Assembly: GCA_951813015.1 (NCBI GenBank)
Contig: CATOTG010000002.1
Coordinates: 325,310 to 389,309 of the forward strand
DNA length: 64,000 nt
Direction: 5' to 3'
From: an uncultured Thermoanaerobaculia bacterium
GTDB taxonomy: Bacteria; Acidobacteriota; Thermoanaerobaculia; Multivoradales; Multivoraceae
Of the stretch, positions 1 to 64,000 are shown one piece after another. A model generated the notes under the pieces. The model did not search any database, was not told the origin of the DNA, and saw only the letters and a program-made list of their open reading frames with translations. Position 1 is the stretch's first letter, and each line of letters starts with the position of its first letter. Both the position numbers and the translations under genes were made by a program.

Positions 1-515
1 CGATTCTCGACGCCTACCGGGAGCTCGGCGTGCGCTTCGGCCTGGAGGTCCACCCGACCGAGATCGCCTTCGACACGGTGAGCGCCGAGCGGGCGGTCGA
101 AGCTCTGGGCGGCCATCCCGCCTTCGGCTTCAACTACGATCCCAGCCACCTCGGCTACCAGGGCGTCGACTACGTCGACTTCATCCGCCGGTTCTTTGAC
201 CGCATCTTCCACGTCCACATCAAGGATGCCTGGTGGTCCGACGGGCCCAGGCCCTGCGGCGTCTTCGGCGGTCACACGAACTTCGGCGATCACCGCCGGT
301 TCTGGGACTTCCGCTCGCCCGGCCGCGGCTCGGTCGACTTCGAGGAGATCATCCGGGCTCTGAACGACATCGGCTACGACGGACCGCTCTCCGTCGAGTG
401 GGAAGACTCCGGGATGGACCGCGAGCACGGCGCCGCCGAAGCGGCCGATTTCGTCAGGGCGCTCGACTTCGCGCCGTCGGTGATCGCCTTCGACGCCGCG
501 TTCGAGGACAACTGA
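1..515 (+). CDS. Sugar phosphate isomerase/epimerase (xylose-isomerase-like TIM barrel), 5' end cut by the window edge
   Basis: ORF 30..515 stays open to position 1 in the same frame. C-terminal motifs ([21 protein letters not shown]) are typical of the AP-endonuclease-2 / xylose-isomerase-like TIM-barrel family. It sits directly upstream of xylA and xylB. Confidence 0.6.
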
Positions 516-540
516 GGAACTCGCCCGAGGAGGTTGACCG

Positions 541-1881
541 ATGACGTTCTTCCCCGAGGTCGAAAGGCCGATCCCCTTTCGCGGACCGGACAGCCGGGAT
601 CCGCTCGCGTTCAAGTACTACGACCGCTCACGCCGGGTCGGCCGCAGGTCGATGGAGCGGCAACTCAAGTTCTCGGTCGCCTGGTGGCACACGTTCAAGG
701 GCGGCGGCCAGGATCCGTTCGGACCGGACCCCGTGTACGACCGGCCCTGGGACGACGCCTCGACGCCGCTAGACGCGGCGCGGCAAACACTCGACGCCGC
801 GTTCGAGTTCTTCACCAAGCTCGGCGTGCCCTACTACTGCTTCCACGACCGGGACATTGCGCCCGAGGGCAACTCCGTCGCCGAGAGCAACGAGTACCTG
901 GACGAGATCGTCCAACTGGCGAAGGCCAGGCAACGGGAGACCGGCGTCAAGCTGCTCTGGGGCACCGCGAACCTGTTCGGCCATCCGCGCTACACCCACG
1001 GCGCGGCGACCAACCCCGATCCCGGAGTCTTCGCCCACGCGGCCGCCCAGGTGCGTCGCGCGATCGACGCGACGATCGAACTCGGCGGCAACGGCTACGT
1101 GTTCTGGGGCGGCCGCGAGGGCTACACCTCGCTGATCAACACGGACATGCGCCACGAGCGGGAGCAGATGGCCGCCTTCCTCCGACTCGCCGTCGACTAC
1201 GCGCGACGTCAGGGCTTCGAGGGCAAGTTCTTCCTCGAGCCCAAGGCGAAGGAGCCCTCGGTTCACCAGTACGACTTCGACTGCGGTCACTGCCTGAACT
1301 TCCTGCGCGAGTTCGATCTGACCGATGACTTCATGCTGAACGTCGAGGCGAATCACGCGACGCTCGCCACCCACTCCTTCGAACACGAACTGGCGACCGC
1401 GGCGGGCGCCGGCATGCTCGGCAGCGTCGACATCAACCGCGGGCTGGAAGGCGTCGGCTGGGACACGGACAACTTCGCGATGAGCCTCCGCGAGTGCGTC
1501 CTGGCCCTGCTCATCATCCAGGGCCAGGGCGGCCTGCGCTGGGGCGGCCTGAACTTCGACGCGAAGGTGCGGCGGGGCTCCTTCGACACGGTCGACCTGT
1601 TCTACGCCCACATCGCGTCGATGGACGTCTTCGCCAAGGCTCTCCTGATCGTCGACCGGATACGGAAGGACGGCGTCCTCGGCCTCGCCGGCAAGCGGAT
1701 CCGGCAACGCTACGCCGGCTACCGGCGCGGCCTCGGCCGCAAGCTCCTGGCCGGCGAAACGACCCTCGAGGAACTCGAGGACTGGGCCGGACGAGTCGGC
1801 GAACCGCCGAAGGTCAGCGGCCGCCAGGAAGAGCTCGAGAGCATCCTCAACGACTACCTGTACAGCACCCGCATCGAGTGA
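541..1881 (+). CDS. xylA: Xylose isomerase, class II (long N-terminus)
   Basis: 446-aa ORF with signature stretches FHDRDIAPEG, WGGREGY, FLLEPKPKEP-like and the class II N-terminal extension. ATG at 541. Confidence 0.9.
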   Translation: MTFFPEVERPIPFRGPDSRDPLAFKYYDRSRRVGRRSMERQLKFSVAWWHTFKGGGQDPFGPDPVYDRPWDDASTPLDAARQTLDAAFEFFTKLGVPYYCFHDRDIAPEGNSVAESNEYLDEIVQLAKARQRETGVKLLWGTANLFGHPRYTHGAATNPDPGVFAHAAAQVRRAIDATIELGGNGYVFWGGREGYTSLINTDMRHEREQMAAFLRLAVDYARRQGFEGKFFLEPKAKEPSVHQYDFDCGHCLNFLREFDLTDDFMLNVEANHATLATHSFEHELATAAGAGMLGSVDINRGLEGVGWDTDNFAMSLRECVLALLIIQGQGGLRWGGLNFDAKVRRGSFDTVDLFYAHIASMDVFAKALLIVDRIRKDGVLGLAGKRIRQRYAGYRRGLGRKLLAGETTLEELEDWAGRVGEPPKVSGRQEELESILNDYLYSTRIE

Positions 1882-3452
1882 GCTGCGGTCCGCTGTACCT
1901 GGGTATCGACGTCGGCACCCAAAGCCTGACCGCGATCCTGATCGAGGCGCCGCCGCCGGACGGGGAGGGCAAGGACAGGGCCAGCCGCGTCGCCGCGCGC
2001 GCAACCGTTCACTACGACTCCGAACTGCCGGCGTACGGCACCGTCAGCGGACAGCTTCCGAACGACGATCCGGCGATCGGACGGGTACCGCCCTGCATGT
2101 GGATCGAGGCCCTGGATCTGGCGTTGGAACGACTGGGCGGCGATCTTTGCGGGAAGGTCTGCGGCCTGTCGGTGTCCGGCCAGCAGCACGGCTCCGTCTA
2201 CCTCCGGGCCGGCAGCGACCGCGCACTCCGGTCTCTGACCGCGGACCGGAACCTCGCCGAGCAGATCGAGCCTCTCCTTGCCCGCAGCGAAGCACCGATC
2301 TGGACCGACTCCTCCACCGGGCGGGAATGCGAAGAGATCCGGCGGGCGCTCGGCGGCGCCGCGGCGACCGCCGAACTCACCGGCAGCAACACCTTCGAGC
2401 GCTTCACCGGGCCTCAGATCCGGCGCTTCGCTCGGACCCGGCCCGACGAATGGACCGATACGGCACACGTCTGCCTGGTCAGCTCGTTCGTCACCTCGGT
2501 CCTGGCCGGCCGGCTGACGGCGATCGACCACGGTGACGGCTCGGGCATGAATCTGCTCGACATCCGGCGGCGGGAGTGGTCGCCCGCGGCGATGGCGGCC
2601 ACCGCAACCGAACTTGAGCGCCGTCTCCTCCCGTCGCAACCGCCCTGGACGGTCGTCGGCGCGATAGCTCCCTGCTTCGTCTCCCGGTACGGCTTCCCGC
2701 CGGATACGCGAGTGTCCATCGGCTCCGGGGACAACCCCTGTTCCCTGGTCGGCGTCGGTGTGCGCGAACCCGGCGAAGCGGTGCTGAGCCTGGGCACCAG
2801 CGACACCTGCTTCTGCCTCATGCCCGACATCGCCGTCGACCCGGACGCCAACGGCCACGTGTTCATCGCGCCGAGTGGACATCCGATGAGCCTGATCTGC
2901 TTCCGCAACGGGTCGCTCGCGCGCGAAGCGGTGCGGGACCGCCACGGTCTCGACTGGCAGGGCTTCGAGGACGCGCTGCGGTCCACGCCGCCGGGCAACG
3001 ACGGGATGATGATGATCCCGTGGTTCGAACCGGAGATCGTCCCGCGCGTGGCGTCGCCCGGGGTCGTTCGGCTGGGCGGTCTGGAGGACGCACCCGAGCA
3101 GGCGGCCGCGAACTGCCGTGCCGTCGTCGAGGGGCAGTTCCTGTCCATGCGGCTCAACTCGGAATGGATGGCGACCCGGCCCAGCCGGATTCTGGCGACC
3201 GGAGGCGGCGCCCACAATCGGGAGATGCTTCAGATCGCCGCCGACGTGATGGGCTGCCCCGTCGAGGGACACGAGGCAACCGACGGCGCAGCCCTGGGCG
3301 CCGCTCTGCGCGCGACCGGGCGCAGGCCGTACCCGCTGCCACCGGCCGGCGGACCCGGACCTGCCGCCGCGCCCCGCCCCCAGGCGGCCGCGGTCTACGA
3401 CCGGTTGCTTGCGCGGTACGCCGAAGCGCAGCGCAGGGCGTTAGGGCCTTAG
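1878..3452 (+). CDS. xylB: Xylulokinase (FGGY carbohydrate kinase)
   Basis: FGGY kinase N-terminus LYLGIDVGTQS...QQHGSVYL. GTG start at 1878 overlaps the xylA stop as GTGA. The long ORF 1494..3452 trimmed to this start gives about 524 aa. Confidence 0.8.
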   Translation: MSCGPLYLGIDVGTQSLTAILIEAPPPDGEGKDRASRVAARATVHYDSELPAYGTVSGQLPNDDPAIGRVPPCMWIEALDLALERLGGDLCGKVCGLSVSGQQHGSVYLRAGSDRALRSLTADRNLAEQIEPLLARSEAPIWTDSSTGRECEEIRRALGGAAATAELTGSNTFERFTGPQIRRFARTRPDEWTDTAHVCLVSSFVTSVLAGRLTAIDHGDGSGMNLLDIRRREWSPAAMAATATELERRLLPSQPPWTVVGAIAPCFVSRYGFPPDTRVSIGSGDNPCSLVGVGVREPGEAVLSLGTSDTCFCLMPDIAVDPDANGHVFIAPSGHPMSLICFRNGSLAREAVRDRHGLDWQGFEDALRSTPPGNDGMMMIPWFEPEIVPRVASPGVVRLGGLEDAPEQAAANCRAVVEGQFLSMRLNSEWMATRPSRILATGGGAHNREMLQIAADVMGCPVEGHEATDGAALGAALRATGRRPYPLPPAGGPGPAAAPRPQAAAVYDRLLARYAEAQRRALGP

Positions 3453-3453
3453 G

Positions 3454-3603
3454 GCAAAGACCGGGCGCCCGCGGAGACCGGGAGCGTGCGCCACCTCCGT
3501 CGACAGCGGCAGGCGCAAGAGCCGGGCGCGCGCGGAGACCGGTCCATCACGGGAGGGGTTCGCCGATGGCGCACAGCCAAGACCGGGCGCCCGCAGAGAC
3601 CGG
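3454..3603. repeat. Three imperfect 28-bp direct repeats (gcaaagaccgggcgcccgcggagaccgg-like) at an exact 61-bp period, leaving 33-bp spacers: a CRISPR-like mini array with no cas genes
   Basis: Repeat copies at 3454-3481, 3515-3542 and 3576-3603, with 2-4 mismatches between copies. They sit in the convergent intergenic gap between xylB and the minus-strand membrane-protein gene. Confidence 0.6.
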
Positions 3604-3612
3604 GTGCGCCGG

Positions 3613-4566
3613 CTAGGGCAGCGCTCCGTAGAGTTCCCTGACCTTCGCGCGAACACGGTCGCCGTTGTCCGGACCCAGGCGCAGCAGGAGCTTCTGAGCC
3701 GGGCTCAATCCTTCGAGCCCGGGATCGACGTACTCGAAGCTGATCACCCGCAACCGGAGTTCCGGCACAGCGTCGGGGACGGGCGTCGCCAGCAGCCTGG
3801 TCACGGCGAGTTCGAGCGTGTCGCCGAACTCGTTGGGGTATCCGAGTTCGTCGTGCGCCTGCTCGAACAAGGGCGCCAGGCGCTGATAGGCGCCGGCGGC
3901 CCCGGACACATCGATCGAGTCGAGGACTTCGACCGCCAGATCGTAGCGGCGGAAGCTCGTCTCGGCCGGGTAGAAGCGCTGCCCCCGCCGCACCACGCTG
4001 AAGCCCTCCTCGGGGCGTAGCGGCTCCAGGCTGGACTGGGGCGGCTCGTCGTAGGCAACGGCGCCGACCGCGCGCACGAAGTTCATCGCCAGTTCCTCGG
4101 GAACAAGCCACGCCAGCCACTCGGCGTGCTGCGACAGGCCGCCCACGACGTCCCGAACCAGGGAATCGCTCCCGGACAGGGCCGGGAGCGCCGGCGGTTC
4201 AGCGGCCGGAACATCGACCGCCGGCGGCGCCGCAGCCGGTTCGGGGGCAGTGACTGCCTCAGCGGCCGCAGCAGCGGCGGCGGGATCGACCGCATCCGCG
4301 GAGCGGCTGGCGAACCACCACCAGATCACGGCGCCGCCGCCAAGCAGAATCAGGCCCGCGATGACGATGACGGTTATCGTCCCGGAACGCGCCGGCGACC
4401 CTTCGGGCGAGTCGCCCGAGTCCCCGTCTCCTCGTTCGGGTCCCTCGGAAGCCGGCGCCCGGCTCAGGTTCAAAGGGAGATCGAAGACCGGATCGCTGCG
4501 GTCAGGCTCGTTCCCGGGCGCCCCAAAATCATCGGGCCGGGTCTCCCCCGGCGGTTTCTCGTCCAT
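3613..4566 (-). CDS. Hypothetical membrane-anchored protein: single N-terminal TM helix, Ala/Pro-rich linker, conserved C-terminal domain (possibly DUF3014-like)
   Basis: Long ORF 3613..4926 trimmed to the internal ATG at 4566 (MDEKPPGETRPDDF...). That choice gives a 71-bp gap to the upstream VWA gene instead of an overlap. Hydrophobic stretch ITVIVIAGLILLGGGAVIWWWF. Last gene of the MoxR-VWA operon. Confidence 0.5.
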   Translation of the reverse strand: MDEKPPGETRPDDFGAPGNEPDRSDPVFDLPLNLSRAPASEGPERGDGDSGDSPEGSPARSGTITVIVIAGLILLGGGAVIWWWFASRSADAVDPAAAAAAAEAVTAPEPAAAPPAVDVPAAEPPALPALSGSDSLVRDVVGGLSQHAEWLAWLVPEELAMNFVRAVGAVAYDEPPQSSLEPLRPEEGFSVVRRGQRFYPAETSFRRYDLAVEVLDSIDVSGAAGAYQRLAPLFEQAHDELGYPNEFGDTLELAVTRLLATPVPDAVPELRLRVISFEYVDPGLEGLSPAQKLLLRLGPDNGDRVRAKVRELYGALP

Positions 4567-4637
4567 TGCCACAGTGTAACGCCGGCCGGCCGACGGACCA
4601 TTCCGCGGCCCCTGGGAGTGAGACCGACTCGCCCCGA

Positions 4638-5831
4638 TCAGGCCGCCAGCGCGCGGTTCGGTCGGATGCCGCGCAGCACGTCGATGCCCTCGGTCAACCC
4701 GTCGATCGTCAACTCGAACATCGGGTAGACCTGCCGGATCAGGTGGATGGTCGGAGCGTTCCAGATCCGCTGCGGCTCCGGATTGAGCCAGATCGAGTTC
4801 GGACAACGGTCGCGGAACTTGCGCAGCCAGTCCAGGCCGGTGACCTGGTTGCTGTGGTAGTAGTCGATCGCGCCGCCGGTGTGGGTCAACTCGTAGGGGC
4901 TCATCCATGCGTCGCCGACCAGGCACACGGACCAGGTGTGATCCAGGCGCTTCAGGATCTCGGACGTGGGTTCGCCCTTCCAGCGGCTGATGTCCGTGTA
5001 CAGGTTCTCGTACACGCAGTTGTGGAAGAACTTGAACTCGAACTTCTTGAAGTGGTTCGCCTTGTGCGCGGCGGAGAACAGCCGCTCGCAGAGCAGGGTG
5101 TGGGGATCCATCGAGCCGCCCACATCGATCAGCAGCAGCAGCTTGATCCGGTTTCGCTTCGGCGGACGGAACACGAGGTCGATCTCGCCGGCGTTGCGGG
5201 CGCTGCTGTCGATCGTCTCGTCGATGTCCAGTTCCTCGGGGCCCTCGTCCTTGTCCAGCTTGCGCAGGCGGCGGAGCGCCAGCCCGATCTGTCGCGTGTC
5301 GAGGATCCGGTCCGACCGCAGATTGCGGAAGCGGCGGTCCGTCGCTACCTGAACCGCGGAGCGCCCGCCGCCCGCACCACCGATGCGAACCCCGGTCGGA
5401 TGCTCGCCGCCATGGCCAAAGGGAGACATGCCACCGGTCCCGATCCAGCGGTTGCCGCCGTCGTGCCGCTCCTTCTGCTCATCCAGCAGGTCCTTGAAGC
5501 GCTCACGCAACTCGTCGAGGTCAAGCGCCTCCAGCCTGGAACGCTCCTCGTCGGTCAACTCCCGCGGCAACTTTGGGTTCGACAGCCACTCCAGCAGTTC
5601 GTCGCTGATGTCGAAGTGGTTCTCGACCCCCATGAAGAAGGAGGCGAAGGCGCGGTCGTAGTTGTCGAAGTCAGCCTCCCGCTTGACCATCAGGCAGCGG
5701 GCCAGGTTGTAGAAGACGTGAAGATCCGCGCGGCTGTAGCCGATCGCGAGCGCCCGCATGAGGGCCAGCCACTCCGTGATCGTCACCTTCAGACCGTAGC
5801 CCCTCAGGTGGTAGAAGAAATCGACGAACAT
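4638..5831 (-). CDS. VWA domain-containing CoxE-like protein (MoxR partner)
   Basis: 397-aa ORF. The C-terminal VWA fold (LLLLIDVGGSMD ...) and N-terminal CoxE-like region are typical of the protein encoded next to MoxR ATPases. Confidence 0.75.
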   Translation of the reverse strand: MFVDFFYHLRGYGLKVTITEWLALMRALAIGYSRADLHVFYNLARCLMVKREADFDNYDRAFASFFMGVENHFDISDELLEWLSNPKLPRELTDEERSRLEALDLDELRERFKDLLDEQKERHDGGNRWIGTGGMSPFGHGGEHPTGVRIGGAGGGRSAVQVATDRRFRNLRSDRILDTRQIGLALRRLRKLDKDEGPEELDIDETIDSSARNAGEIDLVFRPPKRNRIKLLLLIDVGGSMDPHTLLCERLFSAAHKANHFKKFEFKFFHNCVYENLYTDISRWKGEPTSEILKRLDHTWSVCLVGDAWMSPYELTHTGGAIDYYHSNQVTGLDWLRKFRDRCPNSIWLNPEPQRIWNAPTIHLIRQVYPMFELTIDGLTEGIDVLRGIRPNRALAA

Positions 5832-5885
5832 GGCTGGGACTGCGTTCGAGTCGTATCGGGCCTTTGCCGGACCTTCAGCGCGCGC

Positions 5886-6716
5886 TCAGTTGACCCGACC
5901 GCGACGGTGCGCAGCCATCACGGCTTCCAGGTCGTTCTCGCGCTTCATCAGGACACCCAGGAAGGGTAGCTCACTCTCGATCACCTCGGTGCTGACGCCC
6001 CCGCGGCGCAGCGCGGCGATCCAGTCGATCAGCTCGCTGGTCGACGGCTTCTTGCGAATCTCGGGCAGATCGCGCAGCCAGTAGAACCGCAGCAGGACCT
6101 GCTGCAGCAGCTCCGCTTCGACATCCGGATGGTGGACGCGGATGATGTCCTCCATCTCTGCCTTGTCGGGGAACGCGATGTAGTGGAACACGCAGCGGCG
6201 CAGGAAGGCGTCCGGCAGTTCCTTCTCGTTGTTCGAGGTGATGATCACGATCGGCCGGAACCGGGCGCTGTGTTGCTTGCCCGTCTCGTGGACGAAGAAG
6301 CTCATCCGGTCGAGCTCATGGAGCAGGTCGTTCGGGAACTCCATGTCCGCCTTGTCGATCTCGTCGATCAGCAGGACAACGCGCTGATCGGTGAGGAAGG
6401 ACTGCCCGAGCGGGCCGTACTTGATGTACTGGGAGATGTCCGTGATGTCCTTGTCGCCGAAGCGGGCATCGTTGAGCCGTTGCACCGTGTCGTAGACGTA
6501 GAGCCCCTCCTGGGCCTTGCTCGTCGACTTGATGTTCCAGGTCAGCAGCTCCATGACCAGGTTCTCGGCGACCGCCTCGGCGAGCACCGTCTTGCCGGTA
6601 CCCGGTTCGCCACGCACGAGGAGCGGCTTCTCTAGCGCCGCGGCGACGTTCACCGAATCCCGGAGTTCGGGGGCGGCGAGGTAGGAATCCGTGCCTGTGA
6701 AGCTATGAAAGGACAT
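5886..6716 (-). CDS. MoxR-family AAA+ ATPase
   Basis: Start moved to the internal ATG at 6716 (MSFHSFTGTD...). Walker A LLVRGEPGTGKT, Walker B VLLIDEIDKA, sensor and Arg finger are present. Sits 54 bp upstream of the VWA gene. Confidence 0.8.
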   Translation of the reverse strand: MSFHSFTGTDSYLAAPELRDSVNVAAALEKPLLVRGEPGTGKTVLAEAVAENLVMELLTWNIKSTSKAQEGLYVYDTVQRLNDARFGDKDITDISQYIKYGPLGQSFLTDQRVVLLIDEIDKADMEFPNDLLHELDRMSFFVHETGKQHSARFRPIVIITSNNEKELPDAFLRRCVFHYIAFPDKAEMEDIIRVHHPDVEAELLQQVLLRFYWLRDLPEIRKKPSTSELIDWIAALRRGGVSTEVIESELPFLGVLMKRENDLEAVMAAHRRGRVN

Positions 6717-6852
6717 TCTGGCTCTCTCTATCCTCCGGCGTTGCCGGGTCCATCCAACTCGTTTGCGGGCGGGCGCCACTGTAACAGACCGACCGGTCGG
6801 TAGAGAAGAAGCCGTAGACTCGGTCCCACCGTCCAACATGCCGGAGGTCGCC

Positions 6853-7629
6853 ATGAACCAGGTCCAGGAACTTGAACGCCTGATCGACGAAGCGAGCGGG
6901 ATCGTCGCGTTCACGGGAGCGGGCATCAGCACCGAGTCGGGCATCCCGGACTTCCGCAGCCCGGGCGGTATCTGGACGAAGTACAAGCCAATCGACTTCG
7001 GCGAGTTCGTCGCCTCCGAGGAGGCGAGACGCGAGTCCTGGCGGCGCAAGATCGGCAGCGATCGCACGATGTCCAGAGCCAGGCCCAACCGCGGCCACCT
7101 CGCGCTCGCCGAACTCCGCCGCCTGGGAAAGCTCCGGGCCGTGATCACCCAGAACGTCGACGGACTGCACCAGGAATCCGGCATTCCCGACAGCGAGGTG
7201 ATCGAGCTGCACGGCAACGCGACCTACGCCGCCTGCCTCGAGTGCCAGCAGCGCTACGACCTTGGACCCATCGTGGCCGCGTTCCGCGACCGGGAGGAGC
7301 TTCCGGTCTGTTCACGGCAGAACCTGGCCGGCGCCACCTGCGGAGGCATGATCAAGACCGCCACGATCTCGTTCGGCCAGGCGATGCCCGAGCTCGCCAT
7401 GCGACGCGCCCATGAGGCAACCCTGGCCGCCGATCTCTTCCTGGCAATCGGCAGTTCCCTCGTGGTCTACCCGGCCGCCGGCTTCCCCGCCCTCGCCAAA
7501 CAGGCGGGCGCCAGGCTGGTCATCCTGAACCGCGAGGCCACCGACCTCGACGGCATTGCCGACCTCGTGCTCCACGCCGAAATCGGCCCGACGTTGGGTG
7601 CGGTGACCGGCGTGACCGAGCCGAACTAG
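6853..7629 (+). CDS. cobB: NAD-dependent protein deacylase, Sir2 family (CobB-like)
   Basis: Sirtuin motifs GAGISTESGIPDFR, TQNVDGLH and a Zn-binding Cys pair (CLEC...C). ATG at 6853 is preceded by GGAGG with 6-nt spacing. The earlier in-frame ATG at 6838 has no RBS. Confidence 0.8.
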   Translation: MNQVQELERLIDEASGIVAFTGAGISTESGIPDFRSPGGIWTKYKPIDFGEFVASEEARRESWRRKIGSDRTMSRARPNRGHLALAELRRLGKLRAVITQNVDGLHQESGIPDSEVIELHGNATYAACLECQQRYDLGPIVAAFRDREELPVCSRQNLAGATCGGMIKTATISFGQAMPELAMRRAHEATLAADLFLAIGSSLVVYPAAGFPALAKQAGARLVILNREATDLDGIADLVLHAEIGPTLGAVTGVTEPN

Positions 7630-7729
7630 CGAGGCCCGTCCTGTTTCCGGCGACGCACCTGCTTCCGGGTGGACTGCTACAATCCTGGACCGCTCTCGAA
7701 GCTGCGGCCCGTGTCCTCCCTCCAGCACC

Positions 7730-9283
7730 ATGACTGAGACGAACGATCCAGCGCTCGCTCAGGCGCCGGCGGAGGGCGAGGAGCCCCTCGATCCGGCGTC
7801 CCCAACTGCTCAAGACGAAGCGCCCATGGACCAGGTAGAAGCAACGGCCCGGCTGAACGACAACGCGGACCTCGAAGCCGCGACTTCAACCTCCGTGGCG
7901 CCGGAAGCCGAGCAGGCCCCCGGGGCCGAGGCCTCAGCACCGCCCGAGGCCGAAACCCGGCCCGAGGCTGAAACTCGGCCCGAGGCTGGAACCCGGCCCG
8001 AGGCAGTAGCACCGCCCGAGGCTGAAACTCGGCCCGAGGCCGAAACTCGGCCCGAGGCAGTAGCACCGCCCGAGGCCGAAGCCCAGCCCGAGGCCGCGCC
8101 CGAAGAGATGCCGAAAGTCGAACTGGCGCCCGCGGCTATCCCGTTTGCCGCCGCGCTCGAGGCGAAGAACCCGGTCGAGGGCAAGGTGATCGGCTGGAAC
8201 AAGGGCGGCTTTCACGTCCTCTCGGAAGGCGTCGCGACCTTCTGCCCGCGGTCGCTGATGGAACTCGGAAACCGCCCCAAGCCTCCGGCCCGGTACGTGA
8301 ACAACACGTACGCCTTCCACGTCCTCGAAATCAAGGAAGCCGGTCGCCGGATCGTGCTCACCCGGCGCCCGGCCATCCGCAGCGAACGCAGGCGCGCGCT
8401 GGACGAGATTCGCGCCAGGCAGGAGTCCCGCGAGCCGGTCAGCGGCAAGGTGACCTCGGTGACCGACTTCGGCGCCTTCGTCGACCTGGGAGACGGGATC
8501 GGCGGGCTGGTCCACAGGACCCAGATTTCCCGAACCCGATCCGGCGAGCCCGGCGACCTGCTCAAGGTCGGGCAGAGCGTAGAAGCCGTCGTGACCAAGA
8601 TCGAGAAGAAGAAGAGCAAGCGCAGCGCTCGCATCTCGCTGTCGATGAAGGCCCTGGAGGCGGATCCATGGAAGGAGACCGCGAAGAAGTTCACCGCCGG
8701 CGAGAAGTTCAAGGGCAAGGTCGTGCGGCACAGTGAGTTCGGCCTGTTCGTCGAGCTGGCCCCCGGCCTCGACGGTCTCGTGCATACCTCCCAGCTCCCG
8801 ATCGGCAAGCAGATGAGCGCGCCCGAGTTCGCGACCGGCGAGGAGATCGAGGGATGGGTGGTCGAGGTGGCGCCCGGACGGCGCCGGATCGCACTGTCCC
8901 TGCGCGAGGTGCCGGCGAACGATCCCTGGAGGAACCTCGGCGAGCAGTACGAGGAAGGCGCGGAGGTGGAGGGCCGCGTCGAACAGGTCTCGCGCTTCGG
9001 CATCTTCGTTCAACTCGAACCCGGCCTGACCGGTCTGCTGCCGATGTCTGCGGTCACCCTTCCGGACGGCAATCAGGCTCAGCGCGCCTACCCGCCCGGG
9101 CGCCAACTCAAGGTCGTCATCGAGAGCATCGATCGCAAGCGCCGCCGCCTTGGACTCGCGCCGCCGGGCTCGCAGCTCGTCGGCACGAAGGCGGACTACA
9201 AGAACTACCGCAAGCGCCAGAAGAAACCCGCGGCCCTCAACGCGATGGCCGCCGCCTTCGCCAAACTCCAGCAGCCCAAGTGA
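7730..9283 (+). CDS. S1 RNA-binding domain protein: four S1-like domains and an N-terminal acidic PEAETR repeat region
   Basis: 517-aa ORF. Repeated G-K-V-x-x-V-x-x-F-G-x-F-V motifs (S1 fold) occur four times. The low-complexity N-terminus is built from 18-nt repeats. A candidate -10 TACAAT lies at ~7675. Confidence 0.75.
   Translation: MTETNDPALAQAPAEGEEPLDPASPTAQDEAPMDQVEATARLNDNADLEAATSTSVAPEAEQAPGAEASAPPEAETRPEAETRPEAGTRPEAVAPPEAETRPEAETRPEAVAPPEAEAQPEAAPEEMPKVELAPAAIPFAAALEAKNPVEGKVIGWNKGGFHVLSEGVATFCPRSLMELGNRPKPPARYVNNTYAFHVLEIKEAGRRIVLTRRPAIRSERRRALDEIRARQESREPVSGKVTSVTDFGAFVDLGDGIGGLVHRTQISRTRSGEPGDLLKVGQSVEAVVTKIEKKKSKRSARISLSMKALEADPWKETAKKFTAGEKFKGKVVRHSEFGLFVELAPGLDGLVHTSQLPIGKQMSAPEFATGEEIEGWVVEVAPGRRRIALSLREVPANDPWRNLGEQYEEGAEVEGRVEQVSRFGIFVQLEPGLTGLLPMSAVTLPDGNQAQRAYPPGRQLKVVIESIDRKRRRLGLAPPGSQLVGTKADYKNYRKRQKKPAALNAMAAAFAKLQQPK
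7943..8104 (+). repeat. Nine tandem 18-nt repeats (cccgaggcYgaaacYcgg) encoding (P-E-A-E/V-T/A-R/P)n, including a higher-order 54-nt duplication
   Basis: Directly visible in the sequence inside the S1-protein N-terminus. Units 2-4 are nearly identical to units 5-7. Confidence 0.8.
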
Positions 9284-9287
9284 ACCC

Positions 9288-9629
9288 GTGTCCGAAGACC
9301 TGATCTACCGGGTGACGTTCCTGAGCCAGGGCGAGGTCTACGAGGTCTACGCCCGCTCGGTCGCCCAGGGCGGCCTGCTCGGCTTCGTCGAGATCGGCGA
9401 ACTCGTGTTCGGCGAGAAGACGCAGGTCGTCGTCGATCCCTCGGAAGAACGGCTGCAGCGCGAGTTCAGCGGCGTCAGGCGCACGTATCTGCCGATGCAC
9501 TCCGTCCTGCGCATCGACCAGGTGACGAAACAGGGCAACGCCCGCATTCGCGATCTCGAGCGGCCGGAGAACCGGAAGGTCACGCCGTTTCCGATCCCGA
9601 TCTACACGCCCGGTGGAGAGTCCCAATGA
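9288..9629 (+). CDS. Small conserved hypothetical protein (DUF1820-like)
   Basis: GTG at 9288, 4 nt after the S1-gene stop. Conserved core YRVTFLSQGEVYEVYARSV...GFVEIGELVFGE. The ATGA overlap with the downstream skp-like gene suggests an operon. Confidence 0.5.
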   Translation: MSEDLIYRVTFLSQGEVYEVYARSVAQGGLLGFVEIGELVFGEKTQVVVDPSEERLQREFSGVRRTYLPMHSVLRIDQVTKQGNARIRDLERPENRKVTPFPIPIYTPGGESQ

Positions 9630-10174
9630 CCCGTCGTCTCTCACTCTGTGCCCTCCCGATCCTGCTGCTCGCAGCGGCGACGCCTTCCCTGTTTGCCCGG
9701 CAGGCGGACACCGGCGCCGCTCGGGTCGCCATCATCAACGTGGAAGCGGTCGTCGCCGAAGCGCGGGAAGGCAAGGAGCTTGCGGCGTTCCTGCAGCAGG
9801 TCCAGACCGAGACCAGGGCGGCGCTCGAAGCCAATGCCAGCCAGGAACAGAGCCTGCGCCAGAGCGCGGCCGGCAAGGGACCGGACGAACTCCGCAGCAT
9901 CCAGCACCAGGTCCAGGATCTGCAACGGGAGTCGCAACGGCTTGCCGACGATGCCCAGCGCCGGGCGTCGAAGCGCGAAGAGGAGACGCTGCGACAGATC
10001 AACGAGCGGCTGCGTCCGATCGTCCAGCAGTTGATCGACGAGGGAGGCTACGACCTCATCCTGAACGCCAGCATTGGCGGCGTGCTCCACGCCAGCGCCC
10101 GGGTCGACCTGACCCCGCGGGTCATCGGCCTGCTCCAGGCGCGGGAACAGTCGGAGTCGAGCGAGGAACCGTAG
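9626..10174 (+). CDS. OmpH/Skp-family periplasmic chaperone
   Basis: Signal peptide (LCALPILLLAAATPSLFA), then a Gln/Glu/Arg-rich coiled-coil region typical of Skp/OmpH. 182 aa. Confidence 0.7.
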   Translation: MTRRLSLCALPILLLAAATPSLFARQADTGAARVAIINVEAVVAEAREGKELAAFLQQVQTETRAALEANASQEQSLRQSAAGKGPDELRSIQHQVQDLQRESQRLADDAQRRASKREEETLRQINERLRPIVQQLIDEGGYDLILNASIGGVLHASARVDLTPRVIGLLQAREQSESSEEP

Positions 10175-10208
10175 GGCCCGCGGCCGGTCCCGAGGGTTGC
10201 CACGGGCT

Positions 10209-11519
10209 CTAGGGAGGCGCCGGGCGGCTGCCGTACAGCTCGTACGAGCGGCTGTGGCGATTCGCCAGGTCGACGTCGCGGCCACGGATGATCACGTGGT
10301 GCACCGCGGTCCGCACCTCCAACGGGTCGCCGTCGGTGACGACGAGATTCGCCCACTTGCCCGCATCGATCGACCCCAGGCGGTCGTCGAGGCCGAGGAT
10401 CTCGGCCGCGCCAAGCGTCAGGGCTCGCAGTGCTGCCTCCGGGTCGAGACCGAAGGCGACGGCCGTGGCCACTTCGTAGGGCAGGACCCGGGCGCTCGAC
10501 GAGTCGAAGGTGCCGAAAGCGATCGGCACGCCGGCACGCTCGAGATCGCCGGGCGCCGTGAAGGGGCCGTCGTAGGCATCGTCTTCCTGGACCGGAAGCG
10601 CCTGGACGGCGCCCAGGATGACGGGTATCCCCTTCTCGGCGAGCAACTCGGCCTCCTGCGCCGCGTCGCGCCCCGAAGCGAGGACCAGGCGCAAGCCGTG
10701 CTGCCCGGCAAACGCGACCGCATCCCGGATCGCCCGGGCACGGTCGGCCAAAACGACCAGGGGCAACTCGCCCCGTGTGAGCTTCGCCACGGCTGCCAGA
10801 GCGTGGTTGTGCTCCACCGTCGCTCCCGATCCGGCGGCAGACCGTGCATGTTCGTACTGGCGGGCCGCGTCGATCCAATCGCCCAGTTCGTCGATCGTCC
10901 GGTCGTAGTCCTTCTTCGCCTCGGAGAACTTCTTCTCCCGCACGCTGAAGGTCGAGAAGTCGAACTCGCGGGTCTCGAGACTGGGCCACTCGAGCACCAC
11001 GCCGACGCCGGGCTCGATCGCCATCTCCTCCACGGTCCAGCCGTCGAGGAGAATCGCCGACGCCTGGCCCGCCCAGGGGCCGCCGCCGGGCGCCGACAAC
11101 ACGTGAGTGATGCCGTTGGCCCGCGTTACCGGGATGATCTCGCTCGCCGGGTGGACCGCCTCCAGCGCCCGCAGATGAGGCGTGTCTCCCAACTCGCTGT
11201 CGTCCTGCGTGGCCGCAATCGAGCCGATCTCGACCAGACCGACCGAGGTGAAGGCGTTGAACAGGCCCGGATAGACGTGCAACCCCGTCGCGTCGATCAC
11301 TTCGGCGTCCGACGGCGCCTCCACGCCGGCGCCTGCCGCTGCGATCAGTCCGTCGCGCACGACCACGGCGCCGGCATAGGACGGCCCCGAAACCGGATGC
11401 ACCGTGCCGCCCTGAATCGCCACCGTCTGTGCCGCGGCGTACGGGACCCAAGTCGCCGCCAGGGTCAGCAGCCCCGCGATGACGACTGGCAGCGACACCC
11501 GGCCCGCGCGCCGTGTCAC
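10209..11519 (-). CDS. Amidohydrolase-fold protein lacking the HxH metal-binding motif, with signal peptide
   Basis: Start set at GTG 11519 (VTRRAGRVSLPVVIAGLLTLA...), preceded by GGAAGGAAGGTGG. Where the HxH motif is expected the protein reads PGLFNAFTSVGL. The C-terminus has amidohydrolase-like D-box motifs. Confidence 0.7.
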   Translation of the reverse strand: MTRRAGRVSLPVVIAGLLTLAATWVPYAAAQTVAIQGGTVHPVSGPSYAGAVVVRDGLIAAAGAGVEAPSDAEVIDATGLHVYPGLFNAFTSVGLVEIGSIAATQDDSELGDTPHLRALEAVHPASEIIPVTRANGITHVLSAPGGGPWAGQASAILLDGWTVEEMAIEPGVGVVLEWPSLETREFDFSTFSVREKKFSEAKKDYDRTIDELGDWIDAARQYEHARSAAGSGATVEHNHALAAVAKLTRGELPLVVLADRARAIRDAVAFAGQHGLRLVLASGRDAAQEAELLAEKGIPVILGAVQALPVQEDDAYDGPFTAPGDLERAGVPIAFGTFDSSSARVLPYEVATAVAFGLDPEAALRALTLGAAEILGLDDRLGSIDAGKWANLVVTDGDPLEVRTAVHHVIIRGRDVDLANRHSRSYELYGSRPAPP

Positions 11520-11680
11520 TTGTCCACCTTCCTTCCCTGGCTGCCAGTTGGCGATTGTCCAGGTACGACTGCCATTGGCGCAGTCGCGCTTCTCCTTCGC
11601 CGCTGTAGACGTTCTTCGTGCGGGCTGAACAGCCGGATGGTTTGCGGGCGCCGGTTCGGGTGGTGGTTGCATTGGTCGGC

Positions 11681-14647
11681 TCACGGCGCCTCTCCACCCT
11701 CGTCGTCGTCCGATTCCAGGAGCGACTGCTCGAGCGCCGCCAGGTGCTCCCGCCGGACGCGGTCCAGTTCGCGGTCGAAGTAGACCCTGCCGTCGACCAG
11801 GGTGGTCTGGACCACCGCATAGGAACTCAGCGGATGCCCGTCGTAGACGACGAGATCGGCGTCCTTGCCGACCTCGATCGAACCGACGCGGCCGTCGATC
11901 CGAAGCTGCTTCGCGGGATTGATCGTGACCAGCGCGAGTGCCTGCTCGTCGCTCAAGCCTCCCCACCTGACCGCCTTGGCCGCCTCGTGGTTCAGGTGGC
12001 GCATCTCCTCCGCGTCGTCCGAGTTGATCGACACGAGCACGCCGCGGTCGGTCATCAGGGCCGCGTTGTGCGGAATCGCCTCGAAGGCCTCGACCTTGTA
12101 GGCCCACCAGTCGGAGAAGGTCGAAGCCCCCGCGCCGTGGGCAGCGATCTCGTCAGCCACCCGGTATCCCTCGAGCACGTGCTGCAGGGTCGCGATACGA
12201 AAGCCGAACTCCTCCGCCAGACGGAGCAACTGCAGGATTTCGTCGGCCCGGTAGCTGTGGGCGTGGACCAGTCGTTCCCCTTCCAGAATCTCGACCAGGG
12301 CTTCAAGCTCCAGGTCGCGGGCCGGCGGCCGGCTGCGCTCTCCGGCGGCTTCCGCCTGCCGGTGACCCACCCATGCCGCCTGGTACTCCGCGGCCTCGGT
12401 GAACGCCTGCCGGATCACGTCCAGCACGCCCATCCGGGTCGCCGGATAGCGTCGGGGGCCCTGTCCGAAGGACCGCGACCGCTTCGGGTTCTCGCCCAGC
12501 GCGAACTTGATACCGGGAGGCGCGCCCTCGAAACGCAAACCGTCGGCGTCCTGCCCCCAGCGCAGCTTGAGCACCTGGTTCTGACCGCCAATCGGGTTCG
12601 CGCTGCCGTGCAGCACGTTGATCGTCGTCACGCCACCGGCAAGGGCGCGGTAGATCGCGATGTCGGTCGGATCGACCACGTCGGCCACCCGCACCATGGA
12701 CGTCACCGCCAGACTGCCCTCGTTGATCCCGCCCTCGGCCGCGATGTGGGAATGCGCGTCGATGATGCCGGGCGTCACGTACCGGCCCGCGGCATCGATC
12801 ACGTGGGCGCCGCGCGGCGGCCGCACGCGCGTGCCGACCGCGGCGATCCGACCGTCGCGCACGACGACCGTGCCGCCCTCGATCGTCTCGCCGGCCATCG
12901 TCAGGACCGTTCCGCCGACGATCGCCAGCACGCCGTCTTCGCGGTACGGACCCGTCATCGGCACGCCGGAGTCGCCCGCGACCTCCTCGTACTTCTCTGC
13001 CACCTCGGCCAACCGCATCGGTGGCAGCGCCTCACCCGAGGCTCCGGGCGGACCACCCCGGCCACCCGGACCGCGTGCGCCGCGTCCCCGCGGTCGCGAC
13101 TCGTCCGGCGCCACCGCCTCCTCGGAGGATTCCGCTCCGGGCGCGGCCTCCGCAGCGGCCTCGCCGCTCCCGCCTTCGTCTTCGGCGTCTTCGGCGGCCT
13201 CGGTGTCTCCGGTGTGGTCGGAATCTTCGGTCCCTTCGGTGTCCTCGGTACGTTCGGAGTCGGTACCTTCGGCATCCTTGGCCTCTTCGCCGTCTTCACG
13301 GTCCGCCGCGGCGTAGCGGCGGCCGTCGATGAACACCGCCTCGACCCGGGCCGATTCCTGCCAGGGATAGCCGTCGGCGAGCACGAGGTCCGCCGCCATC
13401 CCCTCGGCCACCGTGCCAAGCCGATCCTCCAGTCCGTAGACCGCCGCCGCGTCGCGCGTCAGCGCCGTGAGCGCCCGCGCCGGGTCCAGCCCTGCCGCGA
13501 CCGCGCGGCGCAGGCCGGCCAGGAACTCGTCCGGGCTTCCGGCGCCGCCGGAGGAGAAAGCGAACGGCGCTCCGGCTTCAGCCAGCTCGACCGGCGTCGA
13601 TGGCGCCAGCCGTTCGTGGAGGATCTCCCTCAAGGGCCGGTCCGCGTCCGGATCCCGGTCGCGCTCCGGCAGCGGCGCAGGCCAGTCGACGTCAACGAGG
13701 ACCGGCACGCCGCCGGCGGCGAGTTCCCCGGCGAGGCGGTATGCCTCCTGGCCGCCATAGACGATCGAGTTCAGGCCGAACTCTTCGCGCAGGCGCAGCG
13801 CACGCCCTATCTCGGCGGCGCTTGAACCCGGCAGCAGGATGCGCTCGTTTCCAGCCGCCGCCGGCGCAAGGGGCGCCAGCGCGCGATCGTAGTCGGGCCG
13901 CCGCCAGCCCGCGGGATCCGCCTCGAACGCCGCGACCGAGGCGGCATGGTGACCGGCGTCCAGCAGCACCTGCCGGACATAGGCGATCTGGCCCATCAGC
14001 GAACCGGGATAGGAACCGAACCCGGCGCCCGTGTCGAACGAAGCCATCTGCGCGAGTTCAGGCGCCACGACCTGATGTTCCGGATCGGCCCCCGGTTCAC
14101 CGAACCGCACGAGCGACAATCGCCCCGGGAACAGCCCCTGCCCGGCTCGCGCCGCAACCGAAGTGAACCCCGCCTTGCGCCAGGTCTCGACCGCCTCCGG
14201 GTCGAGCGCCAGATCGTCCGCAGCCCGCTTCCACGGGGTCGTCTGCGGGCGGTCCTCCGGACCACGCGGCAGCTGCTGGTCAGGGTCCGGCCGGCGTCGG
14301 GGGCCACTCCGACCCGGTTCGCCGGCGCCTGGGCCGCCGGGACGTCGCGGCGCCGGCAGCGTGCCCAGGGCGTCGATCAACCCCGGGAACACGGTCAACC
14401 CCTCGCCGTCGACGACCCAGGCATGAGCCGGAACAGCCGCATCTTCTCCCACCGCGGTGATCGTCCCGTTTTCGATGACGACGGTCGCCCGCTCGATCAC
14501 CGTCCCGTCACCGACCTCGACCCGCACGTTCTCGATCGCATGGAACGGCGGCGGCTCGGGTGGCGGTCCAGCAACCGACGCGCTGCCAGCGGCCAAGCCC
14601 AAAGCCAACGAAAGCAGCACCGCGCGAACTGATTCAAACCGCCTCAT
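11681..14647 (-). CDS. Fused double amidohydrolase: N-terminal module lacking HxH, an acidic Asp/Glu/Thr linker, then a catalytic module with HxH
   Basis: 989-aa ORF from ATG 14647 ([21 protein letters not shown], signal peptide). N-module has [11 protein letters not shown] (no His). The linker is [35 protein letters not shown].... C-module has [16 protein letters not shown] (HxH). Confidence 0.7.
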
Positions 14648-14845
14648 GGCAAGTCGCGAGAGCCTAGCAGCCCGTGGCAGAAGTCGCGCTGCATTCCAGC
14701 GCTCCACGCCGGGCGCGGGCGGAAGGCCTTGATTCCCTGCGGGTCGAGAGCCGCGCCGGCGCCAAGTTGCCGATTCCGGAGTGGTTTCCTCACATCGGTC
14801 ACCGAAGTTCCCGACTTTGGAACGGCCCTGGACGGCAGTCATCAA

Positions 14846-15514
14846 CTACACGTCCGGCAACCCGTTGCGCGGACACCAGTCCGCCAGCGTGCAGTTCGCG
14901 CAGTCGGGCCGTCGCGCGGAGCAGACGCGGCGGCCGTGCCAGATGATCGCGTGGCCCATGAAGATCCACTTGTCCTGCGGCAGCCGGTGCATGAGGTCCC
15001 GCTCGACGCGGACCGGATCGGTCTCGGGGGTCATGCCCAGACGTCGGGCCAGTCGGCCGACGTGCGTATCGACGACCACGCCGACCGGCTTCCCGAACCA
15101 GGTTCCCAGCACCACGTTCGCCGTCTTCCGCGCCACGCCTGGCAGGGTGATCAGGTCCTCCATCGTGTCCGGCGTCTCGCCGCCGAAGTCCTCGGCGATC
15201 CTCCTGGCCGCGCCGAGAACGCTCTTCGTCTTGTTGCGGAAAAAGCCGGTGCTTCGGATCTCCTGCTCGAAGACCGCCGGATCGGCGGCCGCGAACTCCT
15301 CCGCACTGCGATAGCGCTCAAAGAGCGTCTCCGTGACCTGGTTCACGCGCACATCGGTCGACTGGGCCGAGAGGATCGTCGCGATCAGGAGCTGCAGCGC
15401 GTTCTCGTGCCGCAGTTCGCAGTCGGCGTCCGGGTAGAGTCGTTCAAGTTCGGCCAGCGCCTGCCGAAGCGCCGACTCGGGAATCGGTTCGAACGGACCT
15501 TCCGGTCTGGGCAC
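14846..15514 (-). CDS. nth: Endonuclease III (DNA glycosylase/AP lyase)
   Basis: HhH-GPD motifs LPGVARKTANVV and C-terminal [4Fe-4S] cysteines CSARRPDCANCTLADWC. GTG start at 15514 (VPRPEGPFEPIPES) lies 2 nt after the upstream M20 gene stop. The 510-aa ORF trims to 223 aa. Confidence 0.85.
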   Translation of the reverse strand: MPRPEGPFEPIPESALRQALAELERLYPDADCELRHENALQLLIATILSAQSTDVRVNQVTETLFERYRSAEEFAAADPAVFEQEIRSTGFFRNKTKSVLGAARRIAEDFGGETPDTMEDLITLPGVARKTANVVLGTWFGKPVGVVVDTHVGRLARRLGMTPETDPVRVERDLMHRLPQDKWIFMGHAIIWHGRRVCSARRPDCANCTLADWCPRNGLPDV

Positions 15515-15516
15515 CG

Positions 15517-16857
15517 CTACGGCTGCAGCAGGTCGAGGACAGCCAGGGTCATCGCCTCGACCCCCGCCCGGATTGCCGGCTCGGGTTCGATGCGAAAATA
15601 GGGCGAGTGGTGCGACGGCACCGGCGCTCCGCCCGCGGCCTCCGCCTCGAGATCCACGGGGGACGTGCCGCCGACGTTGAAGTAGGCGCCGGGCACCTGG
15701 TGCTTCGTGCCGACGAAGTAGGCGAAGTCCTCGGCGCCCATGCCCGAGGGCGGCTCGCTGTAGAACACGTCCTCGCCCATGCCGGCGGCAATCGCGGTGC
15801 GCACCCGGGCCGCAAGTTCCGGATCGTTCACCGTGACCGGCGTCGATTCCCGCGTACGCACCACCTTCGGCAGCAGCGAGGCCGGAAGCCCGGCCGACCT
15901 GCCGACGCCCTCCGCGATCCGCTCGATGGCCGAAAGCAACTGCTCCCGCGTTTCCTCGCTGTTCGCCCGCACCGTGAGCTGGAGTTCGACCCGGTCCGGA
16001 ATCACGTTGTGCTTGAAGCCTCCGTGGAACGAGCCCACGGTGACCACGCCGGGCTCGAGCGGGTCGAGTTCCCGGCTCACGATGCCCTGAAGCGCGACGA
16101 CGAGTTGCGCCGCGATGTAGATCGGGTCCTTGCCCCGGTGGGGCGACGCCCCGTGCGCGCCGACGCCGAACACCGTGATGTCCACGCTGTCCGAAGACGA
16201 CGCGAGCAGACCGGGCGGCACGTCGATCTTCCCCGCCGGCCGACCCGCCGAAACGTGGAGCGCCAGTGCGTAGTCCGGCACGCCGAAGCGCTCGTACAGG
16301 CCGTCCTCGAGCATCTCGCGGGCGCCCATGATCCGTTCCTCCGCCGGCTGGCCGACGAACATGACCGTTCCCGCCCACTCGTCGCGCATCGCGGCGAGCC
16401 GGCGCGCCACGCCGACCATCGTCGTGATGTGCATGTCGTGGCCGCAGGCGTGCATGACCGGGACTTCCTCGCCCGAGAGGTCGACCTGCCTGGCAGTCGA
16501 TGCGTAGGGCAGCTCCGATCTCTCCGCGACCGGAAGACCGTCCATGTCCGCCCGCACCAGAACCAGCGGACCGTCGCCGTTCTCCATCATGCCGACGATG
16601 CCGGTGCGTCCGATCCCCTCCGCGACGTCGACTCCCGACTTCCGCAGCTCGACGGCCAGCCGGGCCGCCGTTTCGTGCTCCAGGAAGGACAGCTCCGGGT
16701 TGCGGTGGAAGTGCTCGAAGAGCGACCTGAGCTCGTTCCGGTAGTCGTCCGCTACGGCGTCGGCGAGGTCCTGGGCGACGCCGGCCGCCGGCAAGGCGGC
16801 GAAGGCGACCGCCAGAGCGGGAGCGAGAGAACGAGCGAGAGAACGAGGGCTGCGCAA
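15517..16857 (-). CDS. M20-family amidohydrolase/peptidase (hippurate-hydrolase-like), secreted
   Basis: 446-aa ORF with a signal peptide. M20D motifs MHACGHDMH, VMFVGQPAEE and the dimerisation domain are present. Confidence 0.8.
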   Translation of the reverse strand: MRSPRSLARSLAPALAVAFAALPAAGVAQDLADAVADDYRNELRSLFEHFHRNPELSFLEHETAARLAVELRKSGVDVAEGIGRTGIVGMMENGDGPLVLVRADMDGLPVAERSELPYASTARQVDLSGEEVPVMHACGHDMHITTMVGVARRLAAMRDEWAGTVMFVGQPAEERIMGAREMLEDGLYERFGVPDYALALHVSAGRPAGKIDVPPGLLASSSDSVDITVFGVGAHGASPHRGKDPIYIAAQLVVALQGIVSRELDPLEPGVVTVGSFHGGFKHNVIPDRVELQLTVRANSEETREQLLSAIERIAEGVGRSAGLPASLLPKVVRTRESTPVTVNDPELAARVRTAIAAGMGEDVFYSEPPSGMGAEDFAYFVGTKHQVPGAYFNVGGTSPVDLEAEAAGGAPVPSHHSPYFRIEPEPAIRAGVEAMTLAVLDLLQP

Positions 16858-17094
16858 GGAACGCCTTTCCGACTGGACTTCCGACTCTAGCCTCTCAGGG
16901 GCGTTCTCCGCCGAAGCTGCTCGCCGTCCGGTCCATGCAGCGCCTCCAATGCACTGGCAGCCCGTGGCGAAGTCGCTTCCTCCTCCTGAGGCTGCTGGAA
17001 CAACCTCGGGGGAGGAATCGGCTGTTCCCTACTTGTCGGTCGGGAACGGGTTGTCCGGCGCCAGCTCCTCGCCCATGTTGACCGAGGACGAAGC

Positions 17095-18204
17095 CTAAGG
17101 GCAGACAACCGTGAAGGTCATGCCTCCCACGGCACCCGCGGCGCTGCGCGTGATGGAGGGCGTGATCTGATTGACGGTGTCAGCGTCCATCGTGATGGTC
17201 AGGGCCACCGGGACGGGGTAGTTGGCGGTGGCGCTGCAGTGAGTTTCGTCGCGCACGATGGTGAACGTCACGACGTGAGGGGTAGTGGTGTCCATCGTGA
17301 TGCCGGCCGCTTCCACGCCGTTCCCGAAGGCCACACTTCCCGGGCCGGAACCCCTTCTCGCCGCAAAAATCAAGCCGGTCAGACGACTTGTTCTGGCGCT
17401 TGTCATCGCAAACTCCGGGTGTCCGAGCCGTGCCTCGCCGTCCGCGGCGGTCGTGAAGTGACCGGTGCCGTTGGCCCACAGGTCGATGGTGATGACGACT
17501 TCGCCGCCCACACCGGCCGGCCGGACGACGCTGGACCCGTCGGCCACCACCGATGTCGCTCCGGTGATGGGGTTCGTGGTCGTCGCGATGGCCATCGTTC
17601 CACCGTTGCCCAGCGCGCAATTGCTGGCCCGGCGGGTGAAGGTGGTACCGCTGACGTCGTAGCCGCACAGCCTGAGAGCAGGCGCCGGCTTTTCCGCCAG
17701 GATGTTCGGCAGGATGCCGACACGCCCCGTGCTGGCCTGCTCGATCAGGACGGCGCCACGGCCATCCATCATCGCGACGTCGGCGGTGCCAGCACTCGTT
17801 ATCTCGACCGCGTCGTTCTCGAGAATGTCCATGGCAACCAGATTGCCAATGGCCGAGTTCGTGTCACGCGTCATCCAGAACCAGCCGCCATCCATGATCG
17901 GGCCGAGCTCGAACTTGTTGCCATCGCCAGCCATGTCGCAGGCGAGGCCATTGTCCATCGTGAACAGCGCGGAGACCATGCCGTCGTCGTTGGCAGCAAG
18001 CTCGCCGCTTCGGGTGACGCCGCCGCAACTGGCGACCCAGGTCACCATCTCGGCGCCGTCGGCCGTGGCAATGAGTCCGCCATTGCCCATGTAGACGGAC
18101 ACGGCGTGCGTGCAGTCGTCGCATTTGACGCTGGTCTGACCGAACGCCATCGCCGGAATCGCGCAAAGAACCAGCGCTATCGTGAGCTGCTTCATCAGCT
18201 TCAT
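17095..18204 (-). CDS. Secreted hypothetical protein of unknown function (Cys-containing, Gly/Thr/Ala-rich)
   Basis: 369 aa. Strong RBS GGAGGG 9 nt upstream of ATG 18204. Signal peptide MKLMKQLTIALVLCAIPAMAFG|QTS. Several Cys (CDDC, C...C) are present. I recognise no family. Confidence 0.6.
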   Translation of the reverse strand: MKLMKQLTIALVLCAIPAMAFGQTSVKCDDCTHAVSVYMGNGGLIATADGAEMVTWVASCGGVTRSGELAANDDGMVSALFTMDNGLACDMAGDGNKFELGPIMDGGWFWMTRDTNSAIGNLVAMDILENDAVEITSAGTADVAMMDGRGAVLIEQASTGRVGILPNILAEKPAPALRLCGYDVSGTTFTRRASNCALGNGGTMAIATTTNPITGATSVVADGSSVVRPAGVGGEVVITIDLWANGTGHFTTAADGEARLGHPEFAMTSARTSRLTGLIFAARRGSGPGSVAFGNGVEAAGITMDTTTPHVVTFTIVRDETHCSATANYPVPVALTITMDADTVNQITPSITRSAAGAVGGMTFTVVCP

Positions 18205-18253
18205 CAGTCTGTTCCCTCCTTGAGCGGCTCGTCGCCGCCGTTAATTGACCGAC

Positions 18254-18267
18254 CCGGCAATTGCCGG
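18254..18267. promoter_or_regulatory. Perfect 14-bp palindrome ccggcaattgccgg ~50 bp upstream of the secreted-protein gene start; candidate operator
   Basis: Seen directly in the sequence, inside the 650-bp intergenic/promoter region. Confidence 0.3.
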
Positions 18268-18854
18268 ACGACCTTCGCGCCGACGGCGTGTTCCCGCGTC
18301 GAGCGACGAAATCGCGGCGGCGAGCAGCGCCGCGATGATCAGCCCGATCACGCCGACCGGCATCCATTCAATCCGAAGATCAAAGCCGCGACAATGCGGA
18401 CAAACCGCGCTGTCACGACCGCTTACGTTCTCTCAAGATGGCTGCCAAGGCTCAACGAGCCGCCAGCCGCCACCCTGACGTGAGGGGAACTGTAGCGGAA
18501 ACGATGGTCAAGACGCCAGTCGCGCCAAAGGTATCAGCCCAAGGGTCACGAACGGATCGAGAAGCGGCGTTCCAACCGAATCCAGTTCCTCTGAAGCGCG
18601 ACACCATAGGGCCTCCGACGGTCTTCGTCAAGGTTCCGGTGTGTGGGAGTCAAACTGCTGAGGGCATTGGGGTTCAGGAGCGTCGGCGAGCCGGGGCAAT
18701 CGTCGGCAACCGGCGCCACATCCTGATCCCGGCAAAGTGGCAGATCCCGAGCACCCCGACGAGATCCCGGATCACCCGTGCGGAGGTCCGCGCGCAGGCG
18801 GATGAAGCGGACGCCATGCCGCGACTGGAGGACTCCGTCGGGACGTTCGAGCTG

Positions 18855-19835
18855 CTAGAACCGTCCCGTCAGCTTCCAGGCGTAGTCGAGCGCATGGCCC
18901 AGGGAATCGGTGAAGGCCCTTCCCTGCCAGGCGATATCGAAGGCGGTGCCGTGGTCCACCGACGTGCGGACGATCGGCAGGCCGACCGTCACGTTGACGC
19001 CCCGCTCGAAGCCGTAGAGCTTCATCGGCGCGTGGCCCTGGTCGTGGTACATGCAGACCACGCCGTCGTAGCGGTCGAGGTGGATCGCCTGGCGGAAGAT
19101 CGTGTCCGCCGGATGCGGGCCGGACACATCCAGACCGTCGGCGGCCGCCCGCTCGATCGTCGGCCGGATGATCTCCTCGTCCTCGGTTCCGAACAGGCCG
19201 TGCTCCCCCGCATGCGGGTTCAGCCCGCAGACCGCGACCCGCGGACGCGCGACGAACCGCGACAGGGCCTCGTGAGTCAAGTCGATCACCTTGCGGATCC
19301 GCACCGGTTCCACGCGCTCGATCGCCTCGCGCAGGCTGACATGAGCGCTGACGTGGGTCACCGCCAGTTCCGGCACGGTCAGCATCATCGCGAAGTCCTC
19401 GGCGCCGCACAGGTCCGCGATGAACTCGGTGTGCCCCCTGAAGTCCGGCCGCGAGGCTCTGGTCGCCTCCTTGTTCATCGGCAAGGTCACGACCCCCGCC
19501 ACCCTGCCCGCCACGGCGTCGCGCGTCGCCCGCTCCACATAGGCCAGCGCCGCCGCACCCGCCTCCGGGCTCAGCACGCCGGGCGTCACGCGGTCAGCGC
19601 TCAACAGCCGTAGATCGCGGACGTTCAGCGCCCCGTCCACCGTCTCGTCCAGACGATCGACCGGGTGAATCGACACGTCCAGGCCCAGCACTTCAGCCGC
19701 ACGCAGCAGGACCGACGCATCCCCATACACCACGGCATCGCTTCCCAGCAGCCCCTTGGCAAACCTGCAAACCGCGATCTCCGGGCCCACGCCGGAAGCA
19801 TCCCCCATCGTCACCGCCATGCGACGCTCGGTCAT
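18855..19835 (-). CDS. pdxA: 4-hydroxythreonine-4-phosphate dehydrogenase
   Basis: 326 aa. PdxA motifs AVTMGDASGVGPEI, GHTEF and HPHAGE are present. Confidence 0.85.
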   Translation of the reverse strand: MTERRMAVTMGDASGVGPEIAVCRFAKGLLGSDAVVYGDASVLLRAAEVLGLDVSIHPVDRLDETVDGALNVRDLRLLSADRVTPGVLSPEAGAAALAYVERATRDAVAGRVAGVVTLPMNKEATRASRPDFRGHTEFIADLCGAEDFAMMLTVPELAVTHVSAHVSLREAIERVEPVRIRKVIDLTHEALSRFVARPRVAVCGLNPHAGEHGLFGTEDEEIIRPTIERAAADGLDVSGPHPADTIFRQAIHLDRYDGVVCMYHDQGHAPMKLYGFERGVNVTVGLPIVRTSVDHGTAFDIAWQGRAFTDSLGHALDYAWKLTGRF

Positions 19836-19969
19836 CGCCGAAATCTACTCTGCTCCTTCTTGCACCGGGCTCGCCATGCGCTTGCAACCCGCTTGCAACC
19901 CACGGTCGACGACTCCATCCCTCGGCGACCGCCAGCCCGCCACGGTCCGCGCGGGCGCCCGGCGCCGGA

Positions 19970-22648
19970 TCAGAAGCTGAAGCCCACCTTCAGCCTGAAC
20001 TCCCGCGGGCGCTGGTACCAGGCGACCTGCGCGTTGGGCCGCCCGGTGGACTGGTTGACGATGGTCGGCTCCTGGTTGTCCGTCAGATTGGCCACCTCCA
20101 AGCCGAGCTTCGCCCGCACATCGCCGACCATCGCCACCGAGTACATCGCCGACAGGTCGATCGTCCAGGTGTCCGGCAACTGCTGCGCGTCCGACGGCTC
20201 ACGGTACGTCGACGTGGTGATCGTCTGTCCCGACACCGGGTGACGCACCTGGGTCGAAACGTGAGTTCCCCACGGCCGGCCCGCAGCGTAGTGGAAGAAG
20301 CCGCCCAGCACGAAGTCGTGCCTGCCGAAGACGAAGCGCTTCATCCCGACCACGTTCGCCAGGTGTTTCCGGTCCTCGAGCAGCCGACCGAACCACCAGT
20401 CGCTCGAGGTCGCGTCGGTCAGCCCGGTTGAGACCTCGGCGCCGCCCAGGCCCTCGAAGAGGTTGAAGTTGTCGTTGAAGGAGTTGATGTTCCCCTTCGT
20501 CGAACTCAGGGTGTAGTTCGTGCGCAGGGTCCAGTTGTCGCGAAACAGCCGGTTCGCTTCGATCTGCAACCCTCGGTACTCGCGGCGGGCGTCAGACCAG
20601 TTGCGGAGATCACGGACCACCCGGCCGGCATCGTCGAACTGGAGCGTGGCGTGGAAGATGTTCGTCGCCTCACTCGCAACCAGGCGCGACTTGACGACCC
20701 ACTTCCCGGACACCTGGAAGTCCGCCCCGAAGGAAACCTCGTCCTTGTAGTACGGGTCGATGTCCTGGATCGCCTGGTCGAATGTCGGCTCGACGCGCCG
20801 CTGGAAGCGGTCGTAGCGCCGGGTCGCCCGGTTCCACAGGAACTGCTCGTAGATGTTCTCGCCGTTGTTCTGGCGCGAGAACTCCTGCAGCACGATGCCC
20901 ATGCCGATCGCGTGGTAGTAGCGCCCCAGGGTGCCGCGGAGCAGAATGCTGCCGTCGGCCTTCACGTCGTAGACGCCGCTCACCCTGGGTACCCACTCGC
21001 TGTACTCGTTGACCCGCTCGCCAATGTCGTTGTCGATCGTCTGCTGATCGCCGCGGACGCCCAGGGTCCAGACCCAGTTGTCGCCGACCTCGAAGCGATC
21101 CTGGGCGAAGACGGCCAGGAAGTCGCTCGTTTCCGTGATCACGTTCGACGGCTCGAACACTCGCTTGTTGACGGGAGTCACGAAGCCGCCGGGCAGGTTG
21201 GGGTCGTAGCCGCGTCCGCGGAACTCGGTGATGATCGAGGTCAGATTGCTGAACTCGATCGCCTGCGCGTCGATCCCGAACTTCCACTCGTGCCGGCCCC
21301 TGAAGCTGGTCAGGGACACGTTCGCCTGGTCTCGCGGGAAGTCGTTGAAGCCCTCGGCCAGGCGCACCGCCGGTCCGTTGTGGCGCAGGCCAGTGGACAG
21401 GTCCCGATAGCGGAAGTTGTTCCCCGGCGGGTCATCCGGCGAAGCGTTCGGGGCGATCGGGTGCTGCTCCGCCGCCTGCCGGCCGACGAACTCCTCACGG
21501 TTGGCGACCTTGAACTCGAGGAAGTTCGAGCTGCCCAGACCAAGACTCCAGTTGAGCGTCTGTACGCGGCCGTTCAGCGGGAAGCTCATGATCGCCCACC
21601 GGTCACCTGGATTTCCCGAAAGGCCGATGGCCTCCGACGGAGCATCGATCGCCGTGATCGCGATCTGCTGGTTGTCCCTGGGCTGGAAGTTCACCTTGGC
21701 GATCAGCGGTCTCGCGTCGCGGCTCAGGTTCACGACCGAGCCGTCCCGCAGCGTGTCGATCCGGTTGTCCGACATCTTGCCGTAGGAGAGAAAGAACCAG
21801 GCCTTGTTGCGGGCAATCGGGCCGCCGAGCCCGGTCTCGAAGCTGTTGATCCGATCGTCCGGACGCTCGAGTTCGAGGATGTCCGGCGCCCGCCACTTCG
21901 GGTTCTGGCCGATGTAGAGGAAGTCGCCGTGGAACTCGTTCGTACCCGTCTTCACCGTCGAGTTGATGATGCCGGACGTCGCCCGGCCGTACTCGGCGCC
22001 GAAACCGGTCGATTCGAGCTTCGTCTCGGTCAGCGCGGTGCCGGGAATGAGCAGACGCATCTCGCCGCCGCGTCGATGCATCGAGGTGTCCACGCCCTCG
22101 ACGTAGACACCCACCTCGGTCGAGATGCCGCCGTTCACCGACGGCAGGGAGTCCGAGTCGTTCCGGTTGACGACCGACGGCAACTGCCGCATCGCCGCGT
22201 TGTAGTTGCGCGTCCCGAAGGCGACGTTCTCCGTCACCTCCTCCGGGATCGTCGCCGCCAGGGCGGTTTCATACCGGCTGATCAGGGGCGCCTCGCCCGT
22301 CACCGTGATCTCTTCTTCGGTCGCCGACACGAGCGTCAGGTCGATGCCGCGCCGCTGCCCCGGATCGAGGTCGGTGGCCAGTTCGGCGGCGCCGAGCCCT
22401 TCGAGTTCCGCGTTCACGGTGTAGCGGCCGGCCAGCAGCAGCGCAAAGCGATAGACGCCGTCCGCGCCGGTGATGACCGTTCGCGTGCTCTGCGGACCGG
22501 TCAGGGTTACCGTGACGCCGGGCAACGGCGCACCCTGGGCGTCGAGGACGCGGCCGTCGATCGTGCCCGTCTGGGGGCCGTCCGCGAGCAGCGGAGCGAC
22601 GCAGATCAGGACGACAAGCCCTCCGAGCCAAACGGAACGTCGCTTCAT
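19970..22648 (-). CDS. TonB-dependent receptor with N-terminal carboxypeptidase-regulatory-like domain
   Basis: Start at ATG 22648 (MKRRSVWLGGLVVLICVAPLLA), preceded by GGAGGGAG. CarbopepD_reg-like segment GRVLDAQGAPLPGVTVTL. The C-terminal residue is F (…RLKVGFSF), typical of outer-membrane beta-barrels. Confidence 0.8.
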   Translation of the reverse strand: MKRRSVWLGGLVVLICVAPLLADGPQTGTIDGRVLDAQGAPLPGVTVTLTGPQSTRTVITGADGVYRFALLLAGRYTVNAELEGLGAAELATDLDPGQRRGIDLTLVSATEEEITVTGEAPLISRYETALAATIPEEVTENVAFGTRNYNAAMRQLPSVVNRNDSDSLPSVNGGISTEVGVYVEGVDTSMHRRGGEMRLLIPGTALTETKLESTGFGAEYGRATSGIINSTVKTGTNEFHGDFLYIGQNPKWRAPDILELERPDDRINSFETGLGGPIARNKAWFFLSYGKMSDNRIDTLRDGSVVNLSRDARPLIAKVNFQPRDNQQIAITAIDAPSEAIGLSGNPGDRWAIMSFPLNGRVQTLNWSLGLGSSNFLEFKVANREEFVGRQAAEQHPIAPNASPDDPPGNNFRYRDLSTGLRHNGPAVRLAEGFNDFPRDQANVSLTSFRGRHEWKFGIDAQAIEFSNLTSIITEFRGRGYDPNLPGGFVTPVNKRVFEPSNVITETSDFLAVFAQDRFEVGDNWVWTLGVRGDQQTIDNDIGERVNEYSEWVPRVSGVYDVKADGSILLRGTLGRYYHAIGMGIVLQEFSRQNNGENIYEQFLWNRATRRYDRFQRRVEPTFDQAIQDIDPYYKDEVSFGADFQVSGKWVVKSRLVASEATNIFHATLQFDDAGRVVRDLRNWSDARREYRGLQIEANRLFRDNWTLRTNYTLSSTKGNINSFNDNFNLFEGLGGAEVSTGLTDATSSDWWFGRLLEDRKHLANVVGMKRFVFGRHDFVLGGFFHYAAGRPWGTHVSTQVRHPVSGQTITTSTYREPSDAQQLPDTWTIDLSAMYSVAMVGDVRAKLGLEVANLTDNQEPTIVNQSTGRPNAQVAWYQRPREFRLKVGFSF

Positions 22649-22935
22649 GCCTCTCCCTCCAGGTCGCGGACTCAACCGGCCGCCGCGACGATTCTGCAGC
22701 GGTACAGTCAATCCGATGGTGTCGCGGGGCCTAATATAGCCAACAACGTTAGGTATGTTCAACTGTGTTCGATTTTTTGAACCCGGGCCGAAAGGAACAG
22801 CCCGATGACCTCACCCACTCGCCGCGACTTCCTCCAGCAGTCCTCGCGCCTGAACGCCGGCGGCGCCCTGGCCGACAGCCGCCGCGGCCAGCTCGGCCTC
22901 CACCTCCGCTTGCGAGGCTTGAGGAAGGGCGGCGG

Positions 22936-24114
22936 TCAAGCGCCGAGGATGCGCAACTCGCGGGGCGAGGAGGTGAGCAGCTCGCAGCCCTGCTTCGTCA
23001 CCCGGACGTTGTCTTCGATGCGTACGCCGCCCCAGCCGTTGAGGTAGAGGCCTGGTTCGATGGTGAAGACGGCGCCTTCTTCGACGACGTCGTCGTTGCC
23101 GGCCATCACGGAGGGGGGCTCGTGGATCTCGAGGCCGAGACCGTGGCCGGTGCGGTGGGTCATGAACTGCTTGAACCGCGGGGCGCGGAGGTTGGCCTGG
23201 CAGTTCTTGTGGACGTAGTCGTAGGTCACTCCGGGACGAGACGCGGCGACGCCGCGGATGTTCGCCTGCAGGACCGCTTCGTAGACCTCCCGCATCCGGT
23301 CGGTGGGCGAACCGCTGACGACGAAGGTGCGCGTGATGTCGCAGTGGTAGCCGTCGAAAGAGGTTCCGAAGTCGATCAGGAGGAACTCGCCTTCCTGCAT
23401 CTCGCGATCGTCCGGCACGCCGTGCGGCAAGGCCGACCTCGGGCCGCTCAAGACGATCGGCCCGAACGAGACGCCTCCTCCGCCCCGCCGCAGCAACTCG
23501 CTTGAGAGCTTGGAGGCAATCTCGACCTCCTTGCGCCCGGGCTTCACGTCGCGCAGCGTGAACTCGAGCGCCGCTTCCGCGATCTTCGACGCCCTCTTCA
23601 TCAGCGCCGCTTCCTCGTCGCTCTTCTTGAGCCGCAGAGCGGTCGCGACCCGTTCGGCGCTTTCGATCCTTGCTTTCGGGAGTTCCCGCTGCACGTGCCC
23701 GAACTCCATGTAGCGCAGGCTCAACGGCTCCACCGCGACCCGGGAGGCCTTGGCCAGGCACTTGAACGCATCCGCGGCGGCCTTCTCCGGGCCATCCGCA
23801 TCGTCCCAGAGGTGAAGCGACTCGACGGACGGCGCCGCGCCGCGGAAGTTCGCCTCTTCCAGAGCCGGAACGACCGCCACCGCCGCGTCGGACGTCGGCA
23901 CGATCAACAGGAAGAGGCGCTCGTGGGCTTCGAACTCGTGGCCCAACAGCCACGTCATCGTGGCCGCCGGAGTCAAGACGACCGCGTCGACGCCGGCCGC
24001 CGAGGCCGCCTGGCGCAACTGGTCCAGGCGCAGGGCATCACGGCTGGCCGGCGCCTGCTCGCCGGCGCCCTCTGCCTGTGCCGCCAAGTCCGCTCCAACC
24101 GTGTCGTCGCTCAT
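22936..24114 (-). CDS. M24-family Xaa-Pro aminopeptidase/dipeptidase
   Basis: C-terminal 392 aa of the 949-aa ORF, from ATG 24114 (MSDDTVGADL...). Pita-bread motifs HRTGHGLGLEIHE and DFG...DGYHCDITRT. The remainder of the long ORF is antisense to the acyl-CoA dehydrogenase gene. Confidence 0.8.
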   Translation of the reverse strand: MSDDTVGADLAAQAEGAGEQAPASRDALRLDQLRQAASAAGVDAVVLTPAATMTWLLGHEFEAHERLFLLIVPTSDAAVAVVPALEEANFRGAAPSVESLHLWDDADGPEKAAADAFKCLAKASRVAVEPLSLRYMEFGHVQRELPKARIESAERVATALRLKKSDEEAALMKRASKIAEAALEFTLRDVKPGRKEVEIASKLSSELLRRGGGGVSFGPIVLSGPRSALPHGVPDDREMQEGEFLLIDFGTSFDGYHCDITRTFVVSGSPTDRMREVYEAVLQANIRGVAASRPGVTYDYVHKNCQANLRAPRFKQFMTHRTGHGLGLEIHEPPSVMAGNDDVVEEGAVFTIEPGLYLNGWGGVRIEDNVRVTKQGCELLTSSPRELRILGA

Positions 24115-24300
24115 TTTGCCCCCGCCGCCACTTTTCGTTGCCCGCCCTCCAGAACCCGGCTGGCGCGGCCAGCGCCACCCCTGAACCAGTCCGCGCGCCC
24201 GATGACGGGCGCACGAACGGCGCCGTCGGATGCAACAGCTTACTCCGAATGCTCCGAAGTGCTGGCGGAGCCCTTCAAGCGCGATAAAGTCCCGCCCATC

Positions 24301-25512
24301 ATGGATACATCGATCGGTTCCCAGTACGACGAACTCCGCCAGGAGGTCCGCTCCTTTTTCGCCGCCAACGAGGACGTCGCGGTCCCCGCCGGACCCGGCT
24401 TCGGCGGCGACGCCTCCGAGGTCCGCAATCGGGTCGTCAAGTGGCAGCAGCGGCTCGTGGACGCCGGTTACGCCGGCCGCGAGATCCCGCAACGCTACGG
24501 CGGCGCCGGCCGCGAGCCCGATGCCCTCGCCAGCCTGGTGATCGAGGAAGAGTTCCAGAACGCAGGGCTCTCCCTCGGGATGGAGAACCAGGGCATCAGC
24601 ATGTTCGTGCCCACTCTTCTGCACTTCGGCCGCGAAGACCAGAAGAAGGACCTGATCGGCCCCACGATCCGCGGCGAGCTGATCTGGTGCCAGGGGTACA
24701 GCGAGCCCGGATCCGGCTCCGACCTGGCGTCGCTGCGCACTTCCGCGGTGCTCGACGGCGACGAGTACGTGATCAACGGTCAGAAGATCTGGACCAGCGG
24801 CGCCCGCGAAGCCGACATGATGTTCGCCCTGATCCGCACCGAAGCGGACGCCGGAAAGCACGGCGGCATCAGCTACCTCGTCCTGTCGATGGACACGCCC
24901 GGCCTCGACGTGCGCCCCCTGATGACGATGACGGGCGACGCCTCCTTCAACGAGGTCTTCTTCACCGACGTGCGGGTGCCCGCAACGAACGTGATCGGCC
25001 GCCCCGGCCAGGGCTGGGAGGTGGGCACGTACACCCTGCGCTTCGAGCGCAACATGCTCGGCCGTTCGAACGCGACGGAGAATTACCTGGCCGGCTGTGT
25101 CGACATCCTGCGCGAGACCGGCCTGATCGATTCGCCCGTCTACCGCGACCGGCTGCTCAAGCTGGAGGGCCGGGTGCAGGCGATGAAGTACCACCAGTTG
25201 CGCCTGCTCACCGATCGGCTGAAGAAGCGGGACTCGGGCGCCGGGGGGCTCATCGTCAAGCTGAACAACTGCCAGTTGAACTACGACGTCTGCGCCCTGG
25301 CGATTGACGCGATGGCCGAGCGCGGCGTCCTCAGGCGCGGCTCGAAGCACGTCCGCGACTACGGCAACTGGCAGCGCAACTACATGTACGCCCTGGGCCT
25401 GATCATCGGCGGCGGCACCGCCCAGATCCAGAAGAACATCATCGGCGAGCGGGGCCTTGGACTGCCTCGGGCGCCGAAGCCGGCCGCGGTCCAGAGTCCG
25501 CGCCGCCCTTGA
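24301..25512 (+). CDS. Acyl-CoA dehydrogenase
   Basis: ACAD N-terminus MDTSIGSQYDELRQEVRSFF and middle-domain motif CQGYSEPGSGSDLASLRT. Start chosen at ATG 24301 inside ORF 23695..25512. Confidence 0.75.
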   Translation: MDTSIGSQYDELRQEVRSFFAANEDVAVPAGPGFGGDASEVRNRVVKWQQRLVDAGYAGREIPQRYGGAGREPDALASLVIEEEFQNAGLSLGMENQGISMFVPTLLHFGREDQKKDLIGPTIRGELIWCQGYSEPGSGSDLASLRTSAVLDGDEYVINGQKIWTSGAREADMMFALIRTEADAGKHGGISYLVLSMDTPGLDVRPLMTMTGDASFNEVFFTDVRVPATNVIGRPGQGWEVGTYTLRFERNMLGRSNATENYLAGCVDILRETGLIDSPVYRDRLLKLEGRVQAMKYHQLRLLTDRLKKRDSGAGGLIVKLNNCQLNYDVCALAIDAMAERGVLRRGSKHVRDYGNWQRNYMYALGLIIGGGTAQIQKNIIGERGLGLPRAPKPAAVQSPRRP

Positions 25513-25528
25513 GCCAAAGGAGTCCGAC

Positions 25529-26581
25529 ATGGACTTTGGACTGACGCAGCCGCAAGAGCTGCTCCGAGATTCGATCGCCCGTTTTCTCGCCCAGGACGTC
25601 GGCATCGAGCGCGTCCGACGCGTGATGGACTCCGAGTCCGGGCAGGACGAAGCAATCCACGGCCAGCTCGGCGACCAGGGCATCACCGGCCTTCTGGTCG
25701 ACATGGACCGCGGCGGCTCGGAACTCGGGATGCAGGAGGCTGCAATCGCCGCCCAGGAGATCGGTCGCGCCGCGGCGCCGGTCAACTTCCACTCCGCCTA
25801 CGTCCTGGCGCCGCTGCTGCTCGCCGGCGCCGACGCCGGCGAGCGCCGGAACGGCCTGCTCGAAGGGATCGCCGAAGGCCGAACGCTCGTCACTCCGATC
25901 CTCGACGCCCCGGTCCAGAACGGCCGCGTCGACGGAACCGTGCTCTACGTGCCCGACGCCGCCTGGTCAGACGCCTTCCTGCTCGAATCCGGAGGCAGCC
26001 TCCACCTGCTCGAGACGAAGACCGCGGGGATCGACATCGAGCCCCTCCAGACCGTCGACGACACGCGCCGGGTTGCCGAAGTCACCTTCTCCGGCGTCGA
26101 CCTGAACGCCGCGGAGAGCCTCGGCGGCAGTGCCGAGAGCACCAGGCGCGCCGTCTACGCGGCCCAGATCGCCATCGCCGCCGACGCCCTCGGCGCCGCC
26201 CGGAAGGGACTGCACATCGCGGTCGACTACGCGAAGGAGCGCAAGCAGTTCGAGCGCATCATCGGCTCCTTCCAGGCGGTCAAACACATCTGCGCCGAAG
26301 TCCTCGCCGAAGTCGAGCCGGTCCAGTCCCTGCTCTGGCACACCGCCGACGCCTGGGACGAAGGTTCGGACGAAATCGACCACTTCGCCCCTCTGCTCAA
26401 GGCCCACGCCACCGACGTGGCAAGCCACGCCGTCACGATGACCACCCAGGTCTTCGGCGGCATCGGCTTTACCCACGAGTGCGACATGCACATCTTCTAC
26501 AAGCGCGCCGGCTACGACCGCCAGGTGCTGGGGAATCCCACGGCGCTGCGGGAGCAGGCGGCGGCGGCGATGTACGCCTGA
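25529..26581 (+). CDS. Acyl-CoA dehydrogenase family protein (probable partner subunit of the upstream ACAD)
   Basis: ATG 25529 (MDFGLTQPQELLRDSI) is preceded by AAGGAG. ACAD C-terminal helical domain. Sits 17 bp after the first ACAD. Confidence 0.75.
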   Translation: MDFGLTQPQELLRDSIARFLAQDVGIERVRRVMDSESGQDEAIHGQLGDQGITGLLVDMDRGGSELGMQEAAIAAQEIGRAAAPVNFHSAYVLAPLLLAGADAGERRNGLLEGIAEGRTLVTPILDAPVQNGRVDGTVLYVPDAAWSDAFLLESGGSLHLLETKTAGIDIEPLQTVDDTRRVAEVTFSGVDLNAAESLGGSAESTRRAVYAAQIAIAADALGAARKGLHIAVDYAKERKQFERIIGSFQAVKHICAEVLAEVEPVQSLLWHTADAWDEGSDEIDHFAPLLKAHATDVASHAVTMTTQVFGGIGFTHECDMHIFYKRAGYDRQVLGNPTALREQAAAAMYA

Positions 26582-26595
26582 GGCCGCCGGGCCGG

Positions 26596-29285
26596 CGCAG
26601 ACGCTTCTGTCGTGAGCCTGGGACTGACGCCGGCCGGTGGCCTGCGCTGGACACAAGACGGCGTTCAGGATGCTGCGGAGGAGACCGGACACCTGGAGCA
26701 GGCCTTCAACGCCGATTGGCGCGAGGCCCTGTTCGCGCTGGCGGCGGGAAGACGAGTACCCTGGGGTCGCCCCCTCTCCGCTTCTGGCAGAGCATCGCCG
26801 AGCGCCATCTGACCGGGCTCTGCCAGCTGCCGGAACGGGCGGCGCAACCCACTGTGGCGCCACCGACCGCGGCCGCGTGCGCCGCTCTCGTAGAAGCCGC
26901 CCCACCGATGGTCGGCGGCGAGTACCTGTCCGTGGAGCGCCTGCAGCGCGTCTGGACCGAGATGGACGACTGGGTGCGCCAGGCGGCCTCGACGGCAGGA
27001 GGGCTGTCCCCGTTCCTGCGTGAGCGAGCGCCGAACTGGCATCAAGGTGGGGCGGGTGTGCTCCACCTGGCCGAGAACAAGAGTGACCCGGCACGGCCGT
27101 TCGCGTTCATGGCCACCTATGCCGCGCGACTCGGCGCGACCGGACGGGCGCGGCACGTGCCGCTGCGACGAGCGCTCGAGCAGTACGCGGGCGCGAACAA
27201 CCGCGCAGCGCTGATCACGCTCCTGTCACCGATTCAGCAAGCCGCGAAGGCGTGCGACTGGGTACGGGAGATCGTGGATTCGGGCGACGTCTACCGGCCG
27301 ATGGCCTGGACACCGGATCGCGCCTATCGACTCCTGCGCAGCGTGCCGGAACTCGAGGAGAGCGGGCTGTCCGTGCGGTTGCCGAACTGGTGGCGCAAAC
27401 GTCCGCGACCGCAGGTCTCCGTGACGTCGGCGAGACGTCATCCCTGGTCGGCGCCGAGGCCATGCTGGACTTTCGCGTCGAAGTCGCTCTCGGCGGCGAG
27501 CCGCTGTCGGAAGCCGACCTGAACGAGATCCTGGAAGGCGACGGCAACCTGGTGCTTCTCAAGGGTCAATGGGTCGAAGTGGACCGCGACCGTCTGCGGC
27601 AGGCGATCGAGCACTGGGATGCCGTGCACCGCGCGGCCGGCGAACACGGCATCTCGTACATCGAGGGAATGCGCCTCCTCGCCGGCGCCTCGGTCGATCT
27701 TCAGGGTGAGGCGGAAGCCGATGCCGAACGCCGCTGGGTCCATGTCGAGGCCGGGGACGGCATGCGCAGGATTCTCGCCGGCATGCGTGATCCGGGAGCG
27801 CTGGCGCCCGTCGACGACGGCACGCTTCAGGGGACCCTGCGGCCATACCAACGCGCAGGTGTCGCATGGCTCGTCTTTCTCACCCGTCTGGGCCTCGGCG
27901 CCTGCCTGGCCGACGACATGGGCCTGGGCAAGACGATCCAGGTTGCTGGCCCTGCTGCTGGCTGACCGCGGCGGGCACGACGACGAGCGACGAGCGCCCT
28001 CGCTGCTCGTGATTCCCGCCTCCCTGCTCGGAAACTGGCGCGCCGAAGCGGCTCGGTTCGCGCCGTCGCTGGTCCTTCGATTCCTGCACCCGTCGGAAAC
28101 GGACCCGCGAGACCCTGAACCGGATTGCCCGCGACCCCGCGCGGTCACTGGCCGACGCCGACCTGGTCGTGACCACGTACGCGATGCTCACGCGGCAGTC
28201 CTGGCTGGCCGAGATGCGGTGGCGACTGATCATCCTGGACGAAGCGCAGGCCATCAAGAACCCCGGCACGCTCCAGAGCCGTTCGGCTCGAAAGCTCGAG
28301 GCCGACGCCCGCGTCGCGATGACGGGCACGCCGGTGGAGAATCGCCCGGGAGACCTGTGGGCGCTCTTCGATTTCCCTCCATCCCGGTCTGCTCGGCTCG
28401 CAAGCCGTGTTTCGGCGCTTCGTCAAGACCCTGCAACAACGCGAACTGCAGCCGTTCGCGCCGCTTCGTCGACTCGTCGCGCCCTACATCCTGCGCCGCC
28501 TGAAGACGGACCGCAGCATCATCGACGACCTGCCCGACAAGACCGAGATGGCGCGCTACTGCCATCTGACCGAACCCAGGTCGCGCTCTACCAGAAGGTG
28601 GTGCGGTCGATGAAACGCGACATGGAGTTGGCCGAGGGCATCAAGCGGCGGGGCCTCGTGCTGCAGGCACTCATGCGATTGAAACAGGTCTGCAACCACC
28701 CCCAGCCAGCTCTCCGGAGACGGCGACTACCGACCGAACCACAGCGGCAAGTTCGAACGCATTGCCGAGATCTGCGCGGAACTCGCCGAACGCCAGGAAC
28801 GCGTTCTCGTGTTCACCCAGTTCCGGGAGATCATCGATCCGCTGTCCACCCATCTCGCCGCAGTCTTCGGCCGGCCGGGACTGGCGCTGCACGGCGGCAC
28901 CGGAGTCAGGGCGCGCCGCGGCCTGGTCGAAGCGTTTCAGCGCGGCGACGGACCGCCGTTCTTCGTGCTTTCCCTCAAGGCGGGAGGCACGGGCCTGAAC
29001 CTGACGGCCGCTTCGCACGTGATCCACTTCGACCGCTGGTGGAACCCGGCGGTGGAGAATCAGGCGACCGACCGGGCCTTTCGGATCGGCCAGCGCCGCA
29101 ACGTGGTCGTCCACAAGTTCATCACTTCCGGCACCATCGAGGAGAAGATCGATCGGCTGATCAGCGAGAAGAACGATCTGGCGAAGGATCTTCTGGAGGA
29201 CGGCCGCGAGGTGAAGCTCACCGAACTCTCCGACGAAGACCTGCTGGACCTGGTCCGCCTCGACATCACCCGAGCGGGGGTCTAG
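26596..29285 (+). pseudogene. SNF2-family helicase with N-terminal SNF2_assoc domain, disrupted by at least six frameshifts
   Basis: Homologous segments switch frame in this order. (1) 26612-26812: LEQAFNADWREALFALAAG. (2) ~26770-27430: RFWQSIAERH...LPNWW. (3) 27430-27960: [12 protein letters not shown]...[10 protein letters not shown]. (4) 27960-28095, then 28100-28380: VVTTYAMLTR...ILDEAQAIKNPGT...MTGTPVENR. (5) 28380-28580: LHPGLLGS...ILRRLKTD. (6) 28580-28700, then 28700-29285: helicase C QATDRAFRIGQ. At least four junctions fall in runs of 4-5 C. Confidence 0.7.
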
Positions 29286-29291
29286 CAGCCC

Positions 29292-30539
29292 ATGTACAGG
29301 TTCCCGACCTACGTTCCAGTCGCCGCGCGACGCGCCAAGGCAGCGCGCAAGGTCGCCAGTCTCCGCAAGCAGGGGAAGAAGGTCCAGCCAGTCGAGATCA
29401 CGGGCAACCTGATCGCCCGGAGCTTCTGGGGCAAGCGCTGGTGCAAGCGCATGGAGTCTTTCTCCGACTACCGCAACCGACTGCCGCGGGGCCGCAGCTA
29501 CGCGCGCCACGGGGCCGTCTGCGACCTGGCCATCCGGGCCGGCCGGGTCGACGCGCTGGTCTTCGGTACCAGGCTCTACCGCGTTTCCATTCGCATCGAA
29601 GGGCTCAAGCCGGCAATCTGGAAGTCGATCAAGACAAAATGCACCGGACAGATCGGTTCCGTCCTCGAACTGCTCCAGGGGAAACTGTCCGATCAGGTGA
29701 TGGACGTGGTCACGGATCGCCGCCGCGGTCTGTTCCCGACCCCGCGCCAGATCGAATTCGATTGCAACTGCCCGGACTGGGCGGGCATGTGCAAGCACGT
29801 GGCTTCCGTCCTGTACGGCGTCGGCAACCGCCTCGACGACAGCCCTGAACTCCTCTTCCTGCTGCGCAAGGTCGACGAATCGGAGTTGATCGATGCCGAG
29901 ATGGCGCTGCCGGCCGGCGCGGCGGGGACGGATTCCCTCGAGGAAGGCGACCTGTCGGGCATCTTCGGCATCGACCTGGACACGGACGATGCGCCGGCTG
30001 CCCGCTCCCGACCGCGGAGGAAGGCGTCGCGCAACGCCCGCGAACGCAGCGCTTCGCGAACCACGAACCCGCGGAAGCGCACCGGCAAGAGGGGCGCCGC
30101 GAGAAAGAGCGCCGCGACGAAGGCCTCCGCACGGAAGCGCGCTTCGACGAAGACCTCCGGGCGCAAGCGCGCCGCGAAGAAGGCCCCGGCGGCGCCGCCG
30201 CCGTTCCGCCCCACCGGCGCCCGGGTGCGCGGTCTCCGTCGGCGCAGCCGCATGTCGGTGGCCGACTTCGCCGCCACACTCGGAGTTTCGCCGGCAACCG
30301 TGCGCCGCTGGGAGTCCGCGCGCGGCCCGCTCACCCCTCAGGTCCGCCTCGCACGACGCGCTGCAGACCCTGAACGAACAGATCGGGACAGCCGGCAGAT
30401 AGCTGCCGCCGTCGTCGCCGGGAACTCGCCGCGAAGCTCGCAGGCAAGTCGCGTCGGCCGGCTTCAGACGGGCGCCGAACCGACCGTCGTGCTCCCGCGA
30501 CCGGCCAGTCCCCTGACCCGGTACGCTCGGCTCGCATGA
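29292..30539 (+). CDS. SWIM zinc-finger protein (SNF2 partner) with HTH segment and a Lys/Arg/Ala-rich histone-H1-like tract
   Basis: 415 aa. SWIM motif CNCPDWAGMCKHVASVLY. Basic tract KRTGKRGAARKSAATKASARKRASTKTSGRKRAAKKAPAA. HTH-like MSVADFAATLGVSPATVRRWE. The stop overlaps the next gene as ATGA. Confidence 0.75.
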   Translation: MYRFPTYVPVAARRAKAARKVASLRKQGKKVQPVEITGNLIARSFWGKRWCKRMESFSDYRNRLPRGRSYARHGAVCDLAIRAGRVDALVFGTRLYRVSIRIEGLKPAIWKSIKTKCTGQIGSVLELLQGKLSDQVMDVVTDRRRGLFPTPRQIEFDCNCPDWAGMCKHVASVLYGVGNRLDDSPELLFLLRKVDESELIDAEMALPAGAAGTDSLEEGDLSGIFGIDLDTDDAPAARSRPRRKASRNARERSASRTTNPRKRTGKRGAARKSAATKASARKRASTKTSGRKRAAKKAPAAPPPFRPTGARVRGLRRRSRMSVADFAATLGVSPATVRRWESARGPLTPQVRLARRAADPERTDRDSRQIAAAVVAGNSPRSSQASRVGRLQTGAEPTVVLPRPASPLTRYARLA

Positions 30540-33500
30540 CGCCCCGCCCCCGCCCGCTCCCCACTTCCCACTTCCCCGGCGAACTCCCCGAACACGACCC
30601 GGAGGTCGGGCAACTCGTTCATGTCCGCAGCCGCCGCTGGCTGGTCGAGCACGTCCGGCCCGGCGAGAGGCCCGGCGAATCCTCGATCGTCCGCCTCGCC
30701 TGCGCCGAAGACGACGCCCAGGGCGAGGAGATCGAGGTCTTCTGGAAGGTCGAGATCGACCGCTGCATCCTGAAGCAGGAAGGCTGGGGCGAACTCGCCG
30801 CGAGAGGATTCGACACGCCGCGCCGGTTCGCCGCCTTCCTCCACACGCTGCGCTGGAACTGCGTCACCGCCACCGACCCGGACCTGTTCCAGGCGCCCTT
30901 CCGCGCCGGCATCAAGCTGGACGCCTACCAGATGGAGCCGCTGCGCAAGGCGCTTCGAATGCCGCGGGTCAACCTCTTCATCGCCGACGACACCGGACTG
31001 GGGAAGACGATCGAGGCCGGCCTGATCGCCCGCGAACTTCTGCTCCGCAAGAAGGTCCGGACGATCGTCGTCTCCGCGCCGAGTTCCGTCCTCGAACAGT
31101 GGCAGGCCGAGATGGAGGAGCGCTTCGGACTGCTGTTCGAGATCCTCGACCGCGCGTACTTCACCCGCATTCGGCGCGAGCGCGGCTTCGGCGTCAACCC
31201 CTGGAAGACCCACAGCCGCTTCCTGGTCTCCCACAACCTGCTCCGGGATCCGACGTACGCCGATCCGATGCGGGCCTGGCTCGGCCCGGTGCTCCGCGGC
31301 AGCCTGTTTATTCTCGACGAAGCACACCACGCGGCGCCTTCGAGCGGCGGACGATACGGCATCGAGTCGAAGTTCACTCGCGCGATTCGGGACCTGAGCC
31401 ACCGCTTCGAGCACCGCCTCTTCCTCTCCGCGACGCCGCACAACGGCCACTCGAACAGCTTCTCCACCCTCCTGGAGCTGCTCGACCCCCATCGATTCAC
31501 ACGCGGAGTCAACGTCCGCAGGGAGTCTCTGGACGCGGTCATGGTGCGCAGGCTCAAGGAGGACATCCGCGAGGTCCAGGGCGGGTTCCCAAGGCGCAAC
31601 GTGGCGCCCGTCAGGATCGAGAGCCTTCCCGAACACCAACCGGAACTCGAACTGTCCCGACTGCTCGACGAGTACCGGGCAGTCCGCGCGGAGAGGTTCA
31701 AGACGGCAACCAGCAGCGCCCGGGCCGCCTCCGGCCTGCTCGTCGTCGGCCTGCAGCAGCGCCTGCTGTCGTCCATCGAGGCGTTCGCGGTCAGCCTGCA
31801 GACCCACCGCAAGACGGTCGCTCGGCAGCGCGACCAGGAACTCCAGCAACAGGCCGGCGCCGCGACGACCGCCCGCGCCAAAACGGAAGCTCAACTCTTC
31901 GTCTCGACATCCGGGGCAACCGGCGCCGACGGCGACCAGGAGGACGAAGCGGCGTGGACCTCGGAGGAGGAAGCCGAGCGGGAAGAAGAGCGGCAGATCG
32001 AGACGATCACCGCCGCGTCGGAAGCAGCCGCGATTTCCGCCGTCAACGGCACAACGACCGAAGCGACGGGCGAGGAACTCTGGCAGCGCGGGAACGCCCT
32101 CCTGGACCGCATGGAGCAGGTCGCCGCGCAAGCCCGTGGCCGGCCCGACGCGAAGACGCGCCGTCTCGTCGACTGGATTCGCGAGAACCTCTGCCCCGAC
32201 CTCCCGCCGCTCGGAACGGCGTTGCCGCCAGGTACGCCGCCACCGCGCTGGAACAACCGGCGGCTGCTGATCTTCACGGAGAACCGCGTGGGCACGAAGC
32301 GCTACCTCCGCAACATGCTGGAGAGCGCCATCGCCTGCTCCGACCGAGCCGAAGATCGCATCGTCACGATCGACGGCCACACCCGCGGCGCCGCCCGGCG
32401 CGAGATCCAGCGCCGGTTCAACGCCGAGCCCGAAGACGATCCGCTGCGCATCCTCCTGGCGACCGACGCCGCCCGCGAGGGACTGAACTTTCAGGCCCAC
32501 TGCACGGACCTGTTCCACTTCGACCTGCCATGGAATCCCGGCCGCATCGAGCAGCGGAACGGTCGCATCGACCGCAAGCTCCAGCCGGCCAGCGAAGTCA
32601 ACTGCCGCTACTTCGTTCTGCCTCAGCGGGCCGAGGACCGCGTACTGGAGGTCCTCGTCGAGAAGACGGAGACGATCCGAAAGGAACTCGGAAGCCTGTC
32701 CAGGGTGATCGACGACCGGATCGAACGTCGCCTGAACAGCGGCGGCATACCCCACGGCACGGTCGACCGACTCGCGGCCGAGATCGCGGCAGCCGATCTT
32801 GAGGTCGAGCGCAAACGCGTCGCCGCCGAGGAACTGGAGAGCGCCCGCCAGCGCCGAAGCGACCTCCAGGACCAGATCAACCGCTGCCAGACCCTGCTCC
32901 AGAACTCGCGAAAGTGGGTCCAGTTCGACGTCGAGCCGTTCCGGGACGCGCTTTCCTGTTCGCTCGAGCTGCTGGGCGCAAAGCCGCTGCAAGCGACGCG
33001 GAACGAGAACCGCGAAACGATCTGGACCTTCCCCGCCCTCGACGGCCAGACCTCCGCCGACCCCACCTGGGCACGCACCCTCGACTCCCTGCGCCGGCCG
33101 CGGCGGCGCAATCAGAAGCTCACCGACTGGCGCAAGGAGCAGCCGCCCCGCCCCATCGTGTTCGAAGACGCCGGCGTGCTGACCGACGAGACGGTCCACC
33201 TGCATCTCGAACAACGGGTAGCGCAGAGGCTCCTCGCTCGCTTTCGCTCCCAGGGCTTCCTTCACCACGACTTGTCGCGCGCCTGTCTCGCCCAAGCCGC
33301 CGACTCGATCCCCAGAGTCGTCCTCCTCGCCCGGCTGTCTCTCTACGGCAGCGGCGCCGAACGGCTGCACGAGCAGGTCATCACCGTGGCCGCGCGCTGG
33401 GTCGAACCGTCGCGCCGCACGGCGCCGCTGAGGGCCTACGCCCGTGACGCGGAACAACGCACGCTCGACCTGCTTGAAGCGTCCCTTGCCGGAACGAGCA

Positions 33501-33922
33501 GACGACCGGTGAACGAGGTTGTAGCGCAGAGGCTCCTGAACGCCGCAGCGCGCGACATAGAGGAACTGCGTCCTCAGCTCGAACCACGAGCCAGGGAACT
33601 CGCCGCAGTCGCGACAAAGCGGCTCCAGGAGCGCGGCGAGCGAGAGTCTCGTGAACTGCGCGCGATTCTGAAACAGCAGCGCCAGCGGGTCCGCGACGAA
33701 CTGCAACTGAGAGACAACCAGTTCGTTCAGCGCACACTCGCCTTCAACCGCGACGAAGAGCGGCAGTTGCAGGCCGACATGCGTTCCTGGCGCACGCGAC
33801 TGGAGCAATTCGACCGCGACCTGGAGCACGAACCCCAACGCATTCGCAACTTCTACGAAGTCCGCGTAGCGCCGCCCGTCGAACCGCTGGGCATCGTCTA
33901 CCTGTGGCCGGAGACGAACTGA
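30536..33922 (+). CDS. SNF2-like superfamily-2 helicase (DISARM DrmD-like)
   Basis: 1128 aa. Motif I LFIADDTGLGKTIEAG, DEAH box ILDEAHHA, LSATPHNG, motif VI QRNGRIDRKLQ. It lies directly upstream of a large N6-adenine methyltransferase. Confidence 0.7.
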   Translation: MTPRPRPLPTSHFPGELPEHDPEVGQLVHVRSRRWLVEHVRPGERPGESSIVRLACAEDDAQGEEIEVFWKVEIDRCILKQEGWGELAARGFDTPRRFAAFLHTLRWNCVTATDPDLFQAPFRAGIKLDAYQMEPLRKALRMPRVNLFIADDTGLGKTIEAGLIARELLLRKKVRTIVVSAPSSVLEQWQAEMEERFGLLFEILDRAYFTRIRRERGFGVNPWKTHSRFLVSHNLLRDPTYADPMRAWLGPVLRGSLFILDEAHHAAPSSGGRYGIESKFTRAIRDLSHRFEHRLFLSATPHNGHSNSFSTLLELLDPHRFTRGVNVRRESLDAVMVRRLKEDIREVQGGFPRRNVAPVRIESLPEHQPELELSRLLDEYRAVRAERFKTATSSARAASGLLVVGLQQRLLSSIEAFAVSLQTHRKTVARQRDQELQQQAGAATTARAKTEAQLFVSTSGATGADGDQEDEAAWTSEEEAEREEERQIETITAASEAAAISAVNGTTTEATGEELWQRGNALLDRMEQVAAQARGRPDAKTRRLVDWIRENLCPDLPPLGTALPPGTPPPRWNNRRLLIFTENRVGTKRYLRNMLESAIACSDRAEDRIVTIDGHTRGAARREIQRRFNAEPEDDPLRILLATDAAREGLNFQAHCTDLFHFDLPWNPGRIEQRNGRIDRKLQPASEVNCRYFVLPQRAEDRVLEVLVEKTETIRKELGSLSRVIDDRIERRLNSGGIPHGTVDRLAAEIAAADLEVERKRVAAEELESARQRRSDLQDQINRCQTLLQNSRKWVQFDVEPFRDALSCSLELLGAKPLQATRNENRETIWTFPALDGQTSADPTWARTLDSLRRPRRRNQKLTDWRKEQPPRPIVFEDAGVLTDETVHLHLEQRVAQRLLARFRSQGFLHHDLSRACLAQAADSIPRVVLLARLSLYGSGAERLHEQVITVAARWVEPSRRTAPLRAYARDAEQRTLDLLEASLAGTSRRPVNEVVAQRLLNAAARDIEELRPQLEPRARELAAVATKRLQERGERESRELRAILKQQRQRVRDELQLRDNQFVQRTLAFNRDEERQLQADMRSWRTRLEQFDRDLEHEPQRIRNFYEVRVAPPVEPLGIVYLWPETN

Positions 33923-33980
33923 TGAGCGGAGTGCGACAGGTGGCAGGGTTCGCGTCATCAGCACGGCGCCGCCCGTAGCG

Positions 33981-36900
33981 ATGCCGAAGCTCGACGCGAA
34001 CACAAGAGCCCACCTCGAGTGGCTCGGCTTCGTCCGGCCGACCGGCCTCGTGGTGTCGCCGCCGGCGCTCAACAAGGCCGGCGCCGTGCTGGAACGGGCC
34101 GATCGGGAGGGCCAGCGGCTGCTTCGCGACGCGGTATCCGAGCGGGAGTTCAAGCCCGGCGAAGGTCGCCAGCCCTGGCTGCCCGCCTTCGAGGACTTCG
34201 CCCGCTCGGTCCTCGGCTGGCGCTTCTCTCCCGCGGGCTACGCGGGCGGGAACGCGGCGCCGATTCCCGACGAACTGAGCCTTCACCTTCCGGACTGCGG
34301 CGAGACCCTCCGACCCGACTTCGCGGTCCGCGAACGAAGCCCGGACGAGGATGGCTCGCGCTGGCAACTGCTCGTGCAGACCGTCGAACCGGGCCAGAGC
34401 TTCGACCGCGCGGTCTCCGGCGCCGGCAAGCTGGAAGCCTCCCCGCACAGCCGCATGGAACGCCTGCTGCGAGCGAAGGCGGTTCCCGCCGGGCTGCTGT
34501 TCAACGGCCGCGCCTTGCGCCTCGTCTCGGCGCCGCGCGGCGAGACTTCCGGCTGGATCGATTTCCAACTCGCCGACATGCTGCTTGTCGCGGGCCGCCC
34601 GATCTGCACGGCCCTGCGCCTGCTCCTGAACGAGCAGCGGCTGCTCGCCCTGCCCAGGCGCCAGCGACTGGCTGCGCTTCTCGCGGACAGCCGCAAGTAC
34701 CAGAACGAGGTCAGCGAACGCCTGGCCGAGCAGGTCCTGCATGCCCTCTACGAACTGCTGCGCGGCTTCCAGGCGGCGCACGACGCGTCGAGAAAGGAAC
34801 TCCTGGGCGACCAGTTGCGCGAGGATCCGGGCGGCATCTACCACGGCCTTCTCACCGTGGTGCTGCGCCTGGTCTTCCTGCTCTACGCCGAAGAGCGCGA
34901 TCTCCTCTCCGAAGACGCAACCTTCGTCCGCCACTACTCCCTGGCCAGTCTCCACGACCGGCTGCGGGCCGACGCGGCGCTTCACCCCGACACGATGGAC
35001 CAGCGCTACGGCGCCTGGGCCCAGTTGCTGGCGCTGTTCCGCATGATCCACAACGGCGCCGCAGCCGCCGGCCTCCGCCTCCCGCCACGGCACGGCGTGC
35101 TCTTCGATTTCGACCGCTTTCCGTTCCTGGAGGGTCGGCCCCCGGGAAGCGTGGCCCAGAACCACGAGCGCGTCGCGGCGCCGCTCGTATCCGACGGCAC
35201 GGTTCATCGCGCTCTGGAGAAGCTCCTCGTGCTCGACGGCGACCGCCTCTCCTACCGCGCGCTGGACGTCGAGCAGATCGGCTCCGTCTACGAAACGATG
35301 ATGGGCTTCCGCCTCGAACGCGCCGAGGGACCTTCGTGCGCGATCAAGCCGGCCAAAAGGCACGGCGCGCCCGCCACGGTGAACCTGGCAGCGCTGCTCG
35401 AAAAACCAGTCGATCGGCGCGTCCGCTGGTTCCGCGAACGGACCGACCGCAGGCTGACCGACAAGGCCGCGAAGGCGCTACGGAACGCCCGGACGATCGA
35501 CGAACTTCACGCCGGCCTCGACCGCGTGATCGACCGCGCCGCGACCCCCGACCTGGCGCCGAACGGCCACATGATCCTCCAACCGAGCGATGAACGCCGA
35601 CGCTCGGGCTCGCACTACACGCCGCGCGAACTCACCGAACCGATCGTCCGGGACACCCTGGAACCGATCCTCGACCGGCTGCGAGGGCGAGCCGCGGGAA
35701 GCGCGGGCCAGGGACAGGCAACACCGGCCGCCCTGTCGGCGCCCGCTGAACACGGATCGCGAGTACGTAGCCCACGTCATCAGGGACCGGCAACAGCGCC
35801 CGACCTGTCGGCGCCCGGGCCTTCCGGACCGCATCCGGCTCCGACGACACGAACGCCTCGGCCGGAACAGATCCTCGGGCTCAAGGTCTGCGACCCGGCG
35901 ATGGGCTCCGGCGCCTTCCTCGTCGAAGCCTGCCGTCAACTCGGCGACGTCCTGGTCGACTCCTGGCACGCCCACGACGCGGCGCCGCCCATCCCGCCCG
36001 ACGAAGACGAAACCGTCCACGCCCGGCGTCTCGTCGCCCGCAACTGCCTCTACGGCGTAGATCGCAATCCCGTCGCCGTGGACCTGGCGAAGCTCTCGCT
36101 CTGGCTGACCACCCTCGCCAGGGACCATCCCCTGACGTTCCTCGACCATGCGCTTCGCCACGGCGATTCCCTGGTCGGCCTTGCGCCGGAACAGATCCAG
36201 GCCTTCCACTGGAAGGGCAAGGAGAAGCGCTTCCAGGCCGGCATCGAGACGACCTGGATTCGAGAGCAGGTCAAGAAGGCGTTGCGCCTGAGACGGGCGA
36301 TCCAGGAGGCGCGCGACGACACGCCGGACCGGGTGCTGCGCGATCGGCTGGACGAGGCGGAACACGAACTGGCTCGGGTCAAGCAGAACGGCGATCTCGT
36401 CGTTGCGGCCTTCTTCGAATGCCAGAAGCCGAAGGACCGTGAAGCCCTGCGCCGGTCGTTCGCCGCCGAACTTCAGTTCGAGACTGCGAGCGGCTCAGGG
36501 GGCAAGCCATCGTCCCGGCCTGGCGATGACGCACAAGCATCCGTTCCGGCTTCCGTCTCGGGTCACTCCGGCATGACCGGCCGCATCCGCGCCTCCCGCT
36601 CGGACGCGATCTCGACCATCGGTTGGCTGGAGGAAAGCCGAAACGGCGACCCGCCTCTGGCGCCGTTTCACTGGGCAATCGAGTACCCCGAGGTCTTCCT
36701 GCTTGAAGAGCGCGAGAATCCCGGCTTCGACGGGATCGTCGGCAACCCGCCGTTCGCCGGCAAGAACACGATCGGCAACGCGAACGTACCGGGCTACAAG
36801 GCTTGGCTGAAGCAGCTCCACGAAGAAAGCCACGGCAACGCGGACCTTGTCGCCCACTTCTTCAGGCGCGCGTTCACGCTGGTTCGCGCAGGCGGCGCCT

Positions 36901-38495
36901 TCGGCCTGATCGCCACCAACACGATCGCCCAGGGCGACACGCGCTCGACCGGATTGCGCTTCATCTGCAAGCACGGCGGGGAGATCTTCCGCGCCCGAAG
37001 ACGCGTCAAGTGGCCCGGCTTGGCCGCCGTCGTCGTCAGCGTCGTCCATCTGCACCGCGGTCCCTGGCATGGTCCGCGGATGCTCGACGGCGTGCCGCAA
37101 CCGAAGATCACGGCCTTCCTGTTTCACCGCGGCGGGCACGAGGATCCTGCACGCCTCGCCGAGAACGCCGGCAAGAGCTTCCAGGGCAGCATCGTGCTCG
37201 GCATGGGTTTCACCTTCGACGATACGGACACGAAGGGCGTGGCGACGCCGATTGCCGAGATGAACCGCCTGGTCGAACAGGACCCGAAGAACAGGGAGGC
37301 GATCTTCCCGTACATCGGCGGCGCCGAGGTCAACAAGAGCCCGACGCACGGGCATCACCGGTACGTGATCAACTTCCGGGACTACCCGCTGCGCCGGGCC
37401 GATCCCGGGTCCGCGGCGCCGGGCCGCCGGGGCGCGGCGGCGCAGAGCGGTCGCGCCCTCGGAGACAGTCCGGTTGCGTTGTCGACCGGTGAGCCCAACT
37501 CCCCCCACGTCAGCGGATCCCGACTCGGCCTCGGCGTCGTTCGAAGTGCCGTCCGCCGGGCGCCGCCTTCGCGCCGCTCTTTGGAGCGCGGCTCGCTTCA
37601 GGTGGATGATCGGCAGGAACCAGGATCGATCCCGGAAGGCACGGCCACGTCGTGGCACGGCGCCTCCGATGGGCAGCGCGAGGAGTGGCGCCGCAGCGGG
37701 ATCGTGCCGCATGACTATCCGGATCCGGTTGCGGCGGACTGGCCGGAGCTGCTGGCGATCGTTGAGGAGCGTGTCAAGCCCGATAGAGACGTGCAGAAGC
37801 GCAAGGCACTGCGCGAGCGCTGGTGGCAGTACGCCGAGAAGAGACCCGGGCTCTACAAAGCCATCGCCGACCTCGACCGCGTGTTGGCGATCAACTGTGG
37901 TGCAACGCCACATCTGGCCTTGGCGTTTCTTCCCGCCAAGATGGTCTTTGCGCACAGTTTGGCAGTCTTTCCCTTCCCCACCCACGCCGCCTTCTGCGCC
38001 CTCCAGTCCCGCCCTCACGAACTCTGGGCGCGCTTCTTCGGATCCTCTCTGGAGGACCGACTCAGGTACACGCCGTCCGACTGCTTCGAGACCTTTCCCT
38101 TCCCCGAGAACTGGGAGACTCACTCCGACCTGGAAGTCGCCGGCGCCGCGTACCACGGTTTCCGAGCCGACCTGATGCTCCGGAGCGTCGAGGGCCTGAC
38201 GAAGACGTACAACCGCTTCCACGATCCTGAGGAGCAGAGCCCCGGCATCACCCGGCTTCGCGAGCTCCACGCGGCCATGGACCGTGCCGTCCTCGACGCC
38301 TACGGCTGGACCGACATCTCCACCGACTGCGAGTTCCTCCTCGACCACGAGATCGACGAGAGACCTGAGGGCAAGAAAAAGAAGCCCTACCGCTACCGCT
38401 GGCCCGACGAAGTCCGCGACGAGGTGCTCGCCCGCCTGCTCGAACTCAACGCCCAACGCGCCGCCGAGGAGAAGCGCAGCGGTTCCCGCCGATGA
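33981..38495 (+). CDS. Large N6-adenine DNA methyltransferase, gamma class (DISARM DrmMI-like; PglX/Eco57I-like)
   Basis: 1504 aa. SAM-binding motif I VCDPAMGSGAFLVEA and catalytic motif IV IVGNPPFAGKN. Long N- and C-terminal extensions. No nuclease domain recognised. Confidence 0.75.
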   Translation: MPKLDANTRAHLEWLGFVRPTGLVVSPPALNKAGAVLERADREGQRLLRDAVSEREFKPGEGRQPWLPAFEDFARSVLGWRFSPAGYAGGNAAPIPDELSLHLPDCGETLRPDFAVRERSPDEDGSRWQLLVQTVEPGQSFDRAVSGAGKLEASPHSRMERLLRAKAVPAGLLFNGRALRLVSAPRGETSGWIDFQLADMLLVAGRPICTALRLLLNEQRLLALPRRQRLAALLADSRKYQNEVSERLAEQVLHALYELLRGFQAAHDASRKELLGDQLREDPGGIYHGLLTVVLRLVFLLYAEERDLLSEDATFVRHYSLASLHDRLRADAALHPDTMDQRYGAWAQLLALFRMIHNGAAAAGLRLPPRHGVLFDFDRFPFLEGRPPGSVAQNHERVAAPLVSDGTVHRALEKLLVLDGDRLSYRALDVEQIGSVYETMMGFRLERAEGPSCAIKPAKRHGAPATVNLAALLEKPVDRRVRWFRERTDRRLTDKAAKALRNARTIDELHAGLDRVIDRAATPDLAPNGHMILQPSDERRRSGSHYTPRELTEPIVRDTLEPILDRLRGRAAGSAGQGQATPAALSAPAEHGSRVRSPRHQGPATAPDLSAPGPSGPHPAPTTRTPRPEQILGLKVCDPAMGSGAFLVEACRQLGDVLVDSWHAHDAAPPIPPDEDETVHARRLVARNCLYGVDRNPVAVDLAKLSLWLTTLARDHPLTFLDHALRHGDSLVGLAPEQIQAFHWKGKEKRFQAGIETTWIREQVKKALRLRRAIQEARDDTPDRVLRDRLDEAEHELARVKQNGDLVVAAFFECQKPKDREALRRSFAAELQFETASGSGGKPSSRPGDDAQASVPASVSGHSGMTGRIRASRSDAISTIGWLEESRNGDPPLAPFHWAIEYPEVFLLEERENPGFDGIVGNPPFAGKNTIGNANVPGYKAWLKQLHEESHGNADLVAHFFRRAFTLVRAGGAFGLIATNTIAQGDTRSTGLRFICKHGGEIFRARRRVKWPGLAAVVVSVVHLHRGPWHGPRMLDGVPQPKITAFLFHRGGHEDPARLAENAGKSFQGSIVLGMGFTFDDTDTKGVATPIAEMNRLVEQDPKNREAIFPYIGGAEVNKSPTHGHHRYVINFRDYPLRRADPGSAAPGRRGAAAQSGRALGDSPVALSTGEPNSPHVSGSRLGLGVVRSAVRRAPPSRRSLERGSLQVDDRQEPGSIPEGTATSWHGASDGQREEWRRSGIVPHDYPDPVAADWPELLAIVEERVKPDRDVQKRKALRERWWQYAEKRPGLYKAIADLDRVLAINCGATPHLALAFLPAKMVFAHSLAVFPFPTHAAFCALQSRPHELWARFFGSSLEDRLRYTPSDCFETFPFPENWETHSDLEVAGAAYHGFRADLMLRSVEGLTKTYNRFHDPEEQSPGITRLRELHAAMDRAVLDAYGWTDISTDCEFLLDHEIDERPEGKKKKPYRYRWPDEVRDEVLARLLELNAQRAAEEKRSGSRR

Positions 38496-38639
38496 GAAGC
38501 CTGGACCGCCCTAGGTCCAGGTCCGATCACGTCGCGGCCCCGCTTTGCAGTCACCCCTGCCCGTGTGAGAGAGTTGTCCGCAGCAAGCCGACCGGCCCAC
38601 CAGTGCCGACACCTCCCTCGCCTTCCCGCGCACCCCGCC

Positions 38640-39635
38640 ATGACTAGCGGCAAGCTTTTGCGCCGACTCATCGTCTCGGGCGCCGATGGCGACCTCGCGG
38701 CATTCCGTGCCGCCGCGGACGACGTGATCGCCGACGAGCGGCAGAAGCAACACCACCTCCTGGCGAACGACCTCGAGTCCATTCTCTATGGCCGCACTCG
38801 CGCTCCCACGTCGCCTGGCCTGCGGAGGCTCGCCCAGGCGGTCCCCGAGGATCGAGAGCGTGGTTTGGCCTTGCTGTCACTGCGCGAGCCCGTCCGTGGA
38901 ATCGAGGACGTTGTTCTCTCAAGCTCCAACCGCTCCATCGTCCGGGCCGTCCTTCACGAGCAAAACCGCGAGGAACTGCTTCAAGCGCACGGGCTCCGGC
39001 CCGTCGATCGTCTCCTGTTGTGCGGACCGCCCGGCTGCGGCAAGACGCTGACCGCAGAGGTCATCGCAAATGAGCTCGGCAGACCTCTCGCCATCGTCCG
39101 GGTCGACAGCGTCGTGTCTTCTTTCCTGGGTGAAACCGCAGCCAATCTGCGTCGCGTCTTTGACTTCATCGAAACGACGCCGACAGTAGCGCTCTTCGAC
39201 GAGTTCGACGCCTTGGGCAAGGAGCGGGACGACTCCTCGGAACACGGCGAGCTGCGCCGCGTTGTCAACGCGGTGCTGCAGATGCTTGACGCATACGACG
39301 GCCGCAGCCTCATCGTCGCTGCCACCAATCACCAATCCATGCTCGACTCGGCCGTCTGGCGCCGTTTTGAGGAGATCCTCTATCTGAGGCTGCCGACCGC
39401 AAGGCAGATTCGGGAGCTCCTCCGCGTCAAGCTGCGCGGCGTACGCCGAGCCTTCGACATCGACGCGGTCGCCGTTGAGTCGCTCTTCCCCAAAAGTACG
39501 CACGCCGACGTCGAGCGCGTGCTTCGCCGAGCCGTCAAGGAAATGGTCCTGAGCGGTGAAGGTCGCCTTGGCCTGAACCACATCCGCAGGGCCGTGCGCC
39601 GAGAGAAGGCGCGGCGTCAACCTGGGCGTACTTGA
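38640..39635 (+). CDS. AAA+ ATPase (IetA-like)
   Basis: ATG 38640 (MTSGKLLRRL). Classic AAA domain LLCGPPGCGKTLTAEVIA, Walker B ALFDEFDAL, and SRH with Arg finger. Confidence 0.65.
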   Translation: MTSGKLLRRLIVSGADGDLAAFRAAADDVIADERQKQHHLLANDLESILYGRTRAPTSPGLRRLAQAVPEDRERGLALLSLREPVRGIEDVVLSSSNRSIVRAVLHEQNREELLQAHGLRPVDRLLLCGPPGCGKTLTAEVIANELGRPLAIVRVDSVVSSFLGETAANLRRVFDFIETTPTVALFDEFDALGKERDDSSEHGELRRVVNAVLQMLDAYDGRSLIVAATNHQSMLDSAVWRRFEEILYLRLPTARQIRELLRVKLRGVRRAFDIDAVAVESLFPKSTHADVERVLRRAVKEMVLSGEGRLGLNHIRRAVRREKARRQPGRT

Positions 39636-39644
39636 GTCAGGCCA

Positions 39645-42008
39645 TTGCAGCAGCGCCTCTTCGATCACACACAAATGCGCCCGCACCTGCGCCTCAACCG
39701 AGAGCGGCCAACCACAAAGCGCCGCCCGCCTGGCGGATTCCCTCCTTCCCCGCCTCCGCCACAGGATCCGCAGGTCCACGGAGCCTCGCTGCACCAGAAA
39801 CTGCGTTCCGCACGCGAAAAGGCCGCCGCGGCTCTCGGCGGCTACGACCAGCGACGATTGATCAAGCTCAAGCTGGCAACGCAAGTATCGCCGGAGGCTC
39901 TCGCCCGGATTTCGCCCGGGATGGAGGCAGTAAGCCAGGAGGGCGAGAAGCTGATTCTCTACTTTGCGACCGACGATGCGCTGGAGACGTTTGAGGCGAA
40001 ACTCTCAAGTCTCAGCCAAGGCGAGGCGGTAACGCGCAAGGACCTGCTCTACGCTCTCAGCGACATCGATCATTGGAGCGAGGACGACCGCACTGGCCGG
40101 AGCCTCAAGCAGCACGGTCTGCCACCGGGCAAATCGGTAACGCTCGATGTGGAGCTATGGCCGTTGGACAGCCCGCAGGCCCCAACGCTTGCCACTTTCT
40201 CCGAGTGGTTGAAGGAACGTGGCGGCAAGGTCCTGGACAAGGTGAAGAAGGCCTACCTTGTGCTGTGCCGTGTCCGTTGCGACCGCGCTGTTGCCAGCGA
40301 CCTGCTTCGACACCGGGACGTTCGCACAATCGAACTTCCTCCGCGTCTGGCCCTGCCCCGGGAGATTCTCAGCGCCGATGTCCAGAACATTCCCGAGGTT
40401 GAAGCGCCACTGACCGATGCACCCGCTATCGTGGTTCTCGACTCCGGCCTCGCTTCCGGACACCCTCTGCTCGCACCCGCCGTGGGAGATTCCCAGAGCT
40501 TCCTGCCGGGCAGGTCGGCAGCCGACGAACACGGCCACGGTACGCTGGTCTCGGGCATCGCCCTGTACGGCGACGTAGCGAAAGCAATGGGCGCCCAGAG
40601 CCTTGTCCCGGATCTGCGTCTTTTCAGCGGACGGATACTGGACGAAACGAACCAGAGCAACGAGTCCCTCGTCGAGAACCAGATCGAAGACGCGGTCCGC
40701 TACTTCGTGGATCACTACGGCTGCCGCGTGTTCAACCTCTCCTACGGCGATCCCAACAGGTCCTACGAAGGCGGCAGGATCACGGGCCTCGCTGTGACGC
40801 TGGATGCGCTGAGTCGAGAACTGGGTGTGCTGTTCGTTGTACCCACCGGCAACTACGAGGGCGGCCCTGAGGGGCCGGAAGACTGGCGAGAAGACTACCC
40901 TGACTATTTGTCTGAGTCGAGTGCCCGCCTTCTCGACCCGGCCCCCGCCTTGAATGCCCTCACCGTCGGAAGTCTGGCACGTTGGGAGAAAACGATTCAG
41001 GCCGAAAGCTATTCAGACGATCCTGCCTACCAGCCCGTAGCGCGAACCGACGAACCGTCCCCGTTTACCAGAAGCGGCCCTTCGGTGAGAGGCGCGATCA
41101 AACCGGATCTTGTCGACTACGGTGGCAATCGAGCCGTTGATCTGCGGACGGGAAGCGAACTCACCGTCGGCAGGGCCGGCATCGGCGAACGCTCGACATC
41201 TCGCGACTTCGCGGCCGGCTCGCCATTCGCCGAGGGCTGCGGAACAAGCTTCGCCGCTCCGCGAGTCGCGCATGTTGCCGCGCACCTGCTGAGGGAGCTT
41301 CCAGGCGCAAGCGCCAATCTCTGCCGCGCTCTCCTCGTCGCGCACGCGCGGACTTCGCTCGCCTGCGCTGAGCTCTTCTCAGATGACCGCGCCGCCCTCC
41401 GCCGAATCACCGGCTACGGTCTGATCGACCGCTCCGCTCTCTACCGTTCGCCCGACGATTGCGTCTCGCTCTGGGCGACGGAGTCGATGACCAACAATCG
41501 GCACCACTTCTACGAGCTGCCGGTCCCGGATGAGTTCTGGTCTTCAGGTCGCCGCGAGCGGAGGATCACCGTTGCTCTTGCCTACTCTCCCGCTGTGAGG
41601 ACGACGCGCATCGACTACCGCGCGGCGAAAATCAGCTTCAAGTTGGTACAGGCTCAGTCGCTCGACGAAGTCGCCAGCTGGTTCAGCGCGGTGGAAGACA
41701 ATCCGGGAGCAGCACCGGTTGCCGAGCTGCCCACGGGAAGGAACATCACGGAGCAAAACCGCTCAAAGGGAACAGTGCAGGCTTCGAGTTGGACCTTTAC
41801 CGTAGCGAACCAATCCAGAAAGAAAGGATCCTGGTTCGTGGTCGTCACGCGCAACGATTTCCCGTGGGGGCAGAACATCTCCAACGAAAATGAAGAATAC
41901 GCTCTCGTAGCCACGATCGCGGATCGGCAATTTGCCGAGGCGCGACTCTATTCGCAGATCCAGGTCAGACTCCGACAACGCGCTCGAGCTCGAGCGAGCG
42001 ACCGTTGA
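39645..42008 (+). CDS. Subtilisin-like S8 serine peptidase (IetS-like)
   Basis: About 780 aa, starting 10 nt after the AAA gene. Start is either TTG 39645 or ATG 39675. Catalytic triad contexts VVLDSG (Asp), HGHGTLVSG (His), GTSFAAPRVA (Ser). Confidence 0.65.
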   Translation: MQQRLFDHTQMRPHLRLNRERPTTKRRPPGGFPPSPPPPQDPQVHGASLHQKLRSAREKAAAALGGYDQRRLIKLKLATQVSPEALARISPGMEAVSQEGEKLILYFATDDALETFEAKLSSLSQGEAVTRKDLLYALSDIDHWSEDDRTGRSLKQHGLPPGKSVTLDVELWPLDSPQAPTLATFSEWLKERGGKVLDKVKKAYLVLCRVRCDRAVASDLLRHRDVRTIELPPRLALPREILSADVQNIPEVEAPLTDAPAIVVLDSGLASGHPLLAPAVGDSQSFLPGRSAADEHGHGTLVSGIALYGDVAKAMGAQSLVPDLRLFSGRILDETNQSNESLVENQIEDAVRYFVDHYGCRVFNLSYGDPNRSYEGGRITGLAVTLDALSRELGVLFVVPTGNYEGGPEGPEDWREDYPDYLSESSARLLDPAPALNALTVGSLARWEKTIQAESYSDDPAYQPVARTDEPSPFTRSGPSVRGAIKPDLVDYGGNRAVDLRTGSELTVGRAGIGERSTSRDFAAGSPFAEGCGTSFAAPRVAHVAAHLLRELPGASANLCRALLVAHARTSLACAELFSDDRAALRRITGYGLIDRSALYRSPDDCVSLWATESMTNNRHHFYELPVPDEFWSSGRRERRITVALAYSPAVRTTRIDYRAAKISFKLVQAQSLDEVASWFSAVEDNPGAAPVAELPTGRNITEQNRSKGTVQASSWTFTVANQSRKKGSWFVVVTRNDFPWGQNISNENEEYALVATIADRQFAEARLYSQIQVRLRQRARARASDR

Positions 42009-42293
42009 CCAATATGCCGCCCTCAACCTCGCCCTTCCCGTTCAACCGCCACCGTCTCGCCGCCTCTGAGCTTCTCGGAGTCCGTTCCGGCACAACATCG
42101 AGGCCCGGGCCGACCGGCGCGGGCAAGTGACGGCGTTCACCTTCGACAGCCTGACCAGCATCCCCCGCCCCGTCCCCTGCAGCGAACTTCAGAGACTGGA
42201 TTGCGTCGGTCCCGCGAACTACGTGGCGGCAGAACCGATTTCACACGATCAACTCCTGAGGATCGTTCAGGCGGGCTTCCGAGAATCGGGCTC

Positions 42294-42782
42294 ATGACCG
42301 ACATCCTCATGTCGATCAAGCCGCCGTACGTCGACATGATCGTCTCCGGCTCCAAGACGGTCGAGATCCGGAAGCGAGCTGTCCGGGTACCAGCGGGAGC
42401 AAGGATCTGGATCTACGCAACCAGTCCGCGGCGGCAGGTAGTCGCATCCGCCCGGCTCGAAGAAGTCGTGCTCGACACGGCGGACGAGATCTGGCGCACC
42501 TTCGGCGACCGGGCCGGCATCGACCGCCTCGACTTCAACGCCTACGTTGGAGACAGCAGACTCGTCGCCGCACTATCCCTGACCGACGTCACCGCACTCG
42601 CCGCGCCACTATGCCCTCGCAGCGAGACGCCGGCATTCCGCCCGCCGCAGTCCTACTCGTTCCTTCGTGATGCCGAACTTCTGGCAGCCTTGGAGGAAAG
42701 GCATAGCACGGAGCGTTCAGCAGACGAGAACCAGATCAGTCCTCCGGCGCAACCAACCGAAACGGCCTTCGCAACCCCGTAG
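42294..42782 (+). CDS. ASCH-domain (PUA-like) protein
   Basis: N-terminus MTDILMSIKPPYVDMIVSGSKTVEIRKR matches the ASCH/EVE-type beta-barrel signature. About 160 aa. Start chosen inside ORF 42201..42782. Confidence 0.6.
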   Translation: MTDILMSIKPPYVDMIVSGSKTVEIRKRAVRVPAGARIWIYATSPRRQVVASARLEEVVLDTADEIWRTFGDRAGIDRLDFNAYVGDSRLVAALSLTDVTALAAPLCPRSETPAFRPPQSYSFLRDAELLAALEERHSTERSADENQISPPAQPTETAFATP

Positions 42783-42998
42783 ATCGGGCCGTGGACTCCC
42801 GGTCCACGAGGTCCGGCGCAACTCTCACGCTCCGCCGTCGTGCTACCGTCGCTTTGACAGCCATCGTCCCCCGGTCCGCCTGGGCCACACAGTTGCGGAT
42901 CGACTGCGCTGCCGGCTCGAACTCGCGAGCCAGTTGGTCCGGGGTTGACTGCCGAGCTCTTTTCGAACAACGAAGCCGCTGGCAATTCCAAGAAAACC

Positions 42999-44156
42999 CT
43001 AATGAAACAAGGCCTCCTGCTTCGGGAGAAGCGACAGTGACCCTCCGCGCCGCCTGAGCCGTTTTTGCTGCTTTAGTTCCGCCTCTACATCTCCAAGGTG
43101 CTTCCACCTCCAGATCTTCGAGCGCAGCTCCTCCTTCAGGACGTCCCTCAAGACCGGCCCCGCCTGGAGCCTGGCCACCAACCACCGACGCAGCGGCGCC
43201 AGATCGGGCTTCTCTTCGATCAAAAGGAACTGGTTCGGGTTCTCGGATCGCCGCACGCTCATGCTGCCGCCGGGGCAAACCGTCCAGACACACTCCTTCA
43301 TCAGGTCCCGTCCGTCATCGTGATTCGTCAGATGGAGCAGAAAGAAGCGCACCGCATCGCCACCCGAGACCATCCGCACATGGGTCCACCACTTCGCGCC
43401 TACTCGATCAGCCAGCAGCTTCGCGGCCTGATCGGCCCTCTCAACCATCGTTTCGCCCCGGATGTTCCGCCACGCATCGCCTCCGAAGAGCCGGTCGAGA
43501 TTCTCGGCCTGACCGTGTCCAGCTTTGAGCTCCTGGTGCATCGCCATGTCGAGTTCGCGCCACATCACGTTGACGAAGAGCTCGACGCGCTCAAACTCCA
43601 TGATCTCCGCGAGCAGGTCGCCCGGCAAACTGAAGCCATACGGATCCACGAAGAGGAAGGCAGGCGCCATCTGCTGACCCGCTGACTTCAGGGCGTCGAC
43701 CTCCCGGCGCAACACCTCGAACGCGTCGCCCGGCTCGACATCGACGACGATCCGGCGGGGCAGATCTTCAATCCGCTCAACCTCTCCCCTCAGCTCGGAC
43801 GCGTTCTGTTCATCCAGCTCCAGAAACACGAACCGGAACTCGGAGTTTTCCAAGAGCCGGTCTCTCGCCGTGTGGTCAAGCAGCGTCCTCAGCGCCACGA
43901 GTGGCGAACCGGGATTCTCGCCTGCATAGCTACCACGCCCGGCGTGAGTGTCAAAGTACACGACTTTGCCGGACCACAAGCCGAGTTTGGGAAACCAGCC
44001 TTTCAGGTAGGCGTCAATCAGCTCGTGCTTGACCCGCTGGAAACGACCGTAGTCCCTCCAATGATCCGGCTGTGGATCGACAGATCTGTTCACAGTCCCT
44101 TGGTCCTCAGTTCGCCGGGAACTCGTCGTAAGTCCTACCCTTGAGCAGGCGCCCAT
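42999..44156 (-). CDS. Three-Cys-motif partner protein TcmP-like
   Basis: 385-aa ORF encoded immediately downstream of a Gp37/Gp68 gene, overlapping it by 14-50 nt depending on the start. An alternative GTG start lies about 21 codons in. Confidence 0.55.
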   Translation of the reverse strand: MGACSRVGLTTSSRRTEDQGTVNRSVDPQPDHWRDYGRFQRVKHELIDAYLKGWFPKLGLWSGKVVYFDTHAGRGSYAGENPGSPLVALRTLLDHTARDRLLENSEFRFVFLELDEQNASELRGEVERIEDLPRRIVVDVEPGDAFEVLRREVDALKSAGQQMAPAFLFVDPYGFSLPGDLLAEIMEFERVELFVNVMWRELDMAMHQELKAGHGQAENLDRLFGGDAWRNIRGETMVERADQAAKLLADRVGAKWWTHVRMVSGGDAVRFFLLHLTNHDDGRDLMKECVWTVCPGGSMSVRRSENPNQFLLIEEKPDLAPLRRWLVARLQAGPVLRDVLKEELRSKIWRWKHLGDVEAELKQQKRLRRRGGSLSLLPKQEALFH

Positions 44157-44832
44157 TCACATGCTTCCGCGGCCCTCCCCACTGCTTGAAGAAGAAGGGG
44201 ACGTCATCTCGCCGGCACTGAAGCAGGACATTGATCACCCACGCTTCCAGCATGGGCCGCGCTCCGGGACCGCTCTCGCCGCCGACGATGACCCAGTCGA
44301 TGCCGGTCAGGTCGAACTCCTCCAGATCCTCAAGAAGCGGTTCGATTGAGGCAAAGCGAACCGCTGCCGGCGTCTGCCGTAACGCCTGCAGCCGCGGCAA
44401 GCCCTGCCGTCGGTTCTCGACGCTCACTCCAAACCAGACGTTCGGCAACTCACCCATCCAGGAAAGAGGCCCCACAAGAAGCTCGTGCATTCGCTCGTGT
44501 CTCTTCGTGAGCACCTGGTAGGTGTGTCGCTGGACTTCGCTCATCACCCGGCCCACCTCGGCGATGTAGCTCACGGGAACCTGCGGATGGAAGAGGTCGC
44601 TCATCGAGTTCACGAACACGCGGCGAGGCCGACGCCAGCGACGCGGCTGATCAAGCTTGGCCGGTACCAGGCGAAGGTCGAAACCCTGCTCGAAGGGGTG
44701 CCTCGGGACGCCACGGAAGCGCTCCGAGAAGCGCTCTGCGTAGCAATGTGCGCAGCCTGCACTGACCTTTGTGCAGCCGAGCACCGGGTTCCAGGTCGCG
44801 TCGGTCCATTCGATCGCACTCTTCTCTGACAT
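44107..44832 (-). CDS. Phage Gp37/Gp68 family protein (DUF5131)
   Basis: N-terminus IEWTDATWNPVLGCTKVSAGCAHCYAE is the family three-Cys signature. ATG 44832 is preceded by GGAGAG. 241 aa. Confidence 0.7.
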   Translation of the reverse strand: MSEKSAIEWTDATWNPVLGCTKVSAGCAHCYAERFSERFRGVPRHPFEQGFDLRLVPAKLDQPRRWRRPRRVFVNSMSDLFHPQVPVSYIAEVGRVMSEVQRHTYQVLTKRHERMHELLVGPLSWMGELPNVWFGVSVENRRQGLPRLQALRQTPAAVRFASIEPLLEDLEEFDLTGIDWVIVGGESGPGARPMLEAWVINVLLQCRRDDVPFFFKQWGGPRKHVNGRLLKGRTYDEFPAN

Positions 44833-44868
44833 GCAGGCTCTCCAGGTGCCGGGCCTAACGCATCGCCA

Positions 44869-44898
44869 AGCCCAGCCCGTTATACAGGATCATGCATG
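44869..44898 (-). promoter_or_regulatory. Candidate sigma70-like promoter for the gp37-tcmP operon: TTGCGC-17 nt-TATAAC on the minus strand
   Basis: Read as reverse complement. The spacer contains the palindrome tcatgcatga. This is a locally AT-richer stretch in an otherwise high-GC locus. Confidence 0.3.
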
Positions 44899-44983
44899 AA
44901 AGCGCAACTAGGGCGTAACCGGAGCCGCACCATCCAAGCTCTTTGCGGAACAGGAGCGGGAGGACCGCCCGCCCGCCGGGAAG

Positions 44984-46019
44984 TTGCGCGCCGACGCACT
45001 GGCTCTGGTGGCGGAGAGCGCGCTTGCGGGAGGTCTCGATCCTGGAACCAGCGGCGACCGATACCAGGTCGTCGTTCACGTCAACGACCGTGAGTTGGAA
45101 GCCCCCGAATCCGCGGCCACGAGGAACCGGCCCGGCGTTTCCGCGGGAACGCCGCGGCAGGCCGAAGTCCAGGCCAACGGCGCGGCGGAAGTGAACGGCC
45201 GCGTTCCCGCGGGAACGTCGGTGCACCCCGAAGTTCAGGCCAACGGAGCGGCAGGAGTAGACGGCCACGTTCCCGCGGGAACGTCGGGGGACCCGGCGCG
45301 ACGCTCTGTCGCAGCCGAATCTGCCAGGACCGAATCTGCCGACTGCGAGCACTCCGCCGGCGCCTGGGTGGGCAGGTCGCATGTCCGCGTTTCCGCTGAA
45401 ACGGCTCAGGCGCATCGCCTGCGACGCCGGGAAGGTCGTCATGCGGCACCGTTCCGGGCAGATCCTGAGCGTGGGCCGCAAGACGCGGACCATCCCGCCG
45501 CCCATCCGCCGCGCCCTGGAGTTCCGCGACCGGGGCTGCCGCTTCCCCGGCTGCACCTCGCAGCACTGCGACGCCCACCACATCGAGCACTGGGCCGACG
45601 GCGGCGAAACGAAGCTCTCGAACCTCGTGCTGCTCTGCCGCCGACACCACCGCCTGCTCCACGAAGGCGGTTTCAGCCTGCGCATGGACGACCAAGGCGC
45701 CGTGGGGTTCTACAACTCGCGCGGGCGACTGCTCGAACGGAGCCCGGCGCCGCCGGTCGTCGGCGACGACGCCGCCCGGGAGTTGATCGAACACCTGGAG
45801 GATGCTGGCATCCTGATCACCGGGGACGAATCGATGCCGGCCTGGAACGGTGAACCGATGGACCTGCACTACGTCATGAAATGCCTGTGGAGACCGCCTC
45901 CGCACCTCGAAGCCATCGTGGCCCGGGAGCGGGGTACCTCCAAACAGCTCGTCGACCCGGCGCAGCCAGAGTCTCCTCACCAGACGAGCAGCTCCTCACT
46001 CTCGCCCTTCGGGCGCTAG
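44984..46019 (+). pseudogene. DUF222/HNH endonuclease (13E12-type), 5'-truncated and frameshifted
   Basis: Two frames carry homologous pieces. Frame 44984..: ADALALVAESALAGG...RYQVVVHV (DUF222 middle region). Frame 45381..46019: HNH core with CRFPGC...HHIEHWADGG...LLCRRHHRLLHEGG. No complete N-terminal domain. Confidence 0.6.
45135..45283. repeat. Tandem ~66-bp duplication carrying three copies of the 16-bp palindrome cgttcccgcgggaacg
   Basis: Palindromes at 45135-45150 (one mismatch), 45201-45216 and 45268-45283. They lie inside the HNH pseudogene. Confidence 0.6.
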
Positions 46020-46116
46020 TACAGCGAAGAGCGCGAGAGGTCGAGCAGACGGCACTGGCGGAAAAGGCTCAACGCCTCTTCGTCCCGCTTCACCATCCGC
46101 CTGCGCTCGGGCCGGC

Positions 46117-46431
46117 TCAGTGCCCGAGCCTTCTCGACAAGAAGTCCCGCTCGACCGTCAACTCCCCGATCTTCGCCTGCAGGTCCCTGACCTCCTCCTC
46201 CCGGTCACGGCGACGCTCCGGCCCCGCCGAGAAGGTCTCCTGCATCCCCTCGACCGCCTTCCGCTTCCAACTGCCGACCTGGTCCGGGTGAACGCCGTGC
46301 CGCGACGCAATCGCCGAAATCGGTTTCCCCTGGCGCAGCGCCTCGAGCGCCACCTTCGACTTCTCCTGGCTCCTCCTCTCGGTTGAGGAGTACACCTTAG
46401 CCACCTGTCCAGTTCTTCGGGGCCACCTCAT
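46117..46431 (-). mobile_element. IS3-family transposase orfA (HTH) remnant with no orfB
   Basis: 104 aa (...KVALEALRQGKPISAIASRHGVHPDQVGSWKRK...ELTVERDFLSRRLG) matches the IS3/IS911 OrfA consensus. No integrase-domain ORF or inverted repeats follow. Confidence 0.65.
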
Positions 46432-46508
46432 CGTTCAGGGTTGGACGCGAAGAGTGAGGTGGTGAGCGCGGTTGACGCCCGCCGCACCCATGTGTCACAT
46501 TTGTGCAC

Positions 46509-46748
46509 ATGGAACAGATCGGCATTCGCGAACTCCATCTGAAGACCGGCGAGTGGGTGCGGCGAGCCGCCAGAGGACGGGGCGTCGTCGTCACGGAGCG
46601 TGGCCGCCCGGTGGCTTCGCTTCTACCGTTCCGCGAAGACGCACTGGGGGTTTCCTTCGCCGACCGTCAACTGCTGCCCGAGTTCGAGGCCCTGCCGGAG
46701 ATCCGCGGCGACTCGGCCGCGGGTATCTCGGAGGACCGGGACCGCTAG
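46509..46748 (+). CDS. Type II antitoxin, Phd/YefM family
   Basis: MEQIGIRELHLKTGEWVRRAARGRGVVVTERGRPVASLLPF. 79 aa. Followed immediately by a PIN-domain gene. Confidence 0.7.
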   Translation: MEQIGIRELHLKTGEWVRRAARGRGVVVTERGRPVASLLPFREDALGVSFADRQLLPEFEALPEIRGDSAAGISEDRDR

Positions 46749-47191
46749 TGGCGTACTTCGACACCGCCTATCTGGTCAAGTGCTACGTGAAGGAGGAAGG
46801 GTGGGACAGCGTCCGAGCGTTGGCTGCCGAGCGCGGCTGGGTTGCCTGCTCGGTGTTTGGGCGCCTGGAGCTGCACGCGGCGCTGCACCGGACATTCCGT
46901 GAGGGTCGCCTCACACGAAGGGAGCTTGAGGTCGTCCTCGATCAACTGAGCGCCGACGAGGCGATGAGAATGTGGCACTGGCTGCCGCTCTCCGCGGCGG
47001 TGAGGACGGCGGTAGTTGACCTGTTCGGGCAGCTTGCACCGGGAGTCTTCCTGCGAACCGGGGACGCGGTCCACCTGATGTCGGCCAGGGAGAGCGGCTT
47101 TCGGGAGGTCTTCAGCAATGACCGACGCCTCCTGGCGGCGGCACGGCACGTCGGCATCACCGGCGTGGATGTCATCGGAGGGCGCCAGTGA
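46748..47191 (+). CDS. vapC: Type II toxin VapC (PIN domain)
   Basis: GTG 46748 overlaps the antitoxin stop as taGTG. PIN acidic residues VAYFDTAYLVK...; 147 aa. Confidence 0.7.
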   Translation: MAYFDTAYLVKCYVKEEGWDSVRALAAERGWVACSVFGRLELHAALHRTFREGRLTRRELEVVLDQLSADEAMRMWHWLPLSAAVRTAVVDLFGQLAPGVFLRTGDAVHLMSARESGFREVFSNDRRLLAAARHVGITGVDVIGGRQ

Positions 47192-47201
47192 GAAAGTCCG
47201 A

Positions 47202-47417
47202 GTGAGCGAATCGAACGACCGGGACGCCACGGCGCAGACGTCCGTCGAGGTCCGCGAGGACATCGTCGACGCCCTCAAGGTCGACCTCGTCGGCCCCGGC
47301 GCCGGCCACGAACTCGCGCGCGAGCGGTTGCCCGCAAACGAAGCGCCCTCGAAGTGGCATCTCGCCGGCTTCCTGATTCCATCCGGCACGCCGCCGGTTA
47401 AGCGGCTCAACTGCTGA
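47202..47417 (+). pseudogene. Diverged 5' fragment (about 70 codons) of a drmA paralog
   Basis: VSESNDRDATAQTSVEVREDIVDALKVDLVGPGAGHELARERLPANEAPSKWHLAGFLIPSGTPP aligns, at about 60% identity, with the N-terminus of the 1141-aa drmA at 49396 (MSEPNNHDAAAVTSLDVRRTLVEAIELDLIGPWRGHELARERLPVFEAPSNWYLTGFLIPTGTPP). It ends in a stop after 71 codons. Confidence 0.55.
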
Positions 47418-47591
47418 CGCCTACCGTCAGACAGCCATCGTTGCGCCCCCCAACGACTAGACTCGCCGCATGAGCGGGCGCGACCTCAGGAGCCCCAAGC
47501 CGACTGCAAGGCGCGTGGTTCACCGCACCGCCTCCAGTCAGTCGGTCGTCAGAGCCCGACGGTCCCGCCAGCGCGGCCCCAGAGATCCAGC

Positions 47592-48797
47592 GTGACCGCC
47601 GACCGCCGCCTGTTGACTCGCGTTGCCCTCCGCAACTACAAGAGCATCGCCGCATGCGACGTGTCGCCAGCGAAGCTGTGCTTCCTCGTAGGTCCGAACG
47701 GCTCCGGCAAGAGCAACTTCCTCGACGCGCTTCGGTTCATCGCCGAGTCTCTTCGGTCTTCGATGGATCAGGCGCTGCTCGCACGCGGAGGCATCAACGA
47801 GGTGCGGCGGCGCTCTGGTGGCCACCCGACGCACTTCACCATCCGTGTCGAGTTCGCCCTCGACGCATCGCGAGGCCACTATGCGTTCACTGTCGGGTCC
47901 AAACGCCAGGCCCGCTACCAGGTCCAGCGCGAAGAGTGTCTCGTCGTACCGACGAACGGGCAGAGCGCTCACTTCTTCAAGGTCGAGAGCGGGCGAGTTA
48001 CCAAGACGACCCTCTCGCCAGCGCCAGCGGCACTGCCCGATCGCCTGTACCTTGTGAATGTCTCCGGTCTCAAGGCGTTTCGGCCCGTCTACGACGCCCT
48101 CTCGAGGACTGGCTTCTACAACCTGAACCCGGCAGCCATACGCGACCTTCAGCCGCCCGACACGGGCGAACTCCTCAAGCGGGACGGGAGCAACATCGCA
48201 AGTGTCCTGGCCAACCTCGCCACGAGTTCGCCTCCGTCAAAACGGAAGATCGAGGAGTACCTCGGGACCGTCGTTCCTGGCATGGCGGGCGTCGGTCGTC
48301 ATCGGCTCGGTCCCAGAGAGACGCTCGAGTTCCGGCAGGAGGTGCGCGGTGCGGAGCATCCCTCGCGCTTCCTCGCCAACAACATGTCCGACGGAACGCT
48401 TCGCGCACTCGGCCTGCTCGTCGCACTCTTTCAGGGCGCGAGCAACGGCGCCGCAGGGCCCGGACTGGTGGGCATCGAAGAGCCGGAAGTCGCGCTTCAC
48501 CCCGCAGCCGTGGAAGTCCTCATCGATGCGCTGCTTGACGCTGCTGAACACGCCCAGATCCTCGTCACGAGCCACAGCACCGAACTGCTCGATCACCCGG
48601 AAATTCGGGACGACTCGATCCTTGCCGTGGTAGCAGAGCACGGCGAGAGCCGCATCGGTCCGCTGGACGAGGTTGGGCGGTCGGCGTTGAAGAAGCACCT
48701 CTTCACCGCCGGCGAACTGCTCAGAATGAACCAACTCGATCCGGATCCAGTGCTCTCGAAACCCGGGCAAATCAGGCTCTTCGGTCCCGAGCCCTAG
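47592..48797 (+). CDS. AAA_21/SMC-like ATPase (OLD/AbiL-type ATPase component)
   Basis: 401 aa. Walker A FLVGPNGSGKSNFLDAL. ABC-type signature and Walker B LVGIEEPEVALHP. Typical of two-gene ATPase plus Toprim-like systems. Confidence 0.7.
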   Translation: MTADRRLLTRVALRNYKSIAACDVSPAKLCFLVGPNGSGKSNFLDALRFIAESLRSSMDQALLARGGINEVRRRSGGHPTHFTIRVEFALDASRGHYAFTVGSKRQARYQVQREECLVVPTNGQSAHFFKVESGRVTKTTLSPAPAALPDRLYLVNVSGLKAFRPVYDALSRTGFYNLNPAAIRDLQPPDTGELLKRDGSNIASVLANLATSSPPSKRKIEEYLGTVVPGMAGVGRHRLGPRETLEFRQEVRGAEHPSRFLANNMSDGTLRALGLLVALFQGASNGAAGPGLVGIEEPEVALHPAAVEVLIDALLDAAEHAQILVTSHSTELLDHPEIRDDSILAVVAEHGESRIGPLDEVGRSALKKHLFTAGELLRMNQLDPDPVLSKPGQIRLFGPEP

Positions 48798-48799
48798 CC

Positions 48800-49399
48800 G
48801 TGCTCACGATCGCCTCCATCGTGGAAGGTCACGGTGAAGTCGCGGCCCTGCCGATCCTTCTGCGGAGGATCGCGGCAGTGGTAGCGCCCGAAGAACCCAT
48901 CTCCGTGCCCCGACCCATCCGGGTAAAGCGGCAACTCGTAGTGAAACCCGGAGAGTTGGAGCGGTATGTCGAGGTTGCCGCGAGCCGAGCCGGTGCCGGA
49001 GGAGCAATCCTGCTCGTGCTGGACGCCGATACCGACTGTCCGGCTGAACTCGCCGTCGAGTTGTGCCGGCGCGCCCGAGCCGCACGGGCGGACCGTGCCA
49101 TCCGCACCGTACTGGCCAAGGCGGAGTACGAGTCGTGGTTCGTCGCCGCGGTCGAGTCGATTGCGGAACGGCCGCTGCACGCTGTCGCACCGCCGCCCGA
49201 TCCAGAGTCGATCAGGGACGCCAAGGGCTGGTTGAGTCGAAACGCGCTGGCTCACGGAACCTACCGCCCCACACGCCACCAGGCCAGATTCACTGCTGCC
49301 TTCGACCTGAGCGCCGCGCGGTCGGCGCCCTCGTTCGACAAGCTGTGGCGTGACGTAACCTCCCTGCTCGTTCCGCCGGCAACGATCATCTCCGAATGA
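48800..49399 (+). CDS. DUF4276-family protein (Toprim-like partner of the AAA_21 ATPase)
   Basis: 199 aa (IVEGHGEVAALPILLRRI...LVLDADTDCP...KAEYESWF). GTG 48800 sits 2 nt after the ATPase stop. Its own stop overlaps the drmA start as ATGA. Confidence 0.55.
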   Translation: MLTIASIVEGHGEVAALPILLRRIAAVVAPEEPISVPRPIRVKRQLVVKPGELERYVEVAASRAGAGGAILLVLDADTDCPAELAVELCRRARAARADRAIRTVLAKAEYESWFVAAVESIAERPLHAVAPPPDPESIRDAKGWLSRNALAHGTYRPTRHQARFTAAFDLSAARSAPSFDKLWRDVTSLLVPPATIISE

Positions 49400-52300
49400 G
49401 CGAACCGAACAACCACGACGCTGCGGCCGTGACGTCTCTCGATGTCCGCCGGACCCTCGTCGAAGCGATCGAACTCGACCTCATCGGCCCATGGCGAGGT
49501 CACGAGCTTGCCCGGGAGCGGCTGCCGGTTTTCGAGGCGCCATCCAACTGGTACCTCACCGGCTTCCTGATTCCGACCGGAACGCCGCCGGAACTGAGCC
49601 GGGACGACGAGCAGGACGACGGCGGGCCTGACGAGACGCCCGAGCGACCCGGCCTCGCCGAGGAATCGACGGAGGGCCGGATGGCAGCGAAGAAGCTCTT
49701 CTTCCCTTCCTCGATGGGTCTGAGCTTCCTCGCAACCGCGGACAGCCGGCTCGATGTCTCCGTTCGCTGGGGCGACTACGAACTGGTCGCAACCGCCACC
49801 GATGCTGTGGAAGGCGACGGCGGCAACGACAAGGCCGGGGCGCAATACTGGCAGCGGAACACCGGAGAGGAGACCGTGGAGATCGCCCTCCAGATAGCGA
49901 CGGAGGAGCCCGTCCACGACGTACCCGGCTCGGGCGGGCTGAGACTTCACGTCGAGCAGAGGCCCATCTCCCAGATCGCCTCCATCCCCGAAGGCACGCG
50001 GGCTGTCAGCGTGTTCCTCGTGAACGAGCGGGAGCCTGCGACTTCGCTCCAGGACACCGAGCCGACCTACGCGTTCCAGGCCGAAGTCGAGATCCGCAGC
50101 GAACAGCCGTTCGTGCCGAGACCGGACCCACGCTCGGCGGAGACCGATGACTGGGATGAACAGGTCGCGGCCCTTCACTACCTGGACGCCCCGAGCTACG
50201 CCACCGGTCACAACGTCGGCGCCACCTGGGACGTCGACAGCGACGGGAAGTGCCGGAAGATCCGCACGACCTGGATGCCCCGGGCAGAGGTCGAGAAGAC
50301 GGAGACCAGCGAACCGGACGGGGTCGACCTGTCGATGGACCGGCTCGGCCAGCTTGCCGGCGCCGACGATGCGGACAGGACCCTGCGACCGCTCGTCGCC
50401 GCTTACCGCGAGTGGATCAACGAACAGCGCAGGGCGCTCGAGGAAGTTCCCGAAGAGCACGCGGAGACCGCGGTCGAACTCCTCGATCAGGCCAAGTTCG
50501 CCGCCTCGCGGATGGAGCGAGGGGTCGAGGCGCTCCAAAGCGACGAACAGGCACTCGACGCCTTCCGCCTGGCGAATCGCGCCGTGGCCCAGGCTCTTCG
50601 GCGCCGAACCCCTGAGGTCTTCGAAGATGCAGCGCCCCGATGGCGGGCATTCCAGCTCGCCTTCATCCTGCTGAACCTCGCGCCGCTCGCGGACCCCACC
50701 GACCCGCACCGGGAGATGGTCGACCTGCTCTTCTTTCCCACCGGCGGCGGCAAGACGGAGGCCTACCTGGGTCTCGCCGCCTTCGCGATCGTACTGAGGC
50801 GGCTCCGGAATCCGGAGGCGGGCGGGCGGGCAGGCGCGGGCGTCTCTGTTGTCATGCGCTACACGCTGAGGCTGCTGACCCTCGATCAACTCTCGCGCGC
50901 CGCGGGCCTGATCTGCGCGCTGGAACTGGAGCGGGCCGACGCGCCCGAGCGCTACGGCGAGTGGCCGTTCGAGATCGGCCTGTGGGTCGGCAGGGCGGCG
51001 ACGCCGAACCACATGGGGCGAAAGGGCGCCGAACCGCCCGGTTCCGCCCGCCAGAAGGTGCGGCGCTTCAAGGCGAAACCCGGCTACGAGCCGTCACCCG
51101 TCCCCATTGAGGACTGCCCCTGGTGCGGTACGAAGTTCGAGCCCAGCTCCTTCACGCTGCAACCGAACGACGACGAGCCGACCAACCTGCGCGTGATCTG
51201 CGCAAACTGGGAGTGCGAGTTCTCCGGCGACCGGCCGCTCCCCATCGTCGCCGTCGACGAACCGTTGTACCGCCGCCTGCCCTGCTTTCTCGTTGCCACG
51301 GTGGACAAGTTCGCGGCCCTGCCGTGGGAGGCCCGCGCCGGCGCGCTCCTCGGCGGCGCCGACCGACACGATGCGGAGGGCTTCTACGGCGCGGCGGCGC
51401 CGAGCCGGGGCCAGCCGCTGCCCTCGCCCCTGCCGCCGCCCGACCTCATCGTCCAGGACGAACTCCACCTGATCTCCGGACCCCTGGGGTCGATGGCCGG
51501 CCTCTACGAGACGGCGGTCGAGGCGCTGGCGCTCCGCGGTTCCGGCAGCCGCGGCGCGAAACCGAAGATCGTCGCCTCGACCGCCACCACCCGGCGGGCG
51601 CAGGAACAGATCCGGGCCCTCTTCGGCCGTCAGATGACCCGCGTCTTCCCGCCGCTCGGACCGTCGCGGCGCGACTCGTTCTTCTCCCAGGTCGTACCGG
51701 CGAGCGTGAAGCCGGCTCGGCTATACCTCGGCATCGCGTCGCCGGGCAGGAATGCGAAGGTCCAGATGCGGCGCGTTCTGCTGCCGCTGATGGCGGCGGC
51801 GCAGCAGGCCTTCCGGAACGCGGGCGGCCACGACAACGAGAACAACGCCGCCGACCCGTACATGACGGTGCTTGCCTACTTCAACAGCCTTCGCGAACTC
51901 GGCGGTGCGCGGCGCATCGTCGAGGAGGAGGTCCAGAACACTCTGGGCCGCTACGGAGCAAGGCGCAGACTGAACCAGGAGAGGAGGTACTTCCGCGATC
52001 GCGGGCGTCTCTACGAGCCGCTGGAGTTGACCTCCCGGGTCTCGACGGCCCAGGTCGCCGCTGCGCGACGGCGGCTTGGTCAGCCTTTCCATGCGACGGA
52101 CCGGGTCGACGTGGCCCTGGCGACGAACATGATCTCCGTCGGCCTCGACATCCAGCGACTCGGGCTCATGGTCGTCATGGGTCAGCCGAAGACGACCGCC
52201 GAGTACATCCAGGCGACCAGCCGAGTCGGCCGCGCAGACGCGAAGCCCGGTCTCGTCATCACCCTGCTCAACGCCCACAAGCCGCGCGACCGCTCCCACT

Positions 52301-52821
52301 ACGAACGCTTCCGGCACTACCACGAGACCTTCTACCGCGCGGTCGAGGCTGGAAGCGTCACGCCGTTCGCGGCCCGGGCGTTGGACCGGGGAATGGCCGG
52401 AACCCTCGTCGCGCTCGCTCGGCACGCGGAACCGTCTCTGACGCCGGCCACCGCTCCGCCAGGGCTCGCCGAGGTCCGCGCGCAGCTCGAGGCACTGCTC
52501 CTCGATGCGTTCTCCGAGCGGCTCAGCCGCCAGAACATGCCGGAAGCCGAGCGGGAAGAGAAGCTCGGCTCGGTTCGTCGGCGCGTAGGCGACCTGCTCG
52601 ACTCCTGGCAGTACGTCGTGGACGACTATCGGGACACCGGCACCGCGGTGAAGTACCAGCAGTACGAGCGGGAGCAGGGCAAACCACTGCTCCGCGAGAT
52701 GTTGGACACGGACTTCGAGTCACCCCATCACAAGAAGTTCCGCGTCAACCGCTCGCTTCGTGACGTGGAGCCCCAAGTGAACCTGTTCATCACGAAGCCG
52801 GCCGGTGGCGGAGCGGATTGA
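49396..52821 (+). CDS. DISARM DrmA-like helicase
   Basis: 1141 aa. Helicase motif I LFFPTGGGKTEAYLGL, DExH-like DELHLISGP, helicase C region and a Zn-ribbon CPWCGTKF...C. Followed by DUF1998 and PLD genes with overlapping start/stop codons. Confidence 0.65.
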   Translation: MSEPNNHDAAAVTSLDVRRTLVEAIELDLIGPWRGHELARERLPVFEAPSNWYLTGFLIPTGTPPELSRDDEQDDGGPDETPERPGLAEESTEGRMAAKKLFFPSSMGLSFLATADSRLDVSVRWGDYELVATATDAVEGDGGNDKAGAQYWQRNTGEETVEIALQIATEEPVHDVPGSGGLRLHVEQRPISQIASIPEGTRAVSVFLVNEREPATSLQDTEPTYAFQAEVEIRSEQPFVPRPDPRSAETDDWDEQVAALHYLDAPSYATGHNVGATWDVDSDGKCRKIRTTWMPRAEVEKTETSEPDGVDLSMDRLGQLAGADDADRTLRPLVAAYREWINEQRRALEEVPEEHAETAVELLDQAKFAASRMERGVEALQSDEQALDAFRLANRAVAQALRRRTPEVFEDAAPRWRAFQLAFILLNLAPLADPTDPHREMVDLLFFPTGGGKTEAYLGLAAFAIVLRRLRNPEAGGRAGAGVSVVMRYTLRLLTLDQLSRAAGLICALELERADAPERYGEWPFEIGLWVGRAATPNHMGRKGAEPPGSARQKVRRFKAKPGYEPSPVPIEDCPWCGTKFEPSSFTLQPNDDEPTNLRVICANWECEFSGDRPLPIVAVDEPLYRRLPCFLVATVDKFAALPWEARAGALLGGADRHDAEGFYGAAAPSRGQPLPSPLPPPDLIVQDELHLISGPLGSMAGLYETAVEALALRGSGSRGAKPKIVASTATTRRAQEQIRALFGRQMTRVFPPLGPSRRDSFFSQVVPASVKPARLYLGIASPGRNAKVQMRRVLLPLMAAAQQAFRNAGGHDNENNAADPYMTVLAYFNSLRELGGARRIVEEEVQNTLGRYGARRRLNQERRYFRDRGRLYEPLELTSRVSTAQVAAARRRLGQPFHATDRVDVALATNMISVGLDIQRLGLMVVMGQPKTTAEYIQATSRVGRADAKPGLVITLLNAHKPRDRSHYERFRHYHETFYRAVEAGSVTPFAARALDRGMAGTLVALARHAEPSLTPATAPPGLAEVRAQLEALLLDAFSERLSRQNMPEAEREEKLGSVRRRVGDLLDSWQYVVDDYRDTGTAVKYQQYEREQGKPLLREMLDTDFESPHHKKFRVNRSLRDVEPQVNLFITKPAGGGAD

Positions 52822-54665
52822 TGGCCAAGGCCAAGGGAACAGGTGCGCCTACCGGCAGCATTCGCCGCAGTCAGGTCATCACGACCTACGGACCGGGCGC
52901 ACTGATCGACCTGCCCCACGACTCCGCCATCGTCGGCGGGCTGGATTTCTGGCCACGGCATGGTTCTCTCGAGCAGATAGACGAACCCAGGCTCAGCGCC
53001 AGGCTGCGCAGCCTGACGGGCGGCACGCTGCCCGCCCTCCACGCCCCGCCCGCCGCTTCGGACCGGCCCGGCGACGCCTCGGCCGGCATCGACGCGCCCC
53101 GGTTCCCCGAGTGGTTCGTCGTGCAGCGGGAGAAGTCCTCAGCCGACCATCAGGGCGGCCGCCGTTCGCGCCGCCTGGTTCAACGCAAGTCGCTCGACGA
53201 ACGACGCAAATTCAAGAACCTGGTCCATGGCGGCCAGCCGGTCGTCGCGATCCGCTTCGTGCGCGGCTGCCCGCGCGGCCATGTCGACGACATCGACTGG
53301 TGGAGCTTCGTCCACCGCGGCGTGACGGACTGCCGGGGCGAACTGGGAATCGAGGAACAGGGCACCGGCGGAGACCTCTCGAACCTCTTCGTTCGCTGCA
53401 GTTGCGGCAACTCGCGGGGGCTGCACGAAGCCAAGGAGATGGCCGACCGGCCGCTCGGTCACTGCAGCGGCGCCCGACCGTGGCTGGGCCGACACGCCAA
53501 CGAGGAGTGCGGCGAGCCGGCGCGGCTGCTGATCCGGACCGCCACGAACGCGTGGTTTCCGCAGATCGTCACGGTGCTCTCGCTGCCGAAGCCGAGCGAG
53601 GCGGTCGACGGCATCGTCGCCGAACTGTGGGACGACCTGGAGATCGTCACCGAGCAGGACGAACTTCGGTTCCTGAAGAAGAAGCCGAGAGTCGAGGCCG
53701 CCCTGCACGGCGTCGACGACGCCGACGTGCTCGCGGCAATCGAACGCCGAAAGGCGGGCGACCCGGACGACCGACCAGTCAAGCTCGCCGAACTGGACGC
53801 CCTGCTGAAAGCGCCGGAAGGCTACGACGACGACGTGCCGGTCGACGACCGATTCCACGCCCGGCGCCTGCCAGAGTCCGTATGGCGGGAGGGTGCACGG
53901 CCCTTCGCGGACCGGATAGATGCCGTCGTGCAGGTTCACCGCCTGCGCGAGGTTTCGGCACTCACCGGTTTCACCCGCTTCGAGGCGCCGACACCGGACA
54001 TCCTGGGGGAGGTCGACACGGATGTGGAGCGCGCCGCGCTCGCGCTGGAGCCCGCCTGGTTCCCGGCCGTGGAGAACCGGGGCGAAGGCGTCTTCGTCCA
54101 GTTGGCGACCACAGCCGTTGCGGAGTGGTGCGGCCGCGAGGATGTCCAGATGCGCTGCGCCACTCTGGCCGCGGGCCACGAGCGCCGTGAAGCGGAACGA
54201 CCGACGAGTGCGAAGCGGCGGCCGTTTCCGGGCGGCCCCTACATCCTCCTGCACACGCTGTCTCACCTGCTGATCACGTCCCTGGCGCTGCGCTGCGGTT
54301 ATCCCGCGGCATCGATTCGGGAGCGCGTCTACGTCGACGAAGTCGCGAAGAGGTACGGACTCCTCCTCTACACCGCCAGCGCCGACGCCGAGGGAACGCT
54401 GGGCGGCCTCGTACAGCAGGCCCGGACCATCGGAGAGCATCTCCGCCACGCTCTCCTCCTCGGCCAGCTCTGTTCGAACGACCCGGTCTGTGCCCACCAC
54501 CGACCCGACCACAGCGCCGAGAAACGGTGGCTTCACGGCGCCGCCTGCCACGGCTGCACGCTGATCGCCGAGACCTCCTGCGAGACGCGGAACGACCATC
54601 TCGACCGCAGCCTGGTTGCGCGGATCATCGGCGGCGGCGCGGGCTTCTTCGGTCCGATCGAGTGA
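52821..54665 (+). CDS. DISARM DrmB-like protein (DUF1998)
   Basis: ATG 52821 overlaps the drmA stop as TGATG. N-terminal SQVITTYGPGALIDLP and C-terminal four-Cys cluster CSNDPVC...CHGCTL are typical of DUF1998. Confidence 0.65.
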   Translation: MAKAKGTGAPTGSIRRSQVITTYGPGALIDLPHDSAIVGGLDFWPRHGSLEQIDEPRLSARLRSLTGGTLPALHAPPAASDRPGDASAGIDAPRFPEWFVVQREKSSADHQGGRRSRRLVQRKSLDERRKFKNLVHGGQPVVAIRFVRGCPRGHVDDIDWWSFVHRGVTDCRGELGIEEQGTGGDLSNLFVRCSCGNSRGLHEAKEMADRPLGHCSGARPWLGRHANEECGEPARLLIRTATNAWFPQIVTVLSLPKPSEAVDGIVAELWDDLEIVTEQDELRFLKKKPRVEAALHGVDDADVLAAIERRKAGDPDDRPVKLAELDALLKAPEGYDDDVPVDDRFHARRLPESVWREGARPFADRIDAVVQVHRLREVSALTGFTRFEAPTPDILGEVDTDVERAALALEPAWFPAVENRGEGVFVQLATTAVAEWCGREDVQMRCATLAAGHERREAERPTSAKRRPFPGGPYILLHTLSHLLITSLALRCGYPAASIRERVYVDEVAKRYGLLLYTASADAEGTLGGLVQQARTIGEHLRHALLLGQLCSNDPVCAHHRPDHSAEKRWLHGAACHGCTLIAETSCETRNDHLDRSLVARIIGGGAGFFGPIE

Positions 54666-54720
54666 CGATGTACCGGGCCGCACCTCCGCCGGCATCGGCG
54701 ACCGGCACGACCGGGCGAAG

Positions 54721-55635
54721 GTGCTTAGGCAGCACAGGCAGTCATTTGCCGCCGACCCGCCCACGGAACAGCAATCCAGGAGGTTGCCGGACCTGCCTGC
54801 CTTCTCGCGGAAACCGCCTGACCGCAAACCGACAGGCGTGAACGAGCAGGCATTCAACGCTCTGATCGAACTTCCGGCGCATCTCCGGAGCTCGCTGGCG
54901 GCCGCGCTGGACGCAGGTCTGCTCCGGTTCGACTCCACCGCGACGGCCGTTCGGGCCAACCTGTCGCCCGGGGCCGACCGGGAGGGGCAGGTGCTCCGAC
55001 TGCTCGGCGCCTGGCGGCGGCTCGGTCTCTCCGAACCAGCGGCCGCCGCGTGGCTTCGAAGCCTGAACCGACTCGCGGGCGCCTCCCCGGGCCCCGACTT
55101 CGTGTGGTCCGGGCCGGAGGTTCCCGGCCTTCACGCCCGCGACACGCGGCGTGTCTACGACGAGGTCATCGGCGCGGCGTCCCGGTCGATCTGGGCGTCC
55201 ACGTACGCCTTCTTCGACGGGGAACGCGCCTTCAGGGTTCTGGCCGAGAAGATGGACGCACTGCCCGCCCTCGACGTCACCCTGCTGCTGAACATCCACC
55301 GCGGACGCGGCGTCACGACCGCCGCGGACCATCTTGTTCGCAGCTTCGCGGACAGCTTCTGGAAGCGAGAATGGCCCGGCGCCGCGCGGCCCACCGTGTT
55401 CTACGACCCGCGCTCAGTGGAACCGGATGGTCCGAAGGGCGTTCTCCACGCGAAGGCCGTCGTGGCCGACGAAGAAGTCGTCTTCATCACCTCGGCCAAT
55501 TTCACTGAAGCGGCGCTCGACCGCAACATCGAGACCGGTCTCGTGTCCCGGGACCGTCACCTTGCCCTGACCGCCGTCAGGCACTTCAGGGCGCTGATCG
55601 ACCGCAAGCTGCTGCTGCCTCTGCCGATGGACTGA
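54721..55635 (+). CDS. DISARM DrmC-like phospholipase-D-family nuclease
   Basis: HKD motif GVLHAKAVVADEEVVFITSANFTEAALDRN. Start is uncertain: GTG 54721 or GTG 54838. The ORF track begins it at 54616, overlapping drmB. Confidence 0.6.
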   Translation: MLRQHRQSFAADPPTEQQSRRLPDLPAFSRKPPDRKPTGVNEQAFNALIELPAHLRSSLAAALDAGLLRFDSTATAVRANLSPGADREGQVLRLLGAWRRLGLSEPAAAAWLRSLNRLAGASPGPDFVWSGPEVPGLHARDTRRVYDEVIGAASRSIWASTYAFFDGERAFRVLAEKMDALPALDVTLLLNIHRGRGVTTAADHLVRSFADSFWKREWPGAARPTVFYDPRSVEPDGPKGVLHAKAVVADEEVVFITSANFTEAALDRNIETGLVSRDRHLALTAVRHFRALIDRKLLLPLPMD

Positions 55636-55782
55636 CGCCAACCCTCGCAGCCGGCGCAGGAGCGGCGCTTCCGGGCGGGAGACGCATCGTCAGGGGTCGC
55701 CAGCACGCGGCGTCAAGGGGCGCGGCCGCGGCGGACATCGCGACGGTCGTTGGAGCTTGCTCCTCTTCATCTCCGCGCTGCC

Positions 55783-57123
55783 CTACTCCACGATCGCCTG
55801 GTAGGTCAGCACCTCCATCGTCGGACGCAGCGGATAGGTGCCCGTCGGCAGCAACTGGGTCAGCACCATGCCGACGACTCGCTCCTCGGGGTCGACCCAG
55901 AAGTCGGTCGAGGCGGCGCCGCCCCAGCCGTAGGCGCCGGGCGAAGCCGGCAGACCGGTCAGGCCGGTGTCGGTGACCGAGTACCCGCCCAGGCCGTAAC
56001 CCATGCCCTCGCTCATCCCCATGTCGAGGTTGAGGCTCGACATGGGCGACGGCCCGTAAGCCGATCCGAGGTGGTTGTCCATCATCAAGGCCACGGTCTG
56101 CGGACCGAGGATCCGCACACCGTCGAGCGCGCCGCCGTTCGCGAGCATCTGGGCGAACCGCAGGTAGTCGCCGGCGGTCGCGACCAGGCCGGAACCGCCC
56201 ATCTCGACCTTCGGCGGCTTGCGGTAGGCGCTGGTCTCGGGATCGTCCATCACGACGATGCCGCCCTCCGGCGTCGGCGCGTAGTTCACGGCAAGGCGAT
56301 CGAGCTTCTCGTCGGGGACGTAGAAGTCCGTGTCGACCATGCCCAGCGGGTCGAAGATTCGCTCCTTCAGGAACTCGCGGAAGGTCTGGCCGGAAGCGAC
56401 CTCGACCACCCGGCCCGCGACTTCGAGGCCGACGCTGTAGTTCCAGGCGGCGCCGGGGTGAGTGAGCAGGGGCTGCTTCGCCAGCTCCCGGACGTAGTGC
56501 GCCAGGTCGTCGTGGGGGACCGCGTCGGCCGAGCCTTCCAGACCGTTCGCCGCGTAGGAGGCAGCGACCGGGCTAGGGATGAAGGTGTAGGTCAGACCGG
56601 AGGTGTGGGTCATCAGGTCGCGGATGAGAATGGGCCGCCGCGGCGCCTCCGTCACCATGTCGTCGCCGTCGCCGGAGACGTAGACCTGCGTATCCGCGAA
56701 CTCGGGGAGAATCGCGGACAGCGGCGTCGACAGCAGGAAGTGGCCCTCCTCCCAGAGGATCATCAACGCCGCCGAGGCAATCGGCTTGGTCATCGAGTAC
56801 ATGCGGAAGAGGGTGTCCTCGGCCATCGGCTCGCCGGCCTCGACGTCCTGGTTGCCGCTGGCTTCGAAGTGAACGACCTGGCCGTCTCGCGCGACGACGG
56901 TGACCACGCCGGAGAGCTTGCCTTCCGTCACGTAGCTCTCGAACGCCGGCCGGATCCGGTCGAGCCGCTCGCTCGACATGCCCGCGCTTTCGGGTGTCGC
57001 GCGGGGGAGGCCGGCGAAGGTATCGGCGCCCGCGCCGCCAGTGTCCTGAGGGGCGCAGGCCGCAAGCAGGACGAAACAGGTCGCGACGATCAAGGCAACG
57101 ATTGAGAATGGTCGATGGCGCAT
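55783..57123 (-). CDS. Serine hydrolase of the beta-lactamase/transpeptidase fold (class C-like), lipoprotein
   Basis: ATG 57123 is preceded by GGGAGG. Lipobox LLAAC. SxxK motif YSMTKP. 446 aa. Confidence 0.8.
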   Translation of the reverse strand: MRHRPFSIVALIVATCFVLLAACAPQDTGGAGADTFAGLPRATPESAGMSSERLDRIRPAFESYVTEGKLSGVVTVVARDGQVVHFEASGNQDVEAGEPMAEDTLFRMYSMTKPIASAALMILWEEGHFLLSTPLSAILPEFADTQVYVSGDGDDMVTEAPRRPILIRDLMTHTSGLTYTFIPSPVAASYAANGLEGSADAVPHDDLAHYVRELAKQPLLTHPGAAWNYSVGLEVAGRVVEVASGQTFREFLKERIFDPLGMVDTDFYVPDEKLDRLAVNYAPTPEGGIVVMDDPETSAYRKPPKVEMGGSGLVATAGDYLRFAQMLANGGALDGVRILGPQTVALMMDNHLGSAYGPSPMSSLNLDMGMSEGMGYGLGGYSVTDTGLTGLPASPGAYGWGGAASTDFWVDPEERVVGMVLTQLLPTGTYPLRPTMEVLTYQAIVE

Positions 57124-57155
57124 GGGAAACCTCCCGGTTGAACGTGTTGCCTCGC

Positions 57156-58472
57156 TCAGCTTTCGCCGAGCAGCCAGGCTTCGTCGAAGCTGACGTGCTT
57201 GATGCTCTTGCCCTGGCCACCGTCGTCGAGCTCGCCGGCAACGTGGTAGCTGTAGGTCACGTGGATGCGGCCGTCGCCGGACTGAATCACCGACGGATAG
57301 TGATAGCGGCCGACGCCCTTCTCCTCGCGCTCGATGTAGCGCCGGCGCTTGAAGGTCCTGCCCTCGTCCTCGGAGACGGACACCGCGAGCCGGTAGCGGC
57401 CGTCGGGGATGTCGTTGTGGACCGCAATCCAGCGGCCGCTCGCGAGCTTCAGGACTTCCAGCCCGGCGCCGGTCTCGACCAAATCCGGGTGGTCGCGGGC
57501 GATGGACCAGGTGGCGCCGAAGTCCTTCGACTCGGCAACGTGGGCGCGCTTGGGCGGCGGCCCGTTGTCGCGCATGAAGGCCAGGAGCGTGCCGTCGCGG
57601 CGAAGCGCGAAGGTGGGCTGAACGCTGCCGCCGCCGATGATCGGCTCGGTGAACGTCCAACTGTGGCCGCCGTCGTCGCTGTAGGTCGCGGCGGCGAAAC
57701 TGAAGCCGTCCGAGTAGAGCCCCAGGAGCAGCCGCTGGCCGCCCTCAGGAAGAGGGAGGACGACCGGATGCGCGCGGGTGAACCAGCCGATCCGCCGGGT
57801 CAGCTTGTCCGCAGCCTGCTCCAGGTTGCGCGCGGCCCACGCCCGGGACGACTCCGGGGCGGCCGGATCCGACGCGCCGGCGAAGCCCAGGCTGCGAAAG
57901 TACTCGTCGGTCCTCGCCGCCACCAGGTCGTGGAAGCCGTCGCCGGGCTTCATGTGGAGCACGTCCTGCCAGTCCCACACCGGCGGCCCCGGGGCCTCGA
58001 AGTCGGTCGACACCTTGACCTTCATCAGGGCGCTCTGCCAGAGATTCGCCTGAATCGTGGGCCAGAACAGCCACAGCCGGTGTCCGCCAGCGCTCACCGG
58101 CTCCAGCAGCAGGGTGCAGTTCGTGTCCGGGAAGCCCGGCGTGTCGGCGAGCAGGAACGGCTCGCTCCAGGTTTCTGCGCCGGCCCGCATCCGGGCGCCC
58201 AGGATGCGCACGTCGTCGGCTGTCCGCTCCCCCGAACCGTGGAACCAGGCCACGAGCAGATCGCCATTCGGCAGCTCCACGAGAGAGGACCCGTGGTTGT
58301 GCCAGTGCTCGAGCGGGAAGATCAGCTCCCCCACCGGACCCTGGGCATCCGATCCCTCCTGGGCCGTGGCCGGCAGGGTGGCAAGAGCGGCGAGCGCCGC
58401 AAGGACCAGGGTCAGCCGAACCCGTGTGGCGCGTTTCGCGCCACGCGCGCCCCACCTCCGGGCGCCAGTCAT
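57156..58472 (-). CDS. Sialidase-like BNR/Asp-box repeat protein (exo-alpha-sialidase fold), secreted
   Basis: Asp-boxes SDDGGHSW, SKDFGATW and SEDEGRTF. Signal peptide after ATG 58472 (start uncertain). Confidence 0.65.
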   Translation of the reverse strand: MTGARRWGARGAKRATRVRLTLVLAALAALATLPATAQEGSDAQGPVGELIFPLEHWHNHGSSLVELPNGDLLVAWFHGSGERTADDVRILGARMRAGAETWSEPFLLADTPGFPDTNCTLLLEPVSAGGHRLWLFWPTIQANLWQSALMKVKVSTDFEAPGPPVWDWQDVLHMKPGDGFHDLVAARTDEYFRSLGFAGASDPAAPESSRAWAARNLEQAADKLTRRIGWFTRAHPVVLPLPEGGQRLLLGLYSDGFSFAAATYSDDGGHSWTFTEPIIGGGSVQPTFALRRDGTLLAFMRDNGPPPKRAHVAESKDFGATWSIARDHPDLVETGAGLEVLKLASGRWIAVHNDIPDGRYRLAVSVSEDEGRTFKRRRYIEREEKGVGRYHYPSVIQSGDGRIHVTYSYHVAGELDDGGQGKSIKHVSFDEAWLLGES

Positions 58473-58515
58473 CGAGCACCCGGATGGCACTCCGGCGGCG
58501 AGTCCTCGAAGGGCG

Positions 58516-59862
58516 CTATTGGGCGGCCAGGGAGACACGGATGATCTCCTCGTCGTTGCGCGCGATGATGTGGCGGTTGGCGTAGGCCGGGTGGGTCCAG
58601 TTCACCATCGCGTCGTAGAACCTGCCCGGACCGAAGCCGGATCGCGTCGTCGGCTCGATCAGCCTGGCGCGATCGATCTCCTCGTAGCCGTCACGGGTGA
58701 AGCGGGCGATGATCAGGTCGCCGACGTCGTTGTTGACGAACCAGCGGTCGCCGTGCTTGACCATGAAGGCGGCGCCCCAGCGGCCCTGGCGGGTCATCCC
58801 GTCGCTCTCCCAGAGGCGTGAGCCGTCCGACGCGTCCAGACCGCGCAACTGGCCGTAGCTGCAGACCCCGTAGATCGTGTCGCCCTCGAGGATCGGCGTC
58901 GTGATCAGGGAGTGGAGGCCCTGCGTCTCCTCCGGCATCTCGCTGCGACTCTGGCCCCGCCACAGCTCCTTGACCTCCGGCTTGTCCTCAGCGAGTTCCA
59001 GCAGCAGCGAACCGCGGTAGAAGTGGCTGAACAACAGCCGGTTGTCGTCAATCACGGGGGTCGTCACCGTCATGCCCGAGGCCACTTCCCAGGGAACGGT
59101 CCAGTAAACCTCGCCGGTCGCCGGATCGAGTGAGTTGACCGCCTTCGGTTCCCAGATGATGAGCTGCTCCACGCCGCCGGCTTCAAAGATCATCGGCTGG
59201 CCGTAGCCCATCTCCCAGTCCGAGGACAGGGACCGCCAGACCTCTTCGCCCGTGTGCTTGTTGAAGGCGATCACCTTGCCGTTTGGCTCGGCCCCCACGA
59301 TCTGGATCAGCAGGTCGCCGTGCACGAGCGGTGAAGTGGCGAACCCCCAGATCGTGACGCTGGCGTCGCCCTGCTCCACCGAGTCGTAGCCCCAGATCAC
59401 CTCGCCGGTCTCTGCCTCAAGCGCGATCAGGTGGCCGACGGCCCCCATCACGTACAGCGTGTCGCCGTCGACCGCCGGCGTCGAGCGGGGACCGATCGCA
59501 TAGCTCTGCTGCAGCGCCGAGTAGTTCACGTCCCACTCGCGGCGCCAGAGCTCCTCGCCGGTCTCCTCGTCGAGCGCCAGGACGCGTTCCTTGCCCGTGA
59601 TGGCGCGAGTGCCTTCCACGCGCCGCCAGTCGGTCACGAACACGCGACCGTCCGCGACCACCGGCCCCGAGTAGCCGCCGTGGATCGGCACCCGCCAGAC
59701 CGCTTCGAGGCCGCCCTCGGGAAACTCCTCCACGATGCCGTCCTCCTGCCACACGCCGGAACGGTCGACGCCCCTCCACTGCGGCCAGTCGTCGGCCAAC
59801 GCCGGCACGGTCAACGTCAACCCCAGCACGATGCCAAGGGTGCGAATCGCTAAGGCTTGCAC
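58516..59862 (-). CDS. PQQ-repeat beta-propeller protein (BamB-like), secreted
   Basis: 448 aa. Signal peptide and repeated W-motifs (...LYVMGAVGHLIALEAETGEVIW...) characteristic of PQQ-like propellers. Confidence 0.75.
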   Translation of the reverse strand: MQALAIRTLGIVLGLTLTVPALADDWPQWRGVDRSGVWQEDGIVEEFPEGGLEAVWRVPIHGGYSGPVVADGRVFVTDWRRVEGTRAITGKERVLALDEETGEELWRREWDVNYSALQQSYAIGPRSTPAVDGDTLYVMGAVGHLIALEAETGEVIWGYDSVEQGDASVTIWGFATSPLVHGDLLIQIVGAEPNGKVIAFNKHTGEEVWRSLSSDWEMGYGQPMIFEAGGVEQLIIWEPKAVNSLDPATGEVYWTVPWEVASGMTVTTPVIDDNRLLFSHFYRGSLLLELAEDKPEVKELWRGQSRSEMPEETQGLHSLITTPILEGDTIYGVCSYGQLRGLDASDGSRLWESDGMTRQGRWGAAFMVKHGDRWFVNNDVGDLIIARFTRDGYEEIDRARLIEPTTRSGFGPGRFYDAMVNWTHPAYANRHIIARNDEEIIRVSLAAQ

Positions 59863-59970
59863 GGAAGGGACCTCCTCCTGCTGGCGACGGAGCCTGCTTG
59901 CTCGTCGGCGCGCGTTGTGGGATGGAGGCGTAACTTACCAGCAGCCAAGGTGGCCTCCATTCCTGCAGGG

Positions 59971-60007
59971 AAAAAAAGCCGGCCGCGCAGCGATGCGCGG
60001 CCGGCCA
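59971..60007 (-). terminator. Rho-independent terminator of glnA
   Basis: On the glnA strand, a perfect GC stem ggccggccgcgc/gcgcggccggcc with loop atcgct, followed by a T7 run, about 70 nt after the glnA stop. Confidence 0.7.
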
Positions 60008-60075
60008 GTGTCGCGGGTCTTCCGACCCGCGATTCCGGAATCCACCGAGCGCCGCCAACGGCGCCGGCTTCCCGA

Positions 60076-61497
60076 CTAGATGTCGTAGTACAGCGCGAAC
60101 TCGTGCGGATGCGGCCGCAGCGCCACCTCCTGGCACTCGCTCTCCCGCTTGTACGCGATGTGGTTTTCGATCACGTCCTCGTCGAACACGCCGCCCGCTG
60201 TGAGGAAGTCGTGGTCGTCCTCGAGGGCGTCGAGCGCCTCGTCCAGCGTCGCCGGCGTGGTCGGAACCCCTTGGCTCTCCTCCGGCGACAGGTCGTAGAT
60301 GTCGACGTCGAGCGAGCTGCCCGGATCGGTCTCGTTCTGGATGCCGTCGAGGGCCGCCATCAGGAGCGCCGCGAAGGCGAGATACGGGTTGCAGCTCGGG
60401 TCGGGGCAACGGAACTCGACCCGCTTCGCCTTCGGCGAGGGCGAGTACATCGGAATCCGCACCGCGGCGCTCCGATTGCGCTGCGAGTACACCAGGTTGA
60501 CCGGCGCCTCGAAGCCCGGCACCAGCCGCTTGTAGCTGTTCGTCGTCGGGTTGGTGAAGGCGAGCAGCGCCGGCGCGTGCTTGAGCAGACCGCCGATCGC
60601 GTGCATTGCCATGTCGGACAGTCCGGCATAGCCGTCGCCCGCGAACAGAGGCACTCCGTCCTTCCAGAGCGAAAGGTGGATGTGCATGCCGCTGCCGTTG
60701 TCCTCGAACAGGGGCTTGGGCATGAAGGTGACGGTCTTGCCGTGCTTGGCGGCCGTGTTCTTGATGATGTACTTGTAGAGCATCATCGCGTCCGCCATCT
60801 CGACCAGCGGCGAAAACCGGAGGTCGATCTCGGCCTGACCACCGGTGCCGACTTCGTGGTGCTGGCACTCGGGGTTGAGACCGAGATCCTCCATCATCAG
60901 GATCATCTCGCTGCGCATGTCCTGGTGCTTGTCGGTCGGCGGTACCGGGAAGTAGCCCTCCTTGTAGCGCGGCTTGTAGCCCAGGTTCGGCCCTTCGTCG
61001 GCGCCGCTGTTCCAGCGGCCCTCGATCGAGTCGACCTCGTAGAAGGCGAAGTTCGGCCCACCGTCGAAGCGCACGTCGTCGAAGATGAAGAACTCCGCCT
61101 CCGGGCCGAAGTAGGCAGTGTCGGCGAGACCCGTCGACTGCACGTAGGCCTCCGCGGCCCTGGCGACGCCGCGCGGGTCGCGCCCATAGCTCTCACGCGT
61201 GATCGGGTCGACGATGTTGCACGTCATGACCAGCGTCTTGTGCTCGAAGTACGGGTCGATGAAGGCAGTGCCGGGCTCGGGCACGACCAGCATGTCCGAC
61301 TCGTTGATCACCTGCCAACCGCGAATACTCGATCCGTCGAACCCGAGTCCGTCCTCGAACGTGCTCTCGTCGACCTCGCTGGCCGGCACCGAGAAGTGCT
61401 GCCAAAGACCGGGGAAGTCCGTGAACCTGAAATCGACGATCTGGACGCCCTCGTCCCGGATCCGTCCGATGATCGACTGGGGGCTAACCTCTGCCAT
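60076..61497 (-). CDS. glnA: Glutamine synthetase type I
   Basis: 473 aa. GS-I signatures [39 protein letters not shown], and a Tyr adenylylation-loop region. RBS AAAGGAGG sits before ATG 61497. Confidence 0.95.
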
Positions 61498-62029
61498 GAA
61501 GTCCTCCTTTGCTTTTCCTTGCCGCGGTGAAGCCGCGCTGAACCTGTCTGGTCAAGCCGCCGACCCGACGGCCCTTCTGCATGCGCGAAACGCGCTTTCG
61601 CCGCGTGTCTATCAGCGAGTCCATCAACTGGCAACCCACGACGCCGGCACCGTGGTTCTTCCGCTAGCAACCTCCGTGCCCGCGTGCGTTTCGGCCTGGT
61701 TGCCCAGACGGTGGCACGGCCCTGATTCTTGGTGCCGAAGGGGCGAACGTGACACCCGCTCCCCGATCGCCCCCTCTCACACGGGCTGTCGTCCGGCAGG
61801 CGGACCAACAACTCTGTCGCAACCAGGCCAGGGATCCGACGTTTCTGTAGCCATCCTGTCGTCCGGACCTGGCAACCCGCATGGCCGGATGCCGGCGCGC
61901 AAGCCGGCCCTCATCGCTGTCACGCGCATCTCTCCGGAGTCGAGCCAACGGCTCTCTCGCGGCTCCGGAACGCCCCCTACACAAGTCGCCCCGAGGAGGC
62001 CCCCGGAGCCTGTGATGCACTTCGGGGAG

Positions 62030-63340
62030 CTACCCCGTTTCCAGGCGACTCAGGACGGCGGCATCCTCGCGCCAGCCCGGCTCTGTCCGCACCCGCAGCT
62101 CCAGGTACACCCGCCGACCCAGGAACCCCTCCAGGTCCCGACGGGCGGCGGTGCCGATCTCCTTGATCCGCTTGCCGCCGCGACCGATCACGATGCCCTT
62201 GTGGCTGTCCCGGTCGACGAGGATGTGCGCCAGCAGATCCGTTCGTTTCGCGCCCTCCTCCCAGGCTTCGATCACGACCGCGGTCGTGAACGGCAGCTCG
62301 TCGTGCGTCTGCTCGAGCACCTTCTCCCGGATGAGCTCCGCTGCCAGGAACCGCTCCGTCTGCACGGTCAGGAGCTCCGGGTCGTGCCGGCGCTCGCCCG
62401 TCGGCAGGTGACGCCAGAGGATCTCCAGGACCTGTTCCACGCCGTCCCCGGTGAGCGCCGAGATCGGTACGATGTCCTTGAACACGCCGCTTTCCGCGTA
62501 ACGCTCGATCTCGGGCAGAATCTTCGGCTTCGAGACCTGGTCGATCTTGTTCAGCAGGCACAAGACGGGGCGCTCTCGTTCGGCCGCCGCGGCAGCGCCG
62601 ACGAGATCGAGGGCATAGGCCTCTCCCTTGCCGAAGGGAACCGCCACGTCGCGGATCAGACACACGACGTCGGCCTCCTTGACCGCCGCGGAAGCCGCGT
62701 GAACCATGCGCCGGTTAAGCCGGTGCAGGGGACGGTGCAGGCCCGGGGTGTCGTGAAACACCATCTGGCCAAGCTCCGTGGTCAGAATGCCGATCAACCG
62801 GTGGCGGGTGGTCTGCGGCTTGTCCGACACGATCGCCAGCTTCTCTCCCAGCAACCGGTTCATCAGCGTCGACTTGCCCGCGTTCGGTCGCCCCACGAAG
62901 GCCACCGTTCCGGCCTTGTACGGCCCGAGGAACTGCGACCGCAGCCGCTGCTCCAGAGCCTCCATCTCGCCCTCGTCCGTCTCGTGGTCGTATCCCAGGC
63001 AGTGGAGGATTCCGTGCAGTGCGAGCACCTGAAGTTCCCGCTCCAGGGCCGTGCCGCTGCGCTCGTGCGCCGTCTCCACCGAGATCACGACATCGCCAAG
63101 GTGACGCCCCTCGGGAGTCGTCTCGCCGGGAAAGGAGAGCACGTCGGTCGCCGAATCGGCCGCCCTGTAGCGGTGGTTCAGTTCCCGGATCTCGTCGTCG
63201 TCGACAAGTCGAAGGGTCAACGTCGCGGAATCCGCCGCCAGTTCACCGACCGCGTCGTGAGCGACGCGGCGCAGGCCAGGAAGACAGGCCCGGCACGTGG
63301 CCTCCACACAAGCCGCCACCTGCAGATCGATGGTCACCAC
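62030..63340 (-). CDS. YbeY endoribonuclease fused in-frame to GTPase Era
   Basis: One 436-aa ORF. Residues 1-140 carry the YbeY motif HGILHCLGYDHETDEGEMEALE. From about 145, Era motifs G1 GRPNAGKST, G3 DTPG, G4 NKID and a C-terminal KH domain GIVIGRGGKRIKEIG. There is no stop between the two parts. Confidence 0.8.
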   Translation of the reverse strand: MVTIDLQVAACVEATCRACLPGLRRVAHDAVGELAADSATLTLRLVDDDEIRELNHRYRAADSATDVLSFPGETTPEGRHLGDVVISVETAHERSGTALERELQVLALHGILHCLGYDHETDEGEMEALEQRLRSQFLGPYKAGTVAFVGRPNAGKSTLMNRLLGEKLAIVSDKPQTTRHRLIGILTTELGQMVFHDTPGLHRPLHRLNRRMVHAASAAVKEADVVCLIRDVAVPFGKGEAYALDLVGAAAAAERERPVLCLLNKIDQVSKPKILPEIERYAESGVFKDIVPISALTGDGVEQVLEILWRHLPTGERRHDPELLTVQTERFLAAELIREKVLEQTHDELPFTTAVVIEAWEEGAKRTDLLAHILVDRDSHKGIVIGRGGKRIKEIGTAARRDLEGFLGRRVYLELRVRTEPGWREDAAVLSRLETG

Positions 63341-63350
63341 GCTGAAGAAG

Positions 63351-64000
63351 TCAGTCGGACCGACCGCCGCCGGCGCCGCCCGCTGCTCCGCCGGGAAGAA
63401 CCCGCAGGGAACCCCGACCTTCCCCGTCCCATTCGAAGCCCGGGTACTCCACCCGATGGTGGTGGATCGTCTTCAGGACATTCTGCAGGGTGTAGCTCAG
63501 CCGCCGCAGGTCAAAGAGCGTCAGATCCGTCTGATCCAGCTGGCCATCCTCGACGATGTCGTCCAGAAGACGCGTCACCAGTTTCCGAATCGAATCCTCG
63601 GAGAAGTCCTCCAGGGTTCGGCTCGCGGCCTCCACCGTATCGGCGACCATCAGCACGCCCATCGTCTTGTTCTGGGGCATGGGACCCGTGTAGCGGTACT
63701 GGTGCTCGTTTACCTTTTGCCCCGGCTCGGCCCGCTCCTTCGCGCGGGCGAGGAAGTAGCCGACCGTGCGAGTGCCGTGGTGCTGTTCGATCGCGTCGAC
63801 GATCGGCTGCGGCAGCCCCTGCTCCCGAGCGAGGACGACGCCTTCCTTCACGTGATCGAGGAGGATCAGCGCCGACACCGACGGCGCGAGGCTGTCGTGC
63901 GGGTTGTCGCCATCCCGCTGGTTCTCCACGAAGTACCGGGGCCGAAGCACCTTGCCGATGTCGTGGTAGAGGCCTCCCACATACGCCAGCGTCGGGTTCC
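63351..64000 (-). CDS. HDIG-domain membrane-associated phosphohydrolase (YqfF-like), 5' end beyond the window
   Basis: C-terminal HD-domain residues LYHDIGK...HHGT. The ORF is open to the window end. Conserved phoH-HDIG-ybeY-era neighbourhood. Confidence 0.7.
   Translation of the reverse strand, partial: NPTLAYVGGLYHDIGKVLRPRYFVENQRDGDNPHDSLAPSVSALILLDHVKEGVVLAREQGLPQPIVDAIEQHHGTRTVGYFLARAKERAEPGQKVNEHQYRYTGPMPQNKTMGVLMVADTVEAASRTLEDFSEDSIRKLVTRLLDDIVEDGQLDQTDLTLFDLRRLSYTLQNVLKTIHHHRVEYPGFEWDGEGRGSLRVLPGGAAGGAGGGRSD

Follow-up and report, generated by a model that had tools for sequence, protein, structure and literature searches.

An HEC-01 ATPase-DUF4276 cassette abutting drmA within a class 1 DISARM locus of an uncultured Thermoanaerobaculia bacterium

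When the genes of one candidate defense system run directly, stop codon into start codon, into the genes of another, are the two parts of a single system, or are they neighbors that share an operon? The question is raised by a stretch of 64,000 nucleotides (hereafter the window; positions 325,310 to 389,309 of contig CATOTG010000002.1, assembly GCA_951813015.1) from an uncultured Thermoanaerobaculia bacterium, in which a gene for an ATPase and a gene for a DUF4276 protein lead into drmA of a DISARM system. A sequence-only reading had taken this pair to be either a recent insertion that hijacked the drmA promoter or an accessory or regulatory part of an undescribed DISARM variant. We favor a different model, to which we give a probability of about 0.75: the pair is an autonomous HEC-01 cassette that lies in a cargo islet between drmMI and drmA and has become the operon head of drmABC.

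The pair can be identified from its products. HEC-01A (47592..48797, plus strand) starts with GTG and encodes a 401-aa ABC-type ATPase (AAA_21/AAA_15/SMC_N). HEC-01B (48800..49399, plus strand) also starts with GTG and encodes a 199-aa DUF4276 protein, a putative Toprim-type nuclease. The ATPase matches the PADLOC HEC-01A model PDLC04178 nearly end to end (E 1.6e-159, 529 bits; residues 2-397 aligned to profile positions 2-394 of 399), and its Pfam matches are to AAA_21 (E 1.1e-29), AAA_15 and SMC_N; its Walker A lysine lies within GPNGSGKS. The product of the second open reading frame matches the HEC-01B model PDLC04196 (E 3.1e-67) and Pfam DUF4276 (E 1.1e-09, 190 of 192 profile positions covered), and among the PADLOC models only those for HEC-01B matched it. 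An exact-sequence look-up with this DUF4276 protein found no match; the nearest record (locus L001) is 99% identical. Judged by these models, the two open reading frames are an HEC-01 cassette, a candidate anti-phage system.

HEC-01 stands for "Hma-embedded candidate 01" and was described as an ABC ATPase together with a TOPRIM protein, lying inside Hma (Payne, Hughes, Fineran and Jackson 2024, bioRxiv 10.1101/2024.01.29.577857). The pair in the window has the same two genes in the same order, and it too is co-oriented inside a multi-gene, methylation-based defense system. The host differs, being class 1 DISARM rather than Hma, and in the lineage of the window a stop/start overlap ties the cassette to the drmA of its host, with which it has been co-inherited. 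Payne et al. found genes to be often embedded in DISARM, BREX and type I R-M systems, with 96.7% of the embedded genes in the orientation of their host system, and mentioned embedding in DISARM in general terms only. HEC-01 nested in class 1 DISARM is an arrangement of this already described kind. The anti-phage function of the family is unproven because HEC-01 gave no protection in E. coli against any phage tried (Payne et al.). Here we infer both a nuclease activity of HEC-01B and an anti-phage function of the cassette.

The residues of HEC-01B fit a nuclease of the Toprim type. Across 33 homologues, four acidic residues do not vary: E9 (in IVEGHGE), D75 (in LLDAD), E109 and E111. E9 is the conserved glutamate that ends beta-strand 1 (strand E2-9 in the AF2 model). 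D75 would be the first residue of a DxD motif after beta-strand 3, and the window has D75-A-D77, but several homologues have E, N or another residue in place of the second aspartate; nearby, D79, E109 and E111 show conservation. The AF2 model (pLDDT 86.7) has the layout beta1-alpha1-beta2-alpha2-beta3-alpha3-beta4. We regard these as putative Toprim-like catalytic motifs, the Toprim assignment itself being taken from the literature; the motifs fit the fold, and fold searches gave no confirmation of it.

In general kind, the pair is an ATPase with a putative nuclease of the wider OLD/PARIS/Gabija-like type. PARIS, Gabija and P2 Old also pair an ABC ATPase with a Toprim-type nuclease, and the window ATPase gives partial matches to AriA (3e-28, in the generic AAA_21 region), GajA (9e-14) and Old (6.8e-18). 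However, the PARIS nuclease AriB is a DUF4435 protein, whereas the partner in the window is a DUF4276 protein with no AriB/DUF4435 match, and Old and GajA carry Toprim_Old fused with the ATPase, whereas the window has two separate genes. None of the OLD, Gabija or PARIS models matches the DUF4276 open reading frame, and Old matches the ATPase only, at 63 bits compared with 529 for HEC-01A. AbiL is likewise a two-gene cassette with the ATPase first, but AbiLi matches the ATPase at 93 bits (3.9e-27) and AbiLii has no match. The HEC-01A scores are far above those of AbiLi, Old, AriA, GajA and mad3, and the earlier description of the pair as OLD/AbiL-like is right about the kind of proteins but not about their identity.

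The host of the cassette is a class 1 DISARM system with all five genes, drmD-drmMI-drmA-drmB-drmC, on one strand and in the canonical order (E 1.7e-68 to 0). These are drmD (30536-33922, plus strand; PADLOC DrmD E 4e-302; Pfam SNF2/Helicase_C), drmMI, for the N6-adenine methyltransferase (33981-38495, plus strand; DrmMI E 0; Pfam Eco57I/MmeI methyltransferase domains), drmA (49396..52821, plus strand; 1141 aa; DrmA E 2.3e-275), drmB (52821..54665, plus strand; 614 aa from its ATG; DrmB E 7.3e-81, Pfam MZB) and drmC, for a PLD nuclease (54838..55635, plus strand; DrmC E 1.7e-68). The operon is split between drmMI and drmA by approximately 10.9 kb of cargo. Starting from drmMI, the cargo comprises IetA (38565-39635, plus), IetS (39645-42008, plus), an ASCH gene (PDC-M11B; 42201-42782, plus), a PDC-M30A/M41A-like gene (42999-44156, minus), a DUF5131 gene (44107-44832, minus), an HNH gene (45381-46019, plus), a transposase HTH fragment (46117-46431, minus), a Phd-type antitoxin gene (46503-46748, plus), a PIN toxin gene (46748-47191, plus) and an open reading frame of 71 aa (47202-47417, plus). 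HEC-01 is the last, drmA-proximal element, on the same strand as DISARM. Minus-strand cargo at 42999-44832 and 46117-46431 therefore sits between drmMI and drmABC. The GC content falls to 0.61-0.63 over 39.8-44.6 kb, within the cargo region. A search around the HEC-01 pair for direct or inverted repeats of the kind an insertion might leave behind gave no convincing case.

The junctions that prompted the question are as the sequence-only reading had given them. The TAG of HEC-01A (48795-48797) is separated from the GTG of HEC-01B (48800) by two nucleotides (cc), the HEC-01B stop and the drmA start overlap as ATGA (49396-49399), and the drmA stop shares one base with the drmB ATG (TGATG, 52819-52823), which has a GGAG 7 nt upstream. 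We take the ATG at 49396 to be the true start of drmA because it is the first start codon of the open reading frame and relatives align from residue 1. The coupling holds between drmA and drmB but probably does not extend to drmC. The longest drmC open reading frame begins at 54616, but the match to the DrmC model begins at residue 82 of that long frame, and drmC of relatives is called at 265 aa. The start of drmC is probably the GTG at 54838, 172 nt past the drmB stop, which would leave drmC uncoupled. Stop/start overlaps are normal in operons, and thus the geometry from the pair to drmB is real but not remarkable in itself.

More can be learned from where the pair and DISARM occur without each other. 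We examined 80 related pair loci in species genomes, in which DISARM was sought within 10 kb, and 80 DrmA-centered metagenome loci. The counts relied on are from tblastn coordinates; open reading frames in these loci were called by a crude GC3-based heuristic. The ATPase gene adjoins the DUF4276 gene in all 80 of the genome loci. Class 1 DISARM genes are near the pair in 15 of these loci, and DISARM is absent within 10 kb in the other 65, where the neighbors are heterogeneous and include housekeeping genes (neighbor families were scanned for 73 same-strand neighbors of 121 proteins, giving family counts and not per-locus assignments). Conversely, none of the 80 DrmA-centered loci contains an HEC-01 pair. 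Because 65 of the 80 pairs are without DISARM and none of the 80 DISARM loci has the pair, we conclude from these comparisons that the pair is an autonomous cassette and not a component of DISARM. That such pairs stand alone elsewhere had been anticipated; with drmA found without the pair and the pair at unrelated loci, the notion of an undescribed DISARM variant loses its footing.

The junction between drmMI and drmA is a recurrent landing pad for cargo. Among 42 loci in which both gene ends are visible, drmMI abuts or overlaps drmA, uninterrupted, in 17, and the other 25 have different inserts of 0.8-8.3 kb. The position of the pair within DISARM varies. It can be found before drmA or right after drmMI with other cargo between, but also between drmD and drmMI (L063) or after drmC (L017), and in L024 two tandem pairs fill the whole drmMI-drmA gap. 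Often no cargo lies closer to drmA than the pair. DISARM is also over-represented near members of this HEC-01 subfamily (the 15 loci above), and two clades in the tree are persistently associated with it (6 of 7 members and 8 of 12). It could be function, rather than history, that lies behind these associations and the proximity to drmA.

The fusion of the pair to drmA is shared by a group of relatives. In the tree, the pairs of the window and of loci L002, L005, L006, L008 and L009 make up a single clade, and L001, L165, L167 and L168 have the same arrangement at comparable identity. For nine of the ten loci, window included, the junction between pair and drmA lies between -4 and +6 nt: in eight of the nine further relatives (DUF4276 66-99% identical) the genes overlap or are no more than 6 nt apart, and in L009 (DUF4276 63%) the matches to the pair and to drmA abut. 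The cargo upstream of the pair differs in each of the loci, and the proteins of the pair and of drmAB diverge in parallel across them. These comparisons indicate that the fusion is old in an Acidobacteriota (Thermoanaerobaculia / Ca. Multivorans) lineage and that the pair has been co-inherited with drmA. The pair also persists intact where DISARM has decayed or been deleted. In L165 it lies beside fragmented drmD, drmMI and drmA, and in L168, in the same chromosomal neighborhood, only a 100-residue stub of drmA is left. L004/L005 has no drmC next to the pair.

Could the pair nevertheless serve DISARM? It might be an integrated accessory, with an ATPase and a Toprim nuclease forming an effector against DNA left unmethylated by DrmMI, like Mad3 and Mad4 in MADS. 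We consider this unlikely, although it fares best among the alternatives. MADS also has an ATPase and a DUF4276 protein inside a methyltransferase-containing defense operon, and there the pair is genetically required: deletion of mad3 (the ATPase) or mad4 (the DUF4276 protein) weakens defense, mad5 can be deleted only if mad2 or mad3 is deleted too, and an N6-methyltransferase is predicted in the system (Maestri et al., bioRxiv 10.1101/2023.03.30.534895). We infer that mad5 is the gene for this methyltransferase. Mad4 is named as a DUF4276 homologue in the Menshen paper (PMC12065111). The window ATPase matches the mad3 model, but weakly (1.4e-26), its DUF4276 partner has no match to the mad4 model, and the mandatory mad6-8 are absent, the mad8 model giving a marginal match to IetA only. 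A role within DISARM would fit the tight drmA junction common to relatives with DUF4276 proteins 63-99% identical, the two DISARM-associated clades, the tandem pairs of L024, the lack of drmC beside the pair in L004/L005 and the inactivity of HEC-01 alone in E. coli. It is at odds with the absence of the pair from all the DrmA-centered loci, with the 65 pairs that have no DISARM nearby, some of them amid housekeeping genes, with the variable position of the pair inside DISARM, and with its integrity in L168 and L165. Thus, unlike the situation in MADS, the comparative data argue against dependence of the pair on its host system.

A broader form of the same idea is that HEC-01 is a plug-in ATPase/Toprim effector for methylation-based systems (Hma, DISARM, MADS) and that the pair fused to drmA supplies a nuclease activity to DISARM. 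This seems improbable to us as well. If true, it would explain both the inactivity of HEC-01 alone in E. coli and the need for Mad3 and Mad4 in MADS.

More doubtful still is a role of the pair chiefly in addiction or abortive infection, in which the ATPase would restrain a toxin-like nuclease and the effect would be to stabilize the DISARM island, not to act directly against phage. The label that Pfam gives AAA_21, a "putative AbiEii toxin, type IV TA system" domain, points that way, as do the toxin-antitoxin genes (Phd/PIN) among which the pair sits and its retention when neighboring genes decay. However, evidence of toxicity is absent, Payne et al. were able to run plaque assays on E. coli expressing HEC-01, and many of the relatives lie outside islands, beside housekeeping genes.

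We return to the autonomous cassette and to how it might be expressed. A 24-nt motif, CAACGACTAGACTCGCCGCATGAG, lies upstream of the pair (47451..47474, plus strand); in it a -10-like TAGACT is followed after 6 nt by ATG (47457-47472). The window has a single copy, where chance would give 0. An exact copy of the 12-nt core, ACGACTAGACTC, occurs in 7 of 164 loci, all of the clade in which the pair abuts drmA, and L165 carries a copy of the 24-mer with one mismatch; between lineages, conservation does not extend 5' of the motif. The ATG of the motif is itself the HEC-01A start codon in L005 and L006. We propose that the motif serves the cassette operon as promoter and leaderless start. Upstream of the 80 related pairs the motif is confined to the drmA-fused clade, and so it is no general feature of HEC-01; the promoter reading rests on a motif of this one clade.

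In the window, the ATG of the motif may open a short upstream open reading frame (47470..47595, plus strand; 41 codons) whose TGA overlaps the HEC-01A GTG as GTGA, and in L001, L008 and L009 equivalent frames, 41-46 codons long, likewise close with a TGA on the HEC-01A start. We regard this frame as tentative and weakly supported because the peptide is poorly conserved and such open frames are common at 67% GC. The leader (47395-47600) folds modestly better than shuffled sequence (z -2.4), and Rfam gave no match on 44800-49600. A scan of 44800-50000 for sigma-70 promoters and intrinsic terminators found none, and is uninformative at 67% GC. An internal drmA promoter in the 3' end of HEC-01B would be expected to leave a trace, but there is no excess of synonymous conservation there (0.68-0.71 compared with 0.65-0.79 gene-wide; 9 relatives, low power). 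The plus-strand PIN toxin-antitoxin genes just 5' could also read through into the pair.

The suggestion of a hijacked drmA promoter finds little room, since in uninterrupted DISARM loci drmA begins right at, or overlapping, the end of drmMI, with no intergenic space before it, and the motif lies upstream of the pair. The dependence probably runs the other way, with drmABC on the promoter of the cassette. The least probable reading overall is a recent insertion of the cassette just 5' of drmA that draws on an existing drmA promoter: GC3 is lower in the pair (0.75-0.78) than in drmABC (0.82-0.86) and a transposase fragment and other cargo lie nearby, but, besides the missing promoter space, the same junction is found in relatives with DUF4276 proteins only 63-84% identical, the pair and drmAB diverge in parallel, flanking direct repeats are lacking, and the only conserved non-coding element is upstream of the pair.

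The picture that we favor for the autonomous cassette is as follows. In the Acidobacteriota lineage its fusion with the 5' end of drmA took place long ago. Opposite-strand cargo now parts drmABC from drmD-drmMI, so that coupling to drmMI is lost. Because of this separation, we suspect that the cassette promoter drives drmABC, on one transcript that would carry the possible upstream open reading frame, HEC-01A, HEC-01B, drmA, drmB and drmC. On this transcript the genes from HEC-01A to drmB would be joined by stop/start overlaps or the 2-nt gap, with drmC about 172 nt further on. Such dependence of drmABC on the cassette promoter would account for why the junction of the pair with drmA is kept while the cargo upstream turns over. 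By analogy with OLD, Gabija and PARIS, the ATPase may sense a cue of infection and license the Toprim nuclease.

This locus is a clear and well-resolved case of defense systems nested in one another, in which one cargo element appears to have become the operon head of drmABC and has been co-inherited with it. Its value is chiefly as a guide to annotation: the pair should be called HEC-01, and not AbiL, OLD or a DISARM gene. If the pair were needed for restriction by DISARM, this would bear on the question of the DISARM nuclease effector, although the comparative data make such a need unlikely. The locus may serve as a natural test bed for whether embedded cassettes work jointly with the systems that host them or have no more than regulation in common with them. 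It also suits the question of whether HEC-01 acts in its native context.

The two genes directly upstream of drmA form a HEC-01 cassette. The first ORF (47592-48797, 401 aa, GTG start) matches Pfam AAA_21, AAA_15 and SMC_N and, over nearly its full length, the HEC-01A model of PADLOC (PDLC04178; 529 bits, E 1.6e-159). The second (48800-49399, 199 aa, GTG start) matches Pfam DUF4276 and the HEC-01B model (PDLC04196; 224 bits, E 3.1e-67). The OLD/AbiL-like label given in the sequence-only reading does not hold: AbiLi (93 bits, versus 529 for HEC-01A), AriA, mad3, Old and GajA are distant secondary PADLOC matches to the ATPase only, and no AbiLii, AriB, Old or mad4 model matched the second ORF. 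HEC-01 ("Hma-embedded candidate 01"), an ABC ATPase with a TOPRIM-like protein, comes from the gene family most commonly embedded in Hma systems and gave no protection in E. coli assays (Payne et al. 2024, bioRxiv 10.1101/2024.01.29.577857). According to the same study, embedded genes are frequent in BREX, DISARM and type I R-M systems, and 96.7% are co-oriented with the host system. Although the name refers to Hma, the host system here is class 1 DISARM. We conclude that this HEC-01 cassette, lying within class 1 DISARM, is one instance of the embedding phenomenon. The finding is genuine and its location right; its explanation is already largely known.

Two further papers assign DUF4276 to the Toprim superfamily or name it among the partners of AAA15/21 ATPases. 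In an alignment of 33 homologues, E9 (in IVEGHGE), D75 (in LLDAD), E109 and E111 are invariant. In an AF2 model (pLDDT 86.7) the strands and helices follow one another as beta1-alpha1-beta2-alpha2-beta3-alpha3-beta4, beta1 ending at E9 and beta3 at D75. This predicted order and the placement of E9 and D75 fit a Toprim layout; the Toprim fold and a nuclease role are both putative.

The proposed geometry of the pair is borne out. The ATPase and DUF4276 genes are 2 nt apart (TAG, cc, GTG), the DUF4276 stop overlaps the drmA start (ATGA, 49396-49399), and the drmA stop overlaps the drmB start (TGATG, 52819-52823), with GGAG 7 nt upstream. PADLOC identifies DrmA (E 2.3e-275), DrmB (7.3e-81) and DrmC (1.7e-68) 3' of the pair. 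The drmA start at 49396 is genuine: alignments with homologues begin at residue 1, and even truncated remnants keep the N-terminal 100 residues. Coupling probably does not extend to drmC, whose likely start (GTG, 54838) lies 172 nt past the drmB stop. GC3 is lower in the pair (0.75-0.78; 47592-49399) than in drmABC (0.82-0.86; 49396-55635). The same difference is seen in the related locus L004 (0.78-0.84 versus about 0.89-0.90), despite long joint inheritance of pair and drmABC.

Upstream, on the pair's (plus) strand, lie drmD (30536-33922, E 4e-302) and drmMI (33981-38495, E 0), and the locus is therefore a class 1 DISARM divided by about 10.9 kb of cargo. On the plus strand the cargo comprises IetA (38565-39635) and IetS (39645-42008), together an Ietas system, an ASCH protein (PDC-M11B, 42201-42782), an HNH protein (45381-46019), a Phd-type antitoxin (46503-46748), a PIN toxin (46748-47191), a 71-aa ORF (47202-47417) and the HEC-01 pair (47592-49399). 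On the minus strand are a PDC-M30A/M41A-like gene (42999-44156), DUF5131 (44107-44832) and a transposase HTH fragment (46117-46431). Past drmC there are ordinary minus-strand chromosomal genes (beta-lactamase family, BNR_2, PQQ_2). In the gap of about 550 nt between the divergent DUF5131 and HNH genes, 3-4 tandem copies of a 66-nt unit built around the perfect palindrome CGTTCCCGCGGGAACG (45135-45290, and 45388-45409) may represent an array of operators or a REP-like element. Directly upstream of drmD (28809-30539) are a 158-aa C-terminal piece of an SNF2 protein, with matches to the models of DpdE and ZorD, and an HTH protein of 415 aa. At the equivalent position a relative, L168, has a full 890-aa DUF3670-SNF2 gene and an HTH gene, and the window's two genes may be what is left of a further helicase-based system.

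The present analysis adds that class 1 DISARM takes up cargo preferentially at the drmMI-drmA junction. Among the 42 of 80 DrmA-centred metagenome loci with the drmMI end and drmA start both visible, 25 carry 0.8-8.3 kb between the two genes, so the site is used recurrently. In the remaining 17 the two genes abut or overlap (-37 to +29 nt from drmMI stop to drmA start), so uninterrupted drmA is coupled to drmMI and has no promoter space of its own. In the window this coupling has been taken over by the DUF4276 gene.

In most genomes the pair itself stands alone as a cassette. Homologues of the DUF4276 protein number 1446 at E <= 1e-5, and scanning one genome per species gave 80 loci, mostly MAGs of Acidobacteriota, Gemmatimonadota (Longimicrobiales), Spirochaetia, Proteobacteria and Planctomycetota. 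A HEC-01A homologue adjoins the DUF4276 gene in all 80, and only 15 have class 1 DISARM genes within 10 kb. Same-strand neighbours of the other 65 pairs are heterogeneous: a few type III methyltransferases, PglZ, other AAA_21 systems and transposases, and also molybdopterin oxidoreductases, D-Ala-D-Ala ligase, Mfd and sigma factors. Conversely, tblastn (1e-4) found no HEC-01A or HEC-01B homologue in 80 DrmA-centred loci from metagenome contigs (DrmA 36-66% identical to the window's). Together with the 65 pairs lacking nearby DISARM, this speaks against the earlier suggestion that the pair belongs to a DISARM variant. A related and, if true, more exciting reading makes the pair an effector integrated into DISARM in the manner of MADS, the methylation-associated defence system (Maestri et al., bioRxiv 10.1101/2023.03.30.534895). 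Its Mad3/Mad4 pair is a precedent, Mad4 being a DUF4276 homologue according to one paper (Menshen paper, PMC12065111), and DISARM is enriched around two HEC-01 clades. The distribution data disfavour an integrated effector, and we consider it improbable.

In one lineage the embedded cassette has become a lasting neighbour of drmA. The closest relatives, by DUF4276 identity to the window, are L001 (99%), L002 (84%), L004/L005 (81%, a Thermoanaerobaculia MAG) and L165 (78%), followed by L006 and L008 (72%, Ca. Multivorans), L167 (69%), L168 (66%) and L009 (63%). In all nine the pair lies directly 5' of drmA. Eight show either a 4-nt overlap or 3-6 nt between the DUF4276 gene and drmA; for L009 the matches to DUF4276 and DrmA abut at the resolution of crude gene calls. 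The cargo between drmMI and the pair differs from locus to locus. The fusion is thus old and stable in the Thermoanaerobaculia / Ca. Multivorans lineage, which the present analysis adds, and a recent insertion, one option raised earlier, is contradicted by the presence of the same junction in relatives with DUF4276 only 63-84% identical. Neighbour joining on concatenated HEC-01A and HEC-01B places the window, L002, L005, L006, L008 and L009 in one clade, with a single non-DISARM locus (L007) nested within it. A second clade is mostly DISARM-embedded (8 of 12 members); its pairs lie immediately behind drmMI, or have other cargo separating them from drmA, or, in L063, sit between drmD and drmMI. 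In a Longimicrobiales MAG (OZ242008; L024, 8790-12528) two tandem pairs (A-B-A-B) take up exactly the whole drmMI-drmA gap; their proteins each share about 47-57% identity with those of the window. The pair also adjoins drmA in two isolated cases (L015, L072) and follows drmC in L017.

Relatives share some cargo at matching positions (window 42201-44832; L002 4127-8540; L167 958-8530; L168 4900-6959), namely a large acetyltransferase with an ASCH (PDC-M11-like) protein and, on the minus strand, a DUF5131 gene; the window has ASCH, and carries the Ietas system in place of the acetyltransferase. A SprT-like protein of 222-225 aa replaces drmC after drmB in L004/L005 (15919-16587) and follows drmC in L165 (15839-16516); in this lineage it may serve DISARM as an accessory, either in place of drmC or in addition to it.

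The cassette probably supplies the drmA promoter in the Thermoanaerobaculia / Ca. Multivorans lineage. A 24-nt block, CAACGACTAGACTCGCCGCATGAG (47451-47474), occurs once in the window; seven loci of the drmA-fused clade have an exact copy of its 12-nt core, L165 has a 24-mer copy with one mismatch, and the lineages have unrelated sequence ahead of the block. The block contains a -10-like TAGACT, 6 nt and an ATG. HEC-01A starts at this ATG in L005 and L006, as would be expected if the mRNA were leaderless. The ATG opens an ORF of 41-46 codons in the window (41 codons, within 47451-47595), L001, L008 and L009, and the TGA of that ORF overlaps the HEC-01A GTG/TTG start. This possibly leaderless ORF is tentative, because the peptide is poorly conserved and such open frames are common at this GC (67.5% in the window). 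A scan for sigma-70 promoters and terminators around the pair was empty. The idea that the cassette hijacked the drmA promoter finds no footing, as uninterrupted drmA lacks room for one and no conserved element was detectable within the HEC-01B 3' end in the clade comparison. Minus-strand cargo lies between drmMI and the pair, and most economically the cassette's promoter would now drive the pair and drmABC as a single unit. Such an arrangement would explain why insertions accumulate 5' of the pair and leave its junction with drmA uninterrupted.

The cassette also survives the loss of DISARM, a further addition of the present analysis. L168 (ENA ERZ23496164) shares the window's chromosomal neighbourhood (beta-lactamase, BNR_2, PQQ_2). 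Its HEC-01 pair is intact, and 5 nt beyond it only the first 100 DrmA residues remain (64% identical; 10597-10935), with a Phd/PIN toxin-antitoxin pair behind them. No other DISARM gene was found within 10 kb, and DISARM has been deleted from a site equivalent to the window's. In L165 an intact pair lies beside an internally deleted drmD, a fragmented drmMI and a broken drmA. Both pair genes are full length in all nine clade members compared. The persistence of intact pairs beside lost or decayed DISARM genes speaks for selection on the pair being independent of DISARM.
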